Shown here piece by piece: positions 1 to 64,000 of a DNA stretch of 64,000 bases (positions are counted from its first letter, which is position 1; each line of letters begins with the position of its first letter). Source of the DNA: Escherichia coli (lineage in GTDB: Bacteria > Pseudomonadota > Gammaproteobacteria > Enterobacterales > Enterobacteriaceae); NCBI RefSeq assembly GCF_024223415.1, contig NZ_CP100500.1; one strand, given 5' to 3'. Below the pieces are notes generated by a model. The model made no database searches. It was not told where the DNA came from and saw nothing but the letters and a program-made list of their open reading frames with translations. Made by a program: the position numbers and the translations under genes.

Positions 1-981
1 GCTCAGGTGCTGTATCAGGAACTGGATATTGGTGCAGTCGCGATTACCGATCGAGAGAAATTGCTGGCCTTTACCGGAATTGGTGACGACCACCATTTAC
101 CCGGCAAACCGATTTCTTCAACTTATACTTTAAAAGCGATTGAAACCGGTGAAGTGGTCTACGCTGATGGCAACGAAGTACCTTACCGTTGCTCTTTGCA
201 TCCGCAATGCAAACTGGGGTCGACGCTGGTAATTCCGTTGCGTGGTGAAAATCAGCGGGTGATGGGCACCATCAAATTGTATGAAGCCAAAAACCGTTTA
301 TTCAGTTCAATCAACCGCACGTTGGGTGAGGGGATTGCGCAATTGCTTTCGGCGCAGATCCTTGCCGGGCAATATGAGCGGCAAAAAGCGATGCTCACCC
401 AGTCAGAGATCAAACTGCTTCACGCCCAGGTGAATCCCCATTTTTTGTTTAATGCGCTTAACACCATTAAAGCGGTGATCCGCCGCGACAGCGAACAGGC
501 CAGCCAGCTGGTGCAGTATCTTTCCACTTTTTTCCGCAAAAACTTAAAGCGGCCTTCGGAGTTTGTTACTCTCGCCGACGAAATTGAACATGTGAATGCT
601 TATCTGCAAATTGAAAAGGCGCGCTTCCAGTCGCGGTTGCAGGTCAACATTGCTATTCCGCAAGAATTATCCCAGCAGCAATTGCCCGCGTTTACCCTGC
701 AACCGATAGTGGAAAACGCCATTAAACATGGGACATCACAACTGCTGGATACAGGGCGAGTGGCAATCAGCGCCCGACGTGAGGGGCAACATTTGATGCT
801 GGAGATCGAAGACAATGCCGGTTTGTATCAACCGGTAACCAATGCCAGTGGGCTGGGGATGAATCTGGTGGATAAGCGTTTACGTGAACGGTTTGGCGAT
901 GACTATGGAATAAGCGTCGCCTGTGAGCCTGATAGTTACACCCGAATAACGTTACGACTACCATGGAGGGACGAGGCATGA
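1..981 (+). CDS. btsS: Sensor histidine kinase BtsS (YehU), C-terminal part; 5' end lies outside window
   Basis: ORF in frame from window start; translated sequence recognised as LytS-family histidine kinase C-terminus (HATPase motifs); ATGA overlap with downstream LytTR regulator. Confidence 0.88.
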
Positions 982-1697
982 TTAAAGTCTTAATTGTCGA
1001 TGATGAACCGTTAGCACGGGATAACCTGCGTGTATTTTTGCAGGAGCAGAGCGATATTGAAATCGTTGGAGAGTGTTCAAACGCCGTGGAAGGGATCGGC
1101 GCGGTGCATAAACTGCGCCCGGATGTGCTGTTTCTCGATATCCAGATGCCGCGCATCAGTGGTCTGGAAATGGTGGGGATGCTTGACCCGGAACATCGCC
1201 CGTATATTGTTTTTCTCACTGCGTTTGACGAATACGCAATTAAAGCCTTTGAAGAACATGCCTTTGATTATCTGCTGAAGCCAATTGATGAAGCGCGACT
1301 GGAGAAAACGCTGGCGCGATTGCGTCAGGAGCGCAGCAAGCAGGATGTTTCGCTGTTACCGGAAAATCAACAGGCGCTGAAATTTATCCCTTGTACGGGG
1401 CATAGTCGGATTTATTTGCTGCAAATGAAAGATGTGGCATTTGTCAGCAGTCGGATGAGCGGTGTCTACGTTACCAGCCACGAAGGGAAAGAGGGCTTTA
1501 CCGAATTGACATTACGTACCCTGGAAAGTCGTACACCACTACTGCGCTGCCATCGTCAGTATCTGGTTAACCTCGCGCATTTACAGGAGATTCGTCTGGA
1601 AGATAACGGCCAGGCCGAGTTGATTTTGCGTAATGGCTTAACCGTGCCGGTCAGCCGCCGTTATCTGAAAAGCTTAAAAGAGGCGATTGGCCTGTAA
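978..1697 (+). CDS. btsR: LytTR-family response regulator BtsR (YehT)
   Basis: Translation begins [14 protein letters not shown] (receiver domain) with C-terminal LytTR domain; start overlaps btsS stop. Confidence 0.9.
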
Positions 1698-1743
1698 AAG
1701 ACTGCTAAAATGGCTTTTTGCCTCATCAACACCTGAAGGCCTC

Positions 1744-2214
1744 ATGCTAAGTAACGATATTCTGCGCAGCGTGCGCTACATTTTGAAAGCCAATAATAAT
1801 GACCTGGTGCGTATTCTGGCGCTGGGTAATGTCGAAGCCACCGCGGAACAGATCGCCGTCTGGCTACGTAAAGAAGACGAAGAGGGTTTTCAGCGTTGTC
1901 CGGACATTGTTTTGTCGTCATTCCTCAATGGCCTGATTTATGAAAAACGCGGCAAGGATGAGTCTGCTCCGGCACTGGAGCCGGAACGTCGCATTAATAA
2001 CAACATCGTGCTGAAAAAATTACGCATCGCGTTTTCGCTGAAAACCGATGACATTCTGGCTATCCTCACCGAACAGCAGTTCCGCGTTTCGATGCCGGAA
2101 ATTACAGCGATGATGCGCGCACCGGATCATAAAAACTTCCGCGAATGCGGCGATCAATTTTTACGTTATTTTCTGCGTGGACTGGCAGCGCGCCAGCATG
2201 TGAAAAAAGGCTAA
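1744..2214 (+). CDS. yehS: DUF1456-family protein YehS
   Basis: ORF translation MLSNDILRSVRYILK... matches remembered YehS; internal ATG chosen over the longer ORF start. Confidence 0.8.
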   Translation: MLSNDILRSVRYILKANNNDLVRILALGNVEATAEQIAVWLRKEDEEGFQRCPDIVLSSFLNGLIYEKRGKDESAPALEPERRINNNIVLKKLRIAFSLKTDDILAILTEQQFRVSMPEITAMMRAPDHKNFRECGDQFLRYFLRGLAARQHVKKG

Positions 2215-2255
2215 AAAATTGGCGGTCATGTTTAGAGCATGACCGCCAACCGATT
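2213..2255. terminator. Bidirectional intrinsic terminator between convergent yehS and yehR
   Basis: Stem ggcggtcat/atgaccgcc (2221-2247) flanked by A-run upstream and T-rich downstream. Confidence 0.55.
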
Positions 2256-2715
2256 ATTTCACTTCTTTAAAACCAGCGGCTTTCATCACCAGTTCCATTT
2301 GCGCCATAGTGATACCTTTTTTGGCATCTTCAGCAGAAACGTTGATTCCTGAAATACCCTGCAGGGCTTTAAAATCCACTTTTTCCATATCGATAGTCAC
2401 GTTTTCCTGCGCGTAGGTATCGGTATAGGTTAATTTTTCTTCAACACCCGCGATGTTTTTGTATTTGGCGCTTAACGGCTCAAGTGTCTTGGCAGCATCT
2501 TCTTTGGTGGTTGCACCAATGGAGGCAAATTGAATTTTGGTTTCAGAAGATTGCTTAAGCACCTTGTCACCTTTGTAGACATAGGTAATGGCAATTTCAG
2601 TGCCGTTCAGATTGGCGCTGAATTTCTTCGATTCTTCTTTGTCACCGCAGCCAGCAAGAGAGAAAACCAGAACAGATGCAACAACGAGGGAAAACAGCTT
2701 ATTGAAAGCCTTCAT
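2254..2715 (-). CDS. yehR: Lipoprotein YehR
   Basis: Signal peptide with lipobox (LAGC) at N-terminus, MKAFNKLFSLVVASVLVFSLAGC. Confidence 0.8.
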   Translation of the reverse strand: MKAFNKLFSLVVASVLVFSLAGCGDKEESKKFSANLNGTEIAITYVYKGDKVLKQSSETKIQFASIGATTKEDAAKTLEPLSAKYKNIAGVEEKLTYTDTYAQENVTIDMEKVDFKALQGISGINVSAEDAKKGITMAQMELVMKAAGFKEVK

Positions 2716-2839
2716 GTAAAACTCCATTTTATTTAATCAAGGAACTGGTGACTCTCACCAGGGGCTATATAGGATATGCCTAATACCGTGGCGTGAGCAG
2801 TCCGGAACTGGAGTAGAACTCTTAGTAAAAAGCACTATT

Positions 2840-4840
2840 TCATCCTTGTTGCTGAAGCATGGGGAATAATTGTTCGCAAAGCAAAACACCGTTATTCATT
2901 GCTTCTACCCGTGCCTCGCTTTCTGTATTACGAAATTGTCCCAACACATGTGCCAGCCGATAAAAACCCACCGCGGTGAGGTCATTCGCCAGCAACTCTG
3001 CCTGACCAATAGCACTCTGTTCCTGATAGCGCCAGCCGTTATGGAGCAGTTGAATAAGTAACGCCTGGCAGCGTATCAGCAACTGATGAGCAGTAGACGG
3101 CACAGGCAAAACGCTGGCAGAAGGTAGCGGTGCCACAGGCGTAGTTTCTGCGTCCAGCGCCCAGGCACGGGTTTTTGTCATCATCACCCGTGGTTCCAGT
3201 GTCAATTGCCCTTCAACAAAACTGACAAAGCCAGAAACCAGACACACGGGGTCGTCTGTTTGTTGCAAAAGCGCCGCCATGCGTTCAACGGCATAAGGTG
3301 CGCTGGCTGAGGCTGGTAATGATAACGTCAGCACATTATCTTCCCCTTCGCCGCTAATGACCTGCGCATCCAGCGTCTGGCGGCTGCTGTCCCAACCGAG
3401 CGAAATACACTCAGCGACCGGCAGAATAAATAAGTTATCGACCTGATTAAGAGGCCGTATGCAGGCGGGGGGACGCTGGCGTAAATATTCCCGCAAAGCC
3501 ACAATGCCCGGCTGGCGTAACGGCGCGCTCAACATTTGCCAGGCATCAGGCGACAGCGGCACAACGCTGCTTAAGCGGTTGCGGGTAGCTAACAGCAGCT
3601 CGCCATCGGCACTGCGTTTTGCTGCTTGTGAAACAATTTGCCCGCCCGCCAGTGCGCCAGCCTGAAAACTAAACAGCCGACGCGTAGCTGCCGGTGAGTT
3701 TTCCTGTTCACTTCGCGGCCAACTGCGCGAAAGGTGCAAAATACTGCCGGTGTCGGGATCGGTAAACCAGATGCGTAAACCATAATGCTCAATATCCTGC
3801 CAGCAACGCATACCTAAAGACACCAGCCGCAGATGATCAAGCTTTGCTTCTCCGGCAATGCCAGAGCCAACGACCGTGCGCCACGGCACAGGAGGAACTT
3901 CACCAATACTGTCGCGCCGGGCCATCTCTTGTGCGCAATTTAATCGACTGTTTAATGCCGCAAGCTGATGTAAGCATTCTCCGGCATTATAGTGGCTGGC
4001 GCGGGCGTGGAAGGCATCAACGCTGGCGCGCAGTTGCCGTAGCGATTCACTCACCCAGCGCCAGTTGCAGGTCTCTGCCGCCTGCAATGCGCGGTTGAAT
4101 GCTGCCTCGTAATGGATGAGCGGCTGGCTGATGCCGCCAAGCCATAATGTCTGGCTTAATTGCTGAACATATTGACGACACGCGTTGCCTTCTTCGCTGG
4201 CAAACGGATCGTCAGATGATGTGACGTGTTCGCTGCGCATCTGCCAGATTAAATGGTTAAATTCTGCTTGCTGCGCTTTGGCCTCGACGAAGGCCTGTAC
4301 CGCCAGTACGACATGTTCGCAAAGTGTGCCTTCAATACAATCACAACGGGCGAAACGAATACTGCTGCGGGAATAAAAACGCACATCGCTCATCGGTAAG
4401 CGGGCAGAGGGAATTTCACCCGGCGCACAGAACAACTCAATGGTGATGCCTTTAGCGACCAGCGCCTGTGCGCGTTTGCGGGTAGCATCGGGAAGGGTAG
4501 CCAGTTCTTCCAGCCAGATTGCCGGATCCCACTCTTCTTCTTTTTCCGTAGACTGAGTGGTGGCACAAAGTCGTTGATAACTTAACACCAGCATCACGCG
4601 ATGACGGCACATACCGTTGGCCCCGCAACTGCACTGAGCCTCTTTCAGTGCCTGGCCGTTCGCCAGCTGGGTACGGACACCGTCACTGAAGGTGGCGATT
4701 AAAGCGTCGTTCTCATGGCTGATCTCCGGGACGTTGCCATTTTCCAGTTCCTTAAGACTGCGCTTAACAAAACCGGCATTGCTTAACGCCGTCAGGGCCT
4801 GCGGTGTCAGTTCTAATAATTCCGGACGTAGTGAATTCAT
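2840..4840 (-). CDS. yehQ: SWIM zinc-finger domain protein YehQ
   Basis: Long ORF; CxC...CxH SWIM-like motif (CSCGANGMCRHRVM); start placed at ATG forming ATGA overlap with yehP stop. Confidence 0.75.
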   Translation of the reverse strand: MNSLRPELLELTPQALTALSNAGFVKRSLKELENGNVPEISHENDALIATFSDGVRTQLANGQALKEAQCSCGANGMCRHRVMLVLSYQRLCATTQSTEKEEEWDPAIWLEELATLPDATRKRAQALVAKGITIELFCAPGEIPSARLPMSDVRFYSRSSIRFARCDCIEGTLCEHVVLAVQAFVEAKAQQAEFNHLIWQMRSEHVTSSDDPFASEEGNACRQYVQQLSQTLWLGGISQPLIHYEAAFNRALQAAETCNWRWVSESLRQLRASVDAFHARASHYNAGECLHQLAALNSRLNCAQEMARRDSIGEVPPVPWRTVVGSGIAGEAKLDHLRLVSLGMRCWQDIEHYGLRIWFTDPDTGSILHLSRSWPRSEQENSPAATRRLFSFQAGALAGGQIVSQAAKRSADGELLLATRNRLSSVVPLSPDAWQMLSAPLRQPGIVALREYLRQRPPACIRPLNQVDNLFILPVAECISLGWDSSRQTLDAQVISGEGEDNVLTLSLPASASAPYAVERMAALLQQTDDPVCLVSGFVSFVEGQLTLEPRVMMTKTRAWALDAETTPVAPLPSASVLPVPSTAHQLLIRCQALLIQLLHNGWRYQEQSAIGQAELLANDLTAVGFYRLAHVLGQFRNTESEARVEAMNNGVLLCEQLFPMLQQQG

Positions 4841-5973
4841 GACTGAAGATTCTCCGCAAGCCATGATGCCAGCTCGCCCGGCGTCATGGCGGCTATTTGT
4901 GCGCCGACATTAACCAGCGCCTGGGCCGTATCGCGGTCATAGCAAGGTGTTGCGGTGCTATCGAGCGCTGCCAGTCCCAGCACTTTGATGCCGCTCTGGA
5001 CACACTTTTTCACCTGATGCGTCAGTAATGATGATGAACCCCCTTCGTAAAAATCGCTCACGAGGATAATGACGCTTTTCGCTGGTTGTTCAATAAGTTG
5101 CCGACCATACTCCACGGCACTGGCGATATTGGTCCCGCCGCCCAACTGTACTTTCATTAATAACTCTACCGGATCGGCAACGTCTGCCGTGAGATCAACG
5201 ACGCTTGTGTCAAACGCCACCAGATGGGTACGAATGCCGGGTAACTGCCACAAACAGGCCGCCATCACCGCAGAGTGGATCACCGAATCGACCATCGATC
5301 CGCTTTGATCAACCAGTAAGACCAGTTGCCATTGTTCGCTTTGGCGTTTAATGCGGCTGTTAAAGCGGGGGGATTCGATATACAACTTGCCGTGTTGCGG
5401 GTGCCAGTGTTGCAGGTTGGCGCGCAGAGTACTTTTGAAATCAAAGTTTCGCGCCAGTGGAATAAATGAACGGCGACGGCGATCGCGGACACCAGAAAAA
5501 GCCTGACGAACTTCCTTTGCCAGTCGAGCCATAATTTCTTCAACAACCTGGCACACTATCCGGCGGGCGGCAGCCAGTACTTCGGGGTTCATCAGATGTT
5601 TGGTGTGCAAAACAGCGCGTAGCAGGCTTTCAGAAGGCTGCATACGTTCCAGCACGTCGAGATTCGTCACCACATCTTCAATGCCGTAGCGCAGCACGGC
5701 ATCGCTTTCCAGCCGCTCAATCACCTGCTGCGGAAACAGCGTGTGAATACTGTTGATCCACTCAGGGGTGGTGAGATTTGAGCCACCTAATCCACCGGAA
5801 CGTTCACCACGCTGGAGCCGTTCAGGATCGCGCCCATACAGCCACTCCAGCGCGTGGTCTATCTGCCGGGCGTTGTCATCCAGCCCACAAAGCGTCGTTT
5901 CTGCCGCTTCGCCAAGAATTAATCGCCAGCGTTGTAGCTCACGGGTGGTCAGAAGATCGTTCAGTTCAGACAT
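4837..5973 (-). CDS. yehP: von Willebrand factor A domain protein YehP
   Basis: VWA-like MIDAS motif (DQSGSM); start MSELNDLL chosen inside longer ORF; 8-bp overlap with yehM. Confidence 0.8.
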   Translation of the reverse strand: MSELNDLLTTRELQRWRLILGEAAETTLCGLDDNARQIDHALEWLYGRDPERLQRGERSGGLGGSNLTTPEWINSIHTLFPQQVIERLESDAVLRYGIEDVVTNLDVLERMQPSESLLRAVLHTKHLMNPEVLAAARRIVCQVVEEIMARLAKEVRQAFSGVRDRRRRSFIPLARNFDFKSTLRANLQHWHPQHGKLYIESPRFNSRIKRQSEQWQLVLLVDQSGSMVDSVIHSAVMAACLWQLPGIRTHLVAFDTSVVDLTADVADPVELLMKVQLGGGTNIASAVEYGRQLIEQPAKSVIILVSDFYEGGSSSLLTHQVKKCVQSGIKVLGLAALDSTATPCYDRDTAQALVNVGAQIAAMTPGELASWLAENLQS

Positions 5974-8245
5974 GGAAAACTCCCCAGTTTTGCAGCGATG
6001 CCAGTGCCTGCTGTTCGAGTTGTTGATGATGTGCAATGGCCTGTGGTGGACAATGCAACGGCATTTGCAGCGCCGAAACGGGAAGTTGCGCCAGTTGATA
6101 ATGCTCAAGCACCTGATGCGCCAGCGTCCCGCGTTCTCGTGGTGGTAGCCAGGCCATCGCCGCGCGTAAATCGGGCAGGGCGTTAATAAAATCGGCTTCA
6201 CTCAGTTGATTTAAATGACTGCTGAAACCAGCGATAAATGCCGGCTGACAGGCCAGTTGATGGCGGGCCAGCGCCAGCAAACCGTGCAGCGCCTCACCAG
6301 ATTGTGCCGGGGATAACTGCGCCAGCATCGTCAGCGCCGCTTCGGCACTGGCGTTGGGATGTTCCAGACGCATTAGTGCGCCAAGAGCCGCGCCGCGATC
6401 CAGCGCCGGGGCATGAATTGCCTGACTGCGTCGCTCCAGTAAGGCTACCGCCGCAGAAAGAGAAACGCCGGGTAAATTAACGCCGCTATGTAGATCGCGC
6501 AGAATATGGCAAAGCGCTTGCCAGCTATGCAGGTGAGCGTGAAACTCCTTTTCATCCGGTCTGCCGTTAGATTCACACAGCCACAGCGTGCGATCGATAG
6601 TCGCGCATAACGTCGTTTGTAATATCTGCGCGCCTTGCATACCGCTAATTTCATCCAGCCGCCATAAGGCATAAAGCACTTCCAGCGCCTGGCCCATTTC
6701 GGCAAATTGATTTTCCTGGGCGATTAATAGTGTGAGTTGCTCCAGTAATTGTTGACTGAAGGACGCCAGACCCGCTAACGCCGCCTGGCTAAGACATGTG
6801 GTGATACTGCCGATTCCGCCCGCGTCCAGCATATCGGCTTCTAATTTATTGCGTGCGGCTTCCTGGAGTGTGGCACCAAAACAGGCGGCCTCAATCAATG
6901 CCGCATGCTGGCTAAGCGGGCGGGTTAATTTCCAGCGTTCTTCACCGTTGCCTGCAAGTGTCAGTGTACTTCCCTGCTGGCGTACAATCCCAGGGATCTC
7001 CAGTATTGCCAGCCGATGTAACACCTGACTTTGCGCCAGCCCATCGGGGGTAAAGCGATTTAAGGTAAGCTCCGCCGGAAGGGAGATTGCGGTACGTTCC
7101 AGTTCGCAGGTGACATCTTTTGGCAGAGGCGGTTGTGGCGTAGAAGGGGCAAGTTTACCGAATCCGTCACCCGCTAATGTGTCTATCAACGTTAGCAGAA
7201 TCGGATCGGTATCGGGATGAATAACGCCGCGATAGCTCCACGGCAACGGCGCGTTCAGGGCTTCTTTAATCAGCGAGCCTGCTATGGCATCCAGCCAGTC
7301 AGTGCGTAACGGTAGTGTATGACCGCGCAACTGTGCCAGCGCCATCGCATGCAGATGAGCGGCAGCCATATCCGCGGTAGAAGCGGGCAATTTGTGCTGG
7401 CGCAAACGGGTAAGGATAGTTTTTAGCAGTTGTTCACCGGCCTTCTGCAAGCCCCACTGCCAGCACCAGTTTTGCCATACCGGGGCAGGCATTCCTGAAA
7501 GGTATCCTGCCAGCACATCAAGGCGCTTTTCACTGTAGGGTGTGAGATAACAACCTGTAACGGCATCTGCCAGCGAGGGCAATTCTGGCTTGTTAATTTT
7601 CTGAGGGCATTCGCGCCACATCTTTGCCAGTGCCGGAGCGTGCCAGCCACCGCAGACAACTAACACGTCGCCATTATTTTGCTGCATCGCCCATCCAATC
7701 CAGCGGGCCATAAAGGCTTCGCGCTGACGATTGAGCGCATCGCCGGAGGCGTCGCCCCGCAGTTGGGCAAAATAGTGCGCCAGCGCAGAGGGTAATGCAG
7801 TTTGCTGGCTTTCATCTTCGAACAAGTGATCCCACAGGGTATCGCTGTTATCCATGCGGGTGGCACGCAGCAGTAAGGCCTGGCTTTCATCTTGCGTATC
7901 AGGCGAATCGTCCTCTTCTTCACTCTGCGCCCAGCAAGGCAAATCGATGAAGTAAGTTTGTGCCTGAATGCGACGTGCGGCTTGTAGCGCCTGCCACTCC
8001 GGCGAAAATTCAGCAAATGGCGTCCAGGCACCACGCCCGGGGGCTGCACCGTCCTGATACTGGCAATAACTGTAAATAGCTACCGGAAGCTGGTGGGCTA
8101 AAAACAGTTCGTCTACCCGGTCATTAAAATCAGCCGGGCCTTCAATCAACACGTATCGTGGCCGCTGGCTTTCGATTAACGATTTCACCAGCCGGGCGCA
8201 GGCCGGACTATGATGCCGGATGCCGACAATTAACGGCTCGCTCAT
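5966..8245 (-). CDS. yehM: Large uncharacterised protein YehM
   Basis: 760-aa ORF beginning MSEPLIVGIRHHSPACARL; conserved position between MoxR ATPase and VWA genes. Confidence 0.8.
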   Translation of the reverse strand: MSEPLIVGIRHHSPACARLVKSLIESQRPRYVLIEGPADFNDRVDELFLAHQLPVAIYSYCQYQDGAAPGRGAWTPFAEFSPEWQALQAARRIQAQTYFIDLPCWAQSEEEDDSPDTQDESQALLLRATRMDNSDTLWDHLFEDESQQTALPSALAHYFAQLRGDASGDALNRQREAFMARWIGWAMQQNNGDVLVVCGGWHAPALAKMWRECPQKINKPELPSLADAVTGCYLTPYSEKRLDVLAGYLSGMPAPVWQNWCWQWGLQKAGEQLLKTILTRLRQHKLPASTADMAAAHLHAMALAQLRGHTLPLRTDWLDAIAGSLIKEALNAPLPWSYRGVIHPDTDPILLTLIDTLAGDGFGKLAPSTPQPPLPKDVTCELERTAISLPAELTLNRFTPDGLAQSQVLHRLAILEIPGIVRQQGSTLTLAGNGEERWKLTRPLSQHAALIEAACFGATLQEAARNKLEADMLDAGGIGSITTCLSQAALAGLASFSQQLLEQLTLLIAQENQFAEMGQALEVLYALWRLDEISGMQGAQILQTTLCATIDRTLWLCESNGRPDEKEFHAHLHSWQALCHILRDLHSGVNLPGVSLSAAVALLERRSQAIHAPALDRGAALGALMRLEHPNASAEAALTMLAQLSPAQSGEALHGLLALARHQLACQPAFIAGFSSHLNQLSEADFINALPDLRAAMAWLPPRERGTLAHQVLEHYQLAQLPVSALQMPLHCPPQAIAHHQQLEQQALASLQNWGVFHV

Positions 8246-8255
8246 GCATCTTTCC

Positions 8256-9344
8256 TCACGGCAGGCGGTGGCGGGCTTGATAATAAGCCTGCCAGTGAGC
8301 TTCTTTATGTGTGGCGACACGCTGTTCGAAGTAACGGCGCAGACGCGCGCGATCTTCTTCGTTATCTTTGACGATGGTTCCGGCAATACATTCCACCAGG
8401 TCGGCAGGCTCCCCCGCGCGATTCGCTAAAAACCAGGCGCGGACGCCCACAGCATGGGCCACGTTCACGGCTTCAGCGGTGGACATAATCGCTGTCAGTG
8501 TATCCATTGACGTTTTCTTTTCGCCGTTGGCACGCAGATCGCGGAAGGTGCGGACCAGTAATTCCAGTACCGCGTCAGGCACTTTATGCGGAATACCGCT
8601 ATGGGCCAGCAAACGCGCCGAAGCACTGGCGACCAGTTCCAACTCCTGGGCGAAATCCATAATCGGAAAAACCGTTTCAAAATCGAAGCGACGCTTTAGC
8701 GCAGCACTCATTTCATTGACGCCGCGATCGCGGGTATTGGCAGTGGCAATAATATTAAAGCCTTCTCGCGCATAGAGCTGACTGGCTTCACCAGTGAGTT
8801 CCGGCACCGTCATCACCCTGTCAGAAAGCATACCTAACAGACAGTCCTGCACTTCCAGCGGTGTACGCGTTATCTCTTCGAAACGGACGATTTTGCCGTC
8901 GCGCATTCCCTGATAAAGCGGGGCAGGGACCAGCGCTTCCGTTGACGGACCATGATTGATAAGCAAGGCGTAGTTCCAGCCATACTTGATTTGATCTTCG
9001 GTGGTAGATGCCCCGCCCTGGATGGTTAACCCGGCATCGCCGCTAATAGCGGTTGCCAGTAATTCAGAAAGAAGAGATTTTGCGGTACCCGGTTCCCCCA
9101 CCAACATCAAACCGCGGCCGGTAGCAAGAGTGACTAACATACGTTCGACAGCGGAGGGGCTAATCACCACTTTACGGCTGATATTTTGCGCTTCGTCGCC
9201 AAGGATAAAAGCACGGGCCGCAGGCAAACTTAACTGCCAACCGGGCGGGCAAGGTGCGTTATCATTTTGTTTTAATTTTGCCAGTTCATCGGCGTATAAC
9301 ACAGCAGCAGGCGGACGCTGCAGATGATTATTCTGCGGTGACAT
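8256..9344 (-). CDS. yehL: MoxR-family AAA+ ATPase YehL
   Basis: Walker A GEPGTAKS and AAA+ core seen in translation; start MSPQNNHLQRPP. Confidence 0.85.
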   Translation of the reverse strand: MSPQNNHLQRPPAAVLYADELAKLKQNDNAPCPPGWQLSLPAARAFILGDEAQNISRKVVISPSAVERMLVTLATGRGLMLVGEPGTAKSLLSELLATAISGDAGLTIQGGASTTEDQIKYGWNYALLINHGPSTEALVPAPLYQGMRDGKIVRFEEITRTPLEVQDCLLGMLSDRVMTVPELTGEASQLYAREGFNIIATANTRDRGVNEMSAALKRRFDFETVFPIMDFAQELELVASASARLLAHSGIPHKVPDAVLELLVRTFRDLRANGEKKTSMDTLTAIMSTAEAVNVAHAVGVRAWFLANRAGEPADLVECIAGTIVKDNEEDRARLRRYFEQRVATHKEAHWQAYYQARHRLP

Positions 9345-9454
9345 ATATTCATCCCTGAAATGTATTAATGAAATAAACGATATTTTACGCGCAATAAATG
9401 TTTGGCGCATTAGTTGTTTGAGCGAAAAATATCTGGAAAGCAGATCACAGTAAA

Positions 9455-9490
9455 TAAAAAAACCTGCTGGTGAGGCAGGTTCTTTTATTT
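9455..9490 (-). terminator. Intrinsic terminator downstream of yehK (minus strand)
   Basis: Hairpin aacctgctgg/ccagcaggtt with flanking A/T runs. Confidence 0.5.
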
Positions 9491-9650
9491 ACTATTTTCA
9501 GGCCTAACACCACAGCCTGTGCAACATCGTGTTCCAACGAACGAATTATAACCACGGCTGGACCCCGTTGCAATTAAGATAATGAGATTTATAATCCAGG
9601 CCATTGGGACGTTGCGCCGGATCGGACCAATTTGAATTATTTAGAGTATA

Positions 9651-9968
9651 TTATTCTATTTCTTGGTTGAATATATTCTGTAGTTCACGATTAAAAATTG
9701 CTATTACAGTTTCAGGTGATTCACCTCGTAATTTCCGCTCATCAATACACTCATCTCTTATATAAATCAACGCATCATTTATTAGCGGGTCAGCATCTTC
9801 TCGATCACGTTGATGAAATGTTGGACGTAGCCGGAATCGCTCCAGTCGATAGACGGAACCTGTAAATAATTCAGAGCATTTATGGATCTCAAGTCTGAAG
9901 GAAAACGGATCTTCAGGTACAGGGACCTCATAATCGTAAATAGCAACCAGCTCTTTTTGCACGATCAT
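9651..9968 (-). CDS. yehK: Small uncharacterised protein YehK
   Basis: 105-aa ORF in conserved position between yehL and yehI. Confidence 0.7.
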   Translation of the reverse strand: MIVQKELVAIYDYEVPVPEDPFSFRLEIHKCSELFTGSVYRLERFRLRPTFHQRDREDADPLINDALIYIRDECIDERKLRGESPETVIAIFNRELQNIFNQEIE

Positions 9969-10028
9969 CGCTTTCCCCGCTGGTAAGTCGTGTTGATAAC
10001 GGGCAGTTGCATCACTGCCCGCTGTGTT

Positions 10029-13000
10029 TTAATGGAAAATGACGTCAGGTGCGCTTAACGCCTCACTCAAATCAAACACATCAAGTTCGGCAAAGGTGAC
10101 GGATTTATTGTCACGGTACACTCGAAGAGAACGGAAGCTCATTAGCGCTTTGCTATCAACATTGTAGTGGTTAAAACCGGGTGAAAACTTAAGGACCAGC
10201 CGGTACTCACCCAGGTTATAGACAAATGCGTCCTCATAGCCTGACTCCCAGCCTTTGTATCGCATTCCCATAAGTTGCCCAACGGTAGCGGATTTACCTT
10301 CCCAGCGAGTCAGGCTGTTACTGGTTGACTCGTCAGGTGTGAGCAGCACCGTGCGGCGCGACAACTGGCGAAAAGGCGGCATAATTTCGTAATCGGCAAA
10401 AAGCTGTGCAAATTCACTGCGCATTTCTGCTGTCATTTCTAACGGGTGGGCAATGCCAATCAGAGCGTCCGCAGGCAGGTCAATTGGCTCATCTTGCGCA
10501 TTGCAGAACTCCCCCTCTGCGGCCACACGAAAGGCTTTGAGTAAACAACGCGGTTCATTTGCCGGATAAACCCCCCATATTAATCGCTGGGTAACCAGAC
10601 GGGTAAAGGGATGATTAACAAACAGAGAATGAAAATCTGCCAGCGACCAGCGTCGGGTGGTACGTAGGGCCGTTTCAAGACGCGGGAGCAGGTTTTTGCT
10701 CACCTGAGTAGCATCTTTTTTTAGCCCTTTTAGTCGGGCCAGTGCCTCGGGCGCTTTCAGTTGATCGTCATCGGCGCGCAAACGGGGAACGCTTTTCTGG
10801 CGAACGTTTTGCTGATCAAAGATAACCGGGTTGAGATTTTCATCGAAGCGAACGGTAAACTGCCGGGGACCAAAATCAAAACTCAACGCCTGCGGATCAT
10901 CAAGGCCCAGGGTTGGGACTAATCTGTCCGCTAGCTCTTCCTGGCTTAGCCCGCGATTTTCTGCGACCACCTGAAGAAATTCCGCCGCGTTATCACGTAA
11001 GGGGCGGGATTTAGCCCGTTGCGATATATGATGCAGCTGTATCAGCGCCATATCATTATTCATCAGGGTAAGGATGTTCAGGCCGCTGACAGCACGGGCA
11101 GATTTGCCTTCTTGTGGCCAGGCGAGGATCTGTGTCGTCAGATCCCGTGCCGTGCTTTCGTCACCAAAGAGACTTAACGCCAGAAATGCCCAGTTGTCTT
11201 TTGCGGGGGCACCAGCTTGTTGCCACGCAGTGAAGAGATCCCAAGCAAAAGCTGCCAGCGTTTGTGGCTGGCAGAACGTTTTCAGTTGTTCCAGCCCGCT
11301 ATAAAAACGTCCCCCCTGGGTAAAGCGCAGCATTTCGCCGATAATTTCCAGAGCGTCATTGGTAACAGTTTGATTATTAGTGATAAGGCGCGGCCTGGAC
11401 CACATTTGCGGATGCCAGAAATCAGGGGCTTTTGGAATGCGTGCCGGGTAAATGTCCATTGGACCCTGTTTAAGCAACTGCTCCAGGGCAGACCATACAT
11501 CTGTACGCTGCCAGCGGTTTGCCACGGTTTGTAGCAATTCGCCATGTCCCTGTTCGTACAGTAAACGCAGGGCAAGTAATGCGGCTTCGCTATTATCGCT
11601 GGGTTTGGTAAAGACAAGAGGGATAAGTGCACTAGCCGTATGTTCCGGCCATTGTAAAATCCACTGGCGAGCCAGATCACGCTGCGCCGCGAAACGTCGC
11701 CAGACGTGGGCAACAGGCAGCGCCAGTTCTGTTGCGCCAAAATTTAAAATTAACGGAAATGTTTCTTTTGGACGATGTGAAAAAGCCAACAGCAGACCTG
11801 GTAGCGCATCCAATCCGAGGATACTGAGAAAATAGTCCTCACCCGCGAACAGATGCTTTTTCTCATTGATACGCAGCCAGAAGGTCAAAGCCATCTCACG
11901 CGGCAACTGTGCCAATAAATACAGGTTCCAGACACTCTTTTCCGGACGATAATGTGAGTAGTTGTCATTTTCCCATATGTTAATTAACGCTTCTATGTGA
12001 CCGCTGCGGAGCGCCTGTTCTGCTAATTGTGCTTCCGGGGAGTTCCAGCCATTCAGGATCTCTTCAACCCGCCCCTGGTAGTAATGCCACTGAACAAAGA
12101 GTGAATTGCGTGCAGCATCCAGTTTTCCGGGGAGTATATAATTCAGAAACAGCCATACATCATCCCCAAAACCCAGTTCCTGTAATACAACTCGTCCACT
12201 TTTTTGTTCCATGCGTTGCGCAAGAGATTCCGTGCTGAAATAACGGGCAGGCTCAGTGGCGGCAAGCCTCTCTTGTTCGCCTGGTTGCCAGTAAACTTGC
12301 GGAGTTAATTCGAGCGGTGCCAAATCAAGACGTGGAGCTGTCATTTTTTTCTTACTACGCCACGGTGGTGAAACGAGGATTTCTGGCAGATTGCTGTTAT
12401 CGGTGCCATCAATAACCGGTTTGGGCGGTGCCGATAAATAACTCTTCAGCACTGACTGGGGTTGAGTACTTAACCACGGCATCACTTCTGCTGCCAGTTG
12501 TGGCTGCGATGCCATCAGCGTTTGTAACAGCGCACGCCAGTATTCATCGCGTGCTTTTTGCTGTGCAGGCAGCTTTTTGTCTTCGATGATTGGATAACCA
12601 GGGCGGGCTGGTGGTTCTGTTAACGCCAGCAGTTCTGCCAGTGCGGCGAGCGTCGCATGGGGGAAGTTTTTATGGTATTTAGCTACACGTTGCAGGCTGG
12701 GTTTGTTTTTATCAGCCACCAGTAGCAAGGTGCGGATGACTTGCGGATGGTTAATTTGTACCAGCAGACTGCCGCAATCTTCTTTATGGGCATACATCGC
12801 GAGGCGCGGAATGGCTGCCAGTCCTTGTTCGCGCAAAAGGGCGGCGCAGGCCGCGTAGCCGAAGTGGTTTTCATGCGACATGTAGCTGGCTTCTCGATCG
12901 CTAAATATATCCTGGCTCCAGTAGTGTTCGAGTTTTCTCACCGCTGTGGGGTCATTAGCAACAACTTTTAACCACTCCTTAGAATGAAAATGAGTTCGCG

Positions 13001-13661
13001 GGCATTCAAGGCCTACCAACTCATTGGCTATTTCTGGTTTTTCCGGGAGGATCAGCGCAATAAAAGGGCGGCGAACTTTGGTTATTCCTGGTAGTGCGGC
13101 AATGAGTTTGTCGGCGCAACGCTGCCAGCAGCTTTCCTCTGCCAGAGAGAGATGCTTACGCAGTCGGAGATCGAATTCGTTATAGGTTTCTGAGCGATAA
13201 CCATAGCCATAATCCTCGTCCTGATACTGCAATGTCACTACCAGAGGATCACTCTCATAACACCGCGCAATAAACTGGCGTGCAATCACCACCTCAGTCG
13301 CATATTCCAGCCCCTCTTGTTGGACGATTTCGTCGAGCAACTGTTGGCTGTCATTTTGCGCGATACAGGCTAGCGCCGCCATTGTCCGGTCCGGGATTGA
13401 GGGTTTGTGTTCGCCGATCAAGTTGATGGCCTGCGTGATGGCGGACTGCCACTCCAGTGAAAAATTCTCATAACGCCAGACAATGTTTTTTTTCTTCTCA
13501 GCTTTTTGTAGCAATTCATCACCCAATGTCTGGATGAGACTTCCAGTGATAACGGACACTGGTTCGCCCGGCCAGCGACGATGACTGAGCGGCGTTTTGC
13601 CTTTTTTATATTTCAGTTCCAGTTGGGCGTTATCCGCCAGCCACGGTAATTCCTTGTCCAT
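10029..13661 (-). CDS. yehI: DUF4132-family large protein YehI
   Basis: 1210-aa ORF; shares multiple long motifs with the adjacent molR paralog (e.g. RLRKHLSL.EES.WQ.CA.KLIAA.P, DFGPRQFTV.FDE, QLFADYE..PPFRQ). Confidence 0.85.
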   Translation of the reverse strand: MDKELPWLADNAQLELKYKKGKTPLSHRRWPGEPVSVITGSLIQTLGDELLQKAEKKKNIVWRYENFSLEWQSAITQAINLIGEHKPSIPDRTMAALACIAQNDSQQLLDEIVQQEGLEYATEVVIARQFIARCYESDPLVVTLQYQDEDYGYGYRSETYNEFDLRLRKHLSLAEESCWQRCADKLIAALPGITKVRRPFIALILPEKPEIANELVGLECPRTHFHSKEWLKVVANDPTAVRKLEHYWSQDIFSDREASYMSHENHFGYAACAALLREQGLAAIPRLAMYAHKEDCGSLLVQINHPQVIRTLLLVADKNKPSLQRVAKYHKNFPHATLAALAELLALTEPPARPGYPIIEDKKLPAQQKARDEYWRALLQTLMASQPQLAAEVMPWLSTQPQSVLKSYLSAPPKPVIDGTDNSNLPEILVSPPWRSKKKMTAPRLDLAPLELTPQVYWQPGEQERLAATEPARYFSTESLAQRMEQKSGRVVLQELGFGDDVWLFLNYILPGKLDAARNSLFVQWHYYQGRVEEILNGWNSPEAQLAEQALRSGHIEALINIWENDNYSHYRPEKSVWNLYLLAQLPREMALTFWLRINEKKHLFAGEDYFLSILGLDALPGLLLAFSHRPKETFPLILNFGATELALPVAHVWRRFAAQRDLARQWILQWPEHTASALIPLVFTKPSDNSEAALLALRLLYEQGHGELLQTVANRWQRTDVWSALEQLLKQGPMDIYPARIPKAPDFWHPQMWSRPRLITNNQTVTNDALEIIGEMLRFTQGGRFYSGLEQLKTFCQPQTLAAFAWDLFTAWQQAGAPAKDNWAFLALSLFGDESTARDLTTQILAWPQEGKSARAVSGLNILTLMNNDMALIQLHHISQRAKSRPLRDNAAEFLQVVAENRGLSQEELADRLVPTLGLDDPQALSFDFGPRQFTVRFDENLNPVIFDQQNVRQKSVPRLRADDDQLKAPEALARLKGLKKDATQVSKNLLPRLETALRTTRRWSLADFHSLFVNHPFTRLVTQRLIWGVYPANEPRCLLKAFRVAAEGEFCNAQDEPIDLPADALIGIAHPLEMTAEMRSEFAQLFADYEIMPPFRQLSRRTVLLTPDESTSNSLTRWEGKSATVGQLMGMRYKGWESGYEDAFVYNLGEYRLVLKFSPGFNHYNVDSKALMSFRSLRVYRDNKSVTFAELDVFDLSEALSAPDVIFH

Positions 13662-13670
13662 GCTCTTTCC

Positions 13671-16600
13671 TTATTCAAACAGGGCTTCAATATCGTTAAT
13701 TAGCTCGCTGGCGGTGATGGCATCGATTACGGAGAACTGCGCTTCCTGTGTTGAATTACTCCCCCAGCCATATCTTTCTGCTTTGCCTTCCCATAGCCAC
13801 AGCTTGCTTAAGAGCTGCTCAGCGCTGAGTTCGGCTGGCGACATGCCTACCGCAAAGCCTTCATCGATTTCCATGATTAACGACCAGCGACCCAAAGGTT
13901 TGATCATCCATCCGATCCAGCCTCCATCCTGTGGTTCGCCCTTTATCCAGCCTTTATTCGCCAGCCCCATGACCCGACCACTCGGGCATTTTCTGCCTGC
14001 CCAGCGGGTCAGTTCACTGGCATTGCGCTCGGCTTCTGTCAGGGCGTAGCTGTTACGGTCGATCTGGCGGAACGGTGGTAGCAGTTCGTAGTCGGCAAAA
14101 AGCTGACCAAAGGCGGCAGCATCCGTTGGTGATATTTCCAGAACGTGAGGAGTGCCGATAGAGATATCGCCTTCCGGCAGGGTGAAAAGATCATCGTCAG
14201 CGGTGCTGGAGCTGTTATCTTCTGCTACGCGAAAGCAAGCCAGTAGCTGGTTTTCGGCGCTATAAACGCCCCAAATCAGACGGCGGGTTAAGTGACGAAC
14301 CAGCGGATGCTCAACCAGGAAGAGCTGGAAGTTTTCCAGCGACCAGCGGCGGCGCAGGCACATGGCGGATTCCAGCCTTGCTACCTGCTGGGCGGCGATG
14401 GTACGCGCATCTTTTTTCAGCAATTTGTAGCGGTTAACCGCATCGTTCGCCCGCGTTTCATCATCGCTTTTGTTCGGTTTGGGCAGGTCTTTCAGGCGGC
14501 TGCCGGAAACATCACGCACAAACGGTTTTAAGGTTTCATCAAAGCTGACGGTGAACTGCCGTGGGCCAAAATCCAGCAGCAGCGAACCGTTATCATCCAG
14601 ACCGAGATCCGGTGCTAACCGATCTTCAAGCTCCGCCACCGTGAGTTCGCGGCTCTCGGCAATGTCGGCAATTTTTTCTTTTGCCCGCTCCTGTAATGCT
14701 TTGAATTTCAGTTTCTGGGCGATGCCGTTAAGCTGCATAAGGGCGATATCACTACCGATAGCAGCGAGAATATCCAACCCAACGGTGGCGCGTTTATGCT
14801 GGGATTCACCAGGCCAGGCGCGTATTAATGGCGTCAGTTTGCGGGCGGTGTCATCGTTACCGAGAACGCCTAACGCAGTGAACGCCCAACTCTCTTTCGA
14901 CGGCGCGCCAGCGGTCTGCCAGGCGGTAAACAGATCCCAGGCAAATCCCGCCAGTGAGTCGGCGGAACAGACGTCTTTCACCTGCAATAATCCCGGATAC
15001 AGAGCCTCTTCCTGAGGGAAGCGGAGCATTTCACCGAGGTGGAGGAGGGCGCTATCTGGCAGTGATTGGGCATTTGCTTTTAATACCGGGCGCGTCCAGA
15101 GCGATGGCTGATAAAAGGCCGGAAGAGTGGGGATTTTTGTCGGGTGATTATCTAAGGGATCGAGCGCAAGCAGAGCGTTCACCGCATCGGTTACTTCCGG
15201 CTGGTTATAACGTCGGGCGATTTCTTGCAGTAATGGCTGATGACCGTTTTCGGTAAGCATACGCAAGGCAGCGCGGGCGTTATCCTGGGCTTCACCGGCT
15301 TTGCCGAGCGCCGCAGGCAGCAGGCCGGTAAGGGCATGTTCCGGGTATTTCAACAGCCAGCTACGGGCGTTTTCGCGTAGCGTTTTCAGTTTGTTGAAGG
15401 CACGGGCGACGGCAGGAGCCAGCTCACTCGCTGCGAAGTAATTCGTGATGGGCAAGGCTTCTTGTGGATAGCGTGCAAGTGAGTTTACTAACCCAGGTAA
15501 CCCTTTGAGTCCAAAATGTAACATGGAGTATTCGGTATCGGTATGTGGAGATAGGGTAAGGGCATTCCATGCTTTTACTGCTTTCTCCAGCGGCAATGTT
15601 GTCAAAATCCCCAACTGCCAATAATGCCCGGTAGGTGAATGAAACACCTTAAATTCACTTAGTAAGGTTGAATAATCTTCATTTAGCCATGCCTCAACTA
15701 CCGCTTCGGGAGCTTTAATATATGTACCAGCGATCCGTCGTTGAAAACCCATCCTTGCCAACAGGTTGGTAGTACTTTCTTCATGGCTAACCGTGATGTG
15801 TTTTGAATACCAGATATATTTCGCCAAAAGTTGATTACTGATTTCTTCTGTCAGATAACAGATTGGCTCAATGCCTAATGGCGCTAAATCCAGCACCGGA
15901 ATCGGCGATTTTTTCTTTTTCGAAAGCCAGGGAGGGGAGACTACTACGGCTGGCAGTAGATCGGCGCTGGCATGGTTTGAGGGCTGTGTCAGTTGTTGCT
16001 GGCATGATTTCAGTACGGCAACTGCGGGTGTCGAGAGCCAGGGAATGACCTGTTCTGCCAGTGCTGGTTGTGAGATAAGCATTGTCATTAGCATAATGCG
16101 CCAACTGTTCTCTTCTTTTTGCCCAAGAAGTTCCGTCAGTGCCGCCATTGCTGCATGTGGGAACGCAGCAATGGCTTTCGTCATCCGATCGTGACAGCGT
16201 TTAGTTTGCCCGGCTACACGTATAAGCAGTGTCAATGCGAACGGATGATTGATATGACGCAACACATCGGCGCAGTAGTCACTTGCGGCATAGGGAGCAA
16301 ATCGGGGCAGGGCTGCAACACCTTGCTCCTGTAATACGGTGGCTGACCATATCGCACCACAATAGTAATCATCAAAAATGGCATATGGTTCGTGATATTT
16401 TTCTAATGAGGCAAGAATGTGCTCATCAGTCGCCACTATTTTTAACCACTCAAGCGAGGGTAATTTTTTTTGCCCCAGTAGACGCTGGGCAATTTCATGT
16501 GCAATTTCTGGTTTTTCGGGTAATAACAAAGCAATTAATGGTTGCCGCCATTCTGGAATATGTGGAATTGCTGCAATAAGTTTTTGTGCACATTTTTGCC

Positions 16601-17465
16601 AGAGAGACTCTTCCGTCAGTGATAAATGTTTACGTAGGCGTAATTCAAATCTGGAATATTGCTCCAAGTAGCTAGGTGCAATGCCAGACGGCAGAATAAT
16701 AATGACATTATTCGCATAATCCCATTCAATATCAATCTGTTGAAGGTGTGTTATTACATCAGTAGCATATTCCAGACCGCCTTCCTGGACGATCTGATCC
16801 ATAACATCCTCACGCACTTTATATCTTGTGCATTTCATTTCAAGTGCCGTGAGTACAGCCATTACTGGTGATGGTAACTGTGTTGTTTTCAGGCCGTCGA
16901 TCTGACTGATCGCCTGGGCGACGGTGTTTTGCCATTCTAAAGAACAGGCGCTGAAGTCAAATGTGGCTGTTTTATTATCCCGTTGCGACACACTACAGGC
17001 TAAGCGACGTAATTGGGTCAATTTGTCTGCTTGCTGAACAGGAACTCCGGGAAAGCGGCGATGACTTAACGTGGTGTGTACAACTTCGGGCGGAAAAACG
17101 ACAGCAATATCTTTCGCCAGCCACGGTAAAACAGCATCTGTATTTTTGTCAGGCGCACGGGTTTCTGCTACGAAAGAGGGTTGTTCCTGAATAATGGTGG
17201 ATAAGTCCGCTACCTTGAGAGAGCCCGTTACCGTTTGGGAAGGTTGCAAAGAATTATCCTTCGCTTGCTCCACATACCCCTTCTTCACCTTCTCCGCAAT
17301 CAGCTTAAGTTCCGCTTTTTCCGCTGCCGCAGCATCTGAAAAACTTTTTATCTGACTTTGCCCTTTGGTGCCAACTTTTCCCCAACTGATATGCAACTCG
17401 TTTCCCTGTTGCTCCACCGCCCAGAATTTATGTGATTTTTCGTCCTGATAGATAAAGTGTCTCAT
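13671..17465 (-). CDS. molR: MolR/YehH-family large protein with N-terminal WGR domain, intact
   Basis: 1264-aa uninterrupted ORF; N-terminus HKFWAVEQQGNELHISWGKVGTKGQ is WGR-like; paralogous to yehI. Confidence 0.8.
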   Translation of the reverse strand: MRHFIYQDEKSHKFWAVEQQGNELHISWGKVGTKGQSQIKSFSDAAAAEKAELKLIAEKVKKGYVEQAKDNSLQPSQTVTGSLKVADLSTIIQEQPSFVAETRAPDKNTDAVLPWLAKDIAVVFPPEVVHTTLSHRRFPGVPVQQADKLTQLRRLACSVSQRDNKTATFDFSACSLEWQNTVAQAISQIDGLKTTQLPSPVMAVLTALEMKCTRYKVREDVMDQIVQEGGLEYATDVITHLQQIDIEWDYANNVIIILPSGIAPSYLEQYSRFELRLRKHLSLTEESLWQKCAQKLIAAIPHIPEWRQPLIALLLPEKPEIAHEIAQRLLGQKKLPSLEWLKIVATDEHILASLEKYHEPYAIFDDYYCGAIWSATVLQEQGVAALPRFAPYAASDYCADVLRHINHPFALTLLIRVAGQTKRCHDRMTKAIAAFPHAAMAALTELLGQKEENSWRIMLMTMLISQPALAEQVIPWLSTPAVAVLKSCQQQLTQPSNHASADLLPAVVVSPPWLSKKKKSPIPVLDLAPLGIEPICYLTEEISNQLLAKYIWYSKHITVSHEESTTNLLARMGFQRRIAGTYIKAPEAVVEAWLNEDYSTLLSEFKVFHSPTGHYWQLGILTTLPLEKAVKAWNALTLSPHTDTEYSMLHFGLKGLPGLVNSLARYPQEALPITNYFAASELAPAVARAFNKLKTLRENARSWLLKYPEHALTGLLPAALGKAGEAQDNARAALRMLTENGHQPLLQEIARRYNQPEVTDAVNALLALDPLDNHPTKIPTLPAFYQPSLWTRPVLKANAQSLPDSALLHLGEMLRFPQEEALYPGLLQVKDVCSADSLAGFAWDLFTAWQTAGAPSKESWAFTALGVLGNDDTARKLTPLIRAWPGESQHKRATVGLDILAAIGSDIALMQLNGIAQKLKFKALQERAKEKIADIAESRELTVAELEDRLAPDLGLDDNGSLLLDFGPRQFTVSFDETLKPFVRDVSGSRLKDLPKPNKSDDETRANDAVNRYKLLKKDARTIAAQQVARLESAMCLRRRWSLENFQLFLVEHPLVRHLTRRLIWGVYSAENQLLACFRVAEDNSSSTADDDLFTLPEGDISIGTPHVLEISPTDAAAFGQLFADYELLPPFRQIDRNSYALTEAERNASELTRWAGRKCPSGRVMGLANKGWIKGEPQDGGWIGWMIKPLGRWSLIMEIDEGFAVGMSPAELSAEQLLSKLWLWEGKAERYGWGSNSTQEAQFSVIDAITASELINDIEALFE

Positions 17466-17564
17466 TCTGCATCCCTGTAATTTTATCCAGTTGAATGCAG
17501 ATGCTACCAGTATTTATGCGGGTTAGAGAGAGACAAAATCGCAAGAAAACAACTTTAGGAATTT

Positions 17565-17597
17565 ATAAAGAAAAGGCGCTGTCGATGCAGCGCCTTG
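17565..17597 (-). terminator. Intrinsic terminator after metG
   Basis: Hairpin aggcgctg...cagcgcct followed on the minus strand by a T-rich tract. Confidence 0.5.
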
Positions 17598-17605
17598 AAG
17601 GGGGA

Positions 17606-19639
17606 TTATTTCACCTGATGACCCGGTTTAGCACCAGCATCCGGGCTTAGCAGGAAGATATCTTTCCCGCCTGGACCGGCAGCCATCACCATGCCTTCGG
17701 AGATTCCAAAGCGCATTTTACGTGGTGCCAGGTTAGCCACCATAATGGTGTGACGACCAATCAGTGCCTGCGGATCCGGGTAGGCAGAACGAATACCGGA
17801 GAAGACATTGCGTTTTTCACCGCCGAGATCCAGTGTCAGGCGCAGCAGTTTGTCAGAACCTTCAACAAACTCTGCGTTTTCGATCAGCGCTACGCGCAGG
17901 TCAACTTTGGCGAAGTCGTCAAAGGTGATGGTTTCCTGAATCGGATCATCTGCCAGTGGGCCAGTAACTGGCGCGGCAGCTGCTTTCACTTCTTCTTTAG
18001 AGGCTTCCACCAGAGCTTCAACCTGTTTCATATCGATGCGGTTATACAGCGCCTTGAACGGATTCACTTTGTGGCCCAGCAGCGGTTGCTGGATACCATC
18101 CCAGGTCAGTTCCGTATTGAGGAAGGCTTCTGCACGCTCGGTCAGTTTCGGCAGTACCGGCTTCAGGTAAGTCATCAGCACGCGGAACAGGTTGATGCCC
18201 ATTGAGCAAATCGCCTGCAGGTCAGCATCGCGACCTTCCTGTTTTGCGACTACCCACGGAGCCTGTTCATCGACATAGCGGTTAGCCAGATCAGCCAGCG
18301 CCATGATTTCGCGCACAGCTTTACCAAATTCACGGCTTTCCCACGCTTCACCAATCACTTCAGCGGCATCAGTGAAGGTTTTGTACAACTGCGGGTCAGC
18401 CAGTTCGTTTGCCAGCACGCCGTCAAAACGTTTGTTGATAAAGCCCGCGTTACGGGAGGCCAGGTTAACCACTTTGTTAACGATATCGGCATTCACGCGC
18501 TGAACGAAATCCTCCAGGTTGAGATCGATATCATCAATGCGCGAAGAGAGTTTCGCAGTGTAGTAGTAACGCAGGCTGTCAGCGTCAAAATGATTCAGCC
18601 AGGTGCTGGCTTTAATAAAGGTGCCGCGAGACTTGGACATCTTCGCGCCGTTCACCGTCACATAGCCATGAACAAACAGGTTGGTCGGCTTGCGGAAGTT
18701 GCTGCCTTCCAGCATGGCAGGCCAGAACAGGCTGTGGAAGTAAACGATATCTTTACCGATGAAGTGGTACAGCTCGGCGGTGGAGTCTTTCTTCCAGTAT
18801 TCATCGAAGCTTACGCTGTCGCCGCGCTTGTCGCACAGATTCTTGAAAGAACCCATGTAGCCAATCGGTGCGTCCAGCCAGACGTAGAAATATTTGCCCG
18901 GCGCGTTCGGAATTTCAAAACCGAAGTAAGGGGCGTCGCGGGAGATATCCCACTGTTGCAGGCCAGATTCAAACCACTCCTGCATTTTATTTGCCACCTG
19001 CTCCTGCAACGCACCGCTGCGGGTCCATGCCTGCAACATTTCGCTGAAAGAGGGCAGATCAAAGAAGAAGTGTTCAGAATCACGCATTACCGGCGTAGCG
19101 CCAGAAACCACCGATTTCGGCTCGATCAATTCAGTCGGGCTGTAGGTCGCGCCGCAGACTTCGCAGTTATCGCCGTATTGATCCGGGGATTTACATTTCG
19201 GGCAGGTGCCTTTCACAAAACGGTCCGGCAGGAACATGCCTTTTTCCGGATCGTACAGCTGAGAGATGGTGCGGTTTTTAATAAAACCGTTTTCTTTCAG
19301 GCGAGAGTAGATAAGTTCTGACAACTGGCGGTTCTCTTCGCTGTGCGTCGAGTGATAGTTGTCATAGCTGATGTTAAAGCCTGCGAAATCAGTCTGATGC
19401 TCCTGACTCATTTCGCCAATCATCTGCTCCGGTGTGATACCAAGCTGCTGAGCTTTCAGCATGATCGGTGTACCGTGGGCATCGTCGGCGCAGATGAAGT
19501 TGACCTCGTGGCCGCGCATTCGCTGGTAACGGACCCAGACATCAGCCTGGATGTGCTCCAGCATATGGCCGAGGTGGATTGAGCCGTTAGCGTACGGCAG
19601 TGCGCACGTCACCAGAATTTTCTTCGCGACTTGAGTCAT
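17606..19639 (-). CDS. metG: Methionine--tRNA ligase
   Basis: Translation [35 protein letters not shown] with HLGH and KMSKS motifs. Confidence 0.95.
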
Positions 19640-19770
19640 AGTAGGCATTACTTCTTAATAGTGAAAAGGGGTTAGATAGTACCAAATGGGAAAATGTTAA
19701 GTAAGTACTTCTCTATATTCTTCAGGTAAACTATCAGCTGATGGTTTATCTATACAAAAAAGGAGTCGGG

Positions 19771-20880
19771 ATGAACGAACAATCCCAGGCCAAATCACCA
19801 GAAGCCTTGCGCGCAATGGTCGCCGGGACACTGGCCAATTTTCAGCACCCAACCCTGAAGCATAACCTCACCACGCTGAAAGCGTTGCACCATGTCGCCT
19901 GGATGGACGACACGTTGCATGTGGAACTGGTTATGCCATTCGTCTGGCATAGCGCGTTTGAAGAGTTAAAAGAGCAATGTAGCGCCGAACTGCTGCGTAT
20001 CACCGGGGCGAAAGCTATCGACTGGAAACTGTCGCACAATATCGCCACCTTAAAACGCGTGAAGAATCAGCCGGGTATTAATGGCGTGAAGAACATCATT
20101 GCGGTCAGTTCCGGTAAAGGCGGCGTGGGTAAATCCTCCACGGCGGTAAACCTGGCACTGGCGCTGGCGGCAGAAGGGGCGAAAGTCGGCATTCTGGACG
20201 CCGATATCTACGGCCCATCAATCCCAACAATGTTGGGCGCAGAAAATCAGCGTCCAACTTCGCCGGACGGTACCCATATGGCACCGATTATGTCTCATGG
20301 CCTGGCAACCAATTCAATTGGTTATCTGGTCACTGACGACAATGCGATGGTGTGGCGTGGACCGATGGCGAGCAAGGCGTTAATGCAGATGTTGCAGGAA
20401 ACCTTGTGGCCGGATCTCGACTATCTGGTGCTTGATATGCCGCCAGGCACCGGTGACATTCAATTGACGCTTGCGCAAAACATTCCAGTAACTGGTGCAG
20501 TCGTGGTCACCACCCCGCAGGACATCGCGTTGATCGATGCGAAAAAAGGCATTGTGATGTTCGAGAAAGTCGAGGTTCCGGTGCTTGGTATTGTCGAGAA
20601 CATGAGTGTGCATATTTGCAGTAACTGTGGTCACCATGAACCGATTTTCGGTACCGGTGGTGCAGAGAAACTGGCTGAAAAATACCACACACAGCTGCTG
20701 GGGCAGATGCCGTTACACATCTCCTTACGTGAGGATCTCGATAAAGGCACGCCAACGGTTATCAGCCGTCCGGAGAGCGAATTTACCGCTATCTACCGCC
20801 AGCTGGCTGACCGCGTTGCAGCTCAGCTCTACTGGCAGGGTGAAGTCATTCCAGGCGAGATTTCCTTCCGCGCGGTCTAA
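19771..20880 (+). CDS. apbC: Fe-S cluster carrier ATPase Mrp/ApbC
   Basis: P-loop GKGGVGKSS and CxxC motif; start MNEQSQAKSPEAL chosen inside longer ORF. Confidence 0.9.
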   Translation: MNEQSQAKSPEALRAMVAGTLANFQHPTLKHNLTTLKALHHVAWMDDTLHVELVMPFVWHSAFEELKEQCSAELLRITGAKAIDWKLSHNIATLKRVKNQPGINGVKNIIAVSSGKGGVGKSSTAVNLALALAAEGAKVGILDADIYGPSIPTMLGAENQRPTSPDGTHMAPIMSHGLATNSIGYLVTDDNAMVWRGPMASKALMQMLQETLWPDLDYLVLDMPPGTGDIQLTLAQNIPVTGAVVVTTPQDIALIDAKKGIVMFEKVEVPVLGIVENMSVHICSNCGHHEPIFGTGGAEKLAEKYHTQLLGQMPLHISLREDLDKGTPTVISRPESEFTAIYRQLADRVAAQLYWQGEVIPGEISFRAV

Positions 20881-20910
20881 CGCCTATTAACCATTCTGGT
20901 TATTCTTCAT

Positions 20911-20952
20911 ACACCGCAGAGATGTTACATTGATGCGGTGTATTAGTTTTTG
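20911..20952 (+). terminator. Intrinsic terminator after apbC
   Basis: Hairpin acaccgca...tgcggtgt followed by T-rich tract. Confidence 0.5.
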
Positions 20953-21142
20953 CCGCATTAATGAACACTTATTTAATACTGCGAATATTCTGCGGACCTT
21001 CGTCCGAAACTCTACAAAGTCGATTGATCATACAGGCAATGCTTCATTATCATCCTTCGTGGCTGTGTAGTGGATGTACAGCTATAGTTTGTTATGCACT
21101 CATTCTATCCAGGCATAACCTTTACTACAGGGATAACGTTCA

Positions 21143-21424
21143 ATGAATAAGTATTGGCTGTCAGGAATTATTTTTCTTGCCTATGGATTGGCTTCTCCCG
21201 CATTCTCTTCAGAGACTGCCACATTAGCGATTAATGGCAGGATCAGTCCCCCAACATGCAGTATGGCTATGGTTAATGGTCAACCTCAACAGCATTGTGG
21301 TCAGTTAACGTATAATGTTGACACCCGTCATCTGTTTTCTTCGCCCGTCAAAGGTGTAACGACAGAAGTGGTTGTTGCAGGTAGCGATAGCAAACGTCGA
21401 ATCGTGTTAAATCGCTACGATTAA
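21143..21424 (+). CDS. yehE: Small secreted protein YehE
   Basis: 93-aa ORF with signal peptide upstream of the fimbrial operon. Confidence 0.65.
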   Translation: MNKYWLSGIIFLAYGLASPAFSSETATLAINGRISPPTCSMAMVNGQPQQHCGQLTYNVDTRHLFSSPVKGVTTEVVVAGSDSKRRIVLNRYD

Positions 21425-21454
21425 TTTGGCAACCTGATTTTAATTGCATTTAGA

Positions 21455-21492
21455 AAGCCGAAATCATTTATATAAATGATTTCGGCTTTTTT
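21455..21492 (+). terminator. Intrinsic terminator after yehE
   Basis: Hairpin agccgaaatcattta/taaatgatttcggct followed by TTTTTT. Confidence 0.55.
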
Positions 21493-21716
21493 ATTGATAT
21501 CAACAATACCATTTACATAAATCTACATTAATTGATAGATGCGATAAATAGTTAATACTCTTAAATATTTGTTGTATTTATATTGCAATGGTTAATTTGT
21601 TTTAAATCAATAAAACAATGTGTTTACATTGCGGCAACTTTTTTGATGTGAGAAATTTGTTTCCAAGAGATACAGACTCTTAACAACCAAAAATAAATTT
21701 TATTAAGGAACATATT

Positions 21717-22259
21717 ATGAAACGTTCAATTATTGCTGCCGCTGTCTTTTCTTCTTTTTTTATGAGCACTGGAGTATTTTCTGCAGACGTTGATACCGGA
21801 ACATTAACTATTAAGGGGAATATTGCAGAATCTCCGTGTAAATTCGAAGCGGGTGGTGATTCAGTAAGTATTAATATGCCGACTGTACCAACCACTGTCT
21901 TTGAAGGTAAAGCTAAATATTCTACCTATGATGATGCAGTCGGTGTAACCAGCAGCATGTTAAAAATTAGCTGCCCGAAAGAAGTTGCTGGTGTAAAACT
22001 CTCGTTGATTACCAACGATAAAATAACCGGTAACGATAAGGCGATAGCCAGTAGCAACGATACCGTGGGGTACTATCTCTATTTAGGTGATAACAGCGAT
22101 GTCCTGGATGTTTCTGCACCTTTTAACATTGAGAGTTATAAAACAGCGGAAGGTCAATATGCTATTCCGTTTAAAGCAAAATACCTGAAACTGACAGATA
22201 ACTCAGTGCAATCAGGTGATGTGTTATCTTCTCTGGTTATGCGTGTGGCGCAGGATTAA
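21717..22259 (+). CDS. yehD: Fimbrial major subunit-like protein YehD
   Basis: 180-aa ORF with signal peptide and fimbrial-subunit-like C-terminus; first gene of chaperone-usher operon. Confidence 0.85.
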   Translation: MKRSIIAAAVFSSFFMSTGVFSADVDTGTLTIKGNIAESPCKFEAGGDSVSINMPTVPTTVFEGKAKYSTYDDAVGVTSSMLKISCPKEVAGVKLSLITNDKITGNDKAIASSNDTVGYYLYLGDNSDVLDVSAPFNIESYKTAEGQYAIPFKAKYLKLTDNSVQSGDVLSSLVMRVAQD

Positions 22260-22293
22260 TAAATAAAATTGTAAGTTTCTCCAGGTAATAAAC

Positions 22294-23013
22294 ATGGCCG
22301 CTATCCCATGGCGGCCTTTTAATTTAAGAGGCATTAAAATGAAAGGATTATTATCTTTACTCATTTTTTCTATGGTCCTTCCTGCACATGCCGGAATTGT
22401 TATCTACGGGACGCGCATTATTTACCCGGCAGAAAATAAAGAAGTGATGGTGCAGTTGATGAACCAGGGAAACCGTTCTTCGCTGCTGCAGGCGTGGATT
22501 GATGATGGCGATACGTCATTACCACCAGAAAAAATTCAGGTTCCTTTCATGTTAACGCCACCAGTGGCAAAAATAGGGGCAAATTCCGGGCAGCAAGTAA
22601 AAATCAAAATTATGCCGAATAAACTGCCCACTAATAAAGAAAGCATTTTTTATCTGAATGTTCTGGATATTCCACCAAATAGTCCAGAGCAAGAAGGTAA
22701 GAATGCACTGAAGTTTGCGATGCAAAACAGAATTAAGTTGTTTTACCGGCCAGCGGGTATTGCTCCGGTAAATAAAGCGACATTTAAAAAATTGCTGGTA
22801 AATCGCAGTGGCAATGGTTTGGTGATAAAAAATGACTCAGCTAATTGGGTGACGATTTCGGATGTCAAAGCTAATAATGTTAAAGTCAATTATGAAACTA
22901 TTATGATTGCCCCCTTAGAAAGTCAGAGTGTTAATGTCAAAAGTAATAATGCAAATAACTGGTATCTGACCATTATCGATGACCACGGCAACTATATTAG
23001 TGACAAAATTTAA
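22294..23013 (+). CDS. yehC: Periplasmic fimbrial chaperone YehC
   Basis: PapD-like chaperone features; the actual start may be the internal ATG at 22339 (MKGLLSLL signal peptide). Confidence 0.8.
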   Translation: MAAIPWRPFNLRGIKMKGLLSLLIFSMVLPAHAGIVIYGTRIIYPAENKEVMVQLMNQGNRSSLLQAWIDDGDTSLPPEKIQVPFMLTPPVAKIGANSGQQVKIKIMPNKLPTNKESIFYLNVLDIPPNSPEQEGKNALKFAMQNRIKLFYRPAGIAPVNKATFKKLLVNRSGNGLVIKNDSANWVTISDVKANNVKVNYETIMIAPLESQSVNVKSNNANNWYLTIIDDHGNYISDKI

Positions 23014-23028
23014 TTGCAGGAGCTGCCT

Positions 23029-25509
23029 ATGTTGAGAATGACCCCACTTGCATCAGCAATCGTAGCGTTATTGCTCGGCATTGAAGCTTATGCAGCTGAA
23101 GAAACCTTTGATACCCATTTTATGATAGGTGGAATGAAAGACCAGCAGGTTGCAAATATTCGTCTTGATGATAATCAACCCTTGCCGGGGCAGTATGACA
23201 TCGATATTTATGTCAATAAGCAATGGCGCGGGAAATATGAGATCATTGTTAAAGACAACCCGCAAGAAACATGTTTATCAAGAGAAGTTATCAAGCGGTT
23301 AGGCATTAATAGCGATAACTTCGCCAGCGGTAAGCAATGTTTAACATTTGAGCAACTTGTTCAGGGGGGGAGCTATAGCTGGGATATCGGGGTTTTTCGT
23401 CTCGATTTCAGTGTCCCGCAGGCTTGGGTGGAAGAACTGGAAAGTGGCTATGTTCCACCGGAAAACTGGGAGCGGGGTATTAATGCGTTTTATACCTCTT
23501 ATTATGTGAGTCAGTATTACAGCGACTATAAAGCGTCGGGTAATAACAAGAGTACATATGTACGTTTTAACAGCGGGTTAAATTTACTGGGGTGGCAACT
23601 GCATTCTGATGCCAGTTTCAGTAAAACAAATAACAATCCAGGGGTGTGGAAAAGCAATACCCTGTATCTGGAACGTGGATTTGCCCAACTTCTCGGCACG
23701 CTTCGCGTGGGTGATATGTACACATCAAGCGATATTTTTGATTCTGTTCGCTTCAGCGGTGTGCGGTTGTTTCGTGATATGCAGATGTTGCCTAACTCGA
23801 AACAAAATTTTACGCCACGGGTGCAGGGGATTGCTCAGAGTAACGCGCTGGTAACTATTGAACAGAATGGTTTTGTGGTTTATCAGAAAGAGGTTCCTCC
23901 TGGCCCGTTTGCGATTACAGATTTGCAGTTGGCCGGTGGTGGAGCGGATCTTGATGTCAGCGTGAAAGAGGCGGACGGTTCGGTAACCACCTATCTGGTG
24001 CCTTATGCAGCGGTGCCAAATATGCTGCAACCCGGCGTGTCGAAATATGATTTTGCGGCGGGTCGTAGCCATATTGAAGGGGCGAGCAAACAAAGTGATT
24101 TTGTCCAGGCGGGTTATCAGTATGGTTTTAATAACTTATTGACGCTGTATGGTGGCTCGATGGTTGCTAATAATTACTATGCCTTTACTTTGGGGACTGG
24201 CTGGAATACACGCATTGGTGCCATTTCCGTCGATGCCACGAAGTCGCATAGTAAACAAGACAACGGCGATGTGTTTGACGGGCAAAGTTATCAAATTGCC
24301 TACAACAAATTTGTGAGCCAAACGTCGACGCGTTTTGGTCTGGCGGCCTGGCGTTATTCGTCGCGTGATTACCGGACATTTAACGATCACGTTTGGGCAA
24401 ACAATAAAGATAATTATCGCCGTGATGAAAACGATGTCTATGACATTGCCGATTATTACCAGAATGATTTTGGTCGCAAAAATAGCTTTTCCGCCAATAT
24501 GAGCCAGTCATTGCCAGAAGGTTGGGGGTCTGTGTCATTAAGTACGTTATGGCGAGATTACTGGGGGCGTAGCGGCAGTAGTAAGGATTATCAGTTGAGT
24601 TATTCCAACAACCTGCGACGGATAAGCTATACCCTCGCGGCAAGCCAGGCTTATGACGAGAATCATCATGAAGAGAAACGTTTTAATATTTTTATATCGA
24701 TTCCCTTTGATTGGGGTGATGACGTTTCGACGCCTCGTCGGCAAATATATATGTCTAACTCAACGACGTTTGATGATCAGGGGTTTGCCTCAAATAATAC
24801 GGGATTATCAGGAACAGTAGGGAGTCGGGATCAGTTCAATTATGGTGTCAACCTGAGTCATCAACATCAGGGAAATGAAACGACAGCTGGGGCGAATTTG
24901 ACCTGGAACGCGCCGGTTGCGACAGTGAATGGCAGTTATAGTCAGTCGAGTACTTATCGACAGGCTGGAGCCAGTGTTTCAGGGGGCATTGTCGCCTGGT
25001 CGGGTGGCGTTAATCTGGCGAACCGTCTTTCCGAAACGTTTGCTGTGATGAATGCGCCAGGAATTAAAGATGCTTATGTCAATGGGCAAAAATATCGCAC
25101 AACAAACCGTAATGGAGTGGTGATATACGACGGAATGACACCTTATCGGGAAAATCACCTGATGCTGGATGTGTCGCAAAGCGATAGCGAAGCAGAATTA
25201 CGTGGCAACCGGAAAATTGCCGCCCCTTATCGCGGCGCGGTTGTACTGGTTAATTTTGATACCGATCAGCGCAAGCCCTGGTTTATTAAAGCGTTAAGAG
25301 CGGATGGTCAACCATTAATGTTTGGTTATGAAGTCAATGATATCCATGGTCATAATATTGGCGTTGTCGGCCAGGGAAGCCAGTTATTTATTCGCACCAA
25401 TGAAGTACCGCCATCGGTTAATGTGGCAATTGATAAGCAACAAGGACTTTCATGCACAATCACCTTCGGTAAAGAGATTGATGAAAGTAGAAATTATATT
25501 TGCCAGTAA
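23029..25509 (+). CDS. yehB: Outer-membrane fimbrial usher YehB
   Basis: 826-aa usher-like ORF with signal peptide MLRMTPLASAIVALLLG. Confidence 0.85.
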   Translation: MLRMTPLASAIVALLLGIEAYAAEETFDTHFMIGGMKDQQVANIRLDDNQPLPGQYDIDIYVNKQWRGKYEIIVKDNPQETCLSREVIKRLGINSDNFASGKQCLTFEQLVQGGSYSWDIGVFRLDFSVPQAWVEELESGYVPPENWERGINAFYTSYYVSQYYSDYKASGNNKSTYVRFNSGLNLLGWQLHSDASFSKTNNNPGVWKSNTLYLERGFAQLLGTLRVGDMYTSSDIFDSVRFSGVRLFRDMQMLPNSKQNFTPRVQGIAQSNALVTIEQNGFVVYQKEVPPGPFAITDLQLAGGGADLDVSVKEADGSVTTYLVPYAAVPNMLQPGVSKYDFAAGRSHIEGASKQSDFVQAGYQYGFNNLLTLYGGSMVANNYYAFTLGTGWNTRIGAISVDATKSHSKQDNGDVFDGQSYQIAYNKFVSQTSTRFGLAAWRYSSRDYRTFNDHVWANNKDNYRRDENDVYDIADYYQNDFGRKNSFSANMSQSLPEGWGSVSLSTLWRDYWGRSGSSKDYQLSYSNNLRRISYTLAASQAYDENHHEEKRFNIFISIPFDWGDDVSTPRRQIYMSNSTTFDDQGFASNNTGLSGTVGSRDQFNYGVNLSHQHQGNETTAGANLTWNAPVATVNGSYSQSSTYRQAGASVSGGIVAWSGGVNLANRLSETFAVMNAPGIKDAYVNGQKYRTTNRNGVVIYDGMTPYRENHLMLDVSQSDSEAELRGNRKIAAPYRGAVVLVNFDTDQRKPWFIKALRADGQPLMFGYEVNDIHGHNIGVVGQGSQLFIRTNEVPPSVNVAIDKQQGLSCTITFGKEIDESRNYICQ

Positions 25510-25524
25510 TAGTCAGGTGGTTCT

Positions 25525-26559
25525 ATGGAAATTCGCATAATGCTATTTATATTAATGATGATGGTTATGCCTGTGAGCTATGCGGCATGTTATAGTGAGT
25601 TATCTGTTCAGCACAATTTGGTTGTTCAGGGGGATTTTGCACTTACTCAAACACAAATGGCGACATATGAGCATAATTTTAATGATTCGTCATGCGTGAG
25701 TACAAATACTATCACCCCTATGAGCCCGTCGGATATTATTGTTGGACTTTATAACGATACCATTAAATTAAATTTACATTTTGAATGGACCAATAAAAAC
25801 AACATCACGTTGTCAAATAATCAGACCAGTTTCACCAGTGGTTATTCAGTTACGGTGACACCTGCGGCCAGTAATGCAAAAGTGAATGTTTCTGCGGGGG
25901 GCGGCGGTTCAGTGATGATTAATGGTGTTGCGACATTATCCAGTGCTTCATCATCGACACGCGGGAGTGCCGCAGTACAATTTCTACTGTGTTTATTAGG
26001 TGGCAAGTCATGGGATGCATGTGTAAATAGCTACAGAAATGCATTGGCACAAAATGCAGGTGTCTATTCCTTTAATCTGACATTGTCATACAACCCGATA
26101 ACCACAACCTGCAAACCGGACGATTTATTAATTACTTTAGACAGTATTCCCGTTTCACAATTACCAGCCACAGGTAACAAAGCAACAATAAATAGTAAAA
26201 AAGAGGATATTATTCTGCGTTGTAAAAATTTATTAGGTCAACAAAATCAAACATCACGGAAAATGCAGGTGTATTTATCAAGTTCTGACTTGTTAACCAA
26301 CAGCAACACAATACTGAAAGGTGCGGAAGATAATGGCGTAGGATTTATTCTTGAAAGTAATGGTTCGCCAGTCACACTTTTAAATATCACTAACAGCAGT
26401 AAAGGATACACAAATTTAAAAGAAATTGCGGCAAAGTCAAAACTTACAGATACAACGGTTTCAATTCCGATAACAGCCAGTTACTACGTCTACGATACAA
26501 ATAAAATTAAATCTGGCGCACTGGAGGCAACCGCATTAATCAACGTGAAATACGACTAA
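25525..26559 (+). CDS. yehA: Fimbrial adhesin-like protein YehA
   Basis: 344-aa ORF with signal peptide, last gene of the chaperone-usher cluster. Confidence 0.8.
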   Translation: MEIRIMLFILMMMVMPVSYAACYSELSVQHNLVVQGDFALTQTQMATYEHNFNDSSCVSTNTITPMSPSDIIVGLYNDTIKLNLHFEWTNKNNITLSNNQTSFTSGYSVTVTPAASNAKVNVSAGGGGSVMINGVATLSSASSSTRGSAAVQFLLCLLGGKSWDACVNSYRNALAQNAGVYSFNLTLSYNPITTTCKPDDLLITLDSIPVSQLPATGNKATINSKKEDIILRCKNLLGQQNQTSRKMQVYLSSSDLLTNSNTILKGAEDNGVGFILESNGSPVTLLNITNSSKGYTNLKEIAAKSKLTDTTVSIPITASYYVYDTNKIKSGALEATALINVKYD

Positions 26560-26614
26560 TAACAAGCAAGACGAGCAAGTGGCTAATAATAAAAAATAAC
26601 AAGGTGTCTGCATT

Positions 26615-26645
26615 TCCCCCTCATGATGAGGGGGCTTTTTTTAGC
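26615..26645. terminator. Bidirectional intrinsic terminator between yehA and rcnB
   Basis: Stem ccccctca/tgaggggg followed by T-run. Confidence 0.55.
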
Positions 26646-26979
26646 GATGATAAAAAATCTCACCGTCGTAGGCTTTAATGATTTTACCGTCGGTGTCGCT
26701 GATCAACACGTACGCGCCACCCATATAGGTCCAGTGCGTCCCGGCATCAGGCGCGGGCAGGTTACGTAACTGCCACTGCTTAATGTTGTACTCATCGGTG
26801 CGGTACATCTCTGGGACGGTATCACCTGGTTTGAAATGCTTAAAGTCAGCAATGAAACTACTTAACTCATACTTAGAAATTCCCGAGGTATTGGTCGAAC
26901 CCGCGGTGGCTGGTGCGGCCCAGGCGGCACTGGTAACCAGCAAAAGCACACCCAGCAACATCTTATTTTTAATGGTCAT
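26641..26979 (-). CDS. rcnB: Periplasmic nickel/cobalt homeostasis protein RcnB (YohN)
   Basis: 112-aa protein beginning MTIKNKMLLGVLLLVTSAAWA (signal peptide); internal start chosen. Confidence 0.85.
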   Translation of the reverse strand: MTIKNKMLLGVLLLVTSAAWAAPATAGSTNTSGISKYELSSFIADFKHFKPGDTVPEMYRTDEYNIKQWQLRNLPAPDAGTHWTYMGGAYVLISDTDGKIIKAYDGEIFYHR

Positions 26980-27197
26980 AAACTCTCCACTTTGGGGATC
27001 TGTAATATCAGTCGCATATCTTTCCTGCCATACAATATAACTGACAAGCGATATTTTGTTAGTGATCCCATGATTTCGTAAAAAGTGTAAATGAAAGGAT
27101 GCCCTAAAAGCATCCTTAGCGAGCAGAGAGTCAGCGGAAATAGCTGATTTAAGAATCATCCTGGGCTGAAGATAACATGCAAGCCTAAAGGATTGAG

Positions 27198-28022
27198 TTA
27201 TCGCATTATGCCCATGAAGCCATGTACGCCCATATACACACCGACTAAGCCAATCAACAGACTGGAAAAATAGGGGGCGCGTTTAGCGAGAGTGTTAAAT
27301 CCGCTCCAGCGTTTTGCGACCTGCTGAACGCTGATTGCTGCGCCAACGCCTACGGTGACAAGCGTTAACGCCAGGCCAATGCTGAAACTGACGACCAGTG
27401 TTGCGCCCAGTGTCAGGGCTTTCAACTGAATGCAAATCAACAGCACGGTAATTGCTGCCGGACAGGGGATAAGACCACCTGTTAAGCCAAATAACAAAAT
27501 TTGCCAGTTGGTGACCTCTCTACCATCAAAGCGTCGTTTAATATCATTGGCATGGGCTCGTGCATGGGCATCCTGATACTCGCCATGTTCGTGATGGTGA
27601 TGATGTCCATGGTCGTGGTGATCTTCGTGATCGTGGTGATGATGTTCATGATCATACTCGTGCATATTCTCCAGCCAGTTGCGTTCGCCGCGCCAGGTAC
27701 GCCAGAACATCCAGAACGCGGTGCCAATAATGATCACTGCGGAAATCAGCTGGAGCCACGGTTCTGCTGATTGAGCAGTAAAGCGCTTGCTGATCACCAT
27801 CCCGCCAAAGGCAATTAACCAGACCACTGCGGTATGCGAAATAGTTGCTGCCAGTCCGAGCATCACCGCCTGTTTAATGGTGCCTTTGATGGCGATGATA
27901 AACGCCGCCATCATCGTTTTTGAGTGCCCTGGTTCCAGGCCATGAAGCGCACCAAGTAAGATGGCGCTGGGGATGAAGAACCAGGCGTTTCCTTGCTGAA
28001 GAAGAGTTGTAAATTCGGTCAT
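27198..28022 (-). CDS. rcnA: Nickel/cobalt efflux protein RcnA
   Basis: Membrane protein with a long His-rich loop (HEYDHEHHHHDHEDHHDHGHHHHHEHGE) visible in translation. Confidence 0.9.
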   Translation of the reverse strand: MTEFTTLLQQGNAWFFIPSAILLGALHGLEPGHSKTMMAAFIIAIKGTIKQAVMLGLAATISHTAVVWLIAFGGMVISKRFTAQSAEPWLQLISAVIIIGTAFWMFWRTWRGERNWLENMHEYDHEHHHHDHEDHHDHGHHHHHEHGEYQDAHARAHANDIKRRFDGREVTNWQILLFGLTGGLIPCPAAITVLLICIQLKALTLGATLVVSFSIGLALTLVTVGVGAAISVQQVAKRWSGFNTLAKRAPYFSSLLIGLVGVYMGVHGFMGIMR

Positions 28023-28059
28023 GATAATAATTCTTAGTATTAATTCGGCAATCTGATTC

Positions 28060-28095
28060 TACTCCCCCCCCAGTACCTGATACTACCCCCCAGTA
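28060..28095. promoter_or_regulatory. Two RcnR operator-like sites (TACT-C-tract-AGTA) in the rcnA-rcnR divergent region
   Basis: tactccccccccagta at 28060-28075 and tactaccccccagta at 28081-28095. Confidence 0.7.
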
Positions 28096-28143
28096 GATTA
28101 ATAGTGCTATGATTTTTCATATTCTTGTTAACCAGGTGTTGCC

Positions 28144-28416
28144 ATGTCTCATACAATCCGTGATAAACAGAAACTGAAAGCGCGTGCCAGTAAGATTCAG
28201 GGCCAGGTCGTGGCGCTCAAGAAAATGCTCGACGAGCCGCACGAATGCGCTGCAGTTTTACAACAGATTGCTGCTATCCGTGGCGCGGTAAACGGTCTGA
28301 TGCGGGAAGTGATTAAAGGTCATCTGACGGAACACATCGTTCACCAGGGGGATGAGCTAAAACGTGAAGAAGATCTGGATGTCGTTCTGAAGGTGCTGGA
28401 TTCATATATCAAATAA
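28144..28416 (+). CDS. rcnR: Ni/Co-responsive transcriptional repressor RcnR
   Basis: 90-aa CsoR/RcnR-family protein. Confidence 0.9.
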
Positions 28417-28504
28417 TTTATTAACGCGATTGTAAAACTGCCGTTTTTCCTCGTTTACAACGCGTGCGCTGGACATTACCATCCTCCTCTGCGATTTATC
28501 ATCG

Positions 28505-28557
28505 CAACCAAACGACTCGGGGTGCCCTTCTGCGTGAAGGCTGAGAAATACCCGTAT
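28505..28557 (+). ncRNA. 5' fragment of thiM TPP riboswitch aptamer, severed from thiMD by the island insertion
   Basis: Sequence aaccaaacgactcggggtgcccttctgcgtgaaggctgagaaatacccgtat matches the 5' half of the thiM thi-box leader, then diverges into island DNA. Confidence 0.75.
28544..28557. repeat. attL core: 14-bp direct repeat AGAAATACCCGTAT
   Basis: Identical 14-mer found again at 39954-39967 at the other island boundary; both lie within riboswitch sequence. Confidence 0.75.
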
Positions 28558-28643
28558 TTTCTCATTTAGTGTTTTTTGTGGTTCGGGGTTGTTCGTGGTT
28601 GTTTGTGTATGTGTTTGATATATATTGAATTATTGTGTTTTCT

Positions 28644-28718
28644 TGTTTGTTGTTGTTCGTCGTTGTTCGTAGAGCTTCAACAAAATGTGTGGTCAGTTGT
28701 GTGGTCAGTTTTTTGAGG
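28644..28718. repeat. Left copy of ~75-bp near-identical direct repeat just inside the island end
   Basis: ttgttcgtcgttgttcgtagagcttcaacaaaatgtgtggtcagttgtgtggtcagtttt shared with 39821-39895; contains internal TTGTTCGT and TGTGGTCAGTT sub-repeats. Confidence 0.85.
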
Positions 28719-28745
28719 CTGGAGGACTGAAAAGAGGATCTGATA

Positions 28746-29969
28746 GTGGGAAAAGCACTAAACAAACTGAGCGATTCGACGTTAAAAAAATTGGCGTCTG
28801 TCCAAGCAGAAAAAGAGCGTTTTTACTCCGACGGGGGCGGGCTGGAGATTAAACACTCAAAGGGCGGCAAATTAACCTGGTATTTCCGGTACCGAACGGG
28901 AGGCCGTGAGGTTGCCGCAGAGCGGTTAAAGCTGGGGGCTTACCCTGAATTGTCGCTGAAAGCTGCAAGGGAAAAACGCGCACAGTGCCGGGCATGGCTG
29001 GCTGAGGGTAAAAACCCCCGTTATGAGTTGTGCGCCACAGTACAGGAAGCGCTAAAACCCGTTACGGTGAAGGAGGCGATTAACTACTGGCTGGATGAAT
29101 ATGCGAAGGATAACCGCAAAGACTACATAAAGCTGGTGCAACGTATGGATAAGCACATCATTTGCCATATAGGGGCAATTCCCCTTGATAAGTGTGATAC
29201 AAGGCAGTGGATCGCATGTTTTGACCGTGTACGAAAAAAAGCACCAGTAGCAGCAGGGCACGTCATGCAAACCTGCAAACAGGCGCTAAAGTTCTGCCGC
29301 AGGAGACGCTACGCGTTCAGTAATGCCCTGGACGATTTGATCGTCAGCGATGTGGGTAAGAGAGCAGAAATTCGCGAGAGGGTGCACAGCAACAGCGAAT
29401 TAAAGGAAATTTTACGCGCTATTGATGGTGATGTGTTCGCGCCTTACTACAGCGCGTTAATGCGCTTGCTGATTGTGTTCGGGTGCAGAACGGCAGAGGT
29501 CAGACTTTCAGAGATCAAAGAATGGGATCTGAAAGAAATGTTGTGGACAGTGCCAAAAGAGCATAGCAAAACGAAGGTAACGATATTCAGGCCAATCCCC
29601 GATGGCATTTTGCCGTTCATTCAGAAGCTGGTGGAGCAGAACCGGCATACAGGGTTATTACTCGGAGAACTGAAAAAAGATACCACGGTAGCGCAATATG
29701 GGCGAAATGCGCATAAGCGGCTTAACCAGGAACACTGGACGCTGCATGACTTTCGCCACACGTTTACAACGATGCTGAACGATTTAGGTGTCGATCCGCA
29801 TATCGTGGAGCACATCACAGCGCATCAGATGCCCGGTCAGCAAAAAACCTATAACCATTCACGCTATTTACAGGCGAAGCGAGACGCTCTGAATCTGTGG
29901 GTTGAGCGCCTCGATGTGCTGGCTGGAAATCATGAAAATATTGTCATATTAAGGGCTGAAAATGAATAA
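28746..29969 (+). CDS. int: Tyrosine recombinase, P4-type integrase
   Basis: N-terminal arm-binding-like segment (SDGGGLEIKHSKGGKLTWYFRYR) and C-terminal catalytic region (HDFRHTFTT...); apparent GTG start. Confidence 0.9.
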   Translation: MGKALNKLSDSTLKKLASVQAEKERFYSDGGGLEIKHSKGGKLTWYFRYRTGGREVAAERLKLGAYPELSLKAAREKRAQCRAWLAEGKNPRYELCATVQEALKPVTVKEAINYWLDEYAKDNRKDYIKLVQRMDKHIICHIGAIPLDKCDTRQWIACFDRVRKKAPVAAGHVMQTCKQALKFCRRRRYAFSNALDDLIVSDVGKRAEIRERVHSNSELKEILRAIDGDVFAPYYSALMRLLIVFGCRTAEVRLSEIKEWDLKEMLWTVPKEHSKTKVTIFRPIPDGILPFIQKLVEQNRHTGLLLGELKKDTTVAQYGRNAHKRLNQEHWTLHDFRHTFTTMLNDLGVDPHIVEHITAHQMPGQQKTYNHSRYLQAKRDALNLWVERLDVLAGNHENIVILRAENE

Positions 29970-30747
29970 TCTGGGCCGTGTATATCATACGCTGCCAATG
30001 GCAGCTAAAAAAATGGGATGTACTGTAGAGGATATTCTACATTTTGGTGCAACTAACCGACTTGAAATATGTGCGTATATTGATGATATTGAACAGAGAA
30101 AAGATTATTGCACTTTTAATGTGTTTTTTGATAATGAAGATAGCGAGAATAGTTTTTCTAAAACTATAAATAAATATAATTCCATATTTACTGACATGTA
30201 TGAAATATCATTGTTTAATTATAATGATGAGTTTTGTGTTGATGATGAGCGTATGGTTATTGAAGGTTTGTATGCTAATCATATGAAAGGCTTTTTTGCA
30301 ATACCATCTGAATTTCTTGTCGAAGTTGAATTGTCAAGTGCCTGTGAAATCATAAATCTATCGCCTCGTTATTTATATACACCGAAAGGTTATGGTGATT
30401 ATATTCGGTTGGATAGTATAGAAGGTCTTTCTATTCCAGAAAACAGGCTCGTGATATTCGATAGTGAGATATCGGGTTTTAATTATCAAAAGAAACCTAA
30501 ATATGCCGGAGGTGAAAGAGAATCACCTAAAACCAGAGCTAAAAAAGCCGAGATAATACCTGCTCTCATAAAACTGATCCCTGAGATGCAAGATGTGGAT
30601 TTGGAGGATACACCCGTATCCAAAATTGCAGAAATGATAGAGGTTATTGCTGCACAAAGAGGGGTTGAGTTACCTAGCACTCACAGGCAGACATGGCAGA
30701 AATATTTAGGGCGTGATGCTGGTGACGTTCCAAAACGTCAAAAGTGA
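29962..30747 (+). CDS. Hypothetical cargo protein, AT-rich, translationally coupled to int
   Basis: 261-aa ORF overlapping int stop by 8 bp; noticeably lower GC than flanks; no motif recognised. Confidence 0.6.
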   Translation: MNNLGRVYHTLPMAAKKMGCTVEDILHFGATNRLEICAYIDDIEQRKDYCTFNVFFDNEDSENSFSKTINKYNSIFTDMYEISLFNYNDEFCVDDERMVIEGLYANHMKGFFAIPSEFLVEVELSSACEIINLSPRYLYTPKGYGDYIRLDSIEGLSIPENRLVIFDSEISGFNYQKKPKYAGGERESPKTRAKKAEIIPALIKLIPEMQDVDLEDTPVSKIAEMIEVIAAQRGVELPSTHRQTWQKYLGRDAGDVPKRQK

Positions 30748-30803
30748 TATCACGTACAGATAGTGTGATATCACACAAACGGCATTTTACCACCGCCTAG
30801 AAT

Positions 30804-30837
30804 CGTCCTCGTTCGGCAACGTTCGAGGACGTTTTTT
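30804..30837 (+). terminator. Hairpin plus T-run immediately upstream of alpA start
   Basis: cgtcctcg...cgaggacg followed by TTTTTT then ATG; the 3' arm contains the GAGGA Shine-Dalgarno-like sequence. Confidence 0.5.
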
Positions 30838-31062
30838 ATGAATCAAAATACACAATTTCAATCACTATCAGATCGCGTAATCCGTGAGGATGAATGCCGT
30901 AAGTTAACAGGAGTGTGCCGCACTACACGCTACGAACTGGAGAAAAAAGGGAGCTTTCCGTCTCGCCGTAATCTTGGTGGGCGTTCTGTAGGTTGGCTGC
31001 TGTCCGAGGTTATGGAATGGGTTAAAAGCCGGGATCGCATTAATTCAGGCAAGGCAGCGTAA
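30838..31062 (+). CDS. alpA: AlpA-family phage transcriptional regulator
   Basis: 74-aa small HTH protein with typical AlpA-like pattern (SDRVIREDECRKLTGVCRTTRYELEKKGSFP). Confidence 0.8.
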   Translation: MNQNTQFQSLSDRVIREDECRKLTGVCRTTRYELEKKGSFPSRRNLGGRSVGWLLSEVMEWVKSRDRINSGKAA

Positions 31063-31200
31063 AGGGGAGTATATGACACATAAAACAAAGGCGACCGGGG
31101 GCGGTCGCCAATGGGAAAACACTAAACATAAGCCCGGCCATCATAGCGATTTGCTGGCTGGTGGGCAATGTGTCCAGTGTGGTGGCTTGCTGGTGGATTG

Positions 31201-31428
31201 TCAGCCAGGCGGTCGGTTTTTGCCGGATTTAAGCCGCCGTGGGTATTTATCGACAAAATCTTCAAGGGCAAATTTTTCTGGTGGCACTAAGCGCGGCGCT
31301 GGTGGTGGTATTTTTGTTCTGGTTAGTTCTTCCTCAAGTCTGGCGCAGGCTTCTGACTGCCTTTGCCGGATGATTTCATCATCTTGCGTTTGCGTGTCTT
31401 GTATTGGTGATAGTGTGTTGTTGGTCAT
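31201..31428 (-). CDS. Hypothetical protein, second gene of leftward operon
   Basis: 75-aa ORF downstream of the RHH-like gene on the minus strand, followed by a hairpin at 31094-31112. Confidence 0.45.
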   Translation of the reverse strand: MTNNTLSPIQDTQTQDDEIIRQRQSEACARLEEELTRTKIPPPAPRLVPPEKFALEDFVDKYPRRLKSGKNRPPG

Positions 31429-31485
31429 GATACTGCCCTGTAAAGCAATGCGCCGTAGTACCTCACACCACGGCGCTGATAGTGA

Positions 31486-31683
31486 TTATTCTGATTCTTT
31501 GGCCTTGCGGCGCTGTTCATATTTTAATTTGCGTCCACAGGCATCTAAGACCCATGCGGAAAAATTAGCACTAGGATTAGTTAATTTTTCTTGTTCAACG
31601 CTGGCATCAATCCCATCTATAAGCTCATGTGGGAATCGAATATTTTTCTTTGCTGATTTGTTGTTTGTGTTACCACTAGACAT
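31486..31683 (-). CDS. Putative ribbon-helix-helix DNA-binding protein, candidate island repressor
   Basis: 65-aa ORF; N-terminal KKNIRFPHELIDGID resembles the beta-strand/helix of CopG/Arc-type RHH proteins; divergent from rightward operon. Confidence 0.45.
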   Translation of the reverse strand: MSSGNTNNKSAKKNIRFPHELIDGIDASVEQEKLTNPSANFSAWVLDACGRKLKYEQRRKAKESE

Positions 31684-31710
31684 TGATGCACCTCACTTAA
31701 ATGGACTTTA

Positions 31711-31790
31711 TGGGCGCACACAATACAGCAAAAAAAGTGAGAAGTTAAGTATTGACATGTGCGCACACATGATTCTAATCTGTGCGCACA
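31711..31790. promoter_or_regulatory. Divergent promoter/operator region with three copies of palindrome TGTGCGCACA
   Basis: tgggcgcaca (31711-31720), tgtgcgcaca (31758-31767), tgtgcgcaca (31781-31790); TTGACA at 31752-31757 immediately precedes the second site. Confidence 0.55.
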
Positions 31791-31882
31791 GTTTGGGTTG
31801 CATTGCTCAAATTAAGCAACGCCCCGCAGTGCTCGCAACACATGCAGGGCGTCTAACCAAACCGTTAATAGGAGTAACGATT

Positions 31883-32083
31883 ATGGCTGGAACACAGCAT
31901 ACCCCACGCCTTGCGCACACACAAACCGCCTTTGTGTGGCGTTTTCTGGCACTGAGTGCCGGAGAATCTCAAATTATCCACGTAACCGCCTGGACGGAAC
32001 GCGAAGCGCGTAACCGTTGCCCGTCCGGTTGTGTCGCTGTATTCGCCGCCCGTATCCGTCAGGGGGAAACCTATGCACAATAA
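31883..32083 (+). CDS. Small protein, possibly Icd-like (host cell division inhibitor family)
   Basis: 67-aa ORF with good RBS (aggag), first gene of rightward operon; family assignment from memory of similar small P4-like proteins, weak. Confidence 0.4.
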   Translation: MAGTQHTPRLAHTQTAFVWRFLALSAGESQIIHVTAWTEREARNRCPSGCVAVFAARIRQGETYAQ

Positions 32084-32303
32084 AACAACACCGGACGCAG
32101 CAGAAGAAGCAATGCAAATACTGATACGTGCGCTCGTTGATGTTACCCACATGGTGGAGATTATGGAGAGAAAATCACAGTCGGAGCACGACAAAAGAAA
32201 ACTTAAAACAATAAAAATAATTGCCAAAAACTCGCTGATAAAAGTTACAGACATCCTTAATGAGGACATTAAAAGAATCAGGGAGAAAGTGTGTGATGCA
32301 TAA
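32073..32303 (+). CDS. Hypothetical protein
   Basis: 76-aa ORF, start overlaps upstream stop, RBS ggggga. Confidence 0.45.
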   Translation: MHNKTTPDAAEEAMQILIRALVDVTHMVEIMERKSQSEHDKRKLKTIKIIAKNSLIKVTDILNEDIKRIREKVCDA

Positions 32304-32523
32304 AATACCTTTTGATGTTCTTATTCATTCTGAAAACGCATTAATCCGTGCAAAGGAAATGGACGCATTACTACTTAAGTTAATTGATGTGCCGGAAAGT
32401 GGCGATGAATCTGATTCAATAATGTTTTCTGCCGTGCGTACGCTATTAACGCATGTTATTAATGAATTAAATACAGTGATGGCAATTCACGAGAATAATA
32501 AAGCGCAGCACACCGGAGAATAA
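32296..32523 (+). CDS. Hypothetical protein
   Basis: 75-aa ORF, start overlaps upstream stop, RBS gggaga. Confidence 0.45.
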   Translation: MHKIPFDVLIHSENALIRAKEMDALLLKLIDVPESGDESDSIMFSAVRTLLTHVINELNTVMAIHENNKAQHTGE

Positions 32524-32528
32524 AAACC

Positions 32529-32828
32529 ATGAAAAATAAAAATTCTGGCGTTAATGCCAGCGGCCCCGCTCGGCCTGAATTTATGAACGGCGATATTTAC
32601 CGCGACCAGTACGGCGGCACGGTAACGATTAAAGGCGTGGAGGAACGGCGCATCACTTACCGCCGTGAAGGCTACGAATATGATTGCGTGATGCCTGTTT
32701 ATCAGTTCCGGCGTGATTTTTCTCTGGTACAGGCAGCGCCCCGCAGTAAACCAACCAGCAGGGAGAAAGCACGCGCCAATATTCAGGAAATAAAAAAGAT
32801 GCTTAACGTATTCAGGGGTAAAAAATGA
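32529..32828 (+). CDS. Hypothetical protein
   Basis: 99-aa ORF, ATGA-coupled to the primase gene. Confidence 0.45.
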   Translation: MKNKNSGVNASGPARPEFMNGDIYRDQYGGTVTIKGVEERRITYRREGYEYDCVMPVYQFRRDFSLVQAAPRSKPTSREKARANIQEIKKMLNVFRGKK

Positions 32829-34573
32829 AACTGGCACCGAACGTAAAAAAACAGCCGCGTGGAATAAAACACAAAGACACAGAGGTGATTATCTTTGCGG
32901 GTAGTGATGCCTGGGCGCACGCGAAACAGTGGCAGGAACAGGACGGCCCCGCATCCGGCGATGATGTGCCGCCTGTGTGGCTCGGGCCAAATCAGCTTGC
33001 TGAACTGGATGCACTGAAAATTGTACCGGAGGGAAAAAAACGCGTAAGGCTGTACAGGGCCGGAGAACTGGATTTGGTGGAGACCAAAAAGATTGGTCAG
33101 AAGCTGGCGGCGGCAGATATTCAGGATGCGAATTTTTACTCTGAAGGAATGCACGGCCAGAAGGTGCAGAACTGGCGGCGCTATCTGAGTGCTGAGCGTG
33201 AAAATATTGCCGCAGGGCTTACCATGCCGGAACAGAAAAAAGCACAACTTTCACAGATGGCAGACAGTGAACGGGCACAGCTTCTTTCTTCCCGCTTTGA
33301 TGGTGTCTGCGTCCATGCAGAAAGTGAAATCGTTCACGTATGGCGCGGCGGGGTATGGTGTCCGGTCAGCACAATGGAACTTAGCCGCGAAATGGTGGCG
33401 ATCTATTCAGAGCACAGGGCCACTTTCAGCAAGCGCGTAATCAATAACGCCGTGGAAGCGTTAAAAGTTATTGCCGAACCAATGGGCGAGCCGTCCGGCG
33501 ATTTGCTGCCGTTCGCCAATGGTGCGCTTGACCTGAAAACGGGGGAATTTTCCCCGCACACGCCGGAGAACTGGATCACCACGCACAACGGCATTGAGTA
33601 CACGCCACCAGCACCAGGGGAGAATATCTGCGACAACGCGCCAAACTTTCATAAATGGCTTGAGCACGCAGCCGGAAAAGACCCGCGCAAGATGATGCGT
33701 ATATGTGCCGCGCTGTACATGATTATGGCGAACCGGTACGACTGGCAGATGTTTATTGAGGCCACCGGAGACGGCGGGAGCGGCAAAAGTACATTCACAC
33801 ACATAGCCAGCCTTCTGGCAGGGAAACAGAACACGGTAAGCGCTGAGATGACATCGCTTGATGATGCTGGTGGGCGTGCGCAGGTTGTCGGGAGTCGGCT
33901 TATTGTCCTGGCAGACCAGCCGAAATATACAGGCGAAGGAACGGGCATCAAGAAAATCACGGGCGGAGACCCCGTGGAAATAAACCCGAAATATGAGAAG
34001 CGTTTTACGGCGGTAATCAGGGCGGTGGTGCTGGCTACCAACAATAACCCGATGATATTCACCGAACGGGCCGGAGGTGTGTCACGTCGTCGCGTAATTT
34101 TCCGTTTCGACAATATCGTCAGTGAGGCTGAAAAAGACAGGGAGCTACCGGAAAAGATTGCGGCTGAAATCCCTGTCATTATCCGCCGCTTGCTGGCGAA
34201 CTTTGCCGACCCTGAAAAGGCACGGGCTTTACTCATTGAACAGCGAGACGGTGATGAAGCTCTGGCAATAAAGCAACAGACGGATCCGGTTATTGAGTTT
34301 TGCCAGTTTCTGAATTTTCTGGAGGAAGCGCGCGGCCTGATGATGGGCGGCGGCGGTGACTCTTCCAGGTACACGACCAGAAACAGCCTTTACCGCGTCT
34401 ATCTGGCGTTTATGGCGTATGCAGGCAGGAGCAAACCGCTAAACGTAAATGACTTTGGCAAGGCTATGAAGCCAGCGGCGAAAGTTTACGGACATGAATA
34501 TATAACGCGCAGGATTAAAGGGTTTACGCAAACCAACGTGACAACAACAGACGACTGCGACGCGTTTTTATAA
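32825..34573 (+). CDS. Phage/plasmid primase, P4 family (NTPase/helicase domain)
   Basis: 582-aa ORF with Walker A GDGGSGKST and D5/P4-alpha-like C-terminal NTPase architecture. Confidence 0.8.
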   Translation: MKLAPNVKKQPRGIKHKDTEVIIFAGSDAWAHAKQWQEQDGPASGDDVPPVWLGPNQLAELDALKIVPEGKKRVRLYRAGELDLVETKKIGQKLAAADIQDANFYSEGMHGQKVQNWRRYLSAERENIAAGLTMPEQKKAQLSQMADSERAQLLSSRFDGVCVHAESEIVHVWRGGVWCPVSTMELSREMVAIYSEHRATFSKRVINNAVEALKVIAEPMGEPSGDLLPFANGALDLKTGEFSPHTPENWITTHNGIEYTPPAPGENICDNAPNFHKWLEHAAGKDPRKMMRICAALYMIMANRYDWQMFIEATGDGGSGKSTFTHIASLLAGKQNTVSAEMTSLDDAGGRAQVVGSRLIVLADQPKYTGEGTGIKKITGGDPVEINPKYEKRFTAVIRAVVLATNNNPMIFTERAGGVSRRRVIFRFDNIVSEAEKDRELPEKIAAEIPVIIRRLLANFADPEKARALLIEQRDGDEALAIKQQTDPVIEFCQFLNFLEEARGLMMGGGGDSSRYTTRNSLYRVYLAFMAYAGRSKPLNVNDFGKAMKPAAKVYGHEYITRRIKGFTQTNVTTTDDCDAFL

Positions 34574-34597
34574 TTTTTTGTAATTGCTGTCTACCCT

Positions 34598-34815
34598 GTC
34601 TACCTGAGTAAAGAAAAATACATTTAATTCAGTGCATTAAGTTAGGTAGATAGCCTTTTTTTACTGTCTACCCACTATCTACCCTCTCTACCTGATTTTA
34701 CCAGAATCAGACAGGGAGGTAGACACGGGGTAGATAGTGGATAAAAGCACTCTACCCCGCTGAAAGCCGCGCCATTACTGGCATGAGGGCCACTAAGGTA
34801 GGTAAGGTAGACAAG
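34598..34815. repeat. Iteron cluster, putative island replication origin
   Basis: Many direct and inverted copies of GTCTACC/TCTACCC/GGTAGA motifs immediately downstream of the primase gene. Confidence 0.6.
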
Positions 34816-34861
34816 GGGAGGCACAACTCAAAACTTTTTAAACGAGGGGGTAAAAATAAAA

Positions 34862-35119
34862 ATGCACACATCAGAAAAATTTAACAATCAGAAGAAATCA
34901 CATAACCGCGCCATTGACCTTACAGAGCACTGGCTGAGGGTGGCGATAAAAATCATCGACCGCAACGCGGGAGAAGGATACGCGAAAGCACATCCCGAAC
35001 TGATAAGCGCATTCATGACCACAGCGGCGGCAAACTTTGCCACGTTGACAGAACGGGAGATTGCCGAAGCGGAACAGGTGACAACCATCAATGTTAAAAC
35101 CGGAGAGCAGACAGCATGA
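34862..35119 (+). CDS. Hypothetical protein
   Basis: 85-aa ORF, ATGA-coupled to ssb. Confidence 0.45.
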   Translation: MHTSEKFNNQKKSHNRAIDLTEHWLRVAIKIIDRNAGEGYAKAHPELISAFMTTAAANFATLTEREIAEAEQVTTINVKTGEQTA

Positions 35120-35526
35120 CAGCACAGATAGCGGCTTACGGGCGGCTGGTGGACGACCCGCAGACAAAACAGACCAGCAAGGGAACACCGATGACGCTGG
35201 CACGTATGGCGGTATCGCTGCCATGCAGCCAGGCACAGGATGGACAGGCGACGTTATGGCTATCGGTCATCGCATTTGGTAAGCAGGCCGACTTCCTGGC
35301 TAAACATCAAAAAGGCGACGTTGCCAGCGTATCCGGCACGATGCAGGTCAGCCAGTGGACCGGACAGAACGGGGAAACGCGGCAGGGTTATCAGGTTATT
35401 GCAGACAGCGTAATCAGTGCCCGTGCGGCACGTCCTGGCGGGAACAGACGCAAAACCACAGGCACACAGGGTAATCAGCCACCAGCGGGAGGCGATGACC
35501 CTTACGGTGATGATATTCCGTTCTGA
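35116..35526 (+). CDS. ssb: Single-stranded DNA-binding protein
   Basis: OB-fold-like N-terminus, Gly/Pro-rich linker and acidic C-terminal tail ending DDIPF. Confidence 0.8.
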   Translation: MTAQIAAYGRLVDDPQTKQTSKGTPMTLARMAVSLPCSQAQDGQATLWLSVIAFGKQADFLAKHQKGDVASVSGTMQVSQWTGQNGETRQGYQVIADSVISARAARPGGNRRKTTGTQGNQPPAGGDDPYGDDIPF

Positions 35527-35536
35527 GGGGGTGACG

Positions 35537-35809
35537 ATGGTACATGACCGGATAGCGGAGGAACTGGAGGCGAAAGGATTTTACCGGAGGGCGGCCGCGC
35601 GATGGGGTGAAGTTATGAGGCTGGTGAGCACTGACAAGGAGCGCGAACAGGTGGCAATGCGACGGCTGGAATGTTCACAGAAGGCACAGAGGCCACCGGA
35701 GCCGCCGGATGATTTAGGCGCTCTGAAAAGGTCAGTTAATCGCACTGAAAAACAAATGGGGATAGCTGGTATTGGCAAAGCAATATGGCGCAACTACCCG
35801 CAGAAGTGA
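35537..35809 (+). CDS. Small putative transcriptional regulator, PerC-like
   Basis: 90-aa ORF; resemblance to PerC-family prophage regulators is from memory and weak. Confidence 0.4.
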   Translation: MVHDRIAEELEAKGFYRRAAARWGEVMRLVSTDKEREQVAMRRLECSQKAQRPPEPPDDLGALKRSVNRTEKQMGIAGIGKAIWRNYPQK

Positions 35810-35815
35810 GCACAC

Positions 35816-35839
35816 AGCCGGAGCAATCCGGCTTTTTTG
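35816..35839 (+). terminator. Intrinsic terminator
   Basis: agccggagcaatccggc followed by TTTTTT. Confidence 0.6.
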
Positions 35840-35843
35840 CACC

Positions 35844-35887
35844 CAAAAAAAGCCCGATAAGTACAGGAGGCATCTTATCGGGCTTTT
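35844..35887. terminator. Second hairpin, bidirectional-looking
   Basis: A-run, stem gcccgataag...cttatcgggc, T-run. Confidence 0.55.
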
Positions 35888-35966
35888 GCATATGAGGTTT
35901 TTTTTGGTGCACTGACACACATGATCGGGATAATCATTTCATAATTTGCAACGTAACTCAATATTG

Positions 35967-36015
35967 TTGCGCAAAATGCAATCATGATTATAATCAGGAC
36001 TGGATGAACATCCAG
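35967..36015 (+). promoter_or_regulatory. Sigma70-like promoter with downstream dyad operator ahead of the capsid operon
   Basis: TTGCGC (35967-35972), 16-bp spacer, TATAAT (35989-35994), then perfect dyad ctggatgaacatccag (36000-36015). Confidence 0.5.
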
Positions 36016-36050
36016 TTATGATTTTTTAAGTCAAAGAGGAATTTCTGACT

Positions 36051-36257
36051 ATGGCAGAAGAGAAAAAAGGCGGGGTGACGGTCTACATAAGCCCCGACAT
36101 CGTGGAGGCGCTCAAGGAACGCCACCAGCAGAATGTAAAAGCAGGCATTGCGGCAGGACTTGATCCGCTGGCGATGGTTGAGCCGTCAACAGGCTGGCAG
36201 GTGCGTACCTATTTACGTGCGGCGCTGGGTATCAATCAGGTTCACGGAGGTGAATAA
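36051..36257 (+). CDS. Hypothetical small protein, first gene of capsid operon
   Basis: 68-aa ORF with RBS, stop overlaps capsid gene start. Confidence 0.45.
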   Translation: MAEEKKGGVTVYISPDIVEALKERHQQNVKAGIAAGLDPLAMVEPSTGWQVRTYLRAALGINQVHGGE

Positions 36258-37312
36258 TGACAGGCAAAGCAACGGCACTTACAACTAACCAGCTTTTCGC
36301 GTACCTGAATCGCGGGGATATTTCGGAATTAAAATTCAGTCCGCTGTTTACCACGCTGTTTTTCCCGAACGTGGCGACCTTCAACACCCAAAACATCATG
36401 CTGGACACCCTGGACATTGAAGAGGTTACGATGTCAGCGTTCTGTTCGCCTATGGTGGGTAGTCAGGTCCAGCGCGATAAAGGGTACGAAACCAGCACAA
36501 TCAAACCTGGCTACATGAAGCCAAAGCACGAAATCGATCCAACAAAGACCATCATGCGCATGGCTGGAGAAGATCCGGCACAGCTTAACGACCCAACCTA
36601 TCGCCGTATGCGCCTGATTACTGGCAACATGCGCCGCCAGGTAAACGCCATTAAAGCGCGTGTTGAATGGCTGGCGGTGAATGCGGTAACGACCGGAAAA
36701 AACATCATTGAGGGCGAAGGCATAGAACGCTATGAAATCGACTGGAAAATACCGGAAAACTGCATCATACAGCAGGCCAGTGGTAAAAAATGGTCCCAGC
36801 AGGATAAAGACATGCACGACCCAATCTATGACATCGAGCTTTATGCTGATCAGGCAGGTTGCCCCGCCAACGTCATGATTATGGGCGGTGAGGTATGGCG
36901 CACATTACGCAGCTTTAAAAAATTCCGTGAACTGTACGATCTTTCCCGTGGATCAGAATCCGCCGCCGAGCTGGCCTGTAAAAACCTGGGCGAAGTGGTG
37001 AGCTTTAAAGGCTATCTTGGTGATCTGGCCCTTATCGTCTATTCCGGCAAATACACTGACAGCGACGGCACCGAAAAATATTTCCTTGAGCCTGATTTGC
37101 TGGTCCTGGGTAACACCAATAATAAAGGGCTGGTGGCATATGGTGCGATTATGGATCAGGAAGCGGTAAGAACGGGCGCAACGCAAAACATGTACTACCC
37201 GAAAAACTGGATTGAGGACGGCGATCCGGCGATTGAGTACGTGCAGACGCACAGCGCACCGCAGCCGGTACCGGCAGATATTCGCAAATTTGTTACCGTC
37301 AAAATTGCTTAA
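36257..37312 (+). CDS. Major capsid protein, lambda gpE-like
   Basis: Clear blocks of similarity to lambda gpE from memory: KFSPLFTTLFF, KPGYMKPKHEIDP, EDPAQLNDPTYRRMR, YSGKY, YPKNWIEDGDPA. Confidence 0.85.
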   Translation: MTGKATALTTNQLFAYLNRGDISELKFSPLFTTLFFPNVATFNTQNIMLDTLDIEEVTMSAFCSPMVGSQVQRDKGYETSTIKPGYMKPKHEIDPTKTIMRMAGEDPAQLNDPTYRRMRLITGNMRRQVNAIKARVEWLAVNAVTTGKNIIEGEGIERYEIDWKIPENCIIQQASGKKWSQQDKDMHDPIYDIELYADQAGCPANVMIMGGEVWRTLRSFKKFRELYDLSRGSESAAELACKNLGEVVSFKGYLGDLALIVYSGKYTDSDGTEKYFLEPDLLVLGNTNNKGLVAYGAIMDQEAVRTGATQNMYYPKNWIEDGDPAIEYVQTHSAPQPVPADIRKFVTVKIA

Positions 37313-37323
37313 CGGGGGATTCT

Positions 37324-37659
37324 ATGGACGCTCCATATATTGAGTTATTTGCAGGCAGCCAGCAGGTATCCACGACGCTGGTACATTTTGCCGCTGATGC
37401 TGGCGTTATTCAGGAATTTACCCCGCTGATGCTGGCAGACAATGGCGAGTTTAAGGCGTGGGATGGTCAGGAATCTGGCAAAGCTGTTTATCTGACTTCG
37501 CACCCCGTGGACACGTCAAAGCAGAAATCAGCACAGTGTTACAAAACGGGGATATTCAATATTGCCGCCGTTAACTGGCCTGACAGCGTCGACACCGATG
37601 CGAAAAAATGCGCCGCCTTTGCGGGTTCCGGCGTATCCGTTCAGCCGCTGGCCCGATAA
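37324..37659 (+). CDS. Head decoration protein, lambda gpD-like
   Basis: Similarity to lambda gpD blocks: TPLMLADNGEFKAWDG and YKTG.F....WPDSVDTDAKKCAAFAGSGVSV. Confidence 0.75.
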   Translation: MDAPYIELFAGSQQVSTTLVHFAADAGVIQEFTPLMLADNGEFKAWDGQESGKAVYLTSHPVDTSKQKSAQCYKTGIFNIAAVNWPDSVDTDAKKCAAFAGSGVSVQPLAR

Positions 37660-37671
37660 GCAGGGGGAACG

Positions 37672-38085
37672 ATGGCAACGAATGAAAGTATCATGACGCT
37701 ACCGCTGGCGAGTAAATTTAAAGCCGAAGCGCGGGCAATGGCTGACAGAGGTTTATCAACCTACGAGGCCATACACCGACTAAACAAACTGGAAGAACAG
37801 GACAAGCCGCGCGCTGATGCGATTATGGCGCTTCATGAATCTGACGACTACCAGCCGCTGTTACGTGCAATGGCTAACGTGCCTTGTATCGATGTTGGTA
37901 CGGCTAAAAGCATCCTTAGCATGACCATAGAGCAGGAACGCCCGAAGGTTGCACCAGAGCTTACTTCAGCCTTTGAAAACTTTATGGACATGCACAGCCC
38001 GAAAGCCGTATCAGCTGGCATGGCATACGATGGCAGAACCCCGTGCGATGACGGCGACATCGACCGCATACTGAAAACCATCTGA
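37672..38085 (+). CDS. Hypothetical head-module protein
   Basis: 137-aa ORF directly after the decoration gene; no motif recognised. Confidence 0.45.
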   Translation: MATNESIMTLPLASKFKAEARAMADRGLSTYEAIHRLNKLEEQDKPRADAIMALHESDDYQPLLRAMANVPCIDVGTAKSILSMTIEQERPKVAPELTSAFENFMDMHSPKAVSAGMAYDGRTPCDDGDIDRILKTI

Positions 38086-38090
38086 GACAA

Positions 38091-38116
38091 GGCCGGAGAA
38101 ATCCGGCTTTTTTTGC
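38091..38116 (+). terminator. Intrinsic terminator after capsid operon
   Basis: aggccggagaaatccggc followed by TTTTTTT; near-duplicate of the hairpin at 35816. Confidence 0.6.
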
Positions 38117-38200
38117 GGGTCCTTTCCGGCATGTGGACCCGTTACGGGGCGTCGACCTCGCACGTTTTCGCTATTTATGACGTTTTTCCGTGAAGGTGAC
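38115..38200 (+). other. Lambda-like cos site (cosQ-cosN-proximal cosB), copy 1, upstream of terS-like gene
   Basis: gggtcctttccgg...gttacg GGGCGTCGACCT cgcacgttttcgctatttatga closely resembles remembered lambda cos (gggtcctttccgg...gttacg GGGCGGCGACCT cgcgggttttcgctatttatgaaaa). Confidence 0.7.
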
Positions 38201-38247
38201 ACCACCACCACTTGATTAATATTTAACCATGTAGTTAAGGTAACATT

Positions 38248-38682
38248 ATGATTGATAAAGCTTGTTTTGTAAGTCAGCAGGAAATAGCTGAACATTTCAA
38301 TGTTAACAGAACCACTATTCGCGCATGGACCAAACAGGGGATGCCGTATCTTAATGCGGATCGCGGAAAGTCTGGCGGTTATCACATCGGGCATACATTG
38401 TTTTGGTATTCAGGTAAAAGCCATCTTCAGACCATCGGATATCACGTAGAAACCAGTGCGCTGGAAAAAATTATGTTTGCCAGGCTGCTTTCATCTGAGC
38501 GTGACGAGTACTCCAGTGAAGAAACAGAACATCGATTTGATGAAGGTTTGCAGATTTACGGCTATTCACCGGAAGATGTGAGCAAGGCACGAAATAAAAT
38601 GGCTGGCTTTCTGGCTGGGTGGCGTCATGCCGTAAGCGTTCGCCGTGCCAGCATGGAGCAATCAGCCGATACAGAACAGTAA
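38248..38682 (+). CDS. Terminase small subunit-like protein (Nu1-like winged-helix N-terminus)
   Basis: N-terminus QQEIAEHFNVNRTTIRAWTKQGMPYL parallels lambda Nu1 KKQLADIFGASIRTIQNWQEQGMPVL; C-terminal part is divergent. Confidence 0.7.
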   Translation: MIDKACFVSQQEIAEHFNVNRTTIRAWTKQGMPYLNADRGKSGGYHIGHTLFWYSGKSHLQTIGYHVETSALEKIMFARLLSSERDEYSSEETEHRFDEGLQIYGYSPEDVSKARNKMAGFLAGWRHAVSVRRASMEQSADTEQ

Positions 38683-38714
38683 AGCCGATAACTTGTTAAT
38701 CACGCGCAGCAATG

Positions 38715-38850
38715 CGTGTGATTTTTGCACACTTCCGGTTAACGGGTACGATGTCCGGTTTGTTTGTACATTTTTTGCACATGTCCGGTTCGCAGAAAGC
38801 ATGTTTTTATATTTTTCAGATAGTTAACTTGCAGAGAAACCGGACATGGA
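38715..38850. repeat. Direct and inverted repeats TTTTTGCACA..TCCGGTT / AACCGGACATGG downstream of terS-like gene
   Basis: tttttgcacacttccggtt (~38722), ttttttgcacatgtccggtt (~38771), aaccggacatgg (38838-38849). Confidence 0.6.
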
Positions 38851-38930
38851 TCCCGAAAAATTTTCATAAATAGTGAAAACGCGCGGGTTCGACGCCCCGT
38901 AACGGGCCATAATTCCAGAAGGACCCGACG
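38845..38930 (-). other. Lambda-like cos sequence, copy 2, inverted relative to copy 1
   Basis: Reverse complement reads cgggtccttctgg...gttacg GGGCGTCGAACC cgcgcgttttcactatttatgaaaatttttcggg; long imperfect inverted repeat of 38115-38200. Confidence 0.65.
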
Positions 38931-38960
38931 ACACCAGACTATCAGAGCGATGGGGGCACA

Positions 38961-39242
38961 ATGACAGAAGCCGAACTACTGGGATTAATCCGCCGCGTTA
39001 CCGGAATCAGCCAGCAGCATGACGAACAGGCCACGCAGCCGGACAGCGTGACCGCCGAAAATTATGTGCGTGTTGTTGCGGAGGTGATGCGCCGTGACGG
39101 TATTGAGCTTAACGGCGTGGATATGCGCGACATACGGATCCGCGTTCTGGAAATGCTGGCATACCGTCGCCGCGTGCAGACGTACAGGGAAAAAGCAAAA
39201 ATAACGTACCACTGGAAGAAGCCGGAACGACTGCGTACGTAA
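38961..39242 (+). CDS. Hypothetical protein
   Basis: 93-aa ORF downstream of cos copy 2. Confidence 0.4.
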   Translation: MTEAELLGLIRRVTGISQQHDEQATQPDSVTAENYVRVVAEVMRRDGIELNGVDMRDIRIRVLEMLAYRRRVQTYREKAKITYHWKKPERLRT

Positions 39243-39374
39243 TACGTACGGACATCGAGATAACGCAAAATTGCGCTGGCTACATCCCTCACATCTGAGG
39301 ACTGATAACAAGCTGCCTGAAAGACAGTCACAAACTACGAAATTTTCGCAGTTTAATTAATGGTCAGCTTAATC

Positions 39375-39665
39375 GCTAACCCGCTGATATTTTCGGAAAC
39401 ATCAATTTGAGGAAGTCGGCGCGGTAACTCGCTGAACTTAAAGCAAAGCGCAAAATTGCGCTGATTACTGGTTGGAATTGTTCCAGAGTGCAAATTTGCA
39501 CTCTGGCCTAACCCGTTGATTATTTCGAAAACCTGCAATGCAGGAAATCGGGGAAGTAAGCCTAAGCTATTGATTGTTTCGAAAACCACCATTGGGGGAT
39601 GTCGGGAAAGTAAGACTAACCCATTGATTCTTCCACAATCCTCAATGTGAGGAGGCCGGACATCG
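39375..39665. repeat. Four ~54-bp imperfect repeats (three in tandem), each with a variable central CAAT-containing near-palindrome
   Basis: Units at ~39375, 39506, 39560, 39614 share CTAACCC.TTGATT.TTTCGAAAAC and TCGGG.AAGTAAG flanks around a variable centre (e.g. cctgcaatgcagg, cctcaatgtgagg). Confidence 0.7.
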
Positions 39666-39820
39666 TGACAGAGCGTGACAACCAGGTAACTAATCTCGCT
39701 GGTGGGCGTGATGTCGATATGGTGATCCCCATAACGGGTTATCCGTGATCATCCACCAGCTTCATGGCAGATAGCCGGAAAATGATAACGGTTAAGCAAA
39801 ACTGCCAGCAAATTTCCCTT

Positions 39821-39895
39821 TTGTTTGTTATTGTTCGTCGTTGTTCGTAGAGCTTCAACAAAATGTGTGGTCAGTTGTGTGGTCAGTTTTGAGGT
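39821..39895. repeat. Right copy of ~75-bp near-identical direct repeat just inside the island end
   Basis: Same ~60-bp core as 28644-28718. Confidence 0.85.
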
Positions 39896-39953
39896 TTTTA
39901 ATTCTTATGTGCTGAAAAACTTATTAATTATCAACTGATAACAAAAATTAGTA

Positions 39954-39967
39954 AGAAATACCCGTAT
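39954..39967. repeat. attR core: 14-bp direct repeat AGAAATACCCGTAT
   Basis: Identical to 28544-28557; continues directly into riboswitch 3' sequence. Confidence 0.75.
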
Positions 39968-40048
39968 CACCTGATCTGGATAATGCCAGCGTAGGGAAGT
40001 CACGGACCACCAGGTCATTGCTTCTTCACGTTATGGCAGGAGCAAACT
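39954..40048 (+). ncRNA. 3' part of thiM TPP riboswitch (P4/P5 plus expression platform) retained upstream of thiM
   Basis: gaaatacccgtatcacctgatctggataatgccagcgtagggaagtcacggaccaccaggtcattgcttcttcacgttatggcaggagcaaact ATG matches the thiM leader 3' half. Confidence 0.75.
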
Positions 40049-40837
40049 ATGCAAGTCGACCTGCTGGGTTCAGCGCAATCTGCGCACGCGTTACACCTTT
40101 TTCACCAACATTCCCCTCTTGTGCACTGCATGACCAATGATGTGGTGCAAACCTTTACCGCCAATACCTTGCTGGCGCTCGGTGCATCGCCAGCGATGGT
40201 TATCGAAACCGAAGAGGCCAGTCAGTTTGCGGCTATCGCCAGTGCCTTGTTGATTAACGTTGGCACACTGACGCAGCCACGCGCTCAGGCGATGCGTGCT
40301 GCCGTTGAGCAAGCAAAAAGCTCTCAAACACCCTGGACGCTTGATCCAGTAGCGGTGGGTGCGCTCGATTATCGCCGCCATTTTTGTCATGAACTTTTAT
40401 CTTTTAAACCGGCAGCGATACGTGGTAATGCTTCGGAAATCATGGCATTAGCTGGCATTGCTAATGGCGGACGGGGAGTGGATACCACTGACGCCGCAGC
40501 TAACGCGATACCCGCTGCACAAACACTGGCACGGGAAACTGGCGCAATCGTCGTGGTCACTGGCGAGATGGATTATGTTACCGATGGACATCGTATCATT
40601 GGTATTCACGGTGGTGATCCGTTAATGACCAAAGTGGTAGGAACTGGCTGTGCATTATCGGCGGTTGTCGCTGCCTGCTGTGCGTTACCAGGCGATACGC
40701 TGGAAAATGTCGCATCTGCCTGTCACTGGATGAAACAAGCCGGAGAACGCGCAGTCGCCAGAAGCGAGGGGCCAGGCAGTTTTGTTCCACATTTCCTTGA
40801 TGCGCTCTGGCAATTGACGCAGGAGGTGCAGGCATGA
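40049..40837 (+). CDS. thiM: Hydroxyethylthiazole kinase
   Basis: 262-aa ORF, translation recognised as ThiM. Confidence 0.93.
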
Positions 40838-41634
40838 AACGAATTAACGCTCTGACGATTGCCGGTACTGATCCGAGTGGTGGTGCGGGGATTCAGGCCG
40901 ATCTTAAAACCTTCTCGGCACTTGGCGCTTATGGTTGCTCAGTTATTACTGCACTGGTGGCGCAAAATACCCGTGGCGTACAGTCGGTGTATCGCATTGA
41001 GCCTGATTTTGTCGCCGCCCAGCTCGATTCGGTGTTCAGCGATGTGCGAATCGATACCACTAAAATCGGTATGCTGGCGGAAACCGATATTGTTGAAGCG
41101 GTGGCAGAACGGTTGCAACGTTATCAGATCCAAAACGTGGTACTCGACACCGTTATGCTGGCAAAAAGCGGCGACCCGCTGCTTTCACCTTCGGCGGTTG
41201 CTACGCTGCGCAGTCGATTATTGCCACAGGTTTCATTAATAACGCCAAACTTGCCCGAAGCTGCCGCCTTGCTCGACGCGCCACACGCGCGCACCGAACA
41301 GGAAATGCTGGAACAAGGGCGATCGCTGTTGGCGATGGGCTGTGGCGCAGTGCTAATGAAAGGTGGTCATCTGGATGATGAGCAAAGCCCGGACTGGCTG
41401 TTTACCCGCGAGGGTGAACAACGGTTTACCGCACCGCGCATTATGACCAAAAACACCCACGGCACTGGTTGTACACTCTCTGCGGCGTTGGCTGCACTAC
41501 GCCCGCGCCATACAAACTGGGCTGACACCGTACAGGAGGCAAAAAGCTGGCTTTCATCGGCGTTAGCCCAGGCCGACACGCTGGAAGTTGGTCACGGTAT
41601 TGGTCCGGTTCACCACTTCCACGCCTGGTGGTGA
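40834..41634 (+). CDS. thiD: Hydroxymethylpyrimidine/phosphomethylpyrimidine kinase
   Basis: 266-aa ORF overlapping thiM stop; PfkB-like kinase motifs. Confidence 0.93.
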
Positions 41635-41698
41635 GCACCGTACTATAGCTGCTTTGGTTATTGTCAGCCTTTGGCACTGACATTCAGGGATGAAACCA

Positions 41699-42517
41699 AT
41701 GCAGCTAAGAATTACCAGTCGAAAAAAACTCACCTCTCTATTATGCGCTCTTGGGCTAATTTCCATCGTTGCAATTTATCCGCGTCAGACGGTGAATTTT
41801 TTCTATTCGACAGCAGTTCAGATTACAGACTACATCCACTTCTACGGTTATCGCCCGGTTAAATCTTTCGCTATTCGCATTCCTGCCAGTTACACCATTC
41901 ACGGAATAGATGTTTCGCGCTGGCAGGAGCGGATCGACTGGCAGCGGGTGGCAAAAATGCGCGACAACGGTATCCGCTTACAGTTTGCTTTTATTAAGGC
42001 GACGGAAGGCGAAAAGCTGGTGGACCCCTATTTTTCGCGTAACTGGCAACTAAGCCGCGAAAATGGCCTGCTGCGTGGGGCGTATCATTATTTCTCCCCG
42101 TCGGTATCCGCTTCAGTTCAGGCGAGATTATTTCTGCAAACGGTGGATTTCTCACAAGGCGATTTCCCTGCCGTGCTGGACGTAGAAGAACGGGGAAAAT
42201 TATCGGCAAAAGAATTACGCAAGCGGGTAAGTCAGTGGCTAAAAATGGTCGAAAAAAGTACGGGGAAAAAGCCGATTATTTACTCAGGAGCCGTTTTTTA
42301 TCACACCAATCTGGCGGGCTATTTCAATGAATATCCGTGGTGGGTGGCTCACTACTATCAACGTCGTCCGGACAATGACGGAATGGCCTGGCGCTTCTGG
42401 CAGCATTCCGACCGTGGACAGGTAGATGGCATCAATGGTCCGGTGGATTTTAATGTATTTAATGGCACGGTGGAGGAGTTGCAGGCATTCGTTGATGGGA
42501 TTAAAGAAACGCCTTAA
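41699..42517 (+). CDS. yegX: Glycoside hydrolase family 25 (lysozyme-like) protein YegX
   Basis: N-terminal membrane anchor and GH25-like region; start may be at 41690. Confidence 0.8.
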   Translation: MQLRITSRKKLTSLLCALGLISIVAIYPRQTVNFFYSTAVQITDYIHFYGYRPVKSFAIRIPASYTIHGIDVSRWQERIDWQRVAKMRDNGIRLQFAFIKATEGEKLVDPYFSRNWQLSRENGLLRGAYHYFSPSVSASVQARLFLQTVDFSQGDFPAVLDVEERGKLSAKELRKRVSQWLKMVEKSTGKKPIIYSGAVFYHTNLAGYFNEYPWWVAHYYQRRPDNDGMAWRFWQHSDRGQVDGINGPVDFNVFNGTVEELQAFVDGIKETP

Positions 42518-42568
42518 ATAAGAAGCAGTGATATACTCCCACCAGACTCCCCGGCAGGAAAAAGACAA

Positions 42569-43315
42569 ATGGAACAAGCGCATACCCAGCTGATTGCCCA
42601 ACTGAACGAGCGTATTTTAGCGGCGGATAACACGCCGCTTTATATTAAGTTTGCCGAAACGGTAAAAAATGCCGTGCGCAGCGGGGTGCTGGAGCATGGC
42701 AATATTTTGCCCGGTGAGCGTGATTTAAGTCAGTTAACCGGCGTTTCGCGCATTACGGTGCGCAAGGCGATGCAGGCGCTGGAAGAAGAGGGTGTGGTGA
42801 CGCGTTCGCGCGGTTACGGCACGCAGATCAACAACATCTTCGAATACTCGTTGAAAGAAGCGCGAGGTTTTTCTCAGCAGGTGGTATTGCGCGGGAAAAA
42901 GCCCGATACGCTATGGGTTAACAAGCGTGTCGTGAAATGTCCCGAAGAAGTCGCGCAGCAGCTGGCGGTCGAAGCAGGAAGTGATGTCTTTTTGCTTAAG
43001 CGTATTCGCTATGTCGATGAAGAAGCGGTATCGATTGAGGAATCGTGGGTTCCGGCGCATTTAATTCATGATGTTGATGCCATCGGGATTTCACTTTATG
43101 ACTATTTCCGCAGCCAGCACATTTACCCACAACGTACGCGTTCCCGCGTTAGCGCCCGGATGCCAGATGCCGAGTTTCAGTCACATATTCAGTTAGATAG
43201 CAAAATACCGGTGCTGGTGATCAAGCAAGTGGCGCTTGACCAACAGCAACGGCCTATTGAATACAGCATTAGCCACTGTCGCAGCGATCTATACGTTTTT
43301 GTGTGCGAGGAGTAG
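42569..43315 (+). CDS. yegW: GntR/HutC-family transcriptional regulator YegW
   Basis: N-terminal GntR wHTH (LPGERDLSQLTGVSRITVRKAMQALE) and UTRA-like C-terminus. Confidence 0.85.
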   Translation: MEQAHTQLIAQLNERILAADNTPLYIKFAETVKNAVRSGVLEHGNILPGERDLSQLTGVSRITVRKAMQALEEEGVVTRSRGYGTQINNIFEYSLKEARGFSQQVVLRGKKPDTLWVNKRVVKCPEEVAQQLAVEAGSDVFLLKRIRYVDEEAVSIEESWVPAHLIHDVDAIGISLYDYFRSQHIYPQRTRSRVSARMPDAEFQSHIQLDSKIPVLVIKQVALDQQQRPIEYSISHCRSDLYVFVCEE

Positions 43316-44254
43316 TTCCTCGCGCGTTGGCGCACAATCACCGCCCCGATGCCCGACAACCCACGACGCCACTGCATTGCCCAGTAATACGGCATCCGCC
43401 AGTGGCAGACCAGAGGCCAGCCCGGCAAGTACGCCACCGGCATGACTGTCGCCCGCCCCAATGGTGTCGACAACTTGCGTTGGAAATGCCGGAATGCAGC
43501 CAGAAGCGTCGTTGCTGAAATACCATGCGCCTTCTTTATCGAGACGAACGATCAACGGCGCGGCAAATTTCTCCTGCCATTGTTTGCCAAGTGTTGTTAT
43601 CTCTGCGGATAAAGCAAAACGTTCGGCGGCAATCTCAGCCTCTTGACGATTGAGCGACACTAAAGGTCGACAGGCCATGATCCGCGCCAGTAATGCATCC
43701 GGGATATCGCCAATACGTGGGCCAAAATCGATAAACGGCGTCACGTCTTGCAGCTTTTCCAGCCATTCCACTAATAATTCGCCGCAGGGCGAGGCCAGTT
43801 GATAACCGGAAAAATAGAGCAGGCTGCCAGGCGCAACGGTTAATCGCGCCAGACACTGGCGATTCCACTGATTTTCCACACCGCTGAATGACATAAAAGT
43901 GCGTTCGCCATCCGGCTCAACCAGCGCCAGACACCAGCCGTTATCACCTTCGGCGTTATCGATCAGGCTGATTAAGCCCTCTTTTGCCATCCGGTTGCGA
44001 ATAATCTCCGCCCACACGCCCTGACCGAGCGGCAAGGCATTACCCGCTTCGATGCCGAGGCGCTTTAACGCCACGGCAATATTCAGTGCGCAGCCGCCAA
44101 CGTTAACGCTCTGCTGTTTCAGTTCGATATCGCACCCACGCCAGGGGAGGGCATAAGCGTCGGCGATCACGTCAATGACCGCCGCGCCGACGACCATCAC
44201 CGACTGACGCGTGGTTAATTCAGGCAGCAGCGTGTGTAATCGAGCGCCGCTCAT
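43289..44254 (-). CDS. yegV: PfkB-family sugar/nucleoside kinase YegV
   Basis: Ribokinase-like motifs (GAGD) in translation; 3' end overlaps convergent yegW by ~27 bp. Confidence 0.85.
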   Translation of the reverse strand: MSGARLHTLLPELTTRQSVMVVGAAVIDVIADAYALPWRGCDIELKQQSVNVGGCALNIAVALKRLGIEAGNALPLGQGVWAEIIRNRMAKEGLISLIDNAEGDNGWCLALVEPDGERTFMSFSGVENQWNRQCLARLTVAPGSLLYFSGYQLASPCGELLVEWLEKLQDVTPFIDFGPRIGDIPDALLARIMACRPLVSLNRQEAEIAAERFALSAEITTLGKQWQEKFAAPLIVRLDKEGAWYFSNDASGCIPAFPTQVVDTIGAGDSHAGGVLAGLASGLPLADAVLLGNAVASWVVGHRGGDCAPTREELLLAHKNV

Positions 44255-45255
44255 ACCGCCTCCCGTTGTTGACGATATTTCGCCAGCGCTGTGGCATAGC
44301 GGTTGAAATCAAGCTGATTTACCGCATCCAGCTCCGCCTTTAACGCAGGATCGATAGCGTTAATGCCATGCAACGCGCCGCAGATTGCCGTCGCCATAGC
44401 ACCGATGGTGTCTGTATCGCCGCCAAGGTTAGCGCACAGTACGGCGCAACGGTTCGGGTCGGTTTGTGCCAGTTCAACCAGCGCAATGGCGCACGGAACG
44501 GACTCAATAGTGCTGGTACCTGCGCCAACGACCTGGTAAAGCTGTTCGCTGGCGGATTCGGTGCCGTCGGCATTGCGCACAATTTTCAGCGCAATCTCCA
44601 ACCGCGCTGCCAGTGAGGCGCTGAACGTAGTGATGCGTTTTTGCTGTGCATGTCGCGCAATTGAAGGCAGGGAATCAACAATCGCTGACCAGCTTTCTCC
44701 GTCAATGGCACGAGAAATCGCCCATGCGATGACTACCGCGCCTGCAACCGCCAGATCGGATTTATGGGTCGGGCTGGACGCCAGCGCTACATCATCAATA
44801 AAGGAATCAACATCACGCGCCGGAAGCAAACAACCTAATGGCGAGACGCGCATCGCTGCGCCGTTGGTCACGCCGTTGTTTTCCAGTTCAGCAACGGGTT
44901 TACCGTCGCGAATGGCGTTAAGCGCAATCTTCGAGGTCGGACCTAGTACGTTTTTGTTAAAGGCGTCGAAACGCAGCGCCCAGTCGAGAATATTACGCCC
45001 AATCAGATCCGGATCGATCTTGCCTTCACGTTCCAGTAACGCATCCGCCAGACACAGCGCCATCGAGGTATCGTCGGTGAATTCGGCGCGGTTAAAATAA
45101 CAGGCCGCGTTATTCTCCTTTGGTCCAGGAAGAAAACGGTCAATCCAGCCAAAGTGTGCTTTAACGCGGCTGCGTGGCCAAAGCTCGGAGGGCATCCCCA
45201 TCGCATCCCCTAACGCCTGCCCATAAAGAGCACCGAGAATACGTTCTGTTTTCAT
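44251..45255 (-). CDS. yegU: ADP-ribosylglycohydrolase family protein YegU
   Basis: 334-aa ORF with ADP-ribosylglycohydrolase-like sequence, overlapping yegV start. Confidence 0.85.
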   Translation of the reverse strand: MKTERILGALYGQALGDAMGMPSELWPRSRVKAHFGWIDRFLPGPKENNAACYFNRAEFTDDTSMALCLADALLEREGKIDPDLIGRNILDWALRFDAFNKNVLGPTSKIALNAIRDGKPVAELENNGVTNGAAMRVSPLGCLLPARDVDSFIDDVALASSPTHKSDLAVAGAVVIAWAISRAIDGESWSAIVDSLPSIARHAQQKRITTFSASLAARLEIALKIVRNADGTESASEQLYQVVGAGTSTIESVPCAIALVELAQTDPNRCAVLCANLGGDTDTIGAMATAICGALHGINAIDPALKAELDAVNQLDFNRYATALAKYRQQREAV

Positions 45256-46529
45256 TTAACTTCCCCTTGTGTCAACGCAATATCGCGATCATCGACCTTG
45301 ATAGCCGTAATTTCGTTGTCGGATTCGCGGAAAAAAATCATGAACAGCACGGCGATAATGGCAATCATCACCGCGCCGAAAGTCCACATCCCGGACCAGT
45401 TGAAAGTCAGTCCGTTTACCGGTTCCTGATAAGCGAACATCTTTTCCATCATCACACCGCCAAGACGATAGCCGAGCAAACTGCCGAAGCCCTGGCAGCA
45501 GAGCGTGATCAGCCCCTGCGCAGCGGTACGCATATGCACGGGGGCTTTTTTATCGACATAGATGTAAGCGGTAACGTAGTAAAAATCGTAACTTACGCCG
45601 TGAAGCAAAATACCGAGGAACAGTAACGCGTAGGTGAAATATTCATCCGCACTACCGTAAATAAAGAAGCCATAGCGGATCGCAGCGGTGACCAGACCAA
45701 GCAATAATACCTTTTTGATACCAAAGCGTTTAGTGAAAAACGGCAATGCCAGCATAAAGAAGATTTCAGAGAACTGGCCGAGCGTCATCCAGCCGGTGGC
45801 GTTTTTCATGCCAACTTCGGTCAGATAACCGTTGGCAAAGATGTAATAGAACGCTAGTGGCATCGCAAACAGGAATGAACAGAAGAAAAAGACGAGGAAG
45901 TTTTTATCGCGCAGCAGGATCAGCGCATCCAGGCCGAGCATGACTTTAATATCCATTTTGCCGGTGCTTTTTGGTGGCGTGTCGGGCAGGAAAAACGCAA
46001 ACACACCGAGCAGAGCAGAACTTCCGGCGGTAATCAGCAGCGGGATGTTAGTCGGTGAGATATCGGCATACCCCAGTATTTGCGGCAAGAAACCACATGC
46101 CAGACCGGAGGCAATCCAGCCGATAGTGCCCATCACACGAATGCGCGGGAAATCACGCTCAACATCCGGCACGTTGGCAAAAGCGATGCTGTTAGTCAGC
46201 GCAATGGTCGGCATATAGGTTAGCGAGTAGGCCAGCAGTAACGGGAAGAACCCGGCAAAAGTGGTCTGTTGCGCAGCGAAATACATCAGCAGCGCGCCTG
46301 CGAACATCAATACCGCCAGCACTTTCTGCGCCGAGAAAAAGCGGTCAGTGATGGAGCCAACCAGAATTGGCGACAGGATCGCCGCAATGGCGGTACAGGC
46401 ATACGACCAGCCAATTTCTCCGGCACTAAAACCGCTTTTACTTAACCACAACCACAATGGCACAAACCACGCGCCCCAGATAAACCATTCAACAAACATC
46501 ATGAACGACAGCTTTGCTGTTGTTTTCAT
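45252..46529 (-). CDS. yegT: MFS nucleoside transporter-like protein YegT
   Basis: 425-aa polytopic membrane protein, overlapping yegU start. Confidence 0.85.
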   Translation of the reverse strand: MKTTAKLSFMMFVEWFIWGAWFVPLWLWLSKSGFSAGEIGWSYACTAIAAILSPILVGSITDRFFSAQKVLAVLMFAGALLMYFAAQQTTFAGFFPLLLAYSLTYMPTIALTNSIAFANVPDVERDFPRIRVMGTIGWIASGLACGFLPQILGYADISPTNIPLLITAGSSALLGVFAFFLPDTPPKSTGKMDIKVMLGLDALILLRDKNFLVFFFCSFLFAMPLAFYYIFANGYLTEVGMKNATGWMTLGQFSEIFFMLALPFFTKRFGIKKVLLLGLVTAAIRYGFFIYGSADEYFTYALLFLGILLHGVSYDFYYVTAYIYVDKKAPVHMRTAAQGLITLCCQGFGSLLGYRLGGVMMEKMFAYQEPVNGLTFNWSGMWTFGAVMIAIIAVLFMIFFRESDNEITAIKVDDRDIALTQGEVK

Positions 46530-46785
46530 CTTTTAATTCCTTCATGACAGGTAATGTAAGGTACGCGATGACAATACCACTTAATAATACCTTTTAAATA
46601 CCTTTGCGGTGAAAACTTGACCGCGCTAACATTTTTTCTGATGAATCGAGCCAACAGAAAACGCTGAAAAAACATCCAAAAGATGGAAAAACTCGCCCGT
46701 AACGACCAGGATTATGATTGCCCGCAAAAGGCGGGCCAGGAAAATCCATAGCCGATATCCAATCGGAATTTACGGGAGCATAGTA

Positions 46786-47838
46786 ATGACAGATATTGCG
46801 CAGTTGCTTGGCAAAGACGCCGACAACCTTTTACAGCACCGTTGTATGACTATTCCTTCTGACCAGCTTTATCTCCCCGGACATGACTACGTAGACCGCG
46901 TGATGATTGACAATAATCGCCCGCCTGCGGTGTTACGTAATATGCAGACGTTGTACAACACCGGGCGTCTGGCTGGCACAGGATATCTTTCTATTCTGCC
47001 GGTTGACCAGGGGGTTGAGCACTCTGCCGGAGCTTCATTTGCTGCTAACCCGCTCTACTTTGACCCGAAAAACATTGTTGAACTGGCGATCGAAGCGGGC
47101 TGTAACTGTGTGGCGTCAACTTACGGCGTGCTGGCGTCGGTATCGCGGCGTTATGCGCATCGCATTCCATTCCTCGTCAAACTTAATCACAACGAGACGC
47201 TAAGTTACCCAAACACCTACGATCAAACGCTGTATGCCAGCGTGGAGCAGGCGTTCAACATGGGCGCGGTGGCGGTTGGTGCGACTATCTATTTTGGCTC
47301 GGAAGAGTCACGTCGCCAGATTGAAGAAATTTCTGCGGCTTTTGAACGTGCGCACGAGCTGGGCATGGTGACAGTGCTGTGGGCCTATTTGCGTAACTCC
47401 GCCTTTAAGAAAGATGGCGTTGATTACCATGTCTCCGCCGACCTGACTGGTCAGGCGAACCATCTGGCGGCAACCATAGGTGCAGATATCGTCAAACAAA
47501 AAATGGCGGAAAATAACGGCGGCTATAAAGCGATTAATTACGGTTATACCGACGATCGCGTGTACAGCAAGTTAACCAGCGAAAACCCGATTGATCTGGT
47601 GCGTTATCAGTTAGCTAACTGCTATATGGGCCGGGCTGGGTTGATAAACTCCGGCGGTGCTGCGGGCGGTGAAACTGACCTCAGTGATGCAGTGCGTACT
47701 GCGGTTATCAACAAACGCGCTGGCGGAATGGGGCTGATTCTTGGACGTAAAGCGTTCAAGAAATCGATGGCTGACGGCGTGAAACTGATTAACGCCGTGC
47801 AGGACGTTTATCTCGATAGCAAAATTACTATCGCCTGA
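46786..47838 (+). CDS. fbaB: Fructose-bisphosphate aldolase class I
   Basis: 350-aa protein beginning [20 protein letters not shown]; internal start chosen. Confidence 0.9.
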
Positions 47839-47839
47839 T

Positions 47840-47975
47840 ACGCCTTATACGGACAACACCACCCCGTAGGACGGATAAGGCGTTTACGCTGCATCCGGCA
47901 ACCTATGCCTGATGCGACGCTGAAGCGTCTTATCATGCCTACATAGCACTGCCACGTATGTTTACACCGCATCCG
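47840..47975. repeat. REP/BIME-type palindromic elements
   Basis: gccggatgcagcgtaaacgcc-type units and tgtttacaccgcatccggca seen after fbaB. Confidence 0.5.
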
Positions 47976-48089
47976 GCATAAAAACACGCGCACTTTGCTA
48001 CGGCTTCCCCCGGGAGGCCGTTTTTTTTGCCTGTCATTCTGGATTAATTTTCACATTGTCGTTTTTGTGATCGTTATCTCGACATTTAA

Positions 48090-50289
<2,200 letters not shown>

Positions 50290-50298
50290 GGACGGTAT

Positions 50299-50751
50299 AT
50301 GACTAACCTGTTTGTTCGTAGCGGAATTTCTTTTGTCGATCGTAGCGAAGTTTTAACCCATATCGGTAATGAGATGCTCGCCAAAGGTGTGGTTCATGAT
50401 ACCTGGCCACAGGCATTAATTGCCAGAGAAGCAGAATTCCCTACCGGGATAATGCTTGAGCAGCACGCTATTGCAATACCGCATTGTGAGGCGATTCATG
50501 CTAAGTCGTCAGCCATTTATCTGTTAAGGCCAACAAATAAAGTTCATTTTCAGCAAGCGGATGATGATAACGACGTGGCGGTATCGTTGGTTATTGCGTT
50601 GATTGTGGAAAATCCGCAGCAGCAATTGAAACTTTTACGCTGTTTATTTGGCAAGTTACAACAGCCCGATATCGTCGAGACACTAATCACTCTTCCTGAA
50701 ACCCAGTTAAAGGAATACTTCACAAAGTATGTTTTAGATTCAGACGAATAA
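50299..50751 (+). CDS. gatA: Galactitol PTS EIIA component
   Basis: 150-aa PTS EIIA-like. Confidence 0.9.
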   Translation: MTNLFVRSGISFVDRSEVLTHIGNEMLAKGVVHDTWPQALIAREAEFPTGIMLEQHAIAIPHCEAIHAKSSAIYLLRPTNKVHFQQADDDNDVAVSLVIALIVENPQQQLKLLRCLFGKLQQPDIVETLITLPETQLKEYFTKYVLDSDE

Positions 50752-50781
50752 ATCCCTCTGTAACAATAAAAAGGACTATTT

Positions 50782-51066
50782 ATGAAACGCAAGATTATTG
50801 TCGCTTGCGGAGGCGCGGTTGCGACCTCTACGATGGCGGCGGAAGAAATTAAAGAGTTGTGTCAGAATCATAATATTCCTGTTGAATTAATCCAGTGTCG
50901 GGTTAATGAAATAGAAACCTATATGGATGGTGTGCATTTGATATGCACCACTGCCAAAGTGGATCGTAGTTTTGGCGATATTCCGTTAGTTCACGGCATG
51001 CCTTTTATTTCTGGTATCGGTATCGAAGCATTACAAAATAAAATTCTGACTATCTTACAGGGGTGA
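50782..51066 (+). CDS. gatB: Galactitol PTS EIIB component
   Basis: 94-aa PTS EIIB-like with active-site Cys near N-terminus. Confidence 0.9.
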
Positions 51067-51069
51067 CCT

Positions 51070-52425
51070 ATGTTTTCAGAAGTCATGCGTTATATTCTCG
51101 ACCTCGGCCCTACGGTGATGCTGCCGATTGTCATCATTATTTTTTCTAAAATATTAGGCATGAAGGCAGGCGATTGCTTTAAAGCGGGTCTGCATATCGG
51201 GATTGGCTTTGTTGGCATTGGCCTTGTGATTGGCTTAATGCTGGATTCCATTGGCCCGGCGGCGAAAGCGATGGCGGAAAATTTCGACCTGAATCTGCAT
51301 GTGGTCGATGTTGGCTGGCCGGGCTCTTCACCAATGACCTGGGCGTCGCAAATTGCGCTGGTGGCGATTCCGATTGCGATTCTGGTTAACGTGGCGATGT
51401 TACTGACCCGTATGACGCGGGTGGTAAATGTTGATATCTGGAATATCTGGCATATGACCTTCACCGGCGCGTTGCTGCATCTGGCAACCGGTTCATGGAT
51501 GATAGGGATGGCAGGTGTGGTAATTCACGCGGCGTTTGTTTATAAGCTCGGCGACTGGTTTGCCCGCGATACCCGAAATTTCTTTGAGCTGGAAGGTATT
51601 GCTATTCCGCACGGTACGTCGGCGTATATGGGGCCGATTGCGGTGCTGGTCGATGCTATCATCGAGAAAATCCCAGGCGTTAACCGAATTAAATTTAGCG
51701 CCGACGATATTCAGCGCAAATTTGGTCCATTTGGCGAGCCTGTCACCGTGGGTTTTGTGATGGGGCTGATTATCGGCATCCTCGCGGGTTACGATGTCAA
51801 AGGTGTATTGCAGCTGGCGGTAAAAACGGCGGCAGTGATGCTGCTAATGCCACGGGTGATTAAACCCATCATGGATGGTTTAACGCCCATCGCTAAGCAG
51901 GCTCGTAGTCGTTTACAGGCGAAGTTCGGCGGTCAGGAGTTCCTGATTGGCCTTGATCCGGCGTTGCTGCTGGGACATACGGCGGTGGTATCGGCAAGCC
52001 TGATTTTTATCCCACTCACCATTTTAATTGCTGTTTGTGTGCCGGGTAATCAGGTGCTGCCGTTTGGCGATCTTGCCACCATCGGCTTCTTCGTGGCGAT
52101 GGCGGTCGCCGTGCATCGTGGAAATCTGTTCCGCACCTTAATCTCGGGTGTCATCATTATGAGCATCACCCTGTGGATCGCGACGCAAACTATTGGTTTG
52201 CACACCCAACTGGCGGCTAATGCTGGGGCGTTAAAAGCCGGGGGTATGGTGGCTTCAATGGATCAGGGCGGTTCTCCCATTACCTGGTTACTGATTCAGG
52301 TTTTCTCCCCGCAAAATATTCCCGGTTTCATTATTATCGGTGCAATTTATCTGACCGGTATTTTCATGACCTGGCGTAGAGCGCGTGGCTTTATTAAACA
52401 AGAGAAAGTCGTTCTCGCAGAATAA
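51070..52425 (+). CDS. gatC: Galactitol PTS EIIC component
   Basis: 451-aa polytopic membrane protein. Confidence 0.9.
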   Translation: MFSEVMRYILDLGPTVMLPIVIIIFSKILGMKAGDCFKAGLHIGIGFVGIGLVIGLMLDSIGPAAKAMAENFDLNLHVVDVGWPGSSPMTWASQIALVAIPIAILVNVAMLLTRMTRVVNVDIWNIWHMTFTGALLHLATGSWMIGMAGVVIHAAFVYKLGDWFARDTRNFFELEGIAIPHGTSAYMGPIAVLVDAIIEKIPGVNRIKFSADDIQRKFGPFGEPVTVGFVMGLIIGILAGYDVKGVLQLAVKTAAVMLLMPRVIKPIMDGLTPIAKQARSRLQAKFGGQEFLIGLDPALLLGHTAVVSASLIFIPLTILIAVCVPGNQVLPFGDLATIGFFVAMAVAVHRGNLFRTLISGVIIMSITLWIATQTIGLHTQLAANAGALKAGGMVASMDQGGSPITWLLIQVFSPQNIPGFIIIGAIYLTGIFMTWRRARGFIKQEKVVLAE

Positions 52426-52472
52426 TTTTTACCTGAGGGGGAGGTTATCCCCCTTAACAATCAGGAGTTTTT

Positions 52473-53513
52473 ATGAAATCAGTGGTGAATGATACTGATG
52501 GTATCGTGCGCGTTGCAGAAAGCGTCATTCCTGAAATTAAACATCAGGATGAGGTGCGGGTAAAAATTGCCAGCTCGGGCTTATGTGGTTCCGATTTACC
52601 CAGGATATTTAAAAATGGTGCACATTATTATCCAATAACGTTAGGCCATGAATTTAGCGGCTATATTGATGCGGTGGGATCCGGTGTTGATGATTTACAC
52701 CCTGGCGATGCGGTTGCCTGTGTGCCGTTATTACCCTGTTTTACTTGTCCAGAGTGTCTGAAAGGGTTTTATTCCCAGTGCGCAAAATATGATTTTATTG
52801 GCTCGCGGCGTGATGGTGGATTTGCTGAATATATTGTCGTTAAGCGAAAAAATGTCTTTGCTCTACCCACGGATATGCCTATTGAGGATGGGGCTTTTAT
52901 TGAGCCGATTACCGTTGGTCTGCATGCTTTTCATTTAGCGCAAGGTTGTGAGAATAAAAACGTTATTATTATTGGTGCCGGAACCATTGGCCTGCTGGCC
53001 ATTCAGTGCGCTGTCGCGCTGGGAGCAAAGAGTGTGACGGCGATCGACATTAGTTCAGAAAAACTGGCACTGGCAAAATCTTTCGGTGCGATGCAAACAT
53101 TTAACAGTAGCGAAATGAGCGCGCCGCAAATGCAGAGCGTTTTACGCGAACTGCGCTTTAATCAGCTTATCCTCGAGACGGCTGGCGTACCGCAAACTGT
53201 CGAACTGGCGGTAGAGATTGCCGGTCCTCATGCCCAACTGGCGCTGGTGGGCACGTTGCATCAGGATCTGCATTTAACATCGGCAACGTTTGGCAAAATA
53301 TTGCGTAAAGAGCTGACGGTTATCGGCAGTTGGATGAACTACTCCAGCCCTTGGCCGGGGCAGGAGTGGGAAACGGCGAGCCGGTTGCTGACAGAACGTA
53401 AGTTAAGCCTGGAGCCATTAATCGCTCACCGTGGAAGCTTTGAAAGCTTCGCCCAGGCGGTGCGTGACATCGCTCGTAATGCTATGCCGGGCAAAGTGTT
53501 GCTCATTCCCTGA
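52473..53513 (+). CDS. gatD: Galactitol-1-phosphate 5-dehydrogenase
   Basis: Zn-dependent alcohol dehydrogenase family motifs (GHEFSG, Cys cluster CFTCPEC, GAGTIG). Confidence 0.9.
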   Translation: MKSVVNDTDGIVRVAESVIPEIKHQDEVRVKIASSGLCGSDLPRIFKNGAHYYPITLGHEFSGYIDAVGSGVDDLHPGDAVACVPLLPCFTCPECLKGFYSQCAKYDFIGSRRDGGFAEYIVVKRKNVFALPTDMPIEDGAFIEPITVGLHAFHLAQGCENKNVIIIGAGTIGLLAIQCAVALGAKSVTAIDISSEKLALAKSFGAMQTFNSSEMSAPQMQSVLRELRFNQLILETAGVPQTVELAVEIAGPHAQLALVGTLHQDLHLTSATFGKILRKELTVIGSWMNYSSPWPGQEWETASRLLTERKLSLEPLIAHRGSFESFAQAVRDIARNAMPGKVLLIP

Positions 53514-53618
53514 AACCGCGGGCCAGCGTGATGCTGGCCCGGTATTGTGCAAAACAGATCATTCACCAATGGTCCCCCTTCGTTTACACTAGCCACAATT
53601 GAATATGGGTAAATGACG

Positions 53619-54392
53619 ATGAATTCATTCGAGCGAAGGAATAAGATCATCCAATTAGTGAATGAACAGGGAACCGTGCTTGTTCAGGATCTGGCGGGAG
53701 TATTTGCTGCCTCGGAAGCGACAATCCGTGCCGATTTGCGCTTTCTCGAACAAAAAGGCGTGGTTACGCGCTTTCATGGCGGTGCGGCGAAAATAATGTC
53801 TGGTAATAGTGAAACCGAGACCCAGGAAGTCGGGTTTAAAGAGCGATTTCAGCTCGCCAGCGCGCCAAAAAACAGAATAGCGCAGGCGGCAGTCAAAATG
53901 ATCCACGAAGGGATGACCGTTATTCTCGACAGCGGAAGTACGACAATGCTTATCGCCGAAGGATTAATGACCGCCAAAAATATCACGGTGATTACCAACA
54001 GTCTCCCGGCAGCGTTTGCCCTTTCCGAAAATAAAGACATTACTCTGGTCGTCTGTGGTGGCACGGTCCGCCATAAAACGCGCTCGATGCATGGTTCCAT
54101 TGCCGAGCGTTCATTACAGGATATTAATGCCGATTTAATGTTTGTCGGTGCTGATGGTATTGATGCGGTTAATGGTATTACGACCTTTAATGAAGGTTAT
54201 TCTATTAGCGGTGCGATGGTCACAGCCGCTAATAAAGTGATTGCCGTTCTCGATTCATCGAAATTTAACCGTCGCGGTTTTAATCAGGTACTACCAATCG
54301 AAAAAATTGACATTATTATTACCGATGATGCTGTGTCAGAGGTGGATAAACTGGCATTGCAGAAGACGCGGGTAAAATTAATTACGGTGTAG
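53619..54392 (+). CDS. gatR: DeoR-family repressor GatR, apparently intact
   Basis: Uninterrupted DeoR-family ORF (HTH plus sugar-binding domain). Confidence 0.85.
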   Translation: MNSFERRNKIIQLVNEQGTVLVQDLAGVFAASEATIRADLRFLEQKGVVTRFHGGAAKIMSGNSETETQEVGFKERFQLASAPKNRIAQAAVKMIHEGMTVILDSGSTTMLIAEGLMTAKNITVITNSLPAAFALSENKDITLVVCGGTVRHKTRSMHGSIAERSLQDINADLMFVGADGIDAVNGITTFNEGYSISGAMVTAANKVIAVLDSSKFNRRGFNQVLPIEKIDIIITDDAVSEVDKLALQKTRVKLITV

Positions 54393-54405
54393 TATTGTTC
54401 TGTAT

Positions 54406-54435
54406 GCCGGATAAGGTGTTTACACCGCATCCGGC
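54406..54435. repeat. REP element
   Basis: gccggataaggtgtttacaccgcatccggc. Confidence 0.5.
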
Positions 54436-54473
54436 ATTACGGATTCTCCCTGGTTCAAGAGAGAATAGTTTGA

Positions 54474-55373
54474 TTAACGCAACAGTGGACAATCTGGTGG
54501 CAGACGGCAACGCAACGCTGCCGGAAGTATTTCAATATGAAAATTTTGCCCACTCAACGGTTCGCCATCAAGATTAAAGGTGATGTCGTGTGGTGCCTGA
54601 ATATCAAACCACGACGAAGCGCCTTCGATAATATTCGGGTTATCTTCGTCAGATTTTAAGGTTGATACGAGAGCCGGAAGTATTTCATCGCCGGTAAAAA
54701 TGCGCAGTTGCAGCAAGCCATCGTTAATTAACGCGTTCGGACACAATTGCTGACCGCCACCGGCCTGACGCCCGTTACCAATACCAATGACCAGGGCGTC
54801 ACCTTGCCAGTGAAAGTTTTCACCGCGGATTTCACAACGGTCCGGTTGCAGAGTATCCATGCGCATTAAGCCATGAATGATGTAAGAGACGCCACCCAGC
54901 GCGGCTTTTAATTTTTCCGGCGTTTCTGTGGTAATACGCGTCCCAAATCCGCCTGTCGCCATATTAATAAAACAGGTTTGTTTGTTGACCTGCGCCATAT
55001 CTATCGCAATGGCGTTACCGGCAATTGCCAGTTTCAGCGCCTTATCCAGTGCCTCAGGAATCCCTACACTGGTGGCAAAATCATTGGCGGTTCCTAATGG
55101 CAAAATTCCCAGCGCGGGTATGTCATCCCCCTCACACTGAATCAACGCCGTAGAAACTTCATTAATGGTGCCATCGCCACCACCGGCAATCACCGTTGCG
55201 ACGCCCAACTTCCGGGCCTCCTCTACATATCGTGCGGCATCGCCTTTCTCCCAGGTGACCCGCACATGGATCGTCATTCCTTCCTCACGCAACAGCATAA
55301 TTGCTTCGCGCAAGGGTAAATTGTCAGTACTTTTGCCATTAAGAATCAGTAAGCTGGCGGGAAATTCTGCCAT
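54474..55373 (-). CDS. yegS: Lipid kinase YegS (DAG kinase-like)
   Basis: 299-aa protein beginning [15 protein letters not shown] with GGDGT motif; internal start chosen. Confidence 0.88.
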
Positions 55374-55777
55374 GATCGTATGTGCCTTTATGATTGGTCT
55401 GTAGATAGTGTAGAGCAGAAAAGAAAAGGTGGAGTCAGAACAGGATGAAAGTCGGAGGATAAAAGTCAGTTCAAGTATGGAGGATTCAGTGGTTACCACC
55501 AGGAGCTTGCAATGGGGACAGCGAATACTAACGGCAGCCACCGATAAATTTCAAAAAAGAGAATATACCTAATATTCAACTAAACGGTGGCATCTTCAAT
55601 ATAATATATTAAAGCCCTCATGGAGTTACCCGGAAGGGCCTCCATGTCCGTAATTCCTACTTATGTAGGAAATGTTGTACAGAACATTTATTATAATCCT
55701 ATTCAATTATAATAATCATGCCATTATTATATTTAAACACTAGAGAGTGTCGTTGGTATTTAATGGGGGAAGGTGAG

Positions 55778-56095
55778 ATGAAAAAGATAGCTGCTATATC
55801 ATTAATTAGTATTTTTATTATGTCTGGTTGTGCTGTGCATAATGATGAGACAAGTATCGGTAAATTTGGTCTTGCATATAAAAGTAATATTCAGCGTAAA
55901 CTCGATAACCAATACTACACCGAAGCCGAAGCTTCTTTAGCCAGGGGTAGAATATCTGGTGCAGAAAATATAGTAAAAAATGATGCAACTCATTTCTGTG
56001 TTACTCAGGGCAAAAAAATGCAAATAGTTGAGCTGAAGACAGAAGGTGTAGGATTACATGGTGTCGCTCGTCTGACATTCAAATGTGGAGAGTGA
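55778..56095 (+). CDS. yegR: Small lipoprotein YegR
   Basis: 105-aa ORF with signal peptide and lipobox (IMSGC); AT-rich context. Confidence 0.7.
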   Translation: MKKIAAISLISIFIMSGCAVHNDETSIGKFGLAYKSNIQRKLDNQYYTEAEASLARGRISGAENIVKNDATHFCVTQGKKMQIVELKTEGVGLHGVARLTFKCGE

Positions 56096-56253
56096 GAATA
56101 TTTTTTGGTAAGCGTCAAATATGCGCTTTCTGGCTGTGCGTAGCCGGAACCTGTGGGAGCACGATGCCGATAAGTGAAAGGCATCGTGCTATGAAGGAGG
56201 ATTCTATCGATGTGGTCAATGGAAGACGGTTACCAGAGATAGGGCTTATGCAT

Positions 56254-56340
56254 AAAAAAATAAGCCCGTGTAAGGGAGATTACACAGGCTAAGGAGGTGG
56301 TTCCTGGTACAGCTAGCATTTTATGGGTTATGTTTTTCAG
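56254..56340 (-). ncRNA. cyaR: CyaR (RyeE) Hfq-dependent small RNA
   Basis: Reverse complement reads gctgaaaaacataacccataaaatgctagctgtaccaggaaccacctccttagcctgtgtaatctcccttacacgggcttattttttt, matching remembered CyaR with terminator hairpin. Confidence 0.8.
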
Positions 56341-56425
56341 CGAAACGGATGATAACCTTAATAAATGCAGCTGTATGTGATCGGTTTCTAAGAATTTTCC
56401 ATCCGGGAAAAATAATCGAAATTAA

Positions 56426-57787
56426 TCACTTACCGTGTGGGTTACGCGTGGTTTCCCCGGAGAAATTACGCATCAGCAGAGCGTAATTGAGCTCAAGATC
56501 CTGCGGGACCGGGAGCCACACAGTATAACCATCGCCTGGTGCGACCGGCATCGCTTCACCTTTGGCGTTTTCCATGTGCTCAAGGGTAAAGTTAATGTTG
56601 CCTTGCGGCGTCATCAGCTCAAGGCTGTCGCCAACGGAGAATTTATTTTTCACCGCTACCGCCGCGAGGTCCCCCTTGCGCTCACCGGTAAACTCACCAA
56701 CAAACTGCTGGCGGTCAGAAACTGAATAACCGTATTCGTAGTTCTGATAATCGTCGTGAGTATGACGACGCAGGAAACCTTCGGTATAGCCACGATGCGC
56801 CAGACCTTCCAGAGTTTCCAGCAGGCTGGTATCGAACGGTTTGCCCGCAGCGGCGTCATCGATAGCTTTACGGTAAACCTGTGCGGTGCGTGCGCAATAG
56901 TAGAAAGATTTAGTACGGCCTTCGATTTTCAGCGAATGCACGCCCATTTTGGTCAGGCGTTCTACATGGGCGATGGCGCGCAGATCTTTCGAGTTCATGA
57001 TGTAAGTGCCGTGCTCATCTTCAAACGCGGTCATATACTCGCCCGGACGCTGGGCTTCTTCGATCATAAACACTTTGTCGGTTGGCGCGCCGATACCCAG
57101 CGTCGGCTCAACATTTTGCACCGGAATCGGCTCGTACTTGTGTACGATGTTGCCAACGTCATCTTCTTTCCCTTCCTGGACGTTGTACTCCCAGCGGCAG
57201 GCGTTGGTGCAGGTACCCTGGTTCGGATCGCGCTTGTTGATATAGCCAGAGAGCAGGCAGCGACCGGAGTAGGCCATGCACAGTGCGCCGTGAACGAAGA
57301 TCTCGATCTCCATATCCGGCACCTGATTGCGGATCTCTTCAATCTCTTCCAGCGACAGCTCGCGAGAGAGGATCACGCGGGTCAGGCCCATTTGCTGCCA
57401 GAATTTCACCGTCGCCCAGTTTACGGCGTTAGCCTGCACCGAGAGGTGGATCGGCATTTCAGGGAAGTGCTCACGCACCAGCATAATCAGCCCTGGATCG
57501 GACATAATCAGCGCATCCGGCCCCATTTCCACCACCGGTTTCAGGTCACGGATAAAGGTTTTCAGCTTGGCGTTGTGCGGTGCAATGTTGACCACGACAT
57601 AAAACTTTTTCCCCAGCGCGTGGGCTTCATTGATGCCGAGCTGAAGATTTTCGTGGTTGAATTCGTTGTTGCGCACACGCAGGGAGTAACGCGGCTGGCC
57701 CGCATAAACAGCATCTGCGCCATAAGCGAAAGCGTAACGCATATTTTTCAGCGTTCCCGCCGGGGAAAGGAGTTCCGGTTTAAACAT
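56426..57787 (-). CDS. yegQ: Peptidase U32-family protein YegQ
   Basis: 453-aa ORF with U32-family sequence. Confidence 0.88.
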   Translation of the reverse strand: MFKPELLSPAGTLKNMRYAFAYGADAVYAGQPRYSLRVRNNEFNHENLQLGINEAHALGKKFYVVVNIAPHNAKLKTFIRDLKPVVEMGPDALIMSDPGLIMLVREHFPEMPIHLSVQANAVNWATVKFWQQMGLTRVILSRELSLEEIEEIRNQVPDMEIEIFVHGALCMAYSGRCLLSGYINKRDPNQGTCTNACRWEYNVQEGKEDDVGNIVHKYEPIPVQNVEPTLGIGAPTDKVFMIEEAQRPGEYMTAFEDEHGTYIMNSKDLRAIAHVERLTKMGVHSLKIEGRTKSFYYCARTAQVYRKAIDDAAAGKPFDTSLLETLEGLAHRGYTEGFLRRHTHDDYQNYEYGYSVSDRQQFVGEFTGERKGDLAAVAVKNKFSVGDSLELMTPQGNINFTLEHMENAKGEAMPVAPGDGYTVWLPVPQDLELNYALLMRNFSGETTRNPHGK

Positions 57788-57933
57788 AATTCTCTCGTTC
57801 TGATGACAGGTCAGATCCGCTTCACCTGATGAAGCGGTTAGGGGAGTGCCCCCACTTTAAGGGCGGGCATTGTAGCGCTGTGGGGGGATCTGGTAAAGCG
57901 CCGGACGCCAACAACCCACGCCCGGCATCGTAA

Positions 57934-58266
57934 TTACGTATTGTCTTTCACCGTCTGGCTTGTGCCATTGGCTTTAACGGAGGCAATTCCGGTTTCACGA
58001 GATTGCGCGGTGGCGTACATCTGGCTGGAGCCGATAATTTGATGATTAGCGGCTTTCAGATTGAAATAGAATTTGCCGTTACTTGCCGTTTTTTTCTCAT
58101 AGCGTTCTTCTTGCGGGCTGTTGCTACGCACCGACGCGATGCCCTTTTCCGCAGAGGCTTTTGAGGTATAAAGCTCGCTGGTGAGGATAGTCTCACCATT
58201 GCCCGCTTTTAGCACAAACCGGAACTGATTATCACTGCTCTTACTGAGTTCAAACCAACCAGCCAT
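57934..58266 (-). CDS. yegP: DUF1508 tandem-domain protein YegP
   Basis: 110-aa protein beginning MAGWFELSKSSDNQFRFVLKAGNGE with an internal repeat of the same domain. Confidence 0.85.
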   Translation of the reverse strand: MAGWFELSKSSDNQFRFVLKAGNGETILTSELYTSKASAEKGIASVRSNSPQEERYEKKTASNGKFYFNLKAANHQIIGSSQMYATAQSRETGIASVKANGTSQTVKDNT

Positions 58267-58456
58267 AATGACTCCTTGATTGAAATTGTGTATCGAAAAC
58301 AGCATCTAAAGGTGCTGTTTACCGATTAAAGTATGAGCGATTTTCTGATGCCTGCCAGGGCGGAGAGATAATGTCAGTTTGCTGACCATGCGTGGGATAA
58401 TGTTGCCGGATCTGGTCTGAACGCCATCTCCGGCTAACAAAATAATGTCGCTAAAA

Positions 58457-59179
58457 CTAAACGATGCGGCAGGCGTCGGCTTCCCAGCGGTAACCGACGC
58501 CATAAACGGCGCGGATAAATGACTGTTCGGCGTCGAGAGATTCCAGCTTGCGGCGCAGGTTTTTAATGTGGCTGTCGATGGTGCGGTCGGTTACTACGCG
58601 GTAGTCGTCATAAAGATGATTGAGCAATTGCTCGCGGGAGAACACTTTTCCTGGTTCGTGAGAGAGCGTTTTCAGCAGACGAAATTCCGCAGGCGTCAGG
58701 TCAAGCATTTTACCGCGCCATGAAGCCTGAAAACGACCTTCGTCGATAATCAACGGGCTTTCAGCATCCTGTTGCTGCAACTCGCGCTGCGGTTTGCAAC
58801 GGCGCAAAATGGTTTTGACGCGCGCTACCACTTCCCGTGGGCTGTACGGCTTACAGATATAATCATCTGCGCCAATCTCCAGCCCCAGCAGGCGATCGAT
58901 CTCTTCGATTTTTGCCGTCACCATCACGATCGGAATGTCAGAAAAACGACGAATTTCCCGGCACAGCGTCAGGCCATCGGTGCCAGGGAGCATCAGATCT
59001 AACAGGATCAGATCCGGTGGTGTCTGGCGCACATACGGCAGTACCTGATCGCCGTGGCTGATAAGCGTCGGCGCATAGCTCGCAGCACGCAGATAATCAA
59101 TGAGCAACTGCCCCAGCTTCGGTTCATCTTCCACGATCAAAATACGCGGTGTGTTTTCGTCGATTGGTAACTCGGTCAT
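58457..59179 (-). CDS. baeR: OmpR-family response regulator BaeR
   Basis: Receiver domain (ILIVEDEP...) plus winged-helix C-terminus; overlaps baeS stop. Confidence 0.92.
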
Positions 59180-60579
59180 ACTTCTCTCTGTAAATCCCGT
59201 TCCAGCGGTAACTCTACTGTAATGCTTACCCCGCCAAAAGGCGAATGGGCAGCAATAATGCGACCATTATGTGCTTCAACAATGTTCAGGCAAATCGCCA
59301 GCCCCAGCCCGGAACCGCCGCTGGCACGGTTGCGGGAACCTTCGGTGCGATAAAAACGTTCAAACAATTTTTGTAGCTGATCGTCACTGACACCTGGCGC
59401 ACTGTCGGCAAAGGTCAGGCGCACCGTTTTGTCGCGCTGCCCGGCAGAGATTTGCAGGCTGCCGCCGCTGTCAGTGTAGCGCAGGCTGTTTTCCAGTAAG
59501 TTATTGAATAACTGCATTAAACGGTCGCGATCGCCAAATACGGTAATACTGTCTGGCAGGGAAAATTGCAGTTTCAGGCCACGACTGGCGAATCGTTCGC
59601 GAAATGCGCCGCCCGCCACTTCCAGCAGTGGGATCAAATCTACCGGTGCTTTTTGATAGGCGAGAGCGCCTTCATCAGACATCGACAACTGATGGAGATC
59701 GTCAACCAGTTTGGTCAGTGTACCGACCTCCGCCTGTAAAGACGCCACCGTCTCCGGCGTGAATTTACGCACGCCATCCTGAATGGCTTCCAGTTCACCG
59801 CGCAGCACCGCTAATGGCGTACGCAGTTCGTGAGAAATATCGGCCATAAAATCGCGCCGCATTTGCTGGTTTTTCTCCAGTGTGCTGGCAAGCTGGTTGA
59901 AGTCTTGCGCCAGTTTGCCCAGTTCATCTTCACTGGTGGGCGTTACGCGGGTAGTGAAATCGCCCGCCGCCAGTTTGTGCGTGCCATCGACAAGTCGTTT
60001 TACCGGTGCCAGTAAACCGCGCGCCAGCAGAAAAGTGGCAAGTGCCGCGAGTAACGTTGCCAGGGCGACAATCAACCAGCTGGTTTGCCGCTGTTGTTTA
60101 TCGAAATTGATATCAGTATTGCGCGTTAACCGCTCAACGGGGGAGGCGATCACCGCGCCAACTTCCGCACCGTTGACCAGAATGGGTCGCCGTGTACCGT
60201 CAGGTGGAATCGGCGCTCGCGGACCAACCAGCACTTTGTTGTTTTGATCAACCACCCAGAACTGGGTACGCCAGCCGTGCGGTGGCATACCCGGGCCGGG
60301 TTTATCTTCCGAATTATCGTGTTCAAATGAACGCAGGATCTGAAAGACAAAGCGATCATTGTTGCGCAGGAAGCGCCAGTTGCCATGCTGCGCATACTGC
60401 TCGCCAAGCGCATCACTTAACAGTTGTAATCGCTGTTCATTACCATGCTTGATGTAATCAATAAAGCCACGCTCAAAACTGATACGCACCGCCCAGTGCA
60501 TACTGATCAGCAAGACAATGCAGGTGGCGAAAATCGCCAGAAACAGTTTGCCGGTAATACCGGGTCGCCAGAACTTCAT
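59176..60579 (-). CDS. baeS: Sensor histidine kinase BaeS
   Basis: HAMP, H-box (HELRTPL) and HATPase motifs. Confidence 0.92.
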
Positions 60580-61991
60580 TGCGCGCTCCTTTTTCGCCGC
60601 GAAATAGCTACATTTTGATGCGTATCGTTCGGCACTCTGGCAAAGATGAACGCCGGAAGGGCGATGATCAACGCCATGCTAAGCCAGGTGTACATAAAGA
60701 CGGTTTGTGTGGTGCCGCTGTCGACGCTGACATGCTGTGAACCAAAAAGTCCCAGCAACAGCCCGGCGATAGTGACGCCGATACTCATCGACAATTGCAT
60801 AATCATCGACAGCAGGCTGTTGCCGCTGCTCGCCAGATTGTCCGGGAGATCTTTCAGCGTCAGGGTGTTCATGGAGGAGAAACGCGTCGAGTTGACCATC
60901 CCTTGTAAAAACAGGACGAACGGCAAAACGTAGTACCAGCCCAGCAGGGCGGTAGTCATAAACAACAGGGTGACCAGCGACAGACCCAGCGTGGTCGCTA
61001 CCAGTACCCGACGATAACCAAAGCGATTCACCACCTGTACCACAATTCGCTTCATTCCCATGCTGCCAAGCACCATCGGGATCATCATCAGTCCGGCATG
61101 AAACGGCGAGAAACCGAGGCCAATTTGCAGGAAAACCGGTGTCATAAAGGGCAACATGCCACTGCCAATACGTCCGGCAAAGCTCCCCGCCAGGCCCAGC
61201 GAAAAGGTACGAGTACGGAACAGTTTCAGACTGAACAGGGCACGGTTGTTATTTCTGGCGTGCAGCAGATAAAGCACCAGTGCCACCACGCCAACTGCGA
61301 CCAGGCCTGCAATCGTCAGCGGCGATAAACCTGTACCTTTACTGCCGTCCAGCGCCAGGGTTAATACCGCCATGCCAACCGCCAGCAATAAAAATCCGGA
61401 GAGATCAAAGCGCCGCGTCTGCATGGTGTAGTTTGGCATTAACAGCAATGTGGCGATCGCACCGATAATCCCCACCGGAATGTTGATCAAAAAGATACAG
61501 TGCCACGATGCGTACTCCACCAGCAGACCGCCGAGCGCCGGACCGAGCAGCGGACCGACCTGACCGGGTAACGTGACAAAGGTCATCGCCGCCATATATT
61601 GCTCGCGCGGTACGATTTTCATCACCGTCAATCTGCCGACCGGCACCATCATCGCGCCGCCAACGCCCTGTAACGCGCGTGCCAGCAACAGTTCGTTCAG
61701 CGTGCCGGAAAGCGCGCAAAACAGTGAACCGAGAGTAAACAGCACGATGGCGGTAAAGAAAATATTGCGCACGCCGACTTTGTCCGCCAGCCAGCCGCTG
61801 GCGGGCAGCATCACCGCCACGGTCAGCACATAAGAGACAATGACCATGTGCATATGCAACGGACTTTCCCCGAGGCTTTGCGCCATTGAGGGAAGGGCGG
61901 TGTTTACGATGGTGGTGTCCAGCGACTGCATAAAGAAGCCGAAAGCCACAATCCACAATTGCCAACGGGTGCTGTCGGGAAGATCTGTCAT
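60576..61991 (-). CDS. mdtD: MFS-type multidrug transporter MdtD
   Basis: 471-aa 14-TM-like MFS protein; overlaps baeS start. Confidence 0.9.
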
Positions 61992-64000
61992 TTACTCGGT
62001 TACCGTTTGTTTAGGTTTACGCGAAAAACGCAGCCGCAGACGGTCGAAAAAGAGATACACCACCGGCGTGGTATACAGCGTAAGGAGCTGGCTCATTACC
62101 AGTCCGCCGACAATGGTGATCCCCAGGGGTTGCCGCAGCTCCGAGCCGTCGCCGCCCGACAATACCAGCGGCAGCGCACCAAACAGCGCCGCCAGGGTAG
62201 TCATCATAATCGGGCGAAAACGCAGCAGACAGGCCTGGAAAATAGCTTCCTGCGGCGTCAGGTTACCGTGCCGTTGGGCTTCAAGCGCAAAATCGACCAT
62301 CATAATGGCGTTTTTCTTCACGATGCCGATTAATAGCATGATCCCTATCAGGGCGATTAGGCTGAACGGGGCATTGAACAGCTCCAGCGCCAACAGCGCT
62401 CCAACGCCCGCCGAGGGCAGGGTGGAGAGAATCGTCAGCGGATGTACGTAACTCTCGTAAAGGATACCCAGCACGATATACACCGTGGCGATGGCGGCGA
62501 TAATCAGGATCACCTGCGAGTTCATCGTCTCCTGGAACACCTGCGCCGTGCCGGCAAAACTGCCGCGCACCGTCGAAGGCACACCAAGCTGGGTCATTGC
62601 GCGATCGATCGCCGCACTGGCGTCCGAGAGCGATTTTCCGGTCGGCAGGTTAAACGAAATGGTCGAGGCCGCCGATAATCCCTGATGATTCACCGATAGT
62701 GGGGCATTCGCCGGTTGCCATTTAGCGAAATACGACAGCGGGATCGCTTTGCCTTCGTTATTGATAACGAACATTTTTTCCAGCGCACTGATGTCCTGGG
62801 TATAGCGCGGATCCACTTCCATCACCACTTTATACTGGTTCATCGGCTGGTAAATGGTCGAGATTTGCCGCTGACCGAAGGCGTTATTTAACAGACTGTT
62901 GGCGGCTTGTACGTCGATTCCCAGCCGTGCCATGGTGTCGCGGTCGTAAACCAGATTCATCTCCGCGCCGTTATCCTGCTGATCGGAGTTCACGTCCGCC
63001 AGTTCCGGCAACGTCGCCAGTTTTTTGCGGATTTTCGGCTCCCATTCTCGCAGTGCCGCCAGGTCGTCGGATAACAACGTGTACTGGTAGCTGGCGTTCG
63101 ACTGACGCCCACCAACGCGAATATCCTGTACCGCCATCAGGAACAGATTCGCCCCCGGTTCTTTCGCCAGTTTTACGCGCAGACGGTCGATAATTTGCTG
63201 CGCCGTTTCGCTGCGTTCGTCGCGTGGCTTGAGGGTGATAAACATCATCCCGCTGTTCACTCGCGAACCGCCTGTAAAGCCGGTGACATTATCCACTGCC
63301 GGATCGTCACGGATAATTTTCATGAAATCCTGCAACTTACCGCGCATCGCCTGAAACGAAATACTCTGATCCGCCTGAATCCCGCCCATCAACACGCCAG
63401 TGTCCTGCTCCGGGAAGAAGGTTTTCGGGATCGAGATATACAGCCAGATATTCAGCGCAATGGTGCCAAGCAGCACCACGCCCACCAGACGGGTATGATT
63501 GAGCACCCATTTCAGTGACTTGCCGTAGCCTTGTTGCAGGGCTACCAACATGCGACCAAAACCACGCAGTCGCTTTTGCTCGCGCGGCTTGCTGGCTTTC
63601 AGCATCCAGCCACACATCATTGGCGTTAATGTCAGAGAAACCAGCAACGATATACCAATGGCGACAGAAAGCGTCACGGCAAATTCGCGTAACAGTCGGC
63701 CCGGCAATCCGCCCATCAACAGCAGCGGCAGGAACACCGCCACCAGTGACAGACTCATCGACAGCACCGTAAAACCGACTTCGCGAGTACCTTGCAGTGC
63801 GGCTTGCAACGGTTTCATTCCCGCTTCCAGATGACGTGCAATGTTTTCCAGCACCACGATGGCGTCATCCACCACGAAACCAGTAGCGATGGTGAGCGCC
63901 ATTAACGAAAGGTTATTGAGACTGAATCCGCACAGGTACATCGCCGCAAACGTACCAATCAGCGAAACCGGCACCGAAACGGCGGGAATAATAGTGGCGC
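61992..64000 (-). CDS. mdtC: RND multidrug efflux transporter MdtC, C-terminal part; 5' end outside window
   Basis: RND permease-like sequence running off the window end. Confidence 0.88.

Follow-up and report, generated by a model that had tools for sequence, protein, structure and literature searches.

A probable PICI integrated within the thiM TPP riboswitch aptamer of Escherichia coli

How does the leader of thiM come to lie in two pieces more than 11 kb apart, what separates them, and what becomes of the genes that it precedes? In the window analysed here (the whole stretch of 64,000 nucleotides of E. coli DNA), a preliminary description had reported a thiM leader split inside its TPP riboswitch, with one 14-mer shared by the two junctions and an integrase gene beside the left one, and all of this was borne out. 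The 5′ part ends at 28557, the 3′ part resumes at 39954 and the thiM ATG lies at 40049. The 14-mer, AGAAATACCCGTAT, occurs only twice in the 64 kb (28544-28557 and 39954-39967), with no third copy even when one mismatch is allowed, and two matches were obtained in none of 100 shuffles. Between the repeats there are 11,396 bp of unique DNA, or 11,410 bp including one copy of the core (Table 1). The empty site rebuilt by joining 28100-28557 to 39968-40400, an 891-nt rcnR-riboswitch-thiM sequence, showed 100% identity to several E. coli chromosomes, and was found uninterrupted, at a coverage of at least 80%, in 4,723 of 5,426 complete E. coli genomes. In island-free genomes, homology ends exactly at 28557 on the left and begins exactly at 39954 on the right. 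The comparison with uninterrupted rcnR-thiM genomes suggested in that description thus yielded crossover edges matching the repeat, and the empty-site variants, whose absence would have counted against an insertion, do exist.

Table 1. Coordinates of the island, its attachment sites and the neighbouring thi genes in the window.
Feature	Position	Strand	Basis and remarks
Promoter-like hexamers TTTACA-17-TACCAT	28454..28482	+	Consensus scan; putative native thiM promoter
5′ aptamer part: P1 5′, P2 5′, P3 hairpin, J3/2 CUGAGA, P2 3′, GUAU	28508..28557	+	Mapped on RF00059 alignment of intact copy
attL core AGAAATACCCGTAT	28544..28557	+	Repeat search, genome comparison; inferred overlap ACCCGTA at 28550-28556
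P′ arm of attP	28558..28745	+	Repeat analysis; candidate arm-type integrase sites just upstream of int
int, tyrosine integrase, 407 aa, with arm-binding domain	28746..29969	+	phrog_1, E=4.6e-67; Pfam
261-aa ORF between int and alpA	29962..30747	+	PGAP gene at same position in related islands
alpA, AlpA-family excisionase/activator, 74 aa	30838..31062	+	phrog_2790, E=1e-17; PGAP AlpA in PKF4
Small ORF, 65 aa, phrog_949	31486..31683	-	PHROG; equivalent small reverse-strand genes in PKF4
Three small ORFs before primase: phrog_5146, phrog_2196, phrog_285	32031..32828	+	PHROG
pri-rep, P4-family/DUF5906 primase-replicase, 582 aa	32825..34573	+	phrog_864, E=7.8e-168
Palindromic iteron-like region, candidate replication origin	34655..34747		Inverted repeat I9, just 3′ of pri-rep
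phrog_1231 ORF	34862-35119	+	PHROG
SSB	35116-35526	+	PHROG; PGAP name in related islands
PerC-like activator	35537-35809	+	PHROG; PGAP name in related islands
phrog_3255 ORF	36051-36257	+	PHROG
Lambda gpE-like major head protein homologue	36257-37312	+	PHROG
gpD-like head decoration homologue	37324-37659	+	PHROG
phrog_1999 ORF	37672-38085	+	PHROG
cos1-like site including GGGCGTCGACCT	38124..38193	+	1 mismatch to lambda cosN
rpp, redirecting-phage-packaging protein, TerS mimic, 144 aa	38248..38682	+	PDB 6HLK RppC, E=1.6e-33
cos2-like site, inverted vs cos1	38851..38920	-	Inverted repeat I1 with 38124..38193
Last island ORF, 93 aa, phrog_1561	38961..39242	+	PHROG
Non-coding right-end region	39243..39820		Repeat analysis; several short palindromes
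P arm of attP	39821..39953	+	70-nt repeat, then A+T-rich spacer
attR core, 14 bp	39954..39967	+	Repeat search, genome comparison; inferred overlap ACCCGTA at 39960-39966
3′ riboswitch part: P2 3′, P4/P5 pyrophosphate-sensor arm, P1 3′, expression platform	39954..40048	+	Sequence, Rfam, intact-copy alignment
thiM	40049-40837	+	ORF intact
thiD	40834-41634	+	ORF intact

The core sits inside the aptamer of the riboswitch. In Rfam (TPP, RF00059) an intact E. coli copy obtains 71.2 bits, the right junction reaches 36.4 bits, below the gathering score of 54.3, and the left junction gives no TPP match at E<1; neither half of the riboswitch is restored. The cut leaves the pyrimidine-sensor arm (P2/P3) and the promoter-like site at attL, separated from P4/P5 and the expression platform, while the pyrophosphate-sensor arm, the platform with its Shine-Dalgarno GGAG (40039-40042) and thiMD stay at attR. 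The promoter-like hexamers carry little weight alone, because one such site was found when about 0.9 are expected by chance; their distance from the riboswitch would fit a leader of ~150 nt, and they are likely the native thiM promoter, which now points into the island and int.

The left end is occupied by the integrase gene, which begins 188 bp inside the junction. Its product had been termed a P4-type integrase, which holds only in the broad sense that it is a tyrosine recombinase carrying an Arm-DNA-bind_3 domain (residues 8-94, followed by Phage_integrase at 216-374): the closest true phage integrases, those of phi80 and its relatives, are ~31% identical, and the integrases of two satellite-like or composite 'phage' records only 50-51%; those of EcCI224, PKF4 and Al Ain reach 96.8-98.8%. 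Both ends of the island carry repeats. The P′ arm contains GTTGTTCGT-like repeats at 28588, 28598, 28652 and 28662 and a tandem pair of TGTGTGGTCAGT at 28686-28709, and a 70-nt repeat is present once in this arm (28643-28712) and once in the P arm (39821-39890), where it encloses another TGTGTGGTCAGT pair (39864-39887). The arms are kept in PKF4, EcCI224 and Al Ain, and those of Salmonella show analogous tandem repeats; we regard them as candidate arm-type sites that the integrase would bind. The attP of the excised island is expected to read …TTAGTAAGAAATACCCGTATTTTCTCAT….

The island was very probably inserted by its own arm-binding tyrosine integrase, through conservative site-specific recombination of its attP, in which repeated arm sites flank the core, with an attB located in the thiM aptamer. 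A transposon-like event, with the 14 bp as a target-site duplication, would equally leave a perfect direct repeat at both ends, but the island has neither a transposase nor terminal inverted repeats, and the insertion point never varies among the 70-odd E. coli genomes and six Salmonella loci examined. Moreover, in the only Salmonella element sampled in full (its two junctions lie in assembly GCA_011626825.1, and the empty site comes from another assembly) the junction cores differ, AGAAATACCCGTAT versus GGATAAACCCGTAC, and attB and the deduced attP have only ACCCGTA in common, which confines the crossover to 7 bp and points to attP x attB recombination. Target-site duplication is refuted by this comparison of attL and attR with the empty attB, and we give it almost no credence. 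If one mechanism operates across the clade, strand exchange would occur in ACCCGTA, which corresponds to the 3′ strand of P2 together with G-U-A.

A reading without any insertion, in which the 11 kb are ancestral or a decayed prophage deleted elsewhere and the 14-mer is a coincidence, has on its side only that no excised form was observed directly: searches of viral and metagenome contigs, phage records and complete genomes did not turn up the circular attP junction, so that the mobility of the window copy is deduced from population data only. Nevertheless, the joined flanks make a complete riboswitch above the Rfam threshold, the homology boundaries coincide to the base with the repeat, one integrase/att module is found with three different cargoes, Salmonella uses the same site, and no tail, lysis or large-terminase genes are found among the island ORFs with PHROG. 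The empty site, the base-exact boundaries and the aptamer made intact by joining refute this reading, whose probability we consider negligible.

The gene content shows which kind of element was inserted. It is very probably a PICI belonging to the lambda/phi80-cos type of E. coli, integrated by its own Int at the attB in the aptamer; the earlier term 'phage-satellite-like island' was right as to the satellite type, and the element can be classed more precisely as a classical Gram-negative PICI of the EcCICFT073/Rpp-cos type rather than a P4-like satellite. An AlpA homologue, a regulator with a role in PICI induction (PMC6092414), follows the 261-aa ORF, for which no PHROG or NCBIfam match was obtained. 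In related islands, the place of the phrog_285 ORF (32529-32828) is taken by a PGAP DUF4222 gene directly ahead of the primase. Like the origins of PICIs, which directly follow the gene of the initiator on its 3′ side (PMC6092414), the palindromic candidate here lies just 3′ of pri-rep; it also gives spurious miRNA-model matches on both strands in Rfam. The segment 36051..38085, with the gpE/gpD-like genes, holds counterparts of EcCICFT073 c1499/c1500. Then comes rpp, flanked by the two inverted lambda-like cos sites, whose product matches TerS (phrog_57) at its N-terminus and belongs to a described mechanism for redirecting phage packaging (PMC6739421). The last ORF may be a candidate accessory gene rdgR, as Table S1 of PMC6092414 lists for such PICIs. 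Beyond it, the right-end region contains three 54-nt repeats (39374-39427, 39506-39559 and 39560-39613), and pieces of this region recur, unannotated, in ~1,100 E. coli genomes. By homology with EcCICFT073, AlpA and a lambdoid cos helper phage would bring about excision, followed by replication from the origin beside the primase and Rpp-directed packaging at cos1; helper, induction and packaging are all taken from homologues.

A P4-like satellite dependent on a P2-type helper would share the Arm-DNA-bind_3 domain, also present in P4 Int, and a primase matching TIGR01613 'phage/plasmid primase, P4 family', here at 109 bits for a cut-off of 108.7. The primase has, however, 582 aa, no ORF falls in a PHROG family for a P4 capsid-size or antitermination function (a family-level screen, not specific for psu, sid and delta), and such PICIs have been explicitly set apart from P4 (PMC6092414). 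With lambda-type cos sites, an Rpp protein and gpE/gpD-like capsid genes 91.6% identical in DNA to those of EcCICFT073, the P4-like alternative is largely refuted and very unlikely.

With the island integrated, thiMD would no longer be under the control of TPP or of its own promoter, which would read towards int. One reading, to which we give slightly less than an even chance, is that integration silences or strongly lowers thiMD by a polar effect, leaving de novo thiamine synthesis reliant on weak read-through, or the host on imported thiamine. Both genes are now 11.4 kb from the promoter-like site, terminator-like hairpins occur upstream within the island (35816-35833 and 38701-38718, besides a 27-nt hairpin-plus-T-run repeat at 38087-38113), and a simple consensus scan found no sigma-70-like promoter in 39200-40060, which includes the last 750 bp of the island, although such a scan is blind to weak or non-consensus promoters. 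The integrase cluster has 588 members against thousands in the paralogue clusters (placed at cspD through one sampled member, P0008), a weak hint of a cost. On the other side, thiM and thiD are undamaged in every carrier examined, and the scan for plus-strand terminators was negative over the final 750 bp of the island and between its last gene and thiM.

That same lack of a terminator favours a second reading, possible but somewhat more doubtful than an even chance, in which thiMD is still transcribed, constitutively, by read-through from the island or from a promoter in the right arm. In the switching model of the thiM riboswitch, the anti-anti-SD GGGAAG holds the anti-SD and leaves the ribosome-binding site open. 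The attR side lacks P3 and the 5′ strands of P1 and P2; since the aptamer cannot form, GGGAAG would be free to act in this way. The minimum-free-energy fold of a longer attR leader retains the GGGAAG:CUUCUUC 'ON' helix, but a shorter one folds with the Shine-Dalgarno paired, so thermodynamic folding is ambiguous on its accessibility, and the scans identified no promoter that would serve this transcription.

The integrase/att module is present in 71 (attL) to 74 (attR) of the 5,426 complete E. coli genomes, ~1.3%, where integrases 96.8-98.8% identical accompany three cargoes at the same site: an Rpp-cos PICI, a protease-capsid-fusion PICI and a capsid-forming PICI. The integrase search for cognate att sites proposed earlier thus found the same core in use in other E. 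coli, and also in six Salmonella loci, with integrases 68-76% identical and attL at the same 14-mer; the attB cores of both genera agree in 13 of 14 bases. Among the E. coli paralogues, the nearest clade is 67% identical and is located at cspD, another published PICI site (PMC6092414, Table S1). At most 78% of the window island is found in any one complete genome, and it is a new mosaic.

The att site itself, which had been thought undescribed, is not new: the same core, AGAAATACCCGTAT, was listed in 2018 for the PICI EcCI224 at 'frmR-thiM', where 'frmR' is a mis-name for rcnR (Fillol-Salom et al. 2018, ISME J, Table S1, PMC6092414). The word 'riboswitch' does not occur in the main text of that paper, and literature searches on integration into a riboswitch, or at thiM, retrieved nothing relevant. 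What is new is the recognition that this core lies in a TPP aptamer, whose Rfam score drops from 71 to 36 bits, below threshold; the prevalence and three cargo kinds of the module in complete E. coli genomes; the use of the same site by Salmonella integrases, with strand exchange narrowed by one element to ACCCGTA; and the targeting of the same riboswitch by an unrelated integrase in 167 genomes, through a repeat that preserves the aptamer.

Among known elements, EcCI224 (E. coli Ecol_224) is the closest in its attachment module, with the same core, rcnR-thiM site and orientation, an Int 96.8% identical and near-identical P and P′ arms. Its cargo differs: its 10.6 kb, against 11.4 kb here, encode a ClpP-like protease/major-capsid fusion and a DUF1441 protein instead of gpE/gpD-like genes, Rpp and two cos. 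The reverse holds for EcCICFT073, the prototype Gram-negative PICI with lambda and phi80 as helpers, which shares unidirectional transcription and an AlpA regulator, and whose DNA is 91.6% identical over 59% of the window island (island positions ~3941-10678), its replication and packaging half, comprising primase, SSB, PerC, capsid and decoration homologues, Rpp and the two cos sites; its integrase is different, nothing in it matches our int-alpA module, and its att site is GGACATATTT at ycfD-phoQ. A cf-PICI in the O157 strain Al Ain (EcCIEDL933 family) uses the same riboswitch core with an Int 98.5% identical, and four of the six attB sites in the cf-PICI paper are common to classical PICIs; the window island, without portal, prohead protease, HNH and TerL genes, is therefore not a cf-PICI.

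A second island, the BA92-type, of 8.5 kb and for which we know of no published name, lies inside the same aptamer in 167 of the 5,426 genomes, co-oriented and with its integrase beside attL. This tyrosine integrase is unrelated to ours by BLASTP, and the flanking perfect repeat of 82 bp spans almost the whole aptamer, so that both copies pass the Rfam threshold (71.2 and 61.3 bits). A remnant of ~2 kb in an O157-type strain resembles its decayed right end, and the 82-bp segment alone is found in O157:H7 EDL933 and PA20. Islands and phages in tRNA and tmRNA genes, such as P4 at leuX, likewise combine a short, highly conserved structured-RNA target with an arm-binding tyrosine integrase. Elements that target tRNA genes normally bring a replacement 3′ end, so that the gene stays intact, whereas in the window island the shared stretch measures just 7-14 bp and neither junction restores the RNA element.

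The leader of thiM in this chromosome is interrupted by an 11.4 kb island, which lies between two perfect 14-bp repeats that are 11,396 bp apart. The repeated 14-mer, AGAAATACCCGTAT, is present in just these two copies (attL and attR) in the window, no third one being found even at one mismatch, and two matches were obtained in none of 100 shuffles. To the left of the first copy are rcnR, a promoter-like site and the first half of the leader, and to the right of the second one follow the remainder of the leader and the thiM start codon. Taking the RF00059 gathering threshold (54.3 bits) as the criterion for a complete TPP aptamer, the Rfam scan returned no valid TPP riboswitch in the window: attL gave no TPP match, and attR reached 36.4 bits with the 3' half alone contributing; for comparison, the unbroken riboswitch scores 71.2 bits in E. 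coli and reaches 69.3 in Salmonella. At neither junction is an aptamer rebuilt from island sequence. When the flanks are joined (28100-28557 plus 39968-40400), the resulting 891 nt match a number of E. coli chromosomes at 100% identity, in which PGAP labels rcnR, the riboswitch and thiM without interruption, an arrangement found over at least 80% of that length in 4,723 of 5,426 complete E. coli genomes. A query over the left junction matched in full in 71 of the 5,426, and among the island-free genomes sampled its match ended at 28557 in all but one O157:H7-type row; for the right junction the equivalent query gave a full-length match in 74 genomes, and in the others the match began at 39954. 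Homology thus breaks at 28557 and 39954, so that the breakpoints coincide with the repeat to the base, and an element with these ends is present in about 1.3% of the complete genomes of E. coli. The preliminary description had placed an island inside the thiM TPP riboswitch, with the leader split and the 14-mer at both junctions; the exact-match scan, Rfam and the junction queries confirmed the split, the empty rcnR-thiM site was found, and the structural interpretation is supported.

Annotation of these loci calls for some care. PGAP calls no riboswitch at the site split by this phage-inducible chromosomal island (PICI) and two at the site occupied by the BA92-type island (see below), and annotators should watch its riboswitch calls at both. 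In E. coli PKF4, which carries the same integrase and att module, a PGAP 'hypothetical protein' on the minus strand (locus L001, 13919-14188) spans attR together with the riboswitch's 3' half, again with no riboswitch called, and is probably an annotation artefact of the split aptamer.

Features of the island and its junctions (window positions)
Feature	Position	Strand	Remarks
Promoter-like TTTACA-17-TACCAT	28454-28482		left of attL
attL, 14-bp core	28544-28557
70-nt repeat, left copy	28643-28712		99% identical to right copy
int, 407-aa tyrosine integrase	28746-29969	+	Arm-DNA-bind_3 and Phage_integrase domains
261-aa ORF			between int and alpA; no family assigned
alpA	30838-31062	+	AlpA family
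Small ORFs, including phrog_285			phrog_285 placed where related islands have the PGAP DUF4222 gene
Primase, 582 aa			P4-family/DUF5906; phrog_864, E=7.8e-168
Candidate origin	34655-34747		palindromic; directly after primase stop codon
SSB, then PerC-like activator
27-nt hairpin plus T-run, first copy	35812-35838		after PerC-like gene
Lambda gpE-like and gpD-like capsid homologues; phrog_1999 gene
27-nt hairpin plus T-run, second copy	38087-38113		after phrog_1999 gene
First lambda-like cos site	38124-38193		contains GGGCGTCGACCT
Rpp homologue, 144 aa			between the cos-like sites; PDB 6HLK RppC, E=1.6e-33, residues 2-125
Second lambda-like cos site	38851-38920		inverted relative to the first; the pair flanks the Rpp gene
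Last island ORF, 93 aa
Non-coding right end	39243-39820		54-nt repeats at 39374-39427, 39506-39559 and 39560-39613
70-nt repeat, right copy	39821-39890
attR, 14-bp core	39954-39967
thiM start codon (ATG)	40049

On the Rfam alignment, the 14-mer covers the last bases of the conserved CUGAGA in J3/2, the ACCC that forms the P2 3' strand, and the GUAU of J2/4. The left junction retains the promoter-like site, the 5' strand of P1 and the entire P2/P3 arm, and the right one keeps P4/P5, the 3' strand of P1 and the expression platform. A closer delimitation of the crossover came from Salmonella, where integrases 68-76% identical to that of the island occupy the syntenic place, with attL at the same 14-mer in six loci. 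For one of these elements both ends were recovered (attL GGCTGAGAAATACCCGTATTTTCT and attR GATGGGATAAACCCGTACCACCTG), and comparison of its deduced attP with the attB of an intact riboswitch (GGCTGAGAAATACCCGTACCACCTG, 69.3 bits) left ACCCGTA as the sole common stretch for this one element and empty site, which confines strand exchange to those 7 bp and excludes a target-site duplication. The attP core of the island reads as an imperfect inverted repeat, AGAAATAC-CC-GTATTTTCT. Around it, each copy of the 70-nt repeat holds a tandem pair of TGTGTGGTCAGT, a motif occurring nowhere else in the window, and GTTGTTCGT-like repeats cluster in both arms; the Salmonella elements have the same arm layout with the variants TGTGAGGTCAGT and GTGCGGTCAGT. 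We read these arm repeats as predicted arm-type integrase sites. The right-hand 70-nt repeat was also considered as a duplicated int promoter that would drive thiMD, and this idea was dropped, as the promoter scan gave it no support.

The preliminary description had also pointed to the integrase as a guide to cognate att sites. Besides the same 14-mer in Salmonella, cspD, which is likewise on record as a PICI site (PMC6092414), is occupied by the E. coli integrase clade that comes next in similarity (67% identity), and remoter relatives are found elsewhere. Neither relatives of the integrase nor the exact attL pattern occur in the GTDB species-representative genomes, which indicates that the element is a strain-level and not a species-level trait. 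The Salmonella element at the thiM riboswitch for which both ends were recovered, of about 15.8 kb (L022, 192-15980, GCA_011626825.1), encodes int, alpA, DUF4222 and primase genes together with a second integrase (326 aa) and two ProQ-domain proteins, and holds a sok RNA (RF01794, 109 bits, L022 15383-15555) in a hok/sok-type module; no capsid or redirecting phage packaging (Rpp) genes were seen in it.

The gene content of the island is that of a Gram-negative PICI, whose published anatomy it follows (PMC6092414, PMC6739421). Its size falls within the range of about 8-15 kb, with short direct repeats at a specific att site, and int is followed by alpA in a single direction of transcription, all the family-assigned genes lying on the + strand save for one small ORF. 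The integrase combines an N-terminal PF13356 domain (Arm-DNA-bind_3, 6.4e-18) with a C-terminal PF00589 domain (Phage_integrase, 1.6e-16) and shows the HxxR motif as HDFRH. Moreover, the island has its own primase-replicase with a predicted origin immediately 3' of it, and genes for packaging redirection without tail, lysis or a complete packaging set: a PHROG search of the island ORFs found no tail, lysis, portal or large-terminase genes, and the head and packaging genes are limited to the gpE-like and gpD-like ones, phrog_1999 and Rpp, beside the two cos sites. The Rpp protein is homologous to RppC, of the RppA/B/C group, over a stretch that includes the region of the TerS-like winged-helix N-terminus, and its length equals the 144 aa of RppA (PMC6739421). 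Two other classes of satellite were weighed here. A P4-like satellite was rejected, given that no ORF fell in a PHROG family annotated for psu/sid/delta-type functions and that the cos sites are lambda-like and not P2-type. A capsid-forming PICI (cf-PICI) was discarded as well, the same search yielding no portal, prohead protease, TerL, HNH or head-tail connector genes. In the half concerned with replication and packaging, the DNA shows 91.6% identity to the prototype EcCICFT073, and no complete genome covers more than 78% of the island, which makes it a new mosaic of known modules.

Some non-coding parts of the island deserve a mention of their own. On both strands, the palindrome after the primase gene gave weak matches to models of animal microRNAs (mir-135, mir-4650), which are artefacts of its long hairpin, most likely the replication origin of the PICI. 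The 27-nt hairpin-plus-T-run (ACA..GCCGGAG.AATCCGGCTTTTTT), present twice, looks like a duplicated intrinsic terminator that would split the island into transcription units. The right end has no Rfam match and contains, besides three 54-nt repeats, several short perfect palindromes such as AGCGCAAAATTGCGCT, found twice, and CCAGAGTGCAAATTTGCACTCTGG; pieces of it are also found, without annotation, in about 1,100 genomes of E. coli.

As for the life cycle, integration of the island by Int at ACCCGTA within the riboswitch is well supported. The following steps are modelled on EcCICFT073: Int and AlpA would excise the island, replication would start from the candidate origin next to the primase gene, and a lambdoid cos helper would package it under the direction of Rpp. 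The excised attP junction is predicted to read …AAAATTAGTAAGAAATACCCGTATTTTCTCATTTAG…, an exact pattern absent from IMG/VR viral contigs and JGI metagenome contigs. The reconstructed 511-nt attP has no contiguous match in complete E. coli genomes, so that these contain neither tandem copies nor captured circles.

Integration leaves thiMD cut off from its promoter and from one half of the sensor. Judging from the layout, the thiM promoter now points into int, which starts 188 bp past the core. In the integrated state thiMD may be silenced, and a consensus scan of the 750 bp preceding thiM found no promoter; it may also be constitutively expressed, and over the island's final 750 bp the scan showed no + strand terminator. 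Promoter and terminator counts in the right end and packaging region are at chance level, and in foldings of the attR leader and the native one the predicted accessibility of the Shine-Dalgarno sequence in the former varies with the assumed 5' end. The ORFs of thiM and of thiD, whose product de novo thiamine synthesis requires, are intact in the carriers examined. With about 1.3% of complete E. coli genomes keeping thiMD away from its promoter and without a TPP sensor, these strains amount to a natural experiment on thiamine regulation.

A second type of island, of about 8.5 kb, occupies the same riboswitch in E. coli O2:H16 BA92 (NZ_CP176406.1; locus L019, 15406-23960). Its 434-aa tyrosine integrase resembles that of the PICI by BLASTP in the catalytic motif only, and adjoins the riboswitch in 167 of the 5,426 complete E. 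coli genomes. The island is bounded by a perfect 82-bp direct repeat that spans nearly the whole aptamer, and both copies exceed the Rfam TPP threshold (71.2 and 61.3 bits), the left one lying 84 nt upstream of the integrase start. Most of its cargo genes encode hypothetical proteins; a small serine recombinase and an HTH regulator are also present. In the O157-type strain F3398 (NZ_CP040311.1; L002, 13840-16003) an insert of about 2 kb, encoding an outer membrane protein, a hypothetical protein and an HTH-like protein, lies between rcnR and an intact riboswitch. Because homology to thiM resumes precisely where the 82-bp repeat begins, this insert looks like the right end of a decayed BA92-type element that lost its integrase; in O157:H7 EDL933 and PA20 only the 82-bp segment is left. 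The PICI does not account for all of the roughly 700 genomes in which the rcnR-thiM match is split, its module being present in 71-74 and the BA92-type integrase in 167, and the sampled rows suggest that many of the others have remnants of the O157 type, the F3398 one probably explaining many of the split matches. In the O157 strain Al Ain (NZ_CP043539.1; L021 1659, L020 15001), a cf-PICI with major capsid, HK97 protease, portal, HNH, TerS and TerL genes and an integrase 98.5% identical to ours has the same 14-mer as its core and is nested in a BA92-type remnant, within the riboswitch copy that forms its right end.

The thiM aptamer is therefore a common target of two integrase families, one that breaks it and one that preserves it, and the two architectures offer a ready comparison. 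A likely reason for the choice of this aptamer is that the core does not vary across genera, E. coli and Salmonella agreeing in 13 of the 14 bases. A broader and rather doubtful proposal regards it as a tRNA-like hotspot, chosen convergently by two or more tyrosine integrases of unrelated families, whose regulatory outcomes would be opposite; the hotspot and the two architectures are shown by the data above. The PICI, crossing over at ACCCGTA, destroys the aptamer and would free thiMD from TPP control and put int behind the thiM promoter, whereas the BA92-type element, by duplicating 82 bp, would keep a working thiM riboswitch and leaves a second, still valid aptamer before its own int. If true, this left copy could make integrase expression thiamine-responsive. 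Researchers of mobile elements or of riboswitches may find three modest points here.

The att site itself, which the preliminary description took as undescribed, was already published in 2018. EcCI224 (CP018948.1:1961620-1972242) is listed with the core AGAAATACCCGTAT and the att gene 'frmR-thiM' in Table S1 of Fillol-Salom et al. 2018 (PMC6092414), whose main text counts eight attC sites for E. coli PICIs and does not mention any riboswitch. A later paper on cf-PICIs reported att sites common to classical and capsid-forming elements. In the open-access literature no paper was found that describes integration into a riboswitch or into thiM, an absence that counts as weak evidence. Within the phage collection searched the site is not used by temperate phages, no integrase being more than 52% identical to that of the island, and the 511-nt reconstructed attP has no match in phage records. 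The island is hence an ordinary member of a well-studied satellite family at a known site. What is added here is incremental and of moderate interest: that the site is a riboswitch, its conservation across genera, the 7-bp overlap and a second family of integrases. At the EcCI224 locus the core is the same, the arms are nearly identical and the integrase shares 96.8% identity with that of the island, but the cargo is different. In these elements a riboswitch aptamer serves as attachment site much as tRNA genes do, with the difference that elements targeting tRNAs normally rebuild their target, whereas the thiM PICI does not.

Follow-up and report, generated by a model that had tools for sequence, protein, structure and literature searches.

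The closest described counterpart of the locus considered here is the attP of the HE-PICIs, in which a doubled motif, tgTGTATTGCantgTGTATTGCa, is reported to be present twice in one orientation, at distances of 81 and 132 bp from the centre of the site (PMC10111431). In the part of that study dealing with attP, either the integrase's arm domains or AlpA is proposed as the binder of the motif (Barcia-Cruz et al., 2023, PMC10111431). Excision of PICIs requires AlpA, which also activates its own promoter (PMC6092414; PMC11773190); in EcCICFT073, Pint activity is unchanged by AlpA (PMC6092414). A second point of reference is KplE1, in which the arm sites of attL overlap the int promoter (PMC2951348).

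The window, a stretch of 64,000 nucleotides of Escherichia coli DNA, contains an 11.4-kb phage satellite of PICI type inserted in the thiM TPP riboswitch. Judged by its gene content, gene direction and size, the island is a Gram-negative PICI-type satellite; it encodes int, alpA and a primase/replicase gene, and its genes lie on the plus strand. No match in the phage collection covered the whole island. In the two E. coli loci inspected it is flanked by rcnR and thiM, and its flanks, once joined, are a 100% match to uninterrupted E. coli sites that carry the annotation riboswitch and thiM. The attachment cores, 14 bp long, and the two proteins relevant to recombination are as follows.

28544-28557, plus strand: attL core AGAAATACCCGTAT and crossover region, the longest identity common to both junctions, inside the aptamer of the thiM TPP riboswitch
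28746-29969, plus strand: tyrosine integrase whose N-terminal domain is of the arm DNA-binding type (Pfam; PHROG integrase)
30838-31062, plus strand: AlpA-family protein (Pfam Phage_AlpA, E 6e-16), put forward as recombination directionality factor and as the protein binding the A units described below
39954-39967, plus strand: attR core AGAAATACCCGTAT; the thiM riboswitch resumes after it with its 3' half

The integrase has an Arm-DNA-bind_3 domain (residues 8-94, E 6e-18) and a Phage_integrase domain (residues 216-374, E 2e-16), and PHROG places the AlpA-family protein in the class 'excisionase and transcriptional regulator'.

A repeat search returned a single two-copy family near the island ends, a direct repeat of 70 nt at 28643-28712 and 39821-39890. 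The copies are identical at 69/70 positions, the sole difference being G/A at 28652/39830. The preliminary description had given the repeat an extent of about 75 bp; 70 nt align without gaps, and reaching about 75 requires a 2-nt indel past the TTTT run. Its identical core of about 60 bp is exact in both copies (28653-28712 and 39831-39890). Given the positions of the att cores, the left copy is 85 nt inboard of its core and the right copy 63 nt, closely matching the 58-86 bp first reported, and the short internal repeats that had been noticed are real, with TTGTTYGT and GTGTGGTCAGT units located in both copies.

That the repeat might be a common genomic sequence unrelated to the island had been named as the case against its relevance, and a generic genomic repeat is ruled out. 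With up to 3 mismatches allowed, the 64 kb yielded no further copy of the 60-nt core, and 100 shuffles gave 0 matches. Among complete E. coli genomes the repeat is found in 75/5426, only in this island, always in both arms, and always on the chromosome, never on plasmids. It occupies at least two places per genome, and four in some.

Each copy is a composite, in which an array of A units comes first and a doublet of B units follows. The A array comprises three to four units of about 8 nt, TTGTTYGT, in strict 10-bp register, and the B unit is the 11-nt GTGTGGTCAGT, present twice with a 12-bp period. A further phased array, A', is found close to the core in the left, int-side arm only. The arm features are:

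28579-28606, plus strand: A' array of three 10-bp-phased GTTCG/TTGTTYGT units (GTTCG-N5-GTTCG at 28581, TTGTTCGT at 28589, TTGTTTGT at 28599)
28643-28712, plus strand: left repeat copy, with A units at 28643, 28653 and 28663, a degenerate unit at 28673, B units at 28687-28697 and 28699-28709, and a T-run
28687-28709, plus strand: B doublet of the left arm, reading GTGTGGTCAGT T GTGTGGTCAGT and proposed to offer an arm-type site to each of two integrase N-terminal domains
39821-39890, plus strand: right repeat copy, with A units at 39821, 39831 and 39841, a degenerate unit at 39851, and B units at 39865-39875 and 39877-39887

Only four exact copies of GTGTGGTCAGT occur in the window, starting at 28687, 28699, 39865 and 39877. 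From the core, whose sequence B does not resemble, the left doublet is 129 nt away and the right doublet 66 nt; 36 nt separate the end of the left doublet from the int start codon.

The 70-nt copies can be read with good confidence as attP arm modules. Integrase and AlpA, rather than one or the other, are suggested to bind them: we infer that B is the arm-type site of the integrase, and A is most probably bound by AlpA, the excision factor. In the circularised island the modules would be co-oriented, one on each side of the 14-bp attP core. The N-terminal arm-binding domain of the integrase would recognise the B doublet, and two doublets would offer four sites, one for each protomer of an integrase tetramer. 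AlpA, acting as directionality factor on the A units and on the A' array by the core on the int side, would bend the arms for excision. Module anatomy, conservation, geometry, phasing and co-variation are direct observations, from which we infer which protein takes which motif, and any effect on recombination or transcription.

Relatives of the island were gathered by protein-cluster look-ups and motif scans; an integrase peptide scan of genome contigs recovered none. Satellites with integrases 52-76% identical to that of the window sit at thiM (in Salmonella), at cspD/clpS, at the 3' end of fis and next to dppA. At all four sites the left arm runs in the same order: core, A' cluster, AT-rich spacer, A array, B doublet and int. 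Left arms of other lineages have clusters equivalent to A'. At thiM, cspD/clpS and fis, the sites whose core and two arms could all be mapped, 127-129 nt separate the core from the first B unit (B1) on the int side, and 64-71 nt separate it from the second (B2) on the other side. Helical phasing is similarly preserved, with GTTC placed 12, 22, 32 or 42 nt before B1 in 137/146 occurrences (94 unique arms). Comparison with the attP arms of related islands, the check proposed at the outset, finds two recurring motif classes with order, orientation and helical register kept. The conserved layout, the core distances and the tracking of alleles lend support to the original suggestion that the repeats are arm-type sites for integrase or excisionase on both sides of the attP core. 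For widespread satellites of E. coli and Salmonella this provides a testable map of the recombination site, with four putative integrase arm sites, phased putative AlpA sites and fixed geometry.

Within every island the B doublets of the two arms are identical at 20-23/23 positions. For the 46-nt A part, identity of the two arms is 76-96% in the thiM lineage and only 30-39% in the fis lineage, whose arms have only short motifs in common, which indicates that the motifs are what selection keeps. The remark in the preliminary description that the repeat's length is unusual is correct in part, since near-identity extends over the full 70 nt in the thiM lineage only. A non-functional footprint, left by a recent duplication, by gene conversion or as the remnant of an element, tandem or earlier, at this site, would account for copies that are 99% identical even in the bases between motifs. 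Tandem satellites are known (L010; among those covered in PMC10111431), and the left-arm allele of island L111 is the same as a common right-arm allele, suggesting occasional exchange between arms. Such an origin is nevertheless very improbable as an explanation of the repeat, since lineages with otherwise unrelated arm sequence repeat the modular layout, its orientation and phasing, and the core distances. Both copies are kept in 75/75 E. coli islands, no solo scar was found, and where the left copy has drifted at several positions (L002/L117) all the changes fall outside B. A tandem-element scar was ruled out on the absence of solo scars and the conservation of layout and core distances across lineages. 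The footprint of a tandem or neighbouring element, once offered as the other origin, is not supported, as the fis-lineage arms share short motifs only.

Pairing in RNA was also considered. Folded as plus-strand RNA, the 70-mer forms a TTTGTTG/CAACAAA hairpin (z = -3.4), which could point to a structured RNA element, but this explanation has a negligible probability. The hairpin requires a 16-nt spacer where other lineages have 6 nt, neither repeat copy has an Rfam match, and the conserved feature is a set of direct repeats in DNA register, not pairing. Lacking conservation across lineages, the hairpin was rejected.

As an arm design the modules belong with those of the HE-PICIs, published in 2023; as far as the attP description in that account goes, the design is already known, is unusually tidy here and is not a new kind of system. 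Both have a tandem doublet of about 11 nt that starts with TGTGT and has a 12-bp period, in two co-oriented, asymmetric copies. In both, the int-side copy lies just upstream of int, the integrases are from related clades, and the HE-PICI doublet was recovered here directly upstream of int genes. The reported distances from the attP centre, 81 and 132 bp, compare with about 85 and 137-150 bp in the thiM island, and the copies are about 213 bp apart there and about 232 bp apart here. The sequences differ, the motif core being TGTATTGC in the described HE-PICIs and GTGnRGTYART here (unit GTGTGGTCAGT). The HE-PICI motif is reported absent from fis PICIs (PMC10111431), yet an equivalent doublet of different sequence is present in them here. 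The doubled attP motif consequently extends, with different sequence, to PICIs at fis, thiM, cspD/clpS and next to dppA. An A array phased at 10 bp, with its putative link to AlpA, does not figure in the attP description of HE-PICIs in PMC10111431.

The position of the left module also recalls KplE1/HK620/Sf6 and P4 (Panis et al., 2010, PMC2951348), where, as here, int reads away from attL and arm-type and RDF sites (putative in the thiM island) lie between the core and the int start. From this layout negative autoregulation by Int and RDF is predicted, and with the left module ending 36 nt before the int start codon, any proteins bound to it would probably regulate int as well. Unlike those systems, the island has no detectable arm promoter, and its attB is a riboswitch instead of a tRNA gene. 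The left copy could on these grounds be mainly an operator or promoter element of int, with the right copy incidental. The 36-nt distance is in keeping with this, as are the KplE1 and P4 integrases, which are autoregulated through sites overlapping attL (PMC2951348). There is little probability that it is the main role: the right copy stands at a fixed core distance in every lineage mapped (thiM, cspD/clpS and fis), and a sigma-70 promoter scan found nothing in the left arm, its sole match being the host thiM promoter (28454-28482). An operator role of the left copy is compatible with its being an attP arm and does not exclude it.

The assignment of B and A to the two proteins draws on natural swaps. 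The window and island L005 have AlpA DNA-binding parts that are 100% identical over 63 aa and integrase N-domains that are 51% identical; their A motifs are the same and their B motifs differ (the cspD/clpS-type GTGTAGTTAAT in L005). Conversely, L005 and L103/L070 have integrase N-domains 75-78% identical, with identical beta-strand residues, and AlpA proteins 59% identical; here B is the same and A differs (TTGTTCCA). Compared by allele, the natural swaps show B co-varying with the integrase and A with AlpA. They may guide the design of att sites of altered specificity and offer a route to testing AlpA as a direct excision factor. For A, the phasing is very strong and the swaps fit the AlpA allele, in a three-way comparison that spans few independent lineages and in which a small minus-strand DUF3950/YnfO-like gene co-varies alongside AlpA. 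A host factor on the A units is unlikely because A differs among satellites within one host species.

It is unlikely, though less so than the readings above, that the arms are functional with other roles, B being bound by AlpA or another island protein, or A and B both by the integrase. The attP account of the HE-PICIs leaves the binder of the homologous doubled motif open, naming AlpA or an unknown protein (PMC10111431), and the fit between B and integrase is imperfect in L007, which has the B of L005 with an N-domain identity of only 51%. Binding of B by AlpA is, however, difficult to reconcile with the window and L005, where identical AlpA DNA-binding regions accompany different B motifs, or with L005 and L103, where AlpA is 59% identical and B is the same. 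Moreover, no B is found in the island outside the arm doublets, whereas beside alpA, whose promoter AlpA autoregulates, A-type units recur.

The assignment of B to integrase and A to AlpA can also be set beside the attP of lambda type. Common to both are an integrase N-terminal arm-binding domain, short motifs on either side of the core, within about 150 bp and unlike it in sequence, and a phased direct-repeat accessory array for a small winged-helix/HTH excision factor (putative here). The Xis sites of lambda resemble TGTAGTC, which was counted towards the alternative assignment of B. The thiM island differs in having four arm sites arranged as two identical doublets, where lambda has five dispersed sites, and in arms that are near-identical over 70 nt. 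Its putative RDF arrays lie on both arms, which counts against the assignment of A. A clear IHF site was not found: the strict consensus is absent from both arms, and the relaxed TATCAACTGATAA occurs alone, at 39929.

Units of A type are also found next to the gene of their proposed binder:

30804-30837, plus strand: hairpin and T-run just upstream of alpA, with a GTTCG-N5-GTTCG pair (A-type units)

GTTCG-N5-GTTCG is found at only four places in the 64 kb: the arms account for three, and the fourth lies 13-27 nt upstream of alpA. A broader and more tentative proposal, to which we give somewhat less than even weight, is that AlpA, the helper-induced master activator of Gram-negative PICIs, is also a direct directionality factor acting through 10-bp-phased GTTCR arrays on both att arms and in its own leader hairpin. 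The A and B motifs would then form a portable cassette with independently swappable halves, and the near-identity of the arms would stem from between-arm exchange. If so, a single AlpA protein would couple helper sensing, its own expression and excision. In an 18-mer similarity search for A-like arrays inside islands, match scores were not above those of shuffled queries. A-like arrays do occur in the int-alpA spacer of other lineages, and the position of A-like matches upstream of alpA is enriched, in 7/12 islands, several of them related.

A repeat search of the window returned one family only, a 70-nt sequence present twice with one mismatch (28643-28712 and 39821-39890). The 60-nt core quoted in the preliminary description recurs exactly within it, at 28653-28712 and 39831-39890; allowing up to three mismatches yields no third match in the window, and 100 shuffles yield none. 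The attL/attR identity read from the sequence, AGAAATACCCGTAT, occupies 28544-28557 and 39954-39967 (the cores), placing the repeat copies 85 nt (left) and 63 nt (right) inside the cores. Two classes of motif make up each copy, short A units and a doubled B unit, and the left arm also contains an AT-rich spacer. No copy of B occurs outside the two arms in the 64 kb.

Arm motifs, integrase and AlpA genes of the element
28579-28606, A' array, an extra set of A-type units beside the core in the left arm
28643, 28653, 28663 and 28673, A units TTGTTTGT, TTGTTCGT, TTGTTCGT and a degenerate unit, left copy, exact 10-bp spacing
28687-28709, B doublet GTGTGGTCAGT-T-GTGTGGTCAGT, left copy (B1, int side)
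28746-29969, plus strand, tyrosine integrase (Pfam Arm-DNA-bind_3 and Phage_integrase)
30838-31062, plus strand, AlpA-family protein (Pfam Phage_AlpA)
39821, 39831, 39841 and 39851, A units TTGTTTGT, TTGTTCGT, TTGTTCGT and a degenerate unit, right copy, exact 10-bp spacing
39865-39887, B doublet GTGTGGTCAGT-T-GTGTGGTCAGT, right copy (B2)

The cores enclose an 11.4-kb element with all called genes on the plus strand, which also encodes a primase, an SSB, a major head protein, a head decoration protein and a small-terminase-like protein. This layout agrees with the Gram-negative PICI plan (PMC6092414). The element is flanked by E. coli rcnR and thiM; joining the two flanks gives a 100% match to K-12 and thousands of other genomes, where the site carries the annotation 'riboswitch | thiM'. 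Only the 3' half of the TPP riboswitch model is matched in the window (36 bits; gathering score, 54), indicating that the element inserted inside the aptamer. The split aptamer lies at 28519-28557 and 39954-40014. Its 5' half, together with the thiM promoter (28454-28482), now faces int, which may receive read-through from that promoter, while thiM is left with the 3' half only; regulation of thiMD is presumably altered.

A generic genomic repeat, or a scar, is excluded by distribution. The 70-mer is restricted to 75 of 5426 complete E. coli genomes, with no plasmid copies; a sensitive search places it in at least two positions in each of the 75, and none of them holds a solo copy of the kind left by recombination between copies. 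Two islands of differing cargo (L001 and L002) carry it on both arms. The suggestion that the repeat is the footprint of an earlier tandem or neighbouring element is rejected.

Relatives were collected as integrase homologues with their loci, and genome and viral collections were scanned with the degenerate doublet GTGNRGTYARTKGTGNRGTYART. Integrases 52-76% identical are found in satellites at thiM (Salmonella), at cspD|clpS (E. coli), beside dppA (Salmonella) and at the fis 3' end, the last across many Enterobacteriaceae. In all relatives the left arm runs core, A' cluster, AT-rich spacer, A array, B doublet, int, with a B triplet replacing the doublet in one locus (L012). Wherever the right end is available, an A array is followed by a B doublet, oriented as in the left arm. 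In one Logan contig (L010, 358-9717 and 10001 onward), a second int-AlpA element sits directly upstream of a fis-lineage satellite, an arrangement resembling a tandem pair. The attachment sites at thiM and fis, with adjoining island DNA, have CCGTATTTTC in common (28550-28565 against the left junctions of L009, L020 and L037), and the integrases concerned are only ~57% identical, which suggests that this integrase clade has kept its crossover and core half-site.

Across the thiM, cspD|clpS and fis lineages, B1 is 127-129 nt from the core end on the int side, and B2 is 64-71 nt from the core on the opposite side. GTTC occurs 146 times upstream of B among 94 unique arms, and 137 of these fall exactly 12, 22, 32 or 42 nt before B1. 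The A-to-B spacer is 6 or 16 nt, a difference of one helical turn. This geometry and phasing are the signature of a predicted nucleoprotein assembly rather than of drifting duplicated DNA. B is 20-23/23 identical between arms in every island. Over the 46 nt upstream, identity between arms varies (76-96% in the thiM lineage, 57-63% in cspD|clpS and L070, 30-39% in fis islands), so the short motifs are the conserved units and the 70-nt near-identity of the present repeat is a peculiarity of its lineage. The left copies of L002 and L117 depart from the window's left copy only within A and the spacer, with B unchanged. In L111 the left-arm allele is identical to one that is common on right arms, a hint that the arms sometimes exchange sequence.

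Comparison with L005, a cspD|clpS satellite, separates the two motifs. Its AlpA DNA-binding region is 100% identical to that of the window over 63 aa and A is the same, whereas integrase identity is 67% over the whole protein and 51% in the N-domain, where the beta-strand residues differ, and B differs (GTGTAGTTAAT). L005 and L103/L070 have integrase N-domains 75-78% identical with identical strands, and the same B; AlpA is 59% identical and A differs (TTGTTCCA). The window has only four copies of GTTCG-N5-GTTCG: three lie in the arms, and the fourth stands 13-27 nt before the start codon of alpA. Lineage-matched A-like arrays, weak as single matches, lie in the int-alpA spacer of seven relatives (L005, L011, L012, L007, L116, L103 and L070). 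AlpA activates its own promoter and is needed for int-dependent PICI excision (PMC6092414; PMC11773190). Together, these observations point to B as the predicted site of the integrase arm domain and, less firmly, to A as a putative AlpA site. Two findings qualify this assignment: L007 and L005 share B despite the divergent N-domain of L007, and a small DUF3950-like gene co-varies in the comparison that links A to AlpA. The comparative evidence supports the preliminary reading of arm-type integrase or excisionase sites and refines it: the repeat holds predicted integrase sites and putative excision-factor sites.

For helper-embedded PICIs, PMC10111431 describes the motif tgTGTATTGCantgTGTATTGCa, which is doubled and present as two copies in the same orientation, at 81 and 132 bp from the centre of attP; this motif is reported as not found in fis PICIs. 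The fis PICIs also possess a doublet equivalent to B. In viral contigs the tgTGTATTGCantgTGTATTGCa doublet was recovered immediately upstream of int genes, the same position relative to int as B. The present repeat thus corresponds to the helper-embedded PICI architecture with a different recognition sequence. For arm and RDF sites that overlap the region upstream of int and autoregulate the gene, there is precedent in KplE1 and P4 (PMC2951348).

A terminator-like hairpin with a T-run directly precedes the alpA start codon in the window (30804-30837), in L001 (about 16245-16278) and in L116, L079 and L037. Its 3' stem includes a Shine-Dalgarno-like GAGGA and its loop holds GTTCG..GTTCG, a direct repeat of 10 bp; the fis lineage retains the stem, with the loop repeat on the opposite strand. 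AlpA autoregulation may be controlled at this hairpin.

Just 3' of the primase gene (34587-34743), CTGTCTACCC / GGGTAGATAG recurs in direct and inverted orientation, resembling the iterons of a replication origin; an analogous GGTGAACAG array follows the primase of L005 (15265-15490). The segment 31423-31859 is 95% identical to L005 12151-12587, despite different integrases in the two satellites. Small minus-strand genes, one DUF3950/YnfO-like, are called in L005 and a 336-aa plus-strand ORF in the window, leaving gene calls there uncertain. A terminator-like hairpin, GCCGGAG(C/A)AATCCGGCTTTTTT, occurs in two similar copies (35812-35838 and 38087-38113), and the small-terminase-like ORF (38248-38682) is enclosed by a 70-nt inverted repeat (79% complementary; 38124-38193 and 38851-38920). 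Three repeats of ~54 nt (39374-39613), 70-78% identical and each containing a small palindrome, lie close to the island's right end; the adjoining 50 nt (39611-39660) show a 90-94% match to roi/antirepressor genes from Stx phages.

Follow-up and report, generated by a model that had tools for sequence, protein, structure and literature searches.

The gene studied here, called X, lies in an 11.2-kb island within a window of 64 kb, the whole stretch of DNA that was analysed. The island is bounded by the two copies of a 70-nt direct repeat (repeat family D2), attL at 28643 to 28712 and attR at 39821 to 39890, which are 99% identical and 11,178 bp apart, and it is inserted between rcnR (28144 to 28416) and the thiM leader. 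It carries int (28746 to 29969, plus strand), which encodes a tyrosine integrase of 407 aa (phrog_1, E 4.6e-67), and alpA (30838 to 31062, plus strand), which encodes a 74-aa regulator/excisionase of the AlpA family (phrog_2790, E 1e-17); in homologous loci, the integrases contain Pfam Arm-DNA-bind_3 and Phage_integrase, and Pfam Phage_AlpA is found as well. X, an ORF of 261 aa (29962 to 30747), is flanked by int and alpA, all three genes having the same orientation. Its ATG start at 29962 sits in ...GAAAATGAATAA, and with the int stop codon at 29967 to 29969 the two genes overlap by 8 bp; a possible ribosome-binding site, AAGGG, lies 9 to 13 nt upstream of the start. A sequence-only reading of this DNA had described X as AT-rich, translationally coupled to int, and devoid of recognisable motifs, and the present analysis bore out all three points: X has 35.6% GC as against 48.6% for the whole island (int, 49.2%; alpA, 47.6%), it overlaps int as described above, and it found no match in the Pfam, NCBIfam, PHROGs, or PADLOC family libraries. 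In a sliding profile, the GC minimum (0.305) fell at 30000 to 30399.

X had close relatives in 19 clusters and relatives at E ≤ 1e-3 in 210 representative clusters, the N-terminus and the position of the start were conserved among them, and the AlphaFold model was confident (pLDDT 82). We concluded from these results that X is a genuine gene rather than an ORF arising by chance. No relatives occurred among 50,697 phages or 72,556 plasmids, and by sequence search the family, which has no name, is restricted to phage satellites. The order int-X-alpA was present in every relative whose surroundings were examined, including those that share just the N-terminal 45 or so residues. The overlap with int was usually 4 bp (ATGA), and in most related loci it was 1, 4, or 8 bp. 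As the sequence-only reading had supposed, the slot between int and alpA is variable, being occupied in sister islands by variants of X, by an unrelated DUF6387 protein, or by nothing. The DUF6387 protein was rejected as a hidden relative of X (hhalign probability 1.3%). Among other candidates, yfjH of E. coli K-12, which lies between intA and alpA of CP4-57, has a different arrangement and is on the opposite strand, and EcCIMP1_002 is an unrelated small protein. Identification of the island of O157:H7 that carries an X allele (WP_000775337.1) with the cf-PICI EcCIEDL933 was dropped, the annotated locus being a PICI of about 9 kb at cspD-clpS.

X is modular, with an N-terminal winged-helix-like domain, a variable middle, and a swappable C-terminal three-helix domain. 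The N-terminal domain (residues 8 to 40; 29983 to 30081, plus strand) is the part of the family shared most widely. The middle domain (residues 46 to 175; 30097 to 30486, plus strand) is hypervariable, beta-rich, and AT-rich, with 30.0% GC and a GC3 of 22%. The C-terminal domain (residues 189 to 251; 30526 to 30714, plus strand) contains PKTxAKK...THRQTWQKYLGR and was modelled with a pLDDT of 83; the sequence comparisons described below led us to propose it as the candidate operator-binding module of X. In fold searches, the best structural matches of the N-terminal 40 residues were weak and were to winged helices of the excisionase type (Pukovnik Xis, RdfS, and AlpA-family Xis); the middle domain had no structural match, and the C-terminal domain had no HTH match. 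Of 65 diverse members of the family, 2 had a match to Pfam HTH_17 that narrowly missed the threshold, and there was no other Pfam match. The N-terminal profile had no similarity to the islands' own AlpA (hhalign probability 0.2%), PDB sequence profiles gave no meaningful match to either the whole protein or its C-terminal domain, and Pfam and structure searches detected no enzymatic or effector domain. Foldseek with the predicted structure, the remote-homology approach named in the sequence-only reading, did recover 229 relatives in AFDB, but all of them are "uncharacterized"; the N-terminus appeared weakly Xis/MerR-like. The full-length structural relatives include proteins of Vibrio and Salinivibrio. 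Over the N-terminal, middle, and C-terminal domains, three relatives were 91, 96, and 67%, 71, 42, and 94%, and 33, 18, and 64% identical to X, and some E. coli genomes matched only nt 1 to 572 of the gene while others matched only nt 532 to 786; these sequence comparisons indicate that mosaic exchange has occurred at the domain borders.

Two copies of the palindrome GTGATATCAC lie at the end of X and just beyond it, and they are the only exact copies in the window. O1 (30744 to 30753) includes the TGA stop codon of X (30745 to 30747), and O2 (30765 to 30774) is 21 bp from O1. We compared the type of C-terminus with the type of palindrome in 47 distinct int-slot-alpA loci. A GTGAnnTCAC pair was present in 18 of the 20 loci with a type A C-terminus (TWxKYLGR), whereas none of the 27 others had one (Fisher p = 4e-11, with loci taken as independent and uncorrected for relatedness); in two type A loci, L014 and L106, the second copy was degenerate. 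All five loci with a type B C-terminus (GKTIxxWL) had GGAAnnTTCC pairs, and with a type C C-terminus (ELDYVxIP...EISKK) GGAAATTTCC-type sites occurred within the final 45 nt of the coding sequence. Slots that were empty or of the DUF6387 type had no palindrome pairs in this comparison. The GTGAnnTCAC pair, 21 bp apart with the first copy on the stop codon, was kept where the AlpA proteins were 49 to 69% identical and X as a whole was about 31 to 34% identical, and the 11-nt spacer between the copies was not conserved. Natural swaps of domain and site type were found in L008, L031, and L026. Thus, across the 47 loci the C-terminal type predicts the type of palindrome at the gene's stop codon. 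Part of this association could reflect co-inheritance of a single block of DNA, since the operators physically adjoin the region coding for the C-terminus.

Comparison of sister loci also allowed other candidates for the palindrome-binding component to be discarded. Types A, B, and C have a common N-terminal profile but different palindromes, which excludes the N-terminal domain as the determinant of site type. In L026, inserted at the same rcnR site, Int is 96% and AlpA 92% identical, the slot holds the unrelated DUF6387 protein, and there are no palindromes; in L027, AlpA is identical over residues 12 to 74, the slot is empty, and again there are no palindromes. These two loci ruled out AlpA, and L026 ruled out Int, as the palindrome binder. 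In L013 and L016, the two copies have their non-palindromic centres in opposite orientations, and in L110 in the same orientation; a symmetric dimer would accommodate both arrangements, whereas one stem formed by the two copies would not. As each copy forms a palindrome by itself and the orientation of the centre varies, we regard the two copies as separate protein sites and a single long RNA stem as unlikely. Outside the X family, an exact operator pair was found in a myovirus prophage (L038), with no X-like domain within the 12 kb examined. From these comparisons, we consider X most likely to be the protein that binds O1 and O2.

Between O2 and alpA lies a hairpin (30805 to 30837, plus strand), identified by folding, whose arms are GTCCTCG (30805 to 30811) and CGAGGAC (30824 to 30830) and which is followed by T6 (30832 to 30837); the 51-nt stretch up to the alpA ATG has a predicted minimum free energy of −19.2 kcal/mol. 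The apical part, which contains a direct repeat of CGTTCG (30810 to 30815 and 30820 to 30825), is longer than 8 nt, and for this reason a simple terminator scan missed the hairpin. The 3′ arm contains the alpA Shine-Dalgarno sequence, GAGGA (30825 to 30829). Folding of 21 loci gave a stable predicted stem for 20 of them, the arms changing with compensation; this conservation comes from folds of single sequences, the consensus fold of the alignment being poor as MAFFT misaligned the arms. No known RNA was found in the X-alpA region with Rfam. The terminator hairpin that the sequence-only reading had placed before alpA is therefore present with its T-run, but according to the folding predictions it is more than a terminator, being conserved and hiding the alpA Shine-Dalgarno sequence. 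In IS10 and IS50, translation of the transposase is inhibited by fold-back, and the alpA hairpin, a cis element neighbouring X, resembles that arrangement in that the Shine-Dalgarno sequence would be hidden in transcripts that enter from upstream. Such masking would be predicted to spare a transcript whose start lies within the 5′ arm. Directly before the hairpin is a putative −10-like element, TAGAAT (30798 to 30803, plus strand), and related loci have nnnAAT at the same place. The promoter scan did not report TAGAAT at this position, and these bases may rather represent the A-tract of the stem. If it is a −10 element, we infer that O2 would be centred near −41 and O1 near −62.

We propose that X is a modular DNA-binding regulator of alpA, the master switch of the satellite, and belongs to a satellite-restricted family of integrase-overlapping genes; on the sequence comparisons, we give this explanation about an even chance. 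X would be made together with Int from an int-X transcript, and its C-terminal three-helix domain, probably as dimers, would bind O1 and O2, which face the same side of the helix a short way upstream of alpA. Occupancy of the two sites would decide whether AlpA is made, and the N-terminal winged-helix and hypervariable middle domains would form the input or effector part, possibly reading a signal from the helper phage. The hairpin would mask the ribosome-binding site of alpA and, in the island studied here, would also terminate int-X read-through; since it would do both, alpA would be expressed solely by the X-controlled route. Because the C-terminal type co-varies with palindromes beside alpA, X would serve as a regulatory component of the switch of the satellite itself. 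It is not universally needed for control of AlpA, since sister islands without X exist.

The closest known gene to X, by position and overlap with int, is iolg of the Vibrio element PICMI115, which overlaps int by ATGA and lies between int and alpA (PMC10803314). In PICMIs, the overlap is 1, 4, or 13 nt, with ATGA the commonest, and iolg, which has no known function, comprises 13 divergent families (PMC10803314). It is expressed constitutively with int, whereas alpA is induced by phage, and in an iolg deletion mutant excision and transfer upon helper induction are lost (PMC10803314). PICMIs differ from the X island in being 6-kb elements of Vibrionaceae with virulent helpers, the X island being an 11-kb E. 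coli element of the PICI type, and the iolg study proposed a role in an excision complex and reported no operators or domain structure (PMC10803314). A genome scan for iolg sequences of Vibrio PICMIs returned three loci and no such sequence, and a fis-repeat scan with the same aim returned 76 fis-linked loci, all with enterobacterial Fis. By analogy with the requirement for iolg in excision, and because the sites would lie near −41 and −62 at a promoter without a −35 element, we lean toward positive control, with X as an activator or licensing factor.

The AlpA, Vis, and Xis winged helices (Phage_AlpA, HTH_17) are the best, though weak, structural matches of the N-terminal 40 residues; X differs from these proteins in its length of 261 aa, its two further domains, the negative AlpA profile comparison, and the lack of a significant Pfam match. 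P2 Cox and 186 Apl are bifunctional, acting both as excisionases and as regulators of a switch promoter, and Cox in addition turns on a promoter of a satellite; their likeness to X is one of analogy only, size and architecture being unrelated. SaPI Stl and Rpr of Gram-positive PICIs resemble the proposed X in being satellite-encoded DNA-binding switch proteins, encoded beside int, whose variable parts recognise helper proteins (PMC6092414). No relationship of sequence or fold to X was found, however, Stl is transcribed divergently from the genes under its repression whereas X and alpA have the same orientation, and the phenotype of iolg suggests a positive factor, unlike these repressors.

Several other readings were weighed against regulation of alpA by X. 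The sequence-only reading had offered an excision factor as its fallback, and by analogy this agrees with the one experimental precedent, iolg of PICMI115, for which a complex of Int, IOLG, and AlpA was proposed because deletion abolishes excision (PMC10803314). X would then be a directionality or architectural accessory in an excision/integration complex with Int and AlpA and not a transcription regulator, and the palindromes would be incidental or serve another role. The translational coupling to int and the weak N-terminal likeness to Xis winged helices, with HTH_17 just sub-threshold, favour this reading; the conserved palindromes, on the other hand, lie outside the att arms, at distances of about 2 kb (attL) and 9 kb (attR), the 96% identical Int of L026 uses the same attB with no X and so has no obvious need of it, and the N-terminal profile lacks similarity to AlpA. 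We consider it rather unlikely, although it is compatible with regulation of alpA, because P2 Cox and 186 Apl are excisionases as well as regulators. Clearly less probable is an Stl-like master repressor, produced constitutively along with Int, that would sit on O1 and O2 and keep alpA off until a helper-phage protein binds its variable domain. As part of the int operon such a repressor would be present at rest, its two cooperative palindromic sites would abut the −35 region, the insulation from read-through by the hairpin would suit a design that keeps alpA off, and the hypervariable middle domain recalls the diversity of SaPI Stl, a repressor type described in PMC6092414. Against it, deletion of iolg at the equivalent position abolished excision and did not make it constitutive, and sites near −41 and −62 at a promoter without a −35 element would be typical of activators. 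No homology of X to Stl, Rpr, or the HTH of phage CI-type proteins was found in Pfam, PHROGs, PDB, or AFDB. Moreover, since X-less sister islands have the same AlpA, repression by X cannot be the general means of keeping these islands silent.

We think it improbable that the palindromes form an RNA or DNA stem, such as an mRNA 3′ end or a terminator, or serve as sites for some other host or phage protein, with the function of X unrelated to them. The copies can pair with each other, the same pair in prophage locus L038 follows an anti-repressor gene and precedes a T-run, where it could be a terminator, and no HTH fold was found in the C-terminal domain. Yet it is the palindrome sequence itself that is conserved and not just the pairing, whereas the arms of the alpA hairpin vary with compensation; each copy is self-complementary, in L110 the two copies are no longer complementary to each other, the pair in X loci is not followed by a T-run, and different C-terminal types go with different palindromes. 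Least probable of all, and in our view very unlikely, is that X is stand-alone anti-phage or competition cargo, the single-gene defence role favoured by the sequence-only reading. Low GC, mosaic variation, and a slot whose content differs among sister islands would suit cargo, and PICIs do carry defence genes in variable regions (10.1101/2025.02.11.637232). However, PADLOC gave no match for X (E ≤ 1) or for five other occupants of the slot (E ≤ 0.01), X lacks an enzymatic or effector domain and is absent from the phages and plasmids searched, the order int-X-alpA is strict, operator types are matched to protein types, and, in the study of cf-PICIs, the regions where immune genes would be expected surround the packaging module and do not include the int-alpA slot (10.1101/2025.02.11.637232). 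X is thus probably not defence cargo, and regulation of alpA remains our preferred explanation.

Induction of Gram-negative PICIs has been known since 2018 to follow from activation of alpA by a helper phage (PMC6092414), and the mechanism by which the helper activates alpA in Gram-negative satellites has been described as unknown (PMC6092414; PMC10803314). The literature describes no regulator that is encoded by the island and acts upstream of alpA (PMC6092414), a question made explicit in PMC10803314. The X family, widespread in Enterobacterales and at the level of fold present also in other Gammaproteobacteria, offers a candidate for such a regulator, with a defined domain plan and matching operator pairs where alpA would be controlled, and this reading suggests a function for the essential iolg. 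The arrangement of int, an overlapping gene, twin palindromes, a hairpin that hides the ribosome-binding site, and alpA provides a signature for annotation. A bolder form of the proposal, which we hold to be doubtful, is that X is the missing sensor through which Gram-negative PICIs detect their helper phages, its middle domain binding a specific helper-phage protein and its C-terminus, already in place on O1 and O2 (about −62 and −41), then switching on the alpA promoter. If that were true, islands that traded middle domains would change the set of phages able to induce them.

X, the 261-aa ORF (29962–30747, + strand) lying between int and alpA, is a real gene of a satellite-only family. The sequence-only reading had it beginning inside int, low in GC, lacking any recognisable motif and separated from alpA by a hairpin, and each of these features held: its start overlaps the last 8 bp of int, its GC content is 35.6% (30% in the middle part), whereas int has 49.2% and the island 48.6%, a hairpin followed by T6 separates it from alpA, and it gave no family match in Pfam, NCBIfam, PHROGs or PADLOC. 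A word-indexed search found relatives in 19 clusters, each labelled "hypothetical" and each belonging to Enterobacterales, and 210 clusters at E ≤ 1e-3 were recovered when 1.84 billion representative proteins were searched with a profile. The remote homology search that had been recommended gave 229 structural relatives (Foldseek against AFDB), reaching Vibrio, Salinivibrio, Shewanella, Aeromonas and Oceanimonas, and, as all are uncharacterized, it named no function. A tblastn search of 50,697 phage genomes and 72,556 plasmids found no relatives. In every case with visible surroundings, drawn from E. coli, Serratia, metagenomes and IMG/VR contigs, an X-like gene followed the integrase gene and preceded alpA, and in most cases it overlapped int by 4 bp (ATGA); even relatives sharing only the N-terminal ~45 residues showed this order. 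Family members occur in classical PICIs (the window island and an EHEC island at cspD-clpS), in capsid-forming PICIs (loci L002 and L003) and in fis-attached satellites.

The island itself spans 11.2 kb between copies of a 70-nt direct repeat (28643–28712 and 39821–39890, 99% identical) and lies between rcnR (28144–28416) and the thiM leader. The right repeat, which carries a doubled motif (TGTGTGGTCAGTT twice), ends at the start of a TPP riboswitch match (39880–40014; Rfam, sub-threshold at 36.4 bits relative to a gathering score of 54.3), placing the insertion immediately upstream of the thiM leader; the 262-aa and 266-aa ORFs downstream are presumably, by size, ThiM and ThiD. After int (28746–29969), X and alpA (30838–31062) come a P4-type primase (32825–34573), ssb, a PerC-like gene, and major head, head-decoration and small-terminase-like genes, a content from which we concluded that the island is a PICI-type phage satellite. 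The stretch 36257–38682 holds the major head protein (351 aa), the head-decoration protein, a phrog_1999/protease-like ORF and the small-terminase-like ORF; the scanned ORFs included neither a portal nor a large terminase. The capsid module is partial, whereas the capsid-forming PICI at the same attB (L002) has a full capsid set. Just 3′ of the primase gene is a 16-nt inverted repeat (34669–34743, 94% complementary, arms 43 nt apart), whose position suggests a replication origin or terminator; an Rfam match to mir-135 was judged spurious. Three copies of a 54-nt repeat (39374–39613, 70–78% identical) lie near the right end, before attR. Directly 3′ of alpA, a 336-aa ORF (31073–32083) of odd composition is overlapped by several opposite-strand ORFs, and it is probably not a gene, since annotations of related islands place short Icd-like and YlcI/YnfO genes in the matching stretch.

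The AlphaFold model of X (pLDDT 82, pTM 0.64) comprised a helix-helix-strand N-terminal unit (residues 8–40), a confidently predicted beta-rich middle domain (residues ~46–175), a disordered linker (residues 176–188) and a three-helix C-terminal domain (residues 189–248). The last, modelled alone (pLDDT 83), showed no recognisable HTH fold in structure comparison and had no sequence relative in PDB or Pfam. Conservation was strongly modular: N-terminal, middle and C-terminal identities to the window protein were 91%, 96% and 67% for relative P0002, 71%, 42% and 94% for P0008, and 33%, 18% and 64% for the Serratia protein P0019. Complete E. coli genomes matched nt 1–572 of X (one genome) or nt 532–786 (ten genomes), and none matched the whole gene. 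These part-only matches and uneven identities indicate, at the sequence level, that parts of X are exchanged by recombination. It is mainly the hypervariable middle part that accounts for the low GC.

The stop codon of X lies inside a perfect palindrome, G-TGA-TATCAC (O1, 30744–30753), with an identical second copy 21 bp downstream (O2, 30765–30774); these are the only exact copies in the 64 kb. We surveyed 47 distinct int-slot-alpA loci, including 76 fis-attached satellite stretches retrieved by the fis-end repeat, and classed the slot proteins by C-terminal domain. Type A, that of the window (motif ...TWxKYLGR), carried GTGAnnTCAC twice, at the stop codon and 21 bp further on, in 18 of 20 loci, and none of the 27 other loci did (Fisher p = 4e-11, kinship ignored); in both exceptions the second copy was degenerate. 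Type B (G[IV]xLPxGKxIxxWL) had a GGAAnnTTCC pair just 3′ of the stop codon (5/5), and type C (ELDYVxIP...EISKK) had GGAAATTTCC-type sites within the last 45 nt of the gene. Palindromes were absent from DUF6387-like slots (n = 9) and empty slots (n = 3). As all three types share the N-terminal profile, the type of site tracks the C-terminal rather than the N-terminal domain, an association inflated by linkage, since the putative operators adjoin the C-terminal coding region. The palindromes were conserved and the 11-nt spacer was not; they persisted at AlpA identities of only 49–69% and whole-X identities of only about 31–34%. In the type C loci L008, L031, L073 and L111, the GGAAATTTCC-type palindromes lie within coding sequence and encode the conserved tail ...VEIP......EISKK, so that its apparent conservation may reflect selection on DNA. 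An IMG/VR search for the exact pair gave 11 places: eight X-alpA loci, two coding tandem repeats in tail-fibre-like genes, and one myovirus prophage (L038, IMGVR_UViG_2588253800_000018). In L038, GTGATATCAC-N11-GTGATATCAC (2165–2195) lies just 3′ of an anti-repressor gene (Ant/ORF6N) and is followed by a T-run; the 12 kb of prophage examined showed no X-like C-terminal domain. With a roughly estimated chance expectation of ~0.1 for the collection, this pair may serve as a terminator or represent a shared regulatory site.

Binding of the palindromes by AlpA or Int was rejected, since L026, at the same rcnR site, has an Int 96% and an AlpA 92% identical to those of the window, and L027 has an AlpA identical over residues 12–74, and both lack palindromes. 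The L027 slot is empty, and that of L026 encodes a DUF6387 protein (hhalign probability 1.3%, unrelated to X). In sister islands such proteins, of ~280 aa, occupy the int-overlapping slot without a palindrome pair (L026, 2573–3427; also L053, L067, L080, L082, L089, L115 and L116); other slots hold 155–216-aa proteins (L046–L048) or nothing (L027, L056, L062). Formation of a single RNA stem by both copies is unlikely: each is self-palindromic, sequence and not merely pairing is conserved, and the two copies carry the non-palindromic centre in opposite directions in L013 and L016 and in the same direction in L110. A role for X in the excision complex, as a rival or an additional function, is a live alternative; it is plausible by analogy with iolg, the integrase overlapping gene of Vibrio PICMI satellites, whose authors suggested it for IOLG (PMC10803314), but the conserved sites are at least 2 kb from the att sites and a near-identical Int (96%) serves the X-less island L026. 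Defence cargo, also proposed in the sequence-only reading, is unlikely: X and five other slot occupants gave no PADLOC match, the search for an effector domain came up empty, and the genes keep a fixed order. Modules are indeed swapped at the int-alpA slot.

The hairpin (30805–30837) starts 28 nt 3′ of O2, and its 3′ arm holds the alpA Shine-Dalgarno sequence GAGGA (30825–30829). A stable stem before alpA was predicted in 20 of 21 folded loci, with compensating arms (GTCCTCG/CGAGGAC, GCCCTCG/CGAGGGC, CCCCC/GGGGG, AGCTCCTT/AAGGAGCT and GCCTCTAC/GTGGAGGC); a hairpin hiding the alpA ribosome-binding site is kept across distant satellites (the window, L001–L031), including those lacking X. A T-run comes after it in only about half of the loci, the window among them, so hiding the ribosome-binding site seems to be the common function and termination secondary. 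The apical part contains the direct repeat CGTTCG (30810–30815 and 30820–30825, 10-bp spacing), elsewhere (C/T)GAAC-N5-(C/T)(G/A)AAC, conserved in all lineages on either strand and with any slot gene; it is a candidate binding site for AlpA, the protein common to all loci. Directly before the 5′ arm is a −10-like hexamer, TAGAAT (30798–30803; nnnAAT in relatives), for which no −35 element was matched and no promoter was called by the promoter scan; its AAT could be a mere stem extension. If TAGAAT is the −10 of an alpA promoter, the start of transcription would fall within the 5′ arm, so that the promoter's own transcript would escape the hairpin and int-X read-through would be terminated or untranslatable, and O2 would be centred near −41 and O1 near −62, positions typical of activators.

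We propose that X would be co-produced with Int, and that its C-terminal domain would sit on O1 and O2 and govern alpA expression; input or effector functions would fall to the N-terminal and hypervariable parts, which may recognise a product of the helper phage. We favour positive control because of the geometry of O1 and O2 and the iolg phenotype, the opposite of which would be given by deletion of a repressor. In PICMI115, the sole experiment on a gene at this position, iolg lies between int and alpA with an ATGA overlap with int, is constitutive with int, and is needed for helper-induced excision, packaging and transduction; alpA is phage-induced, and alone is enough for excision given int and iolg (PMC10803314). 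X is likened to it by position, both genes overlapping int. The literature searched yielded no paper naming or characterising the X family: a survey of helper-embedded PICIs describes Int and AlpA/HTH_17 in an "integration zone" and names no gene family between them, and the papers on capsid-forming PICIs do not mention such a gene. We regard X as an iolg-type gene, for which the functional proposal is new and testable.

Follow-up and report, generated by a model that had tools for sequence, protein, structure and literature searches.

A 64-kb stretch of Escherichia coli DNA (64,000 nucleotides; hereafter the window) contains an 11.2-kb satellite that adjoins rcnR and resembles the capsid-forming PICIs. 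Its ends are 70-nt direct repeats, between which lie int, alpA, and genes for a P4-type primase, an SSB, a major head protein, and a TerS-like product (Table 1). It shows the traits of this class, with int, alpA, and the primase gene in a common orientation, capsid and packaging genes, att repeats, and a size within the ~10–15-kb range, the island in the window being shorter than the 15.4-kb capsid-forming prototype. Its relatives are capsid-forming PICIs that carry capsid genes, including one in O157:H7 located at cspD. The gene preceding alpA had been taken for cargo in an earlier reading made from the letters of the window alone (the sequence-only reading); it belongs instead to a conserved integrase-overlapping family, here designated OrfX. 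Of 5,426 complete E. coli genomes, 65 carry the orfX–alpA module (the O157:H7 capsid-forming island is among the carriers), and it also occurs across Enterobacterales. The OrfX of the island combines an N-terminal Xis/MerR-like winged helix, a hypervariable middle region, and a conserved C-terminal three-helix domain (residues ~186–261) ending in QTWQKYLGR.

Table 1. Features of the int–orfX–alpA region and of the island ends, numbered by position in the window.
Feature	Position	Strand	Remarks
Left att copy (70-nt direct repeat, family D2)	28643..28712	none	99% identical copy at 39821-39890; spacing 11,178 nt
int (tyrosine integrase, 407 aa)	28746..29969	+	relatives annotated as integrase
orfX (integrase-overlapping gene, 261 aa)	29962..30747	+	uncharacterized family
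Distal palindrome GTGATATCAC	30744..30753	none	center ~-62 from predicted start; invariant block in alignment A3
Proximal palindrome GTGATATCAC	30765..30774	none	center ~-41 from predicted start; invariant block in alignment A3
Spacer	30775..30797	+	sequence unconserved, length conserved; no -35 hexamer
-10-like hexamer TAGAAT	30798..30803	+	predicted PalpA; abuts the hairpin
SD hairpin	30804..30831	+	8-bp stem, TT/TT internal loop, 2 bp, GCAA loop; folding, covariation
Hairpin 5' arm CGTCCTCG	30804-30811		
Hairpin inner CG/CG pairs	30814-15 and 30820-21		above the 2x2 internal loop TT/TT
GCAA loop of hairpin	30816-19		
Hairpin 3' arm CGAGGACG	30824-30831		
Shine-Dalgarno (SD) GAGGA of alpA	30825..30829	+	within the 3' arm; 8 nt before ATG
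T6 run (terminator tail)	30832..30837	+	abuts ATG at 30838; only in some lineages
alpA (74 aa, Phage_AlpA-type regulator/excisionase)	30838..31062	+	phrog_2790, 1e-17; PF05930 on homologs; role from PMC6092414
Right att copy (70-nt direct repeat)	39821..39890	none	repeat comparison

The junction between orfX and alpA opens with two copies of GTGATATCAC, a perfect 10-bp palindrome. A pattern search located only these two exact copies in the 64 kb, against ~0.06 expected by chance, and a single further match with one mismatch, at 14743. The sequence-only reading had reported such a pair upstream of alpA; both copies are real, although their coordinates were 1–2 nt off and the gap between the 10-mers is 11 bp (21 bp center to center) rather than 14. 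The distal copy overlaps the orfX stop codon TGA (30745–47). No further copies of the degenerate form GTGAWWTCAC occur elsewhere in the island or in PICIs that lack orfX; the ylcI promoter of the island carries a separate palindrome set, TGTGCGCACA. Judged against the established sequence requirements of host regulators, a CRP site was rejected, as the half-sites of GTGATATCAC lie 2 bp apart whereas 6 are needed (TGTGA-N6-TCACA), and FNR, Fur, and DnaA sites were rejected for mismatched spacing or sequence. Half-sites 6 bp apart in a 10-bp palindrome would be unusual for helix-turn-helix dimers, a point against a dimer-bound operator. Unrelated primer sequences were all that a literature search for the motif retrieved.

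The second element of the junction is a strong hairpin followed by a T-run that reaches the alpA ATG, with GAGGA in its 3' arm, as the sequence-only reading had described and as sequence and folding confirm. The RNA fold of 30740–30860 has an energy of −35.7 kcal/mol (z = −5.5), a stability equaled by none of 200 shuffles, and the local SD hairpin has an energy of −19 kcal/mol. Its anatomy in the window is that of an intrinsic terminator, with a GC-rich 8-bp stem immediately followed by U6. A simple terminator scan of the window did not list the hairpin because of its internal loop, and an Rfam 15 covariance-model search of 28400–33000 gave no match at E ≤ 1.

Both elements recur together. In ~20 diverged lineages, OrfX is followed by GTGAWWTCAC-N11-GTGAWWTCAC, 28–29 unconserved nt to a −10-like hexamer, the SD hairpin, and alpA. 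Loci with an OrfX homolog, 13 from viral contigs and 8 from genomes, have the succession GTGAWWTCAC-N11(10)-GTGAWWTCAC, hairpin, and alpA, and the order of palindromes, hairpin, and alpA is kept even where OrfX identity falls to 31–34%. From the first palindrome to the ATG the distance is ~100 nt in nearly all lineages; at two very distant loci (L166 and L170) it is longer, and there the palindromes occur without a clear SD hairpin after them. The operator is invariant over Escherichia, Yersinia, Serratia, and Pantoea hosts despite differing AlpA, Int, and att sites.

The hairpin is conserved as a structure. Covariation analysis revealed changes on both sides at six of the eight stem pairs, with a score that none of 500 shuffles reached; 87.5% of its cells are paired, against 24.8–47.6% over the whole tested structure when the 3' partners are slid by 1–3 columns. 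Because the hairpin is conserved and covarying with the SD always inside, the idea that it acts as a translational gate on alpA is well founded in silico. The companion idea, that it terminates transcripts of int and cargo, fares less evenly: the anatomy in the window suits it, but the upstream gene is not cargo, and about half of the related lineages keep the stem but have no U-run (L144, L147, L149, L150, L154, L155, L159, L161, L163, L164, and L141). Termination is therefore not the conserved function, whereas SD sequestration is. Folding predicts that the hairpin hides the alpA SD in transcripts entering from upstream: in read-through RNA, the probability that the SD is unpaired is 0.00 in the window and in 20 of 20 lineages, compared with 0.76 in the window and 0.13–0.92 across lineages when the RNA begins at the end of the 5' arm.

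The palindromes are conserved differently. They are the sole invariant blocks of alignment A3, and because their sequence is invariant, without covariation, they appear to behave as a protein-binding site. It is highly improbable that they act instead as RNA, with copy 1 pairing with copy 2 so that a 10-bp hairpin caps the 3' end of orfX mRNA as a stabilizer or processing site. Such a fold is predicted, and two independent lineages (L144/L163/L164 and L170) carry GTGAAATCAC...GTGATTTCAC, in which copy-to-copy complementarity is kept and self-symmetry lost. In this hypothetical helix, however, five of ten pairs never vary and only one covaries, compared with six of eight for the SD hairpin in the same sequences. 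Pairing is broken while the GTGA/TCAC half-sites are kept in a direct orientation in L155, by three mismatches in L149, and by a self-symmetric double change (GCGATATCGC) in L150. No U-run follows the palindromes, and in a second operator type, described below, they lie inside coding sequence.

Downstream of the proximal palindrome, at a fixed distance, lies a −10-like hexamer that was absent from the sequence-only account. TAGAAT matches the −10 consensus at five of six positions, and no TTG occurs 16–18 bp upstream; a consensus promoter scan of the window listed nothing at the orfX–alpA junction. The hexamer ends 28–29 nt past palindrome 2 in all 16 lineages compared, among which the last position is T in 16, position 5 is A in 15, and position 2 is A in 12. 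Several lineage hexamers (TTAAAT, TTTAAT, and TAAGGT) lack a key A, at position 2 in the first two, and part of the A/T-rich hexamer could alternatively be a stem extension pairing with the U-run. A PICI without orfX (L003) has TTGCAC-16-TAAGAT at the equivalent position. From the hexamer, transcription is predicted to start at 30810–30811, the end of the hairpin 5' arm, which places the palindrome centers at −40.5/−41.5 (proximal) and −61.5/−62.5 (distal). Sites ~41 and 62 bp upstream of the predicted start, combined with the lack of a −35 hexamer, would give the geometry of an activator-dependent promoter; accordingly placed, each palindrome would bind one dimer of a sequence-specific protein, with the sites two helical turns apart on the same DNA face. 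In the best model of the junction, the palindromes would thus constitute the operator of an activator-dependent alpA promoter. The fixed distance of the hexamer further implies a promoter firing inside the hairpin, which would account for bypass of the gate.

The same operator could in principle serve a repressor, be it OrfX in a role like that of staphylococcal Stl or another protein, that blocks or roadblocks alpA transcription until a helper-phage protein removes it, the hairpin then acting as the int–orfX terminator. This arrangement seems unlikely. Operator invariance suits it as it suits activation, the U6 tail in the window fits a terminator, and the hypervariable middle of OrfX (26% mean identity) recalls the diversification seen in Stl-type sensors. 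Since no repressor is known for Gram-negative PICIs (PMC6092414), the role would also be vacant. Centers at ~−41 and −62, however, leave both the −10 and the start uncovered, which suits repression poorly, and the U-run, unlike the universal SD stem, is lacking from about half of the lineages. Genetic work on Vibrio PICMI115 may point the same way. There, expression of int and of the integrase-overlapping iolg is constitutive and that of alpA phage-induced; phage-induced excision depends on iolg, and alpA in trans is enough without phage (PMC10803314). Deletion of this gene abolished phage-induced excision rather than causing constitutive excision, a result that counts against repression if the genes are functionally equivalent (PMC10803314); the iolg of PICMI115 may not be homologous to OrfX.

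Which protein reads the operator is suggested by a natural swap. An OrfX variant with a different C-terminal domain is followed by GGAAATTTCC-N11-GGAAATTTCC, 28 nt before a TAnnnT or TTAAAT hexamer, then the hairpin and alpA; in this operator type, the palindromes lie within the coding sequence. OrfX N-terminal domains from GGAAATTTCC-type loci are ~60% identical to those from GTGA loci, and AlpA from a GGAA locus shares 73% identity with AlpA from a GTGA locus, while AlpA subfamilies among the GTGA loci are only ~30% identical to one another. Operator type does not follow the AlpA allele, nor does it follow the YlcI allele or the OrfX N-terminal domain. The changeover in operator sequence coincides exactly with the change of OrfX C-terminal domain, and no other locally encoded protein feature varies along with the operator. 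These co-occurrences make the OrfX C-terminal domain the best candidate for the palindrome binder, although hitch-hiking could also produce the match, given that operator and domain are neighbors on the DNA. In other viral contigs, paired GGAAATTTCC is mostly a P2-like tail operon intergenic site and is uninformative on the binder. A DUF6387 gene that occupies the same slot in other islands was considered as an OrfX relative and rejected, as no similarity was found.

Two other island proteins were weighed as binders. AlpA switches on its own promoter in EcCICFT073 and EcCIMP1 (PMC6092414, PMC11773190), and a position at −41/−62 suits an activator. That the palindromes are the site of this autoactivation is nevertheless barely credible: PICIs with a 92%-identical AlpA and no orfX have no palindromes, the AlpA identities given above cut across operator type, and no palindrome copy is found at other island promoters. 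AlpA was set aside on account of allele distribution and the lack of other copies. A GAAC-N6-GAAC repeat, which occurs within the hairpin and again at each end of the island, was rejected as an AlpA site shared with att; its end copies belong to the 70-nt att duplication, where the host DNA is GT-rich, and so are not independent evidence. In unrelated phages, TGATATCAC arrays adjoin Arc-like ribbon-helix-helix genes, an observation from which the idea of YlcI/YnfO (ribbon-helix-helix) as binder arose. This candidate was rejected, as an identical YlcI allele occurs in L003, without palindromes, and in L061, with them; YlcI β-strand residues vary among palindrome-bearing islands.

The operator might instead be read from outside the island, by a helper-phage regulator or a host protein, with OrfX otherwise employed (in the excision complex or in defense) and its C-terminal match a product of linkage alone. 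This is rather improbable, though several observations fit it. Induction of alpA by helper phages works through a phage factor (PMC6092414, PMC11773190), and the PICMI authors propose an excision role for iolg (PMC10803314). No recognized DNA-binding fold was found in the OrfX C-terminal domain. Furthermore, GTGATATCAC arrays stand as operator-like repeats beside ribbon-helix-helix and parA genes in unrelated phages and bacteria, which marks the sequence as a recurrent protein target. Against an outside factor, the N11 pair, among the enterobacterial sequences in 2.9 million viral contigs, occurs in PICI-like contigs of 8–20 kb, apart from one unexplained locus in Trabulsiella and a tandem repeat that is coding; none was seen in the full-size enterobacterial phage genomes of this set. 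The operator is also invariant across hosts and switches exactly with the OrfX C-terminal domain.

Taken together, these observations favor, at a probability of roughly 0.55, a reading of the ~100-nt orfX–alpA junction as a two-part switch, in which alpA, the master activator gene of the satellite, would stay silent unless a specific DNA-binding protein turns on the promoter of alpA itself. The hairpin would insulate alpA from the constitutive int–orfX transcript: RNA arriving from upstream would form the whole hairpin with the SD buried and, in the element of the window as wherever else a U-run exists, would also be terminated, here at U6. Transcripts from the alpA promoter would have their 5' ends in the final bases of the 5' arm and so would form no hairpin and be translated. 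The likeliest binder is OrfX, acting through its conserved C-terminal domain, and its hypervariable middle could link binding to a helper-phage signal.

A bolder extension, which we offer tentatively and regard as possible rather than probable, is that OrfX and at least some iolg genes of Gram-negative satellites represent the missing helper-phage sensor. Such a sensor would be made constitutively with Int, hold the palindromes through its C-terminal domain, read a cue through its middle region, and activate alpA from −41/−62 as a hairpin-free, translatable mRNA, operator and C-terminal domain being matched in at least two pairs (GTGAWWTCAC to ...QTWxKYLGR, and GGAAATTTCC to the ...EISKK type).

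In Gram-negative satellites (PICIs, capsid-forming PICIs, and PICMIs), all downstream steps hang on the switching-on of alpA, which is helper-induced and self-activated, with the inducer reported as unknown (PMC6092414, PMC11773190). For the question of helper induction, the junction would offer a cis element delimited to 100 nt and OrfX as a candidate protein family. A read-through message with a locked ribosome-binding site would also explain how alpA, toxic when over-expressed, can lie directly downstream of a constitutive integrase operon. Should transcription indeed start inside the hairpin, the junction would be a clear case of origin-dependent translational gating outside insertion sequences, and a compact insulator for synthetic circuits and engineered PICI "drones".

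No comparable alpA switch was found in the literature searched, and the nearest parallels each match it in part. Like OrfX, the iolg genes of Vibrio PICMIs, of which 13 families are reported, lie between int and alpA and overlap the end of int; unlike the situation here, no cis element has been described, and iolg has been proposed to work in the excision complex, not in the transcription of alpA (PMC10803314). With class II and class I σ70 promoters, the predicted alpA promoter would share a recognizable −10, the lack of a −35, and dyads at ~−41 and ~−62 on the same helix face. Activator-dependent σ70 promoters of this kind include those bound by CRP at −41.5 (class II) and −61.5 (class I) and λ PRM bound by cI; the sites here are compact 10-bp GTGA-N2-TCAC elements rather than 16–22-bp sites. 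Satellite P4 offers another likeness in Psid and PLL, promoters activated by P2 Ogr/Cox: these too are satellite promoters with an upstream dyad that are on when the helper is active. In contrast to P4, the junction has no TGT-N12-ACA dyad, PICIs are another satellite family, and the candidate binder is satellite-encoded.

SaPI Stl, the divergently transcribed master repressor of Gram-positive PICIs, resembles OrfX as a satellite-encoded regulator beside int that combines conserved DNA-binding and diversified parts with coupling to a helper cue, features that are putative for OrfX; the position of the sites here and the PICMI genetics point, unlike Stl, to a positive role. For the hairpin, the closest precedent is the fold-back inhibition that reportedly shields transposase from read-through, attributed for IS10 to Davis, Simons and Kleckner in 1985 and for IS50 to the Reznikoff laboratory. 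There, as here, the ribosome-binding site of a mobile element's key gene is concealed by a hairpin; the 5' arm lies upstream of the native start (a predicted start in the present case), which would leave only externally initiated RNA folded and RNA from the native promoter translatable. The systems differ in that read-through comes from the element's own int–orfX operon here and from host DNA there, in that the hairpin here doubles as an intrinsic terminator in some lineages, and in that the protected gene is an activator/excisionase here and a transposase there.

The roughly 100 nt between the end of orfX, which encodes a 261-aa product and overlaps the integrase gene, and the start of alpA form a composite cis-regulatory module that is real, is strongly conserved and sits at the main control point of a phage satellite. 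In the E. coli window, this satellite is an 11.2-kb island delimited by direct repeats, in a region flanked by rcnA, rcnR and yeh genes. Capsid genes are annotated in its close relatives in complete E. coli genomes, one of which is located at cspD in O157:H7, and the island is of the capsid-forming PICI type. Helper induction of EcCIEDL933, the prototype of that type, depends on alpA (bioRxiv 10.1101/2022.09.08.507074). Gram-negative PICIs have AlpA as their master activator; it activates its own promoter, and helper phages induce alpA via an unidentified factor (PMC6092414; PMC11773190).

Several further features of the island were recorded (see the table). The island-end repeats, 99% identical, are unusually long for an att core and are not a tRNA gene (the window holds no tRNA); within them, GTTGTTCG and TGTGTGGTCAGT each occur twice. 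A 54-nt repeat just inside the right end (three copies, 70-100% identical, two in tandem) could represent replication iterons or a packaging site. Just 3' of alpA lie two strong minus-strand terminator-like hairpins, the first of which, GGCGACCGCCCCCGGTCGCC, could be bidirectional and end the alpA transcript too; a 336-aa ORF overlapping the minus-strand genes is probably spurious. Where ylcI and the rightward icd-like/primase operon diverge, a good TTGACA -35 and a TTCTAAT -10 are framed by copies of a 10-bp palindrome, TGTGCGCACA, and the set looks like a classical repressor operator array. At the same place, other PICIs carry different inverted repeats (GTGTATTTCAC/GTGAAATACAC in L091; GTGAATACC/GGTATTCAC in L098), which suggests immunity-like modules varying between islands.

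Features of the island and of the orfX-alpA junction in the window
Feature	Position	Remarks
Left direct repeat	28643-28712	70 nt
int	28746-29969	tyrosine integrase
orfX	29962-30747	261 aa; 8-nt overlap with end of int
Palindrome 1, GTGATATCAC	30744-30753	perfect 10 bp; sequence reading of 30400-31300
orfX stop codon TGA	30745-30747	overlapped by palindrome 1
Palindrome 2, GTGATATCAC	30765-30774	perfect 10 bp; sequence reading of 30400-31300
-10-like hexamer TAGAAT	30798-30803	
Hairpin 5' arm, CGTCCTCG	30804-30811	
Predicted alpA start	30810-30811	last bases of 5' arm
Hairpin interior		TT/TT internal loop, two inner C-G pairs, GCAA loop
CGAAC-type repeat	30811-30824	minus strand
Hairpin 3' arm, CGAGGACG	30824-30831	
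GAGGA (SD)	30825-30829	within 3' arm; ATG 8 nt further on
T6 run	30832-30837	after hairpin
alpA	30838-31062	ATG at 30838
336-aa ORF	31073-32083	
Terminator-like hairpins	31090-31109, 31450-31476	minus strand
ylcI (YlcI/YnfO gene)	31486-31683	divergent; minus strand
TGTGCGCACA copies (31711-31790)	31711, 31758, 31781	one mismatch, exact, exact
Further island genes		P4-type primase, SSB, major head protein, decoration protein, TerS-like protein
54-nt repeats	39374-39613	
Right direct repeat	39821-39890	70 nt

The sequence-only reading, in which two palindromes precede a hairpin and T-run ahead of the alpA ATG with GAGGA in the 3' arm, proved largely right. The hairpin, the T-run and the position of the Shine-Dalgarno sequence (SD) are as it described, and the region folds well above shuffled controls (z = -5.5). 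Both palindromes exist, at coordinates differing by 1-2 nt and separated by 11 bp, not 14, with a centre-to-centre distance of 21 bp, or two helical turns. According to a pattern search, these are the only exact copies of GTGATATCAC in the 64-kb window (chance expectation, ~0.06).

For comparison, loci were gathered through viral-contig scans for the paired palindrome, for AlpA relatives and for OrfX relatives, and from contigs of OrfX homologues from Yersinia, Serratia, Klebsiella, Pluralibacter and others. Every OrfX locus collected has the same order: orfX stop, palindrome pair, unconserved spacer, SD hairpin and alpA. The pair, GTGAWWTCAC-N11-GTGAWWTCAC (N10 in one locus), starts 0-15 nt past the orfX stop, and palindrome 1 lies ~100 nt from the ATG in almost all lineages. 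This order is kept even where OrfX is just 31-34% identical to the window protein; at L015, AlpA is 99% identical and OrfX only 32%. Across 21 aligned junctions, no blocks other than the palindromes are invariant. The palindromes are absent from PICIs with DUF6387 in the orfX slot (L003, L068-L075) and from those with an empty slot (cspD-site islands L004-L006), and no further GTGAWWTCAC copy was found in the window island or in the palindrome-less PICIs examined. The hairpin is retained in the DUF6387 islands and in L076 despite the lack of palindromes. Among 5,426 complete E. coli genomes, 65 contain the junction.

Natural variants of the palindromes keep the GTGA/TCAC half-sites and vary at the central two bases (TA, AT, AA, TT). 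The two copies could in principle pair as a 10-bp RNA helix; in the sequences used for the SD hairpin, five of its ten pairs never vary and one covaries. Copy-to-copy pairing is broken at three positions in L149, both copies are in direct orientation in L155, and a double change in L150 is self-symmetric (GCGATATCGC); GTGAAATCAC...GTGATTTCAC, found in L144/L163/L164 and independently in L170, keeps the overall dyad. To judge from this pattern, an RNA helix fits less well than a sequence-specific protein site, which would place one dimer on each palindrome and two dimers on one face of the DNA. Sets of 2-6 GTGATATCAC or TGATATCA repeats are also found in gut phages, high-GC phages, Oscillospiraceae, Myxococcales and archaeal contigs that are unrelated (L008 8690-8790; L040, L048, L063; L109, L139; L113, L115, L137). 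They typically lie directly 5' of parA genes or of small genes for Arc-like ribbon-helix-helix proteins (motif I/L-R-F/L-P), so that the palindrome seems to serve repeatedly as a protein target well beyond PICIs; in L109, the repeats flank the -10 of a consensus promoter. An exact GTGATATCAC-N11-GTGATATCAC pair also occurs in an enterobacterial contig, from Trabulsiella guamensis (L041 2165-2195 / L142 1881-1911), with no obvious orfX or alpA adjoining.

The hairpin, by contrast with the palindromes, is conserved as a structure. In the 21-sequence alignment, six of the eight stem pairs have changed on both sides (e.g., T-A to C-G), and 87.5% of cells are paired, though the alignment has three sequences out of register; with the 3' partners shifted by 1-3 columns, pairing over the whole tested structure falls to 24.8-47.6% of cells, and none of 500 shuffles reached the covariation score. 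Predicted energies range from -10.6 to -19 kcal/mol in all 20 lineages folded, and in RNA carrying upstream sequence the SD is fully paired in 20/20. Rfam contains no family matching the hairpin. The same structure had also been read as a possible terminator, and in the window the stem and U6 do qualify in build as an intrinsic terminator; the defining U-run, which the window lineage shares with some others, is absent from about half (L144, L147, L149, L150, L154, L155, L159, L161, L163, L164, L141). The conserved property is thus SD sequestration, and termination would be a secondary role added in some lineages, the window's included. Within the hairpin, a direct repeat, CGAAC-N5/6-CGAAC (or TAAAC), is conserved as sequence (L145-L162, L076). 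The DUF6387 lineages and that of the window have it on the other strand (CGTTCG...CGTTCG), as though the loop had flipped relative to the arms; a second protein might bind there, e.g., AlpA in autoregulation.

A likely internal promoter completes this picture. In all 16 GTGA lineages (those with the GTGAWWTCAC pair), a -10-like hexamer abuts the stem and ends exactly 28 nt past palindrome 2 (29 nt in that of the window); the intervening 22 nt are unconserved. The hexamers are TAGAAT, CAGAAT (three), CAAAAT (four), CAATAT (two), CACTAT, TTAAAT (three), TTTAAT and TAAGGT; the last T is invariant, 15 have A as their fifth base and 12 as their second, and some thus lack the latter. Since palindrome 2 sits in the -35 region, there is no -35 hexamer, and a consensus promoter scan reported nothing at the junction; part of the A/T-rich hexamer also prolongs the stem in U-run lineages. 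The corresponding position of a PICI lacking orfX reads TTGCAC-16-TAAGAT, which makes a promoter at this spot generally plausible. Taking T30803 as -7, the palindromes would be centred at -40.5/-41.5 and -61.5/-62.5 from the predicted start, and in RNA beginning there the SD is predicted to be largely unpaired (probability 0.76 in the window and 0.13-0.92 across lineages).

The upstream gene had been labeled cargo, a description that does not hold: OrfX, although unmatched in Pfam, NCBIfam, PHROG and PADLOC, is a member of a large, uncharacterised family that extends past Enterobacterales, and its gene resembles iolg of Vibrio PICMI satellites in position and int overlap. In PICMI115, iolg is expressed constitutively together with int, and phage-induced excision requires it; alpA is phage-induced and sufficient in trans without phage (PMC10803314). 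Between the window and strain UMNF18 (L002), int is 98.6% identical and the sequence from 30622 onward 89% identical, whereas 29948-30621, most of orfX, is unalignable at the DNA level; orfX is thus a mosaic hotspot. The two proteins are ~32-35% identical, with diversification centred on a beta-rich middle domain. In a distant island of Enterobacter vonholyi (L141 2240-3570), the OrfX-like gene is apparently split into 71-aa N-terminal and 225-aa pieces, followed by GTGATATCAC-N10-GTGATATCAC and a hairpin (CCCTCAC/GTGAGGG) with the SD of another AlpA-family gene inside it and no U-run behind it.

Which protein binds the palindromes was approached by comparing element-encoded candidates with the presence and type of operator. 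YlcI was rejected, as one and the same allele is found in an island with palindromes (L061) and in one without (L003); so was AlpA, which is 92% identical in palindrome-less islands and belongs at GTGA loci to subfamilies with only ~30% mutual identity. Distant OrfX homologues supplied the decisive comparison. Those ending in ...QT[W/I/V]xKY[L/F]G keep the GTGA-type pair even at E values around 1e-18 to 1e-26 (exact N11 in L166; N12 in L170), whereas P0047, P0055 and P0066, with an N-terminal winged helix ~60% identical and a different C-terminal domain, are of a type whose loci carry GGAAATTTCC-N11-GGAAATTTCC (exact in L168 and L175; degenerate in L165 and L169). This pair falls in the final codons of the ORF; a TTAAAT or TAnnnT hexamer comes 28 nt later, then the SD hairpin and alpA. 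The AlpA of one such locus shares 73% identity with that of a GTGA locus. The operator sequence therefore tracks the OrfX C-terminal domain and nothing else encoded nearby, and its exchange within a constant architecture looks like co-evolving regulator-operator pairs. Linkage is an alternative explanation, because the operator adjoins the C-terminal codons, and a structure search with the isolated domain (AF2 pLDDT 84.5) returned no informative neighbour. On balance, OrfX is a candidate binder at slightly less than even odds (about 0.45); binding by a trans factor instead seems rather improbable. The GGAAATTTCC-N11-GGAAATTTCC pair is also found in a context unrelated to alpA, between the tail tube gene and a small downstream gene of P2-like tail operons (L172-L174, L177, L180, L182).

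In the mechanism we propose, int and orfX would be transcribed constitutively, as in PICMI115 (PMC10803314), and read-through toward alpA would fold the hairpin, hiding the SD and, in the window, also terminating. A palindrome-bound protein would activate the weak promoter whose -10 abuts the hairpin, and only then would alpA be made, from translatable transcripts beginning where the 5' arm ends; AlpA would then boost its own expression (PMC6092414) and induce the island. The main rival is a repressor acting at the palindromes. Activation is suggested instead by the palindrome positions relative to the predicted start, and by the iolg deletion in PICMI115, which abolishes phage-induced excision and causes no de-repression (PMC10803314).

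The literature searched contains no description of the junction, the palindromes or OrfX function, and the element is not a CRP site, a known RNA family or an operator of the island's ribbon-helix-helix protein. Its main interest is that it makes helper induction of alpA directly testable. In IS10 and IS50, read-through RNA is gated by fold-back inhibition of transposase messages; the same logic would apply here, with the predicted promoter within the inverted repeat. Relative to the predicted start, the palindromes would have the geometry of class II/class I activator-dependent promoters. In its proposed biological role the element resembles helper-activated P4 promoters, and SaPI Stl offers a parallel function of opposite sign.
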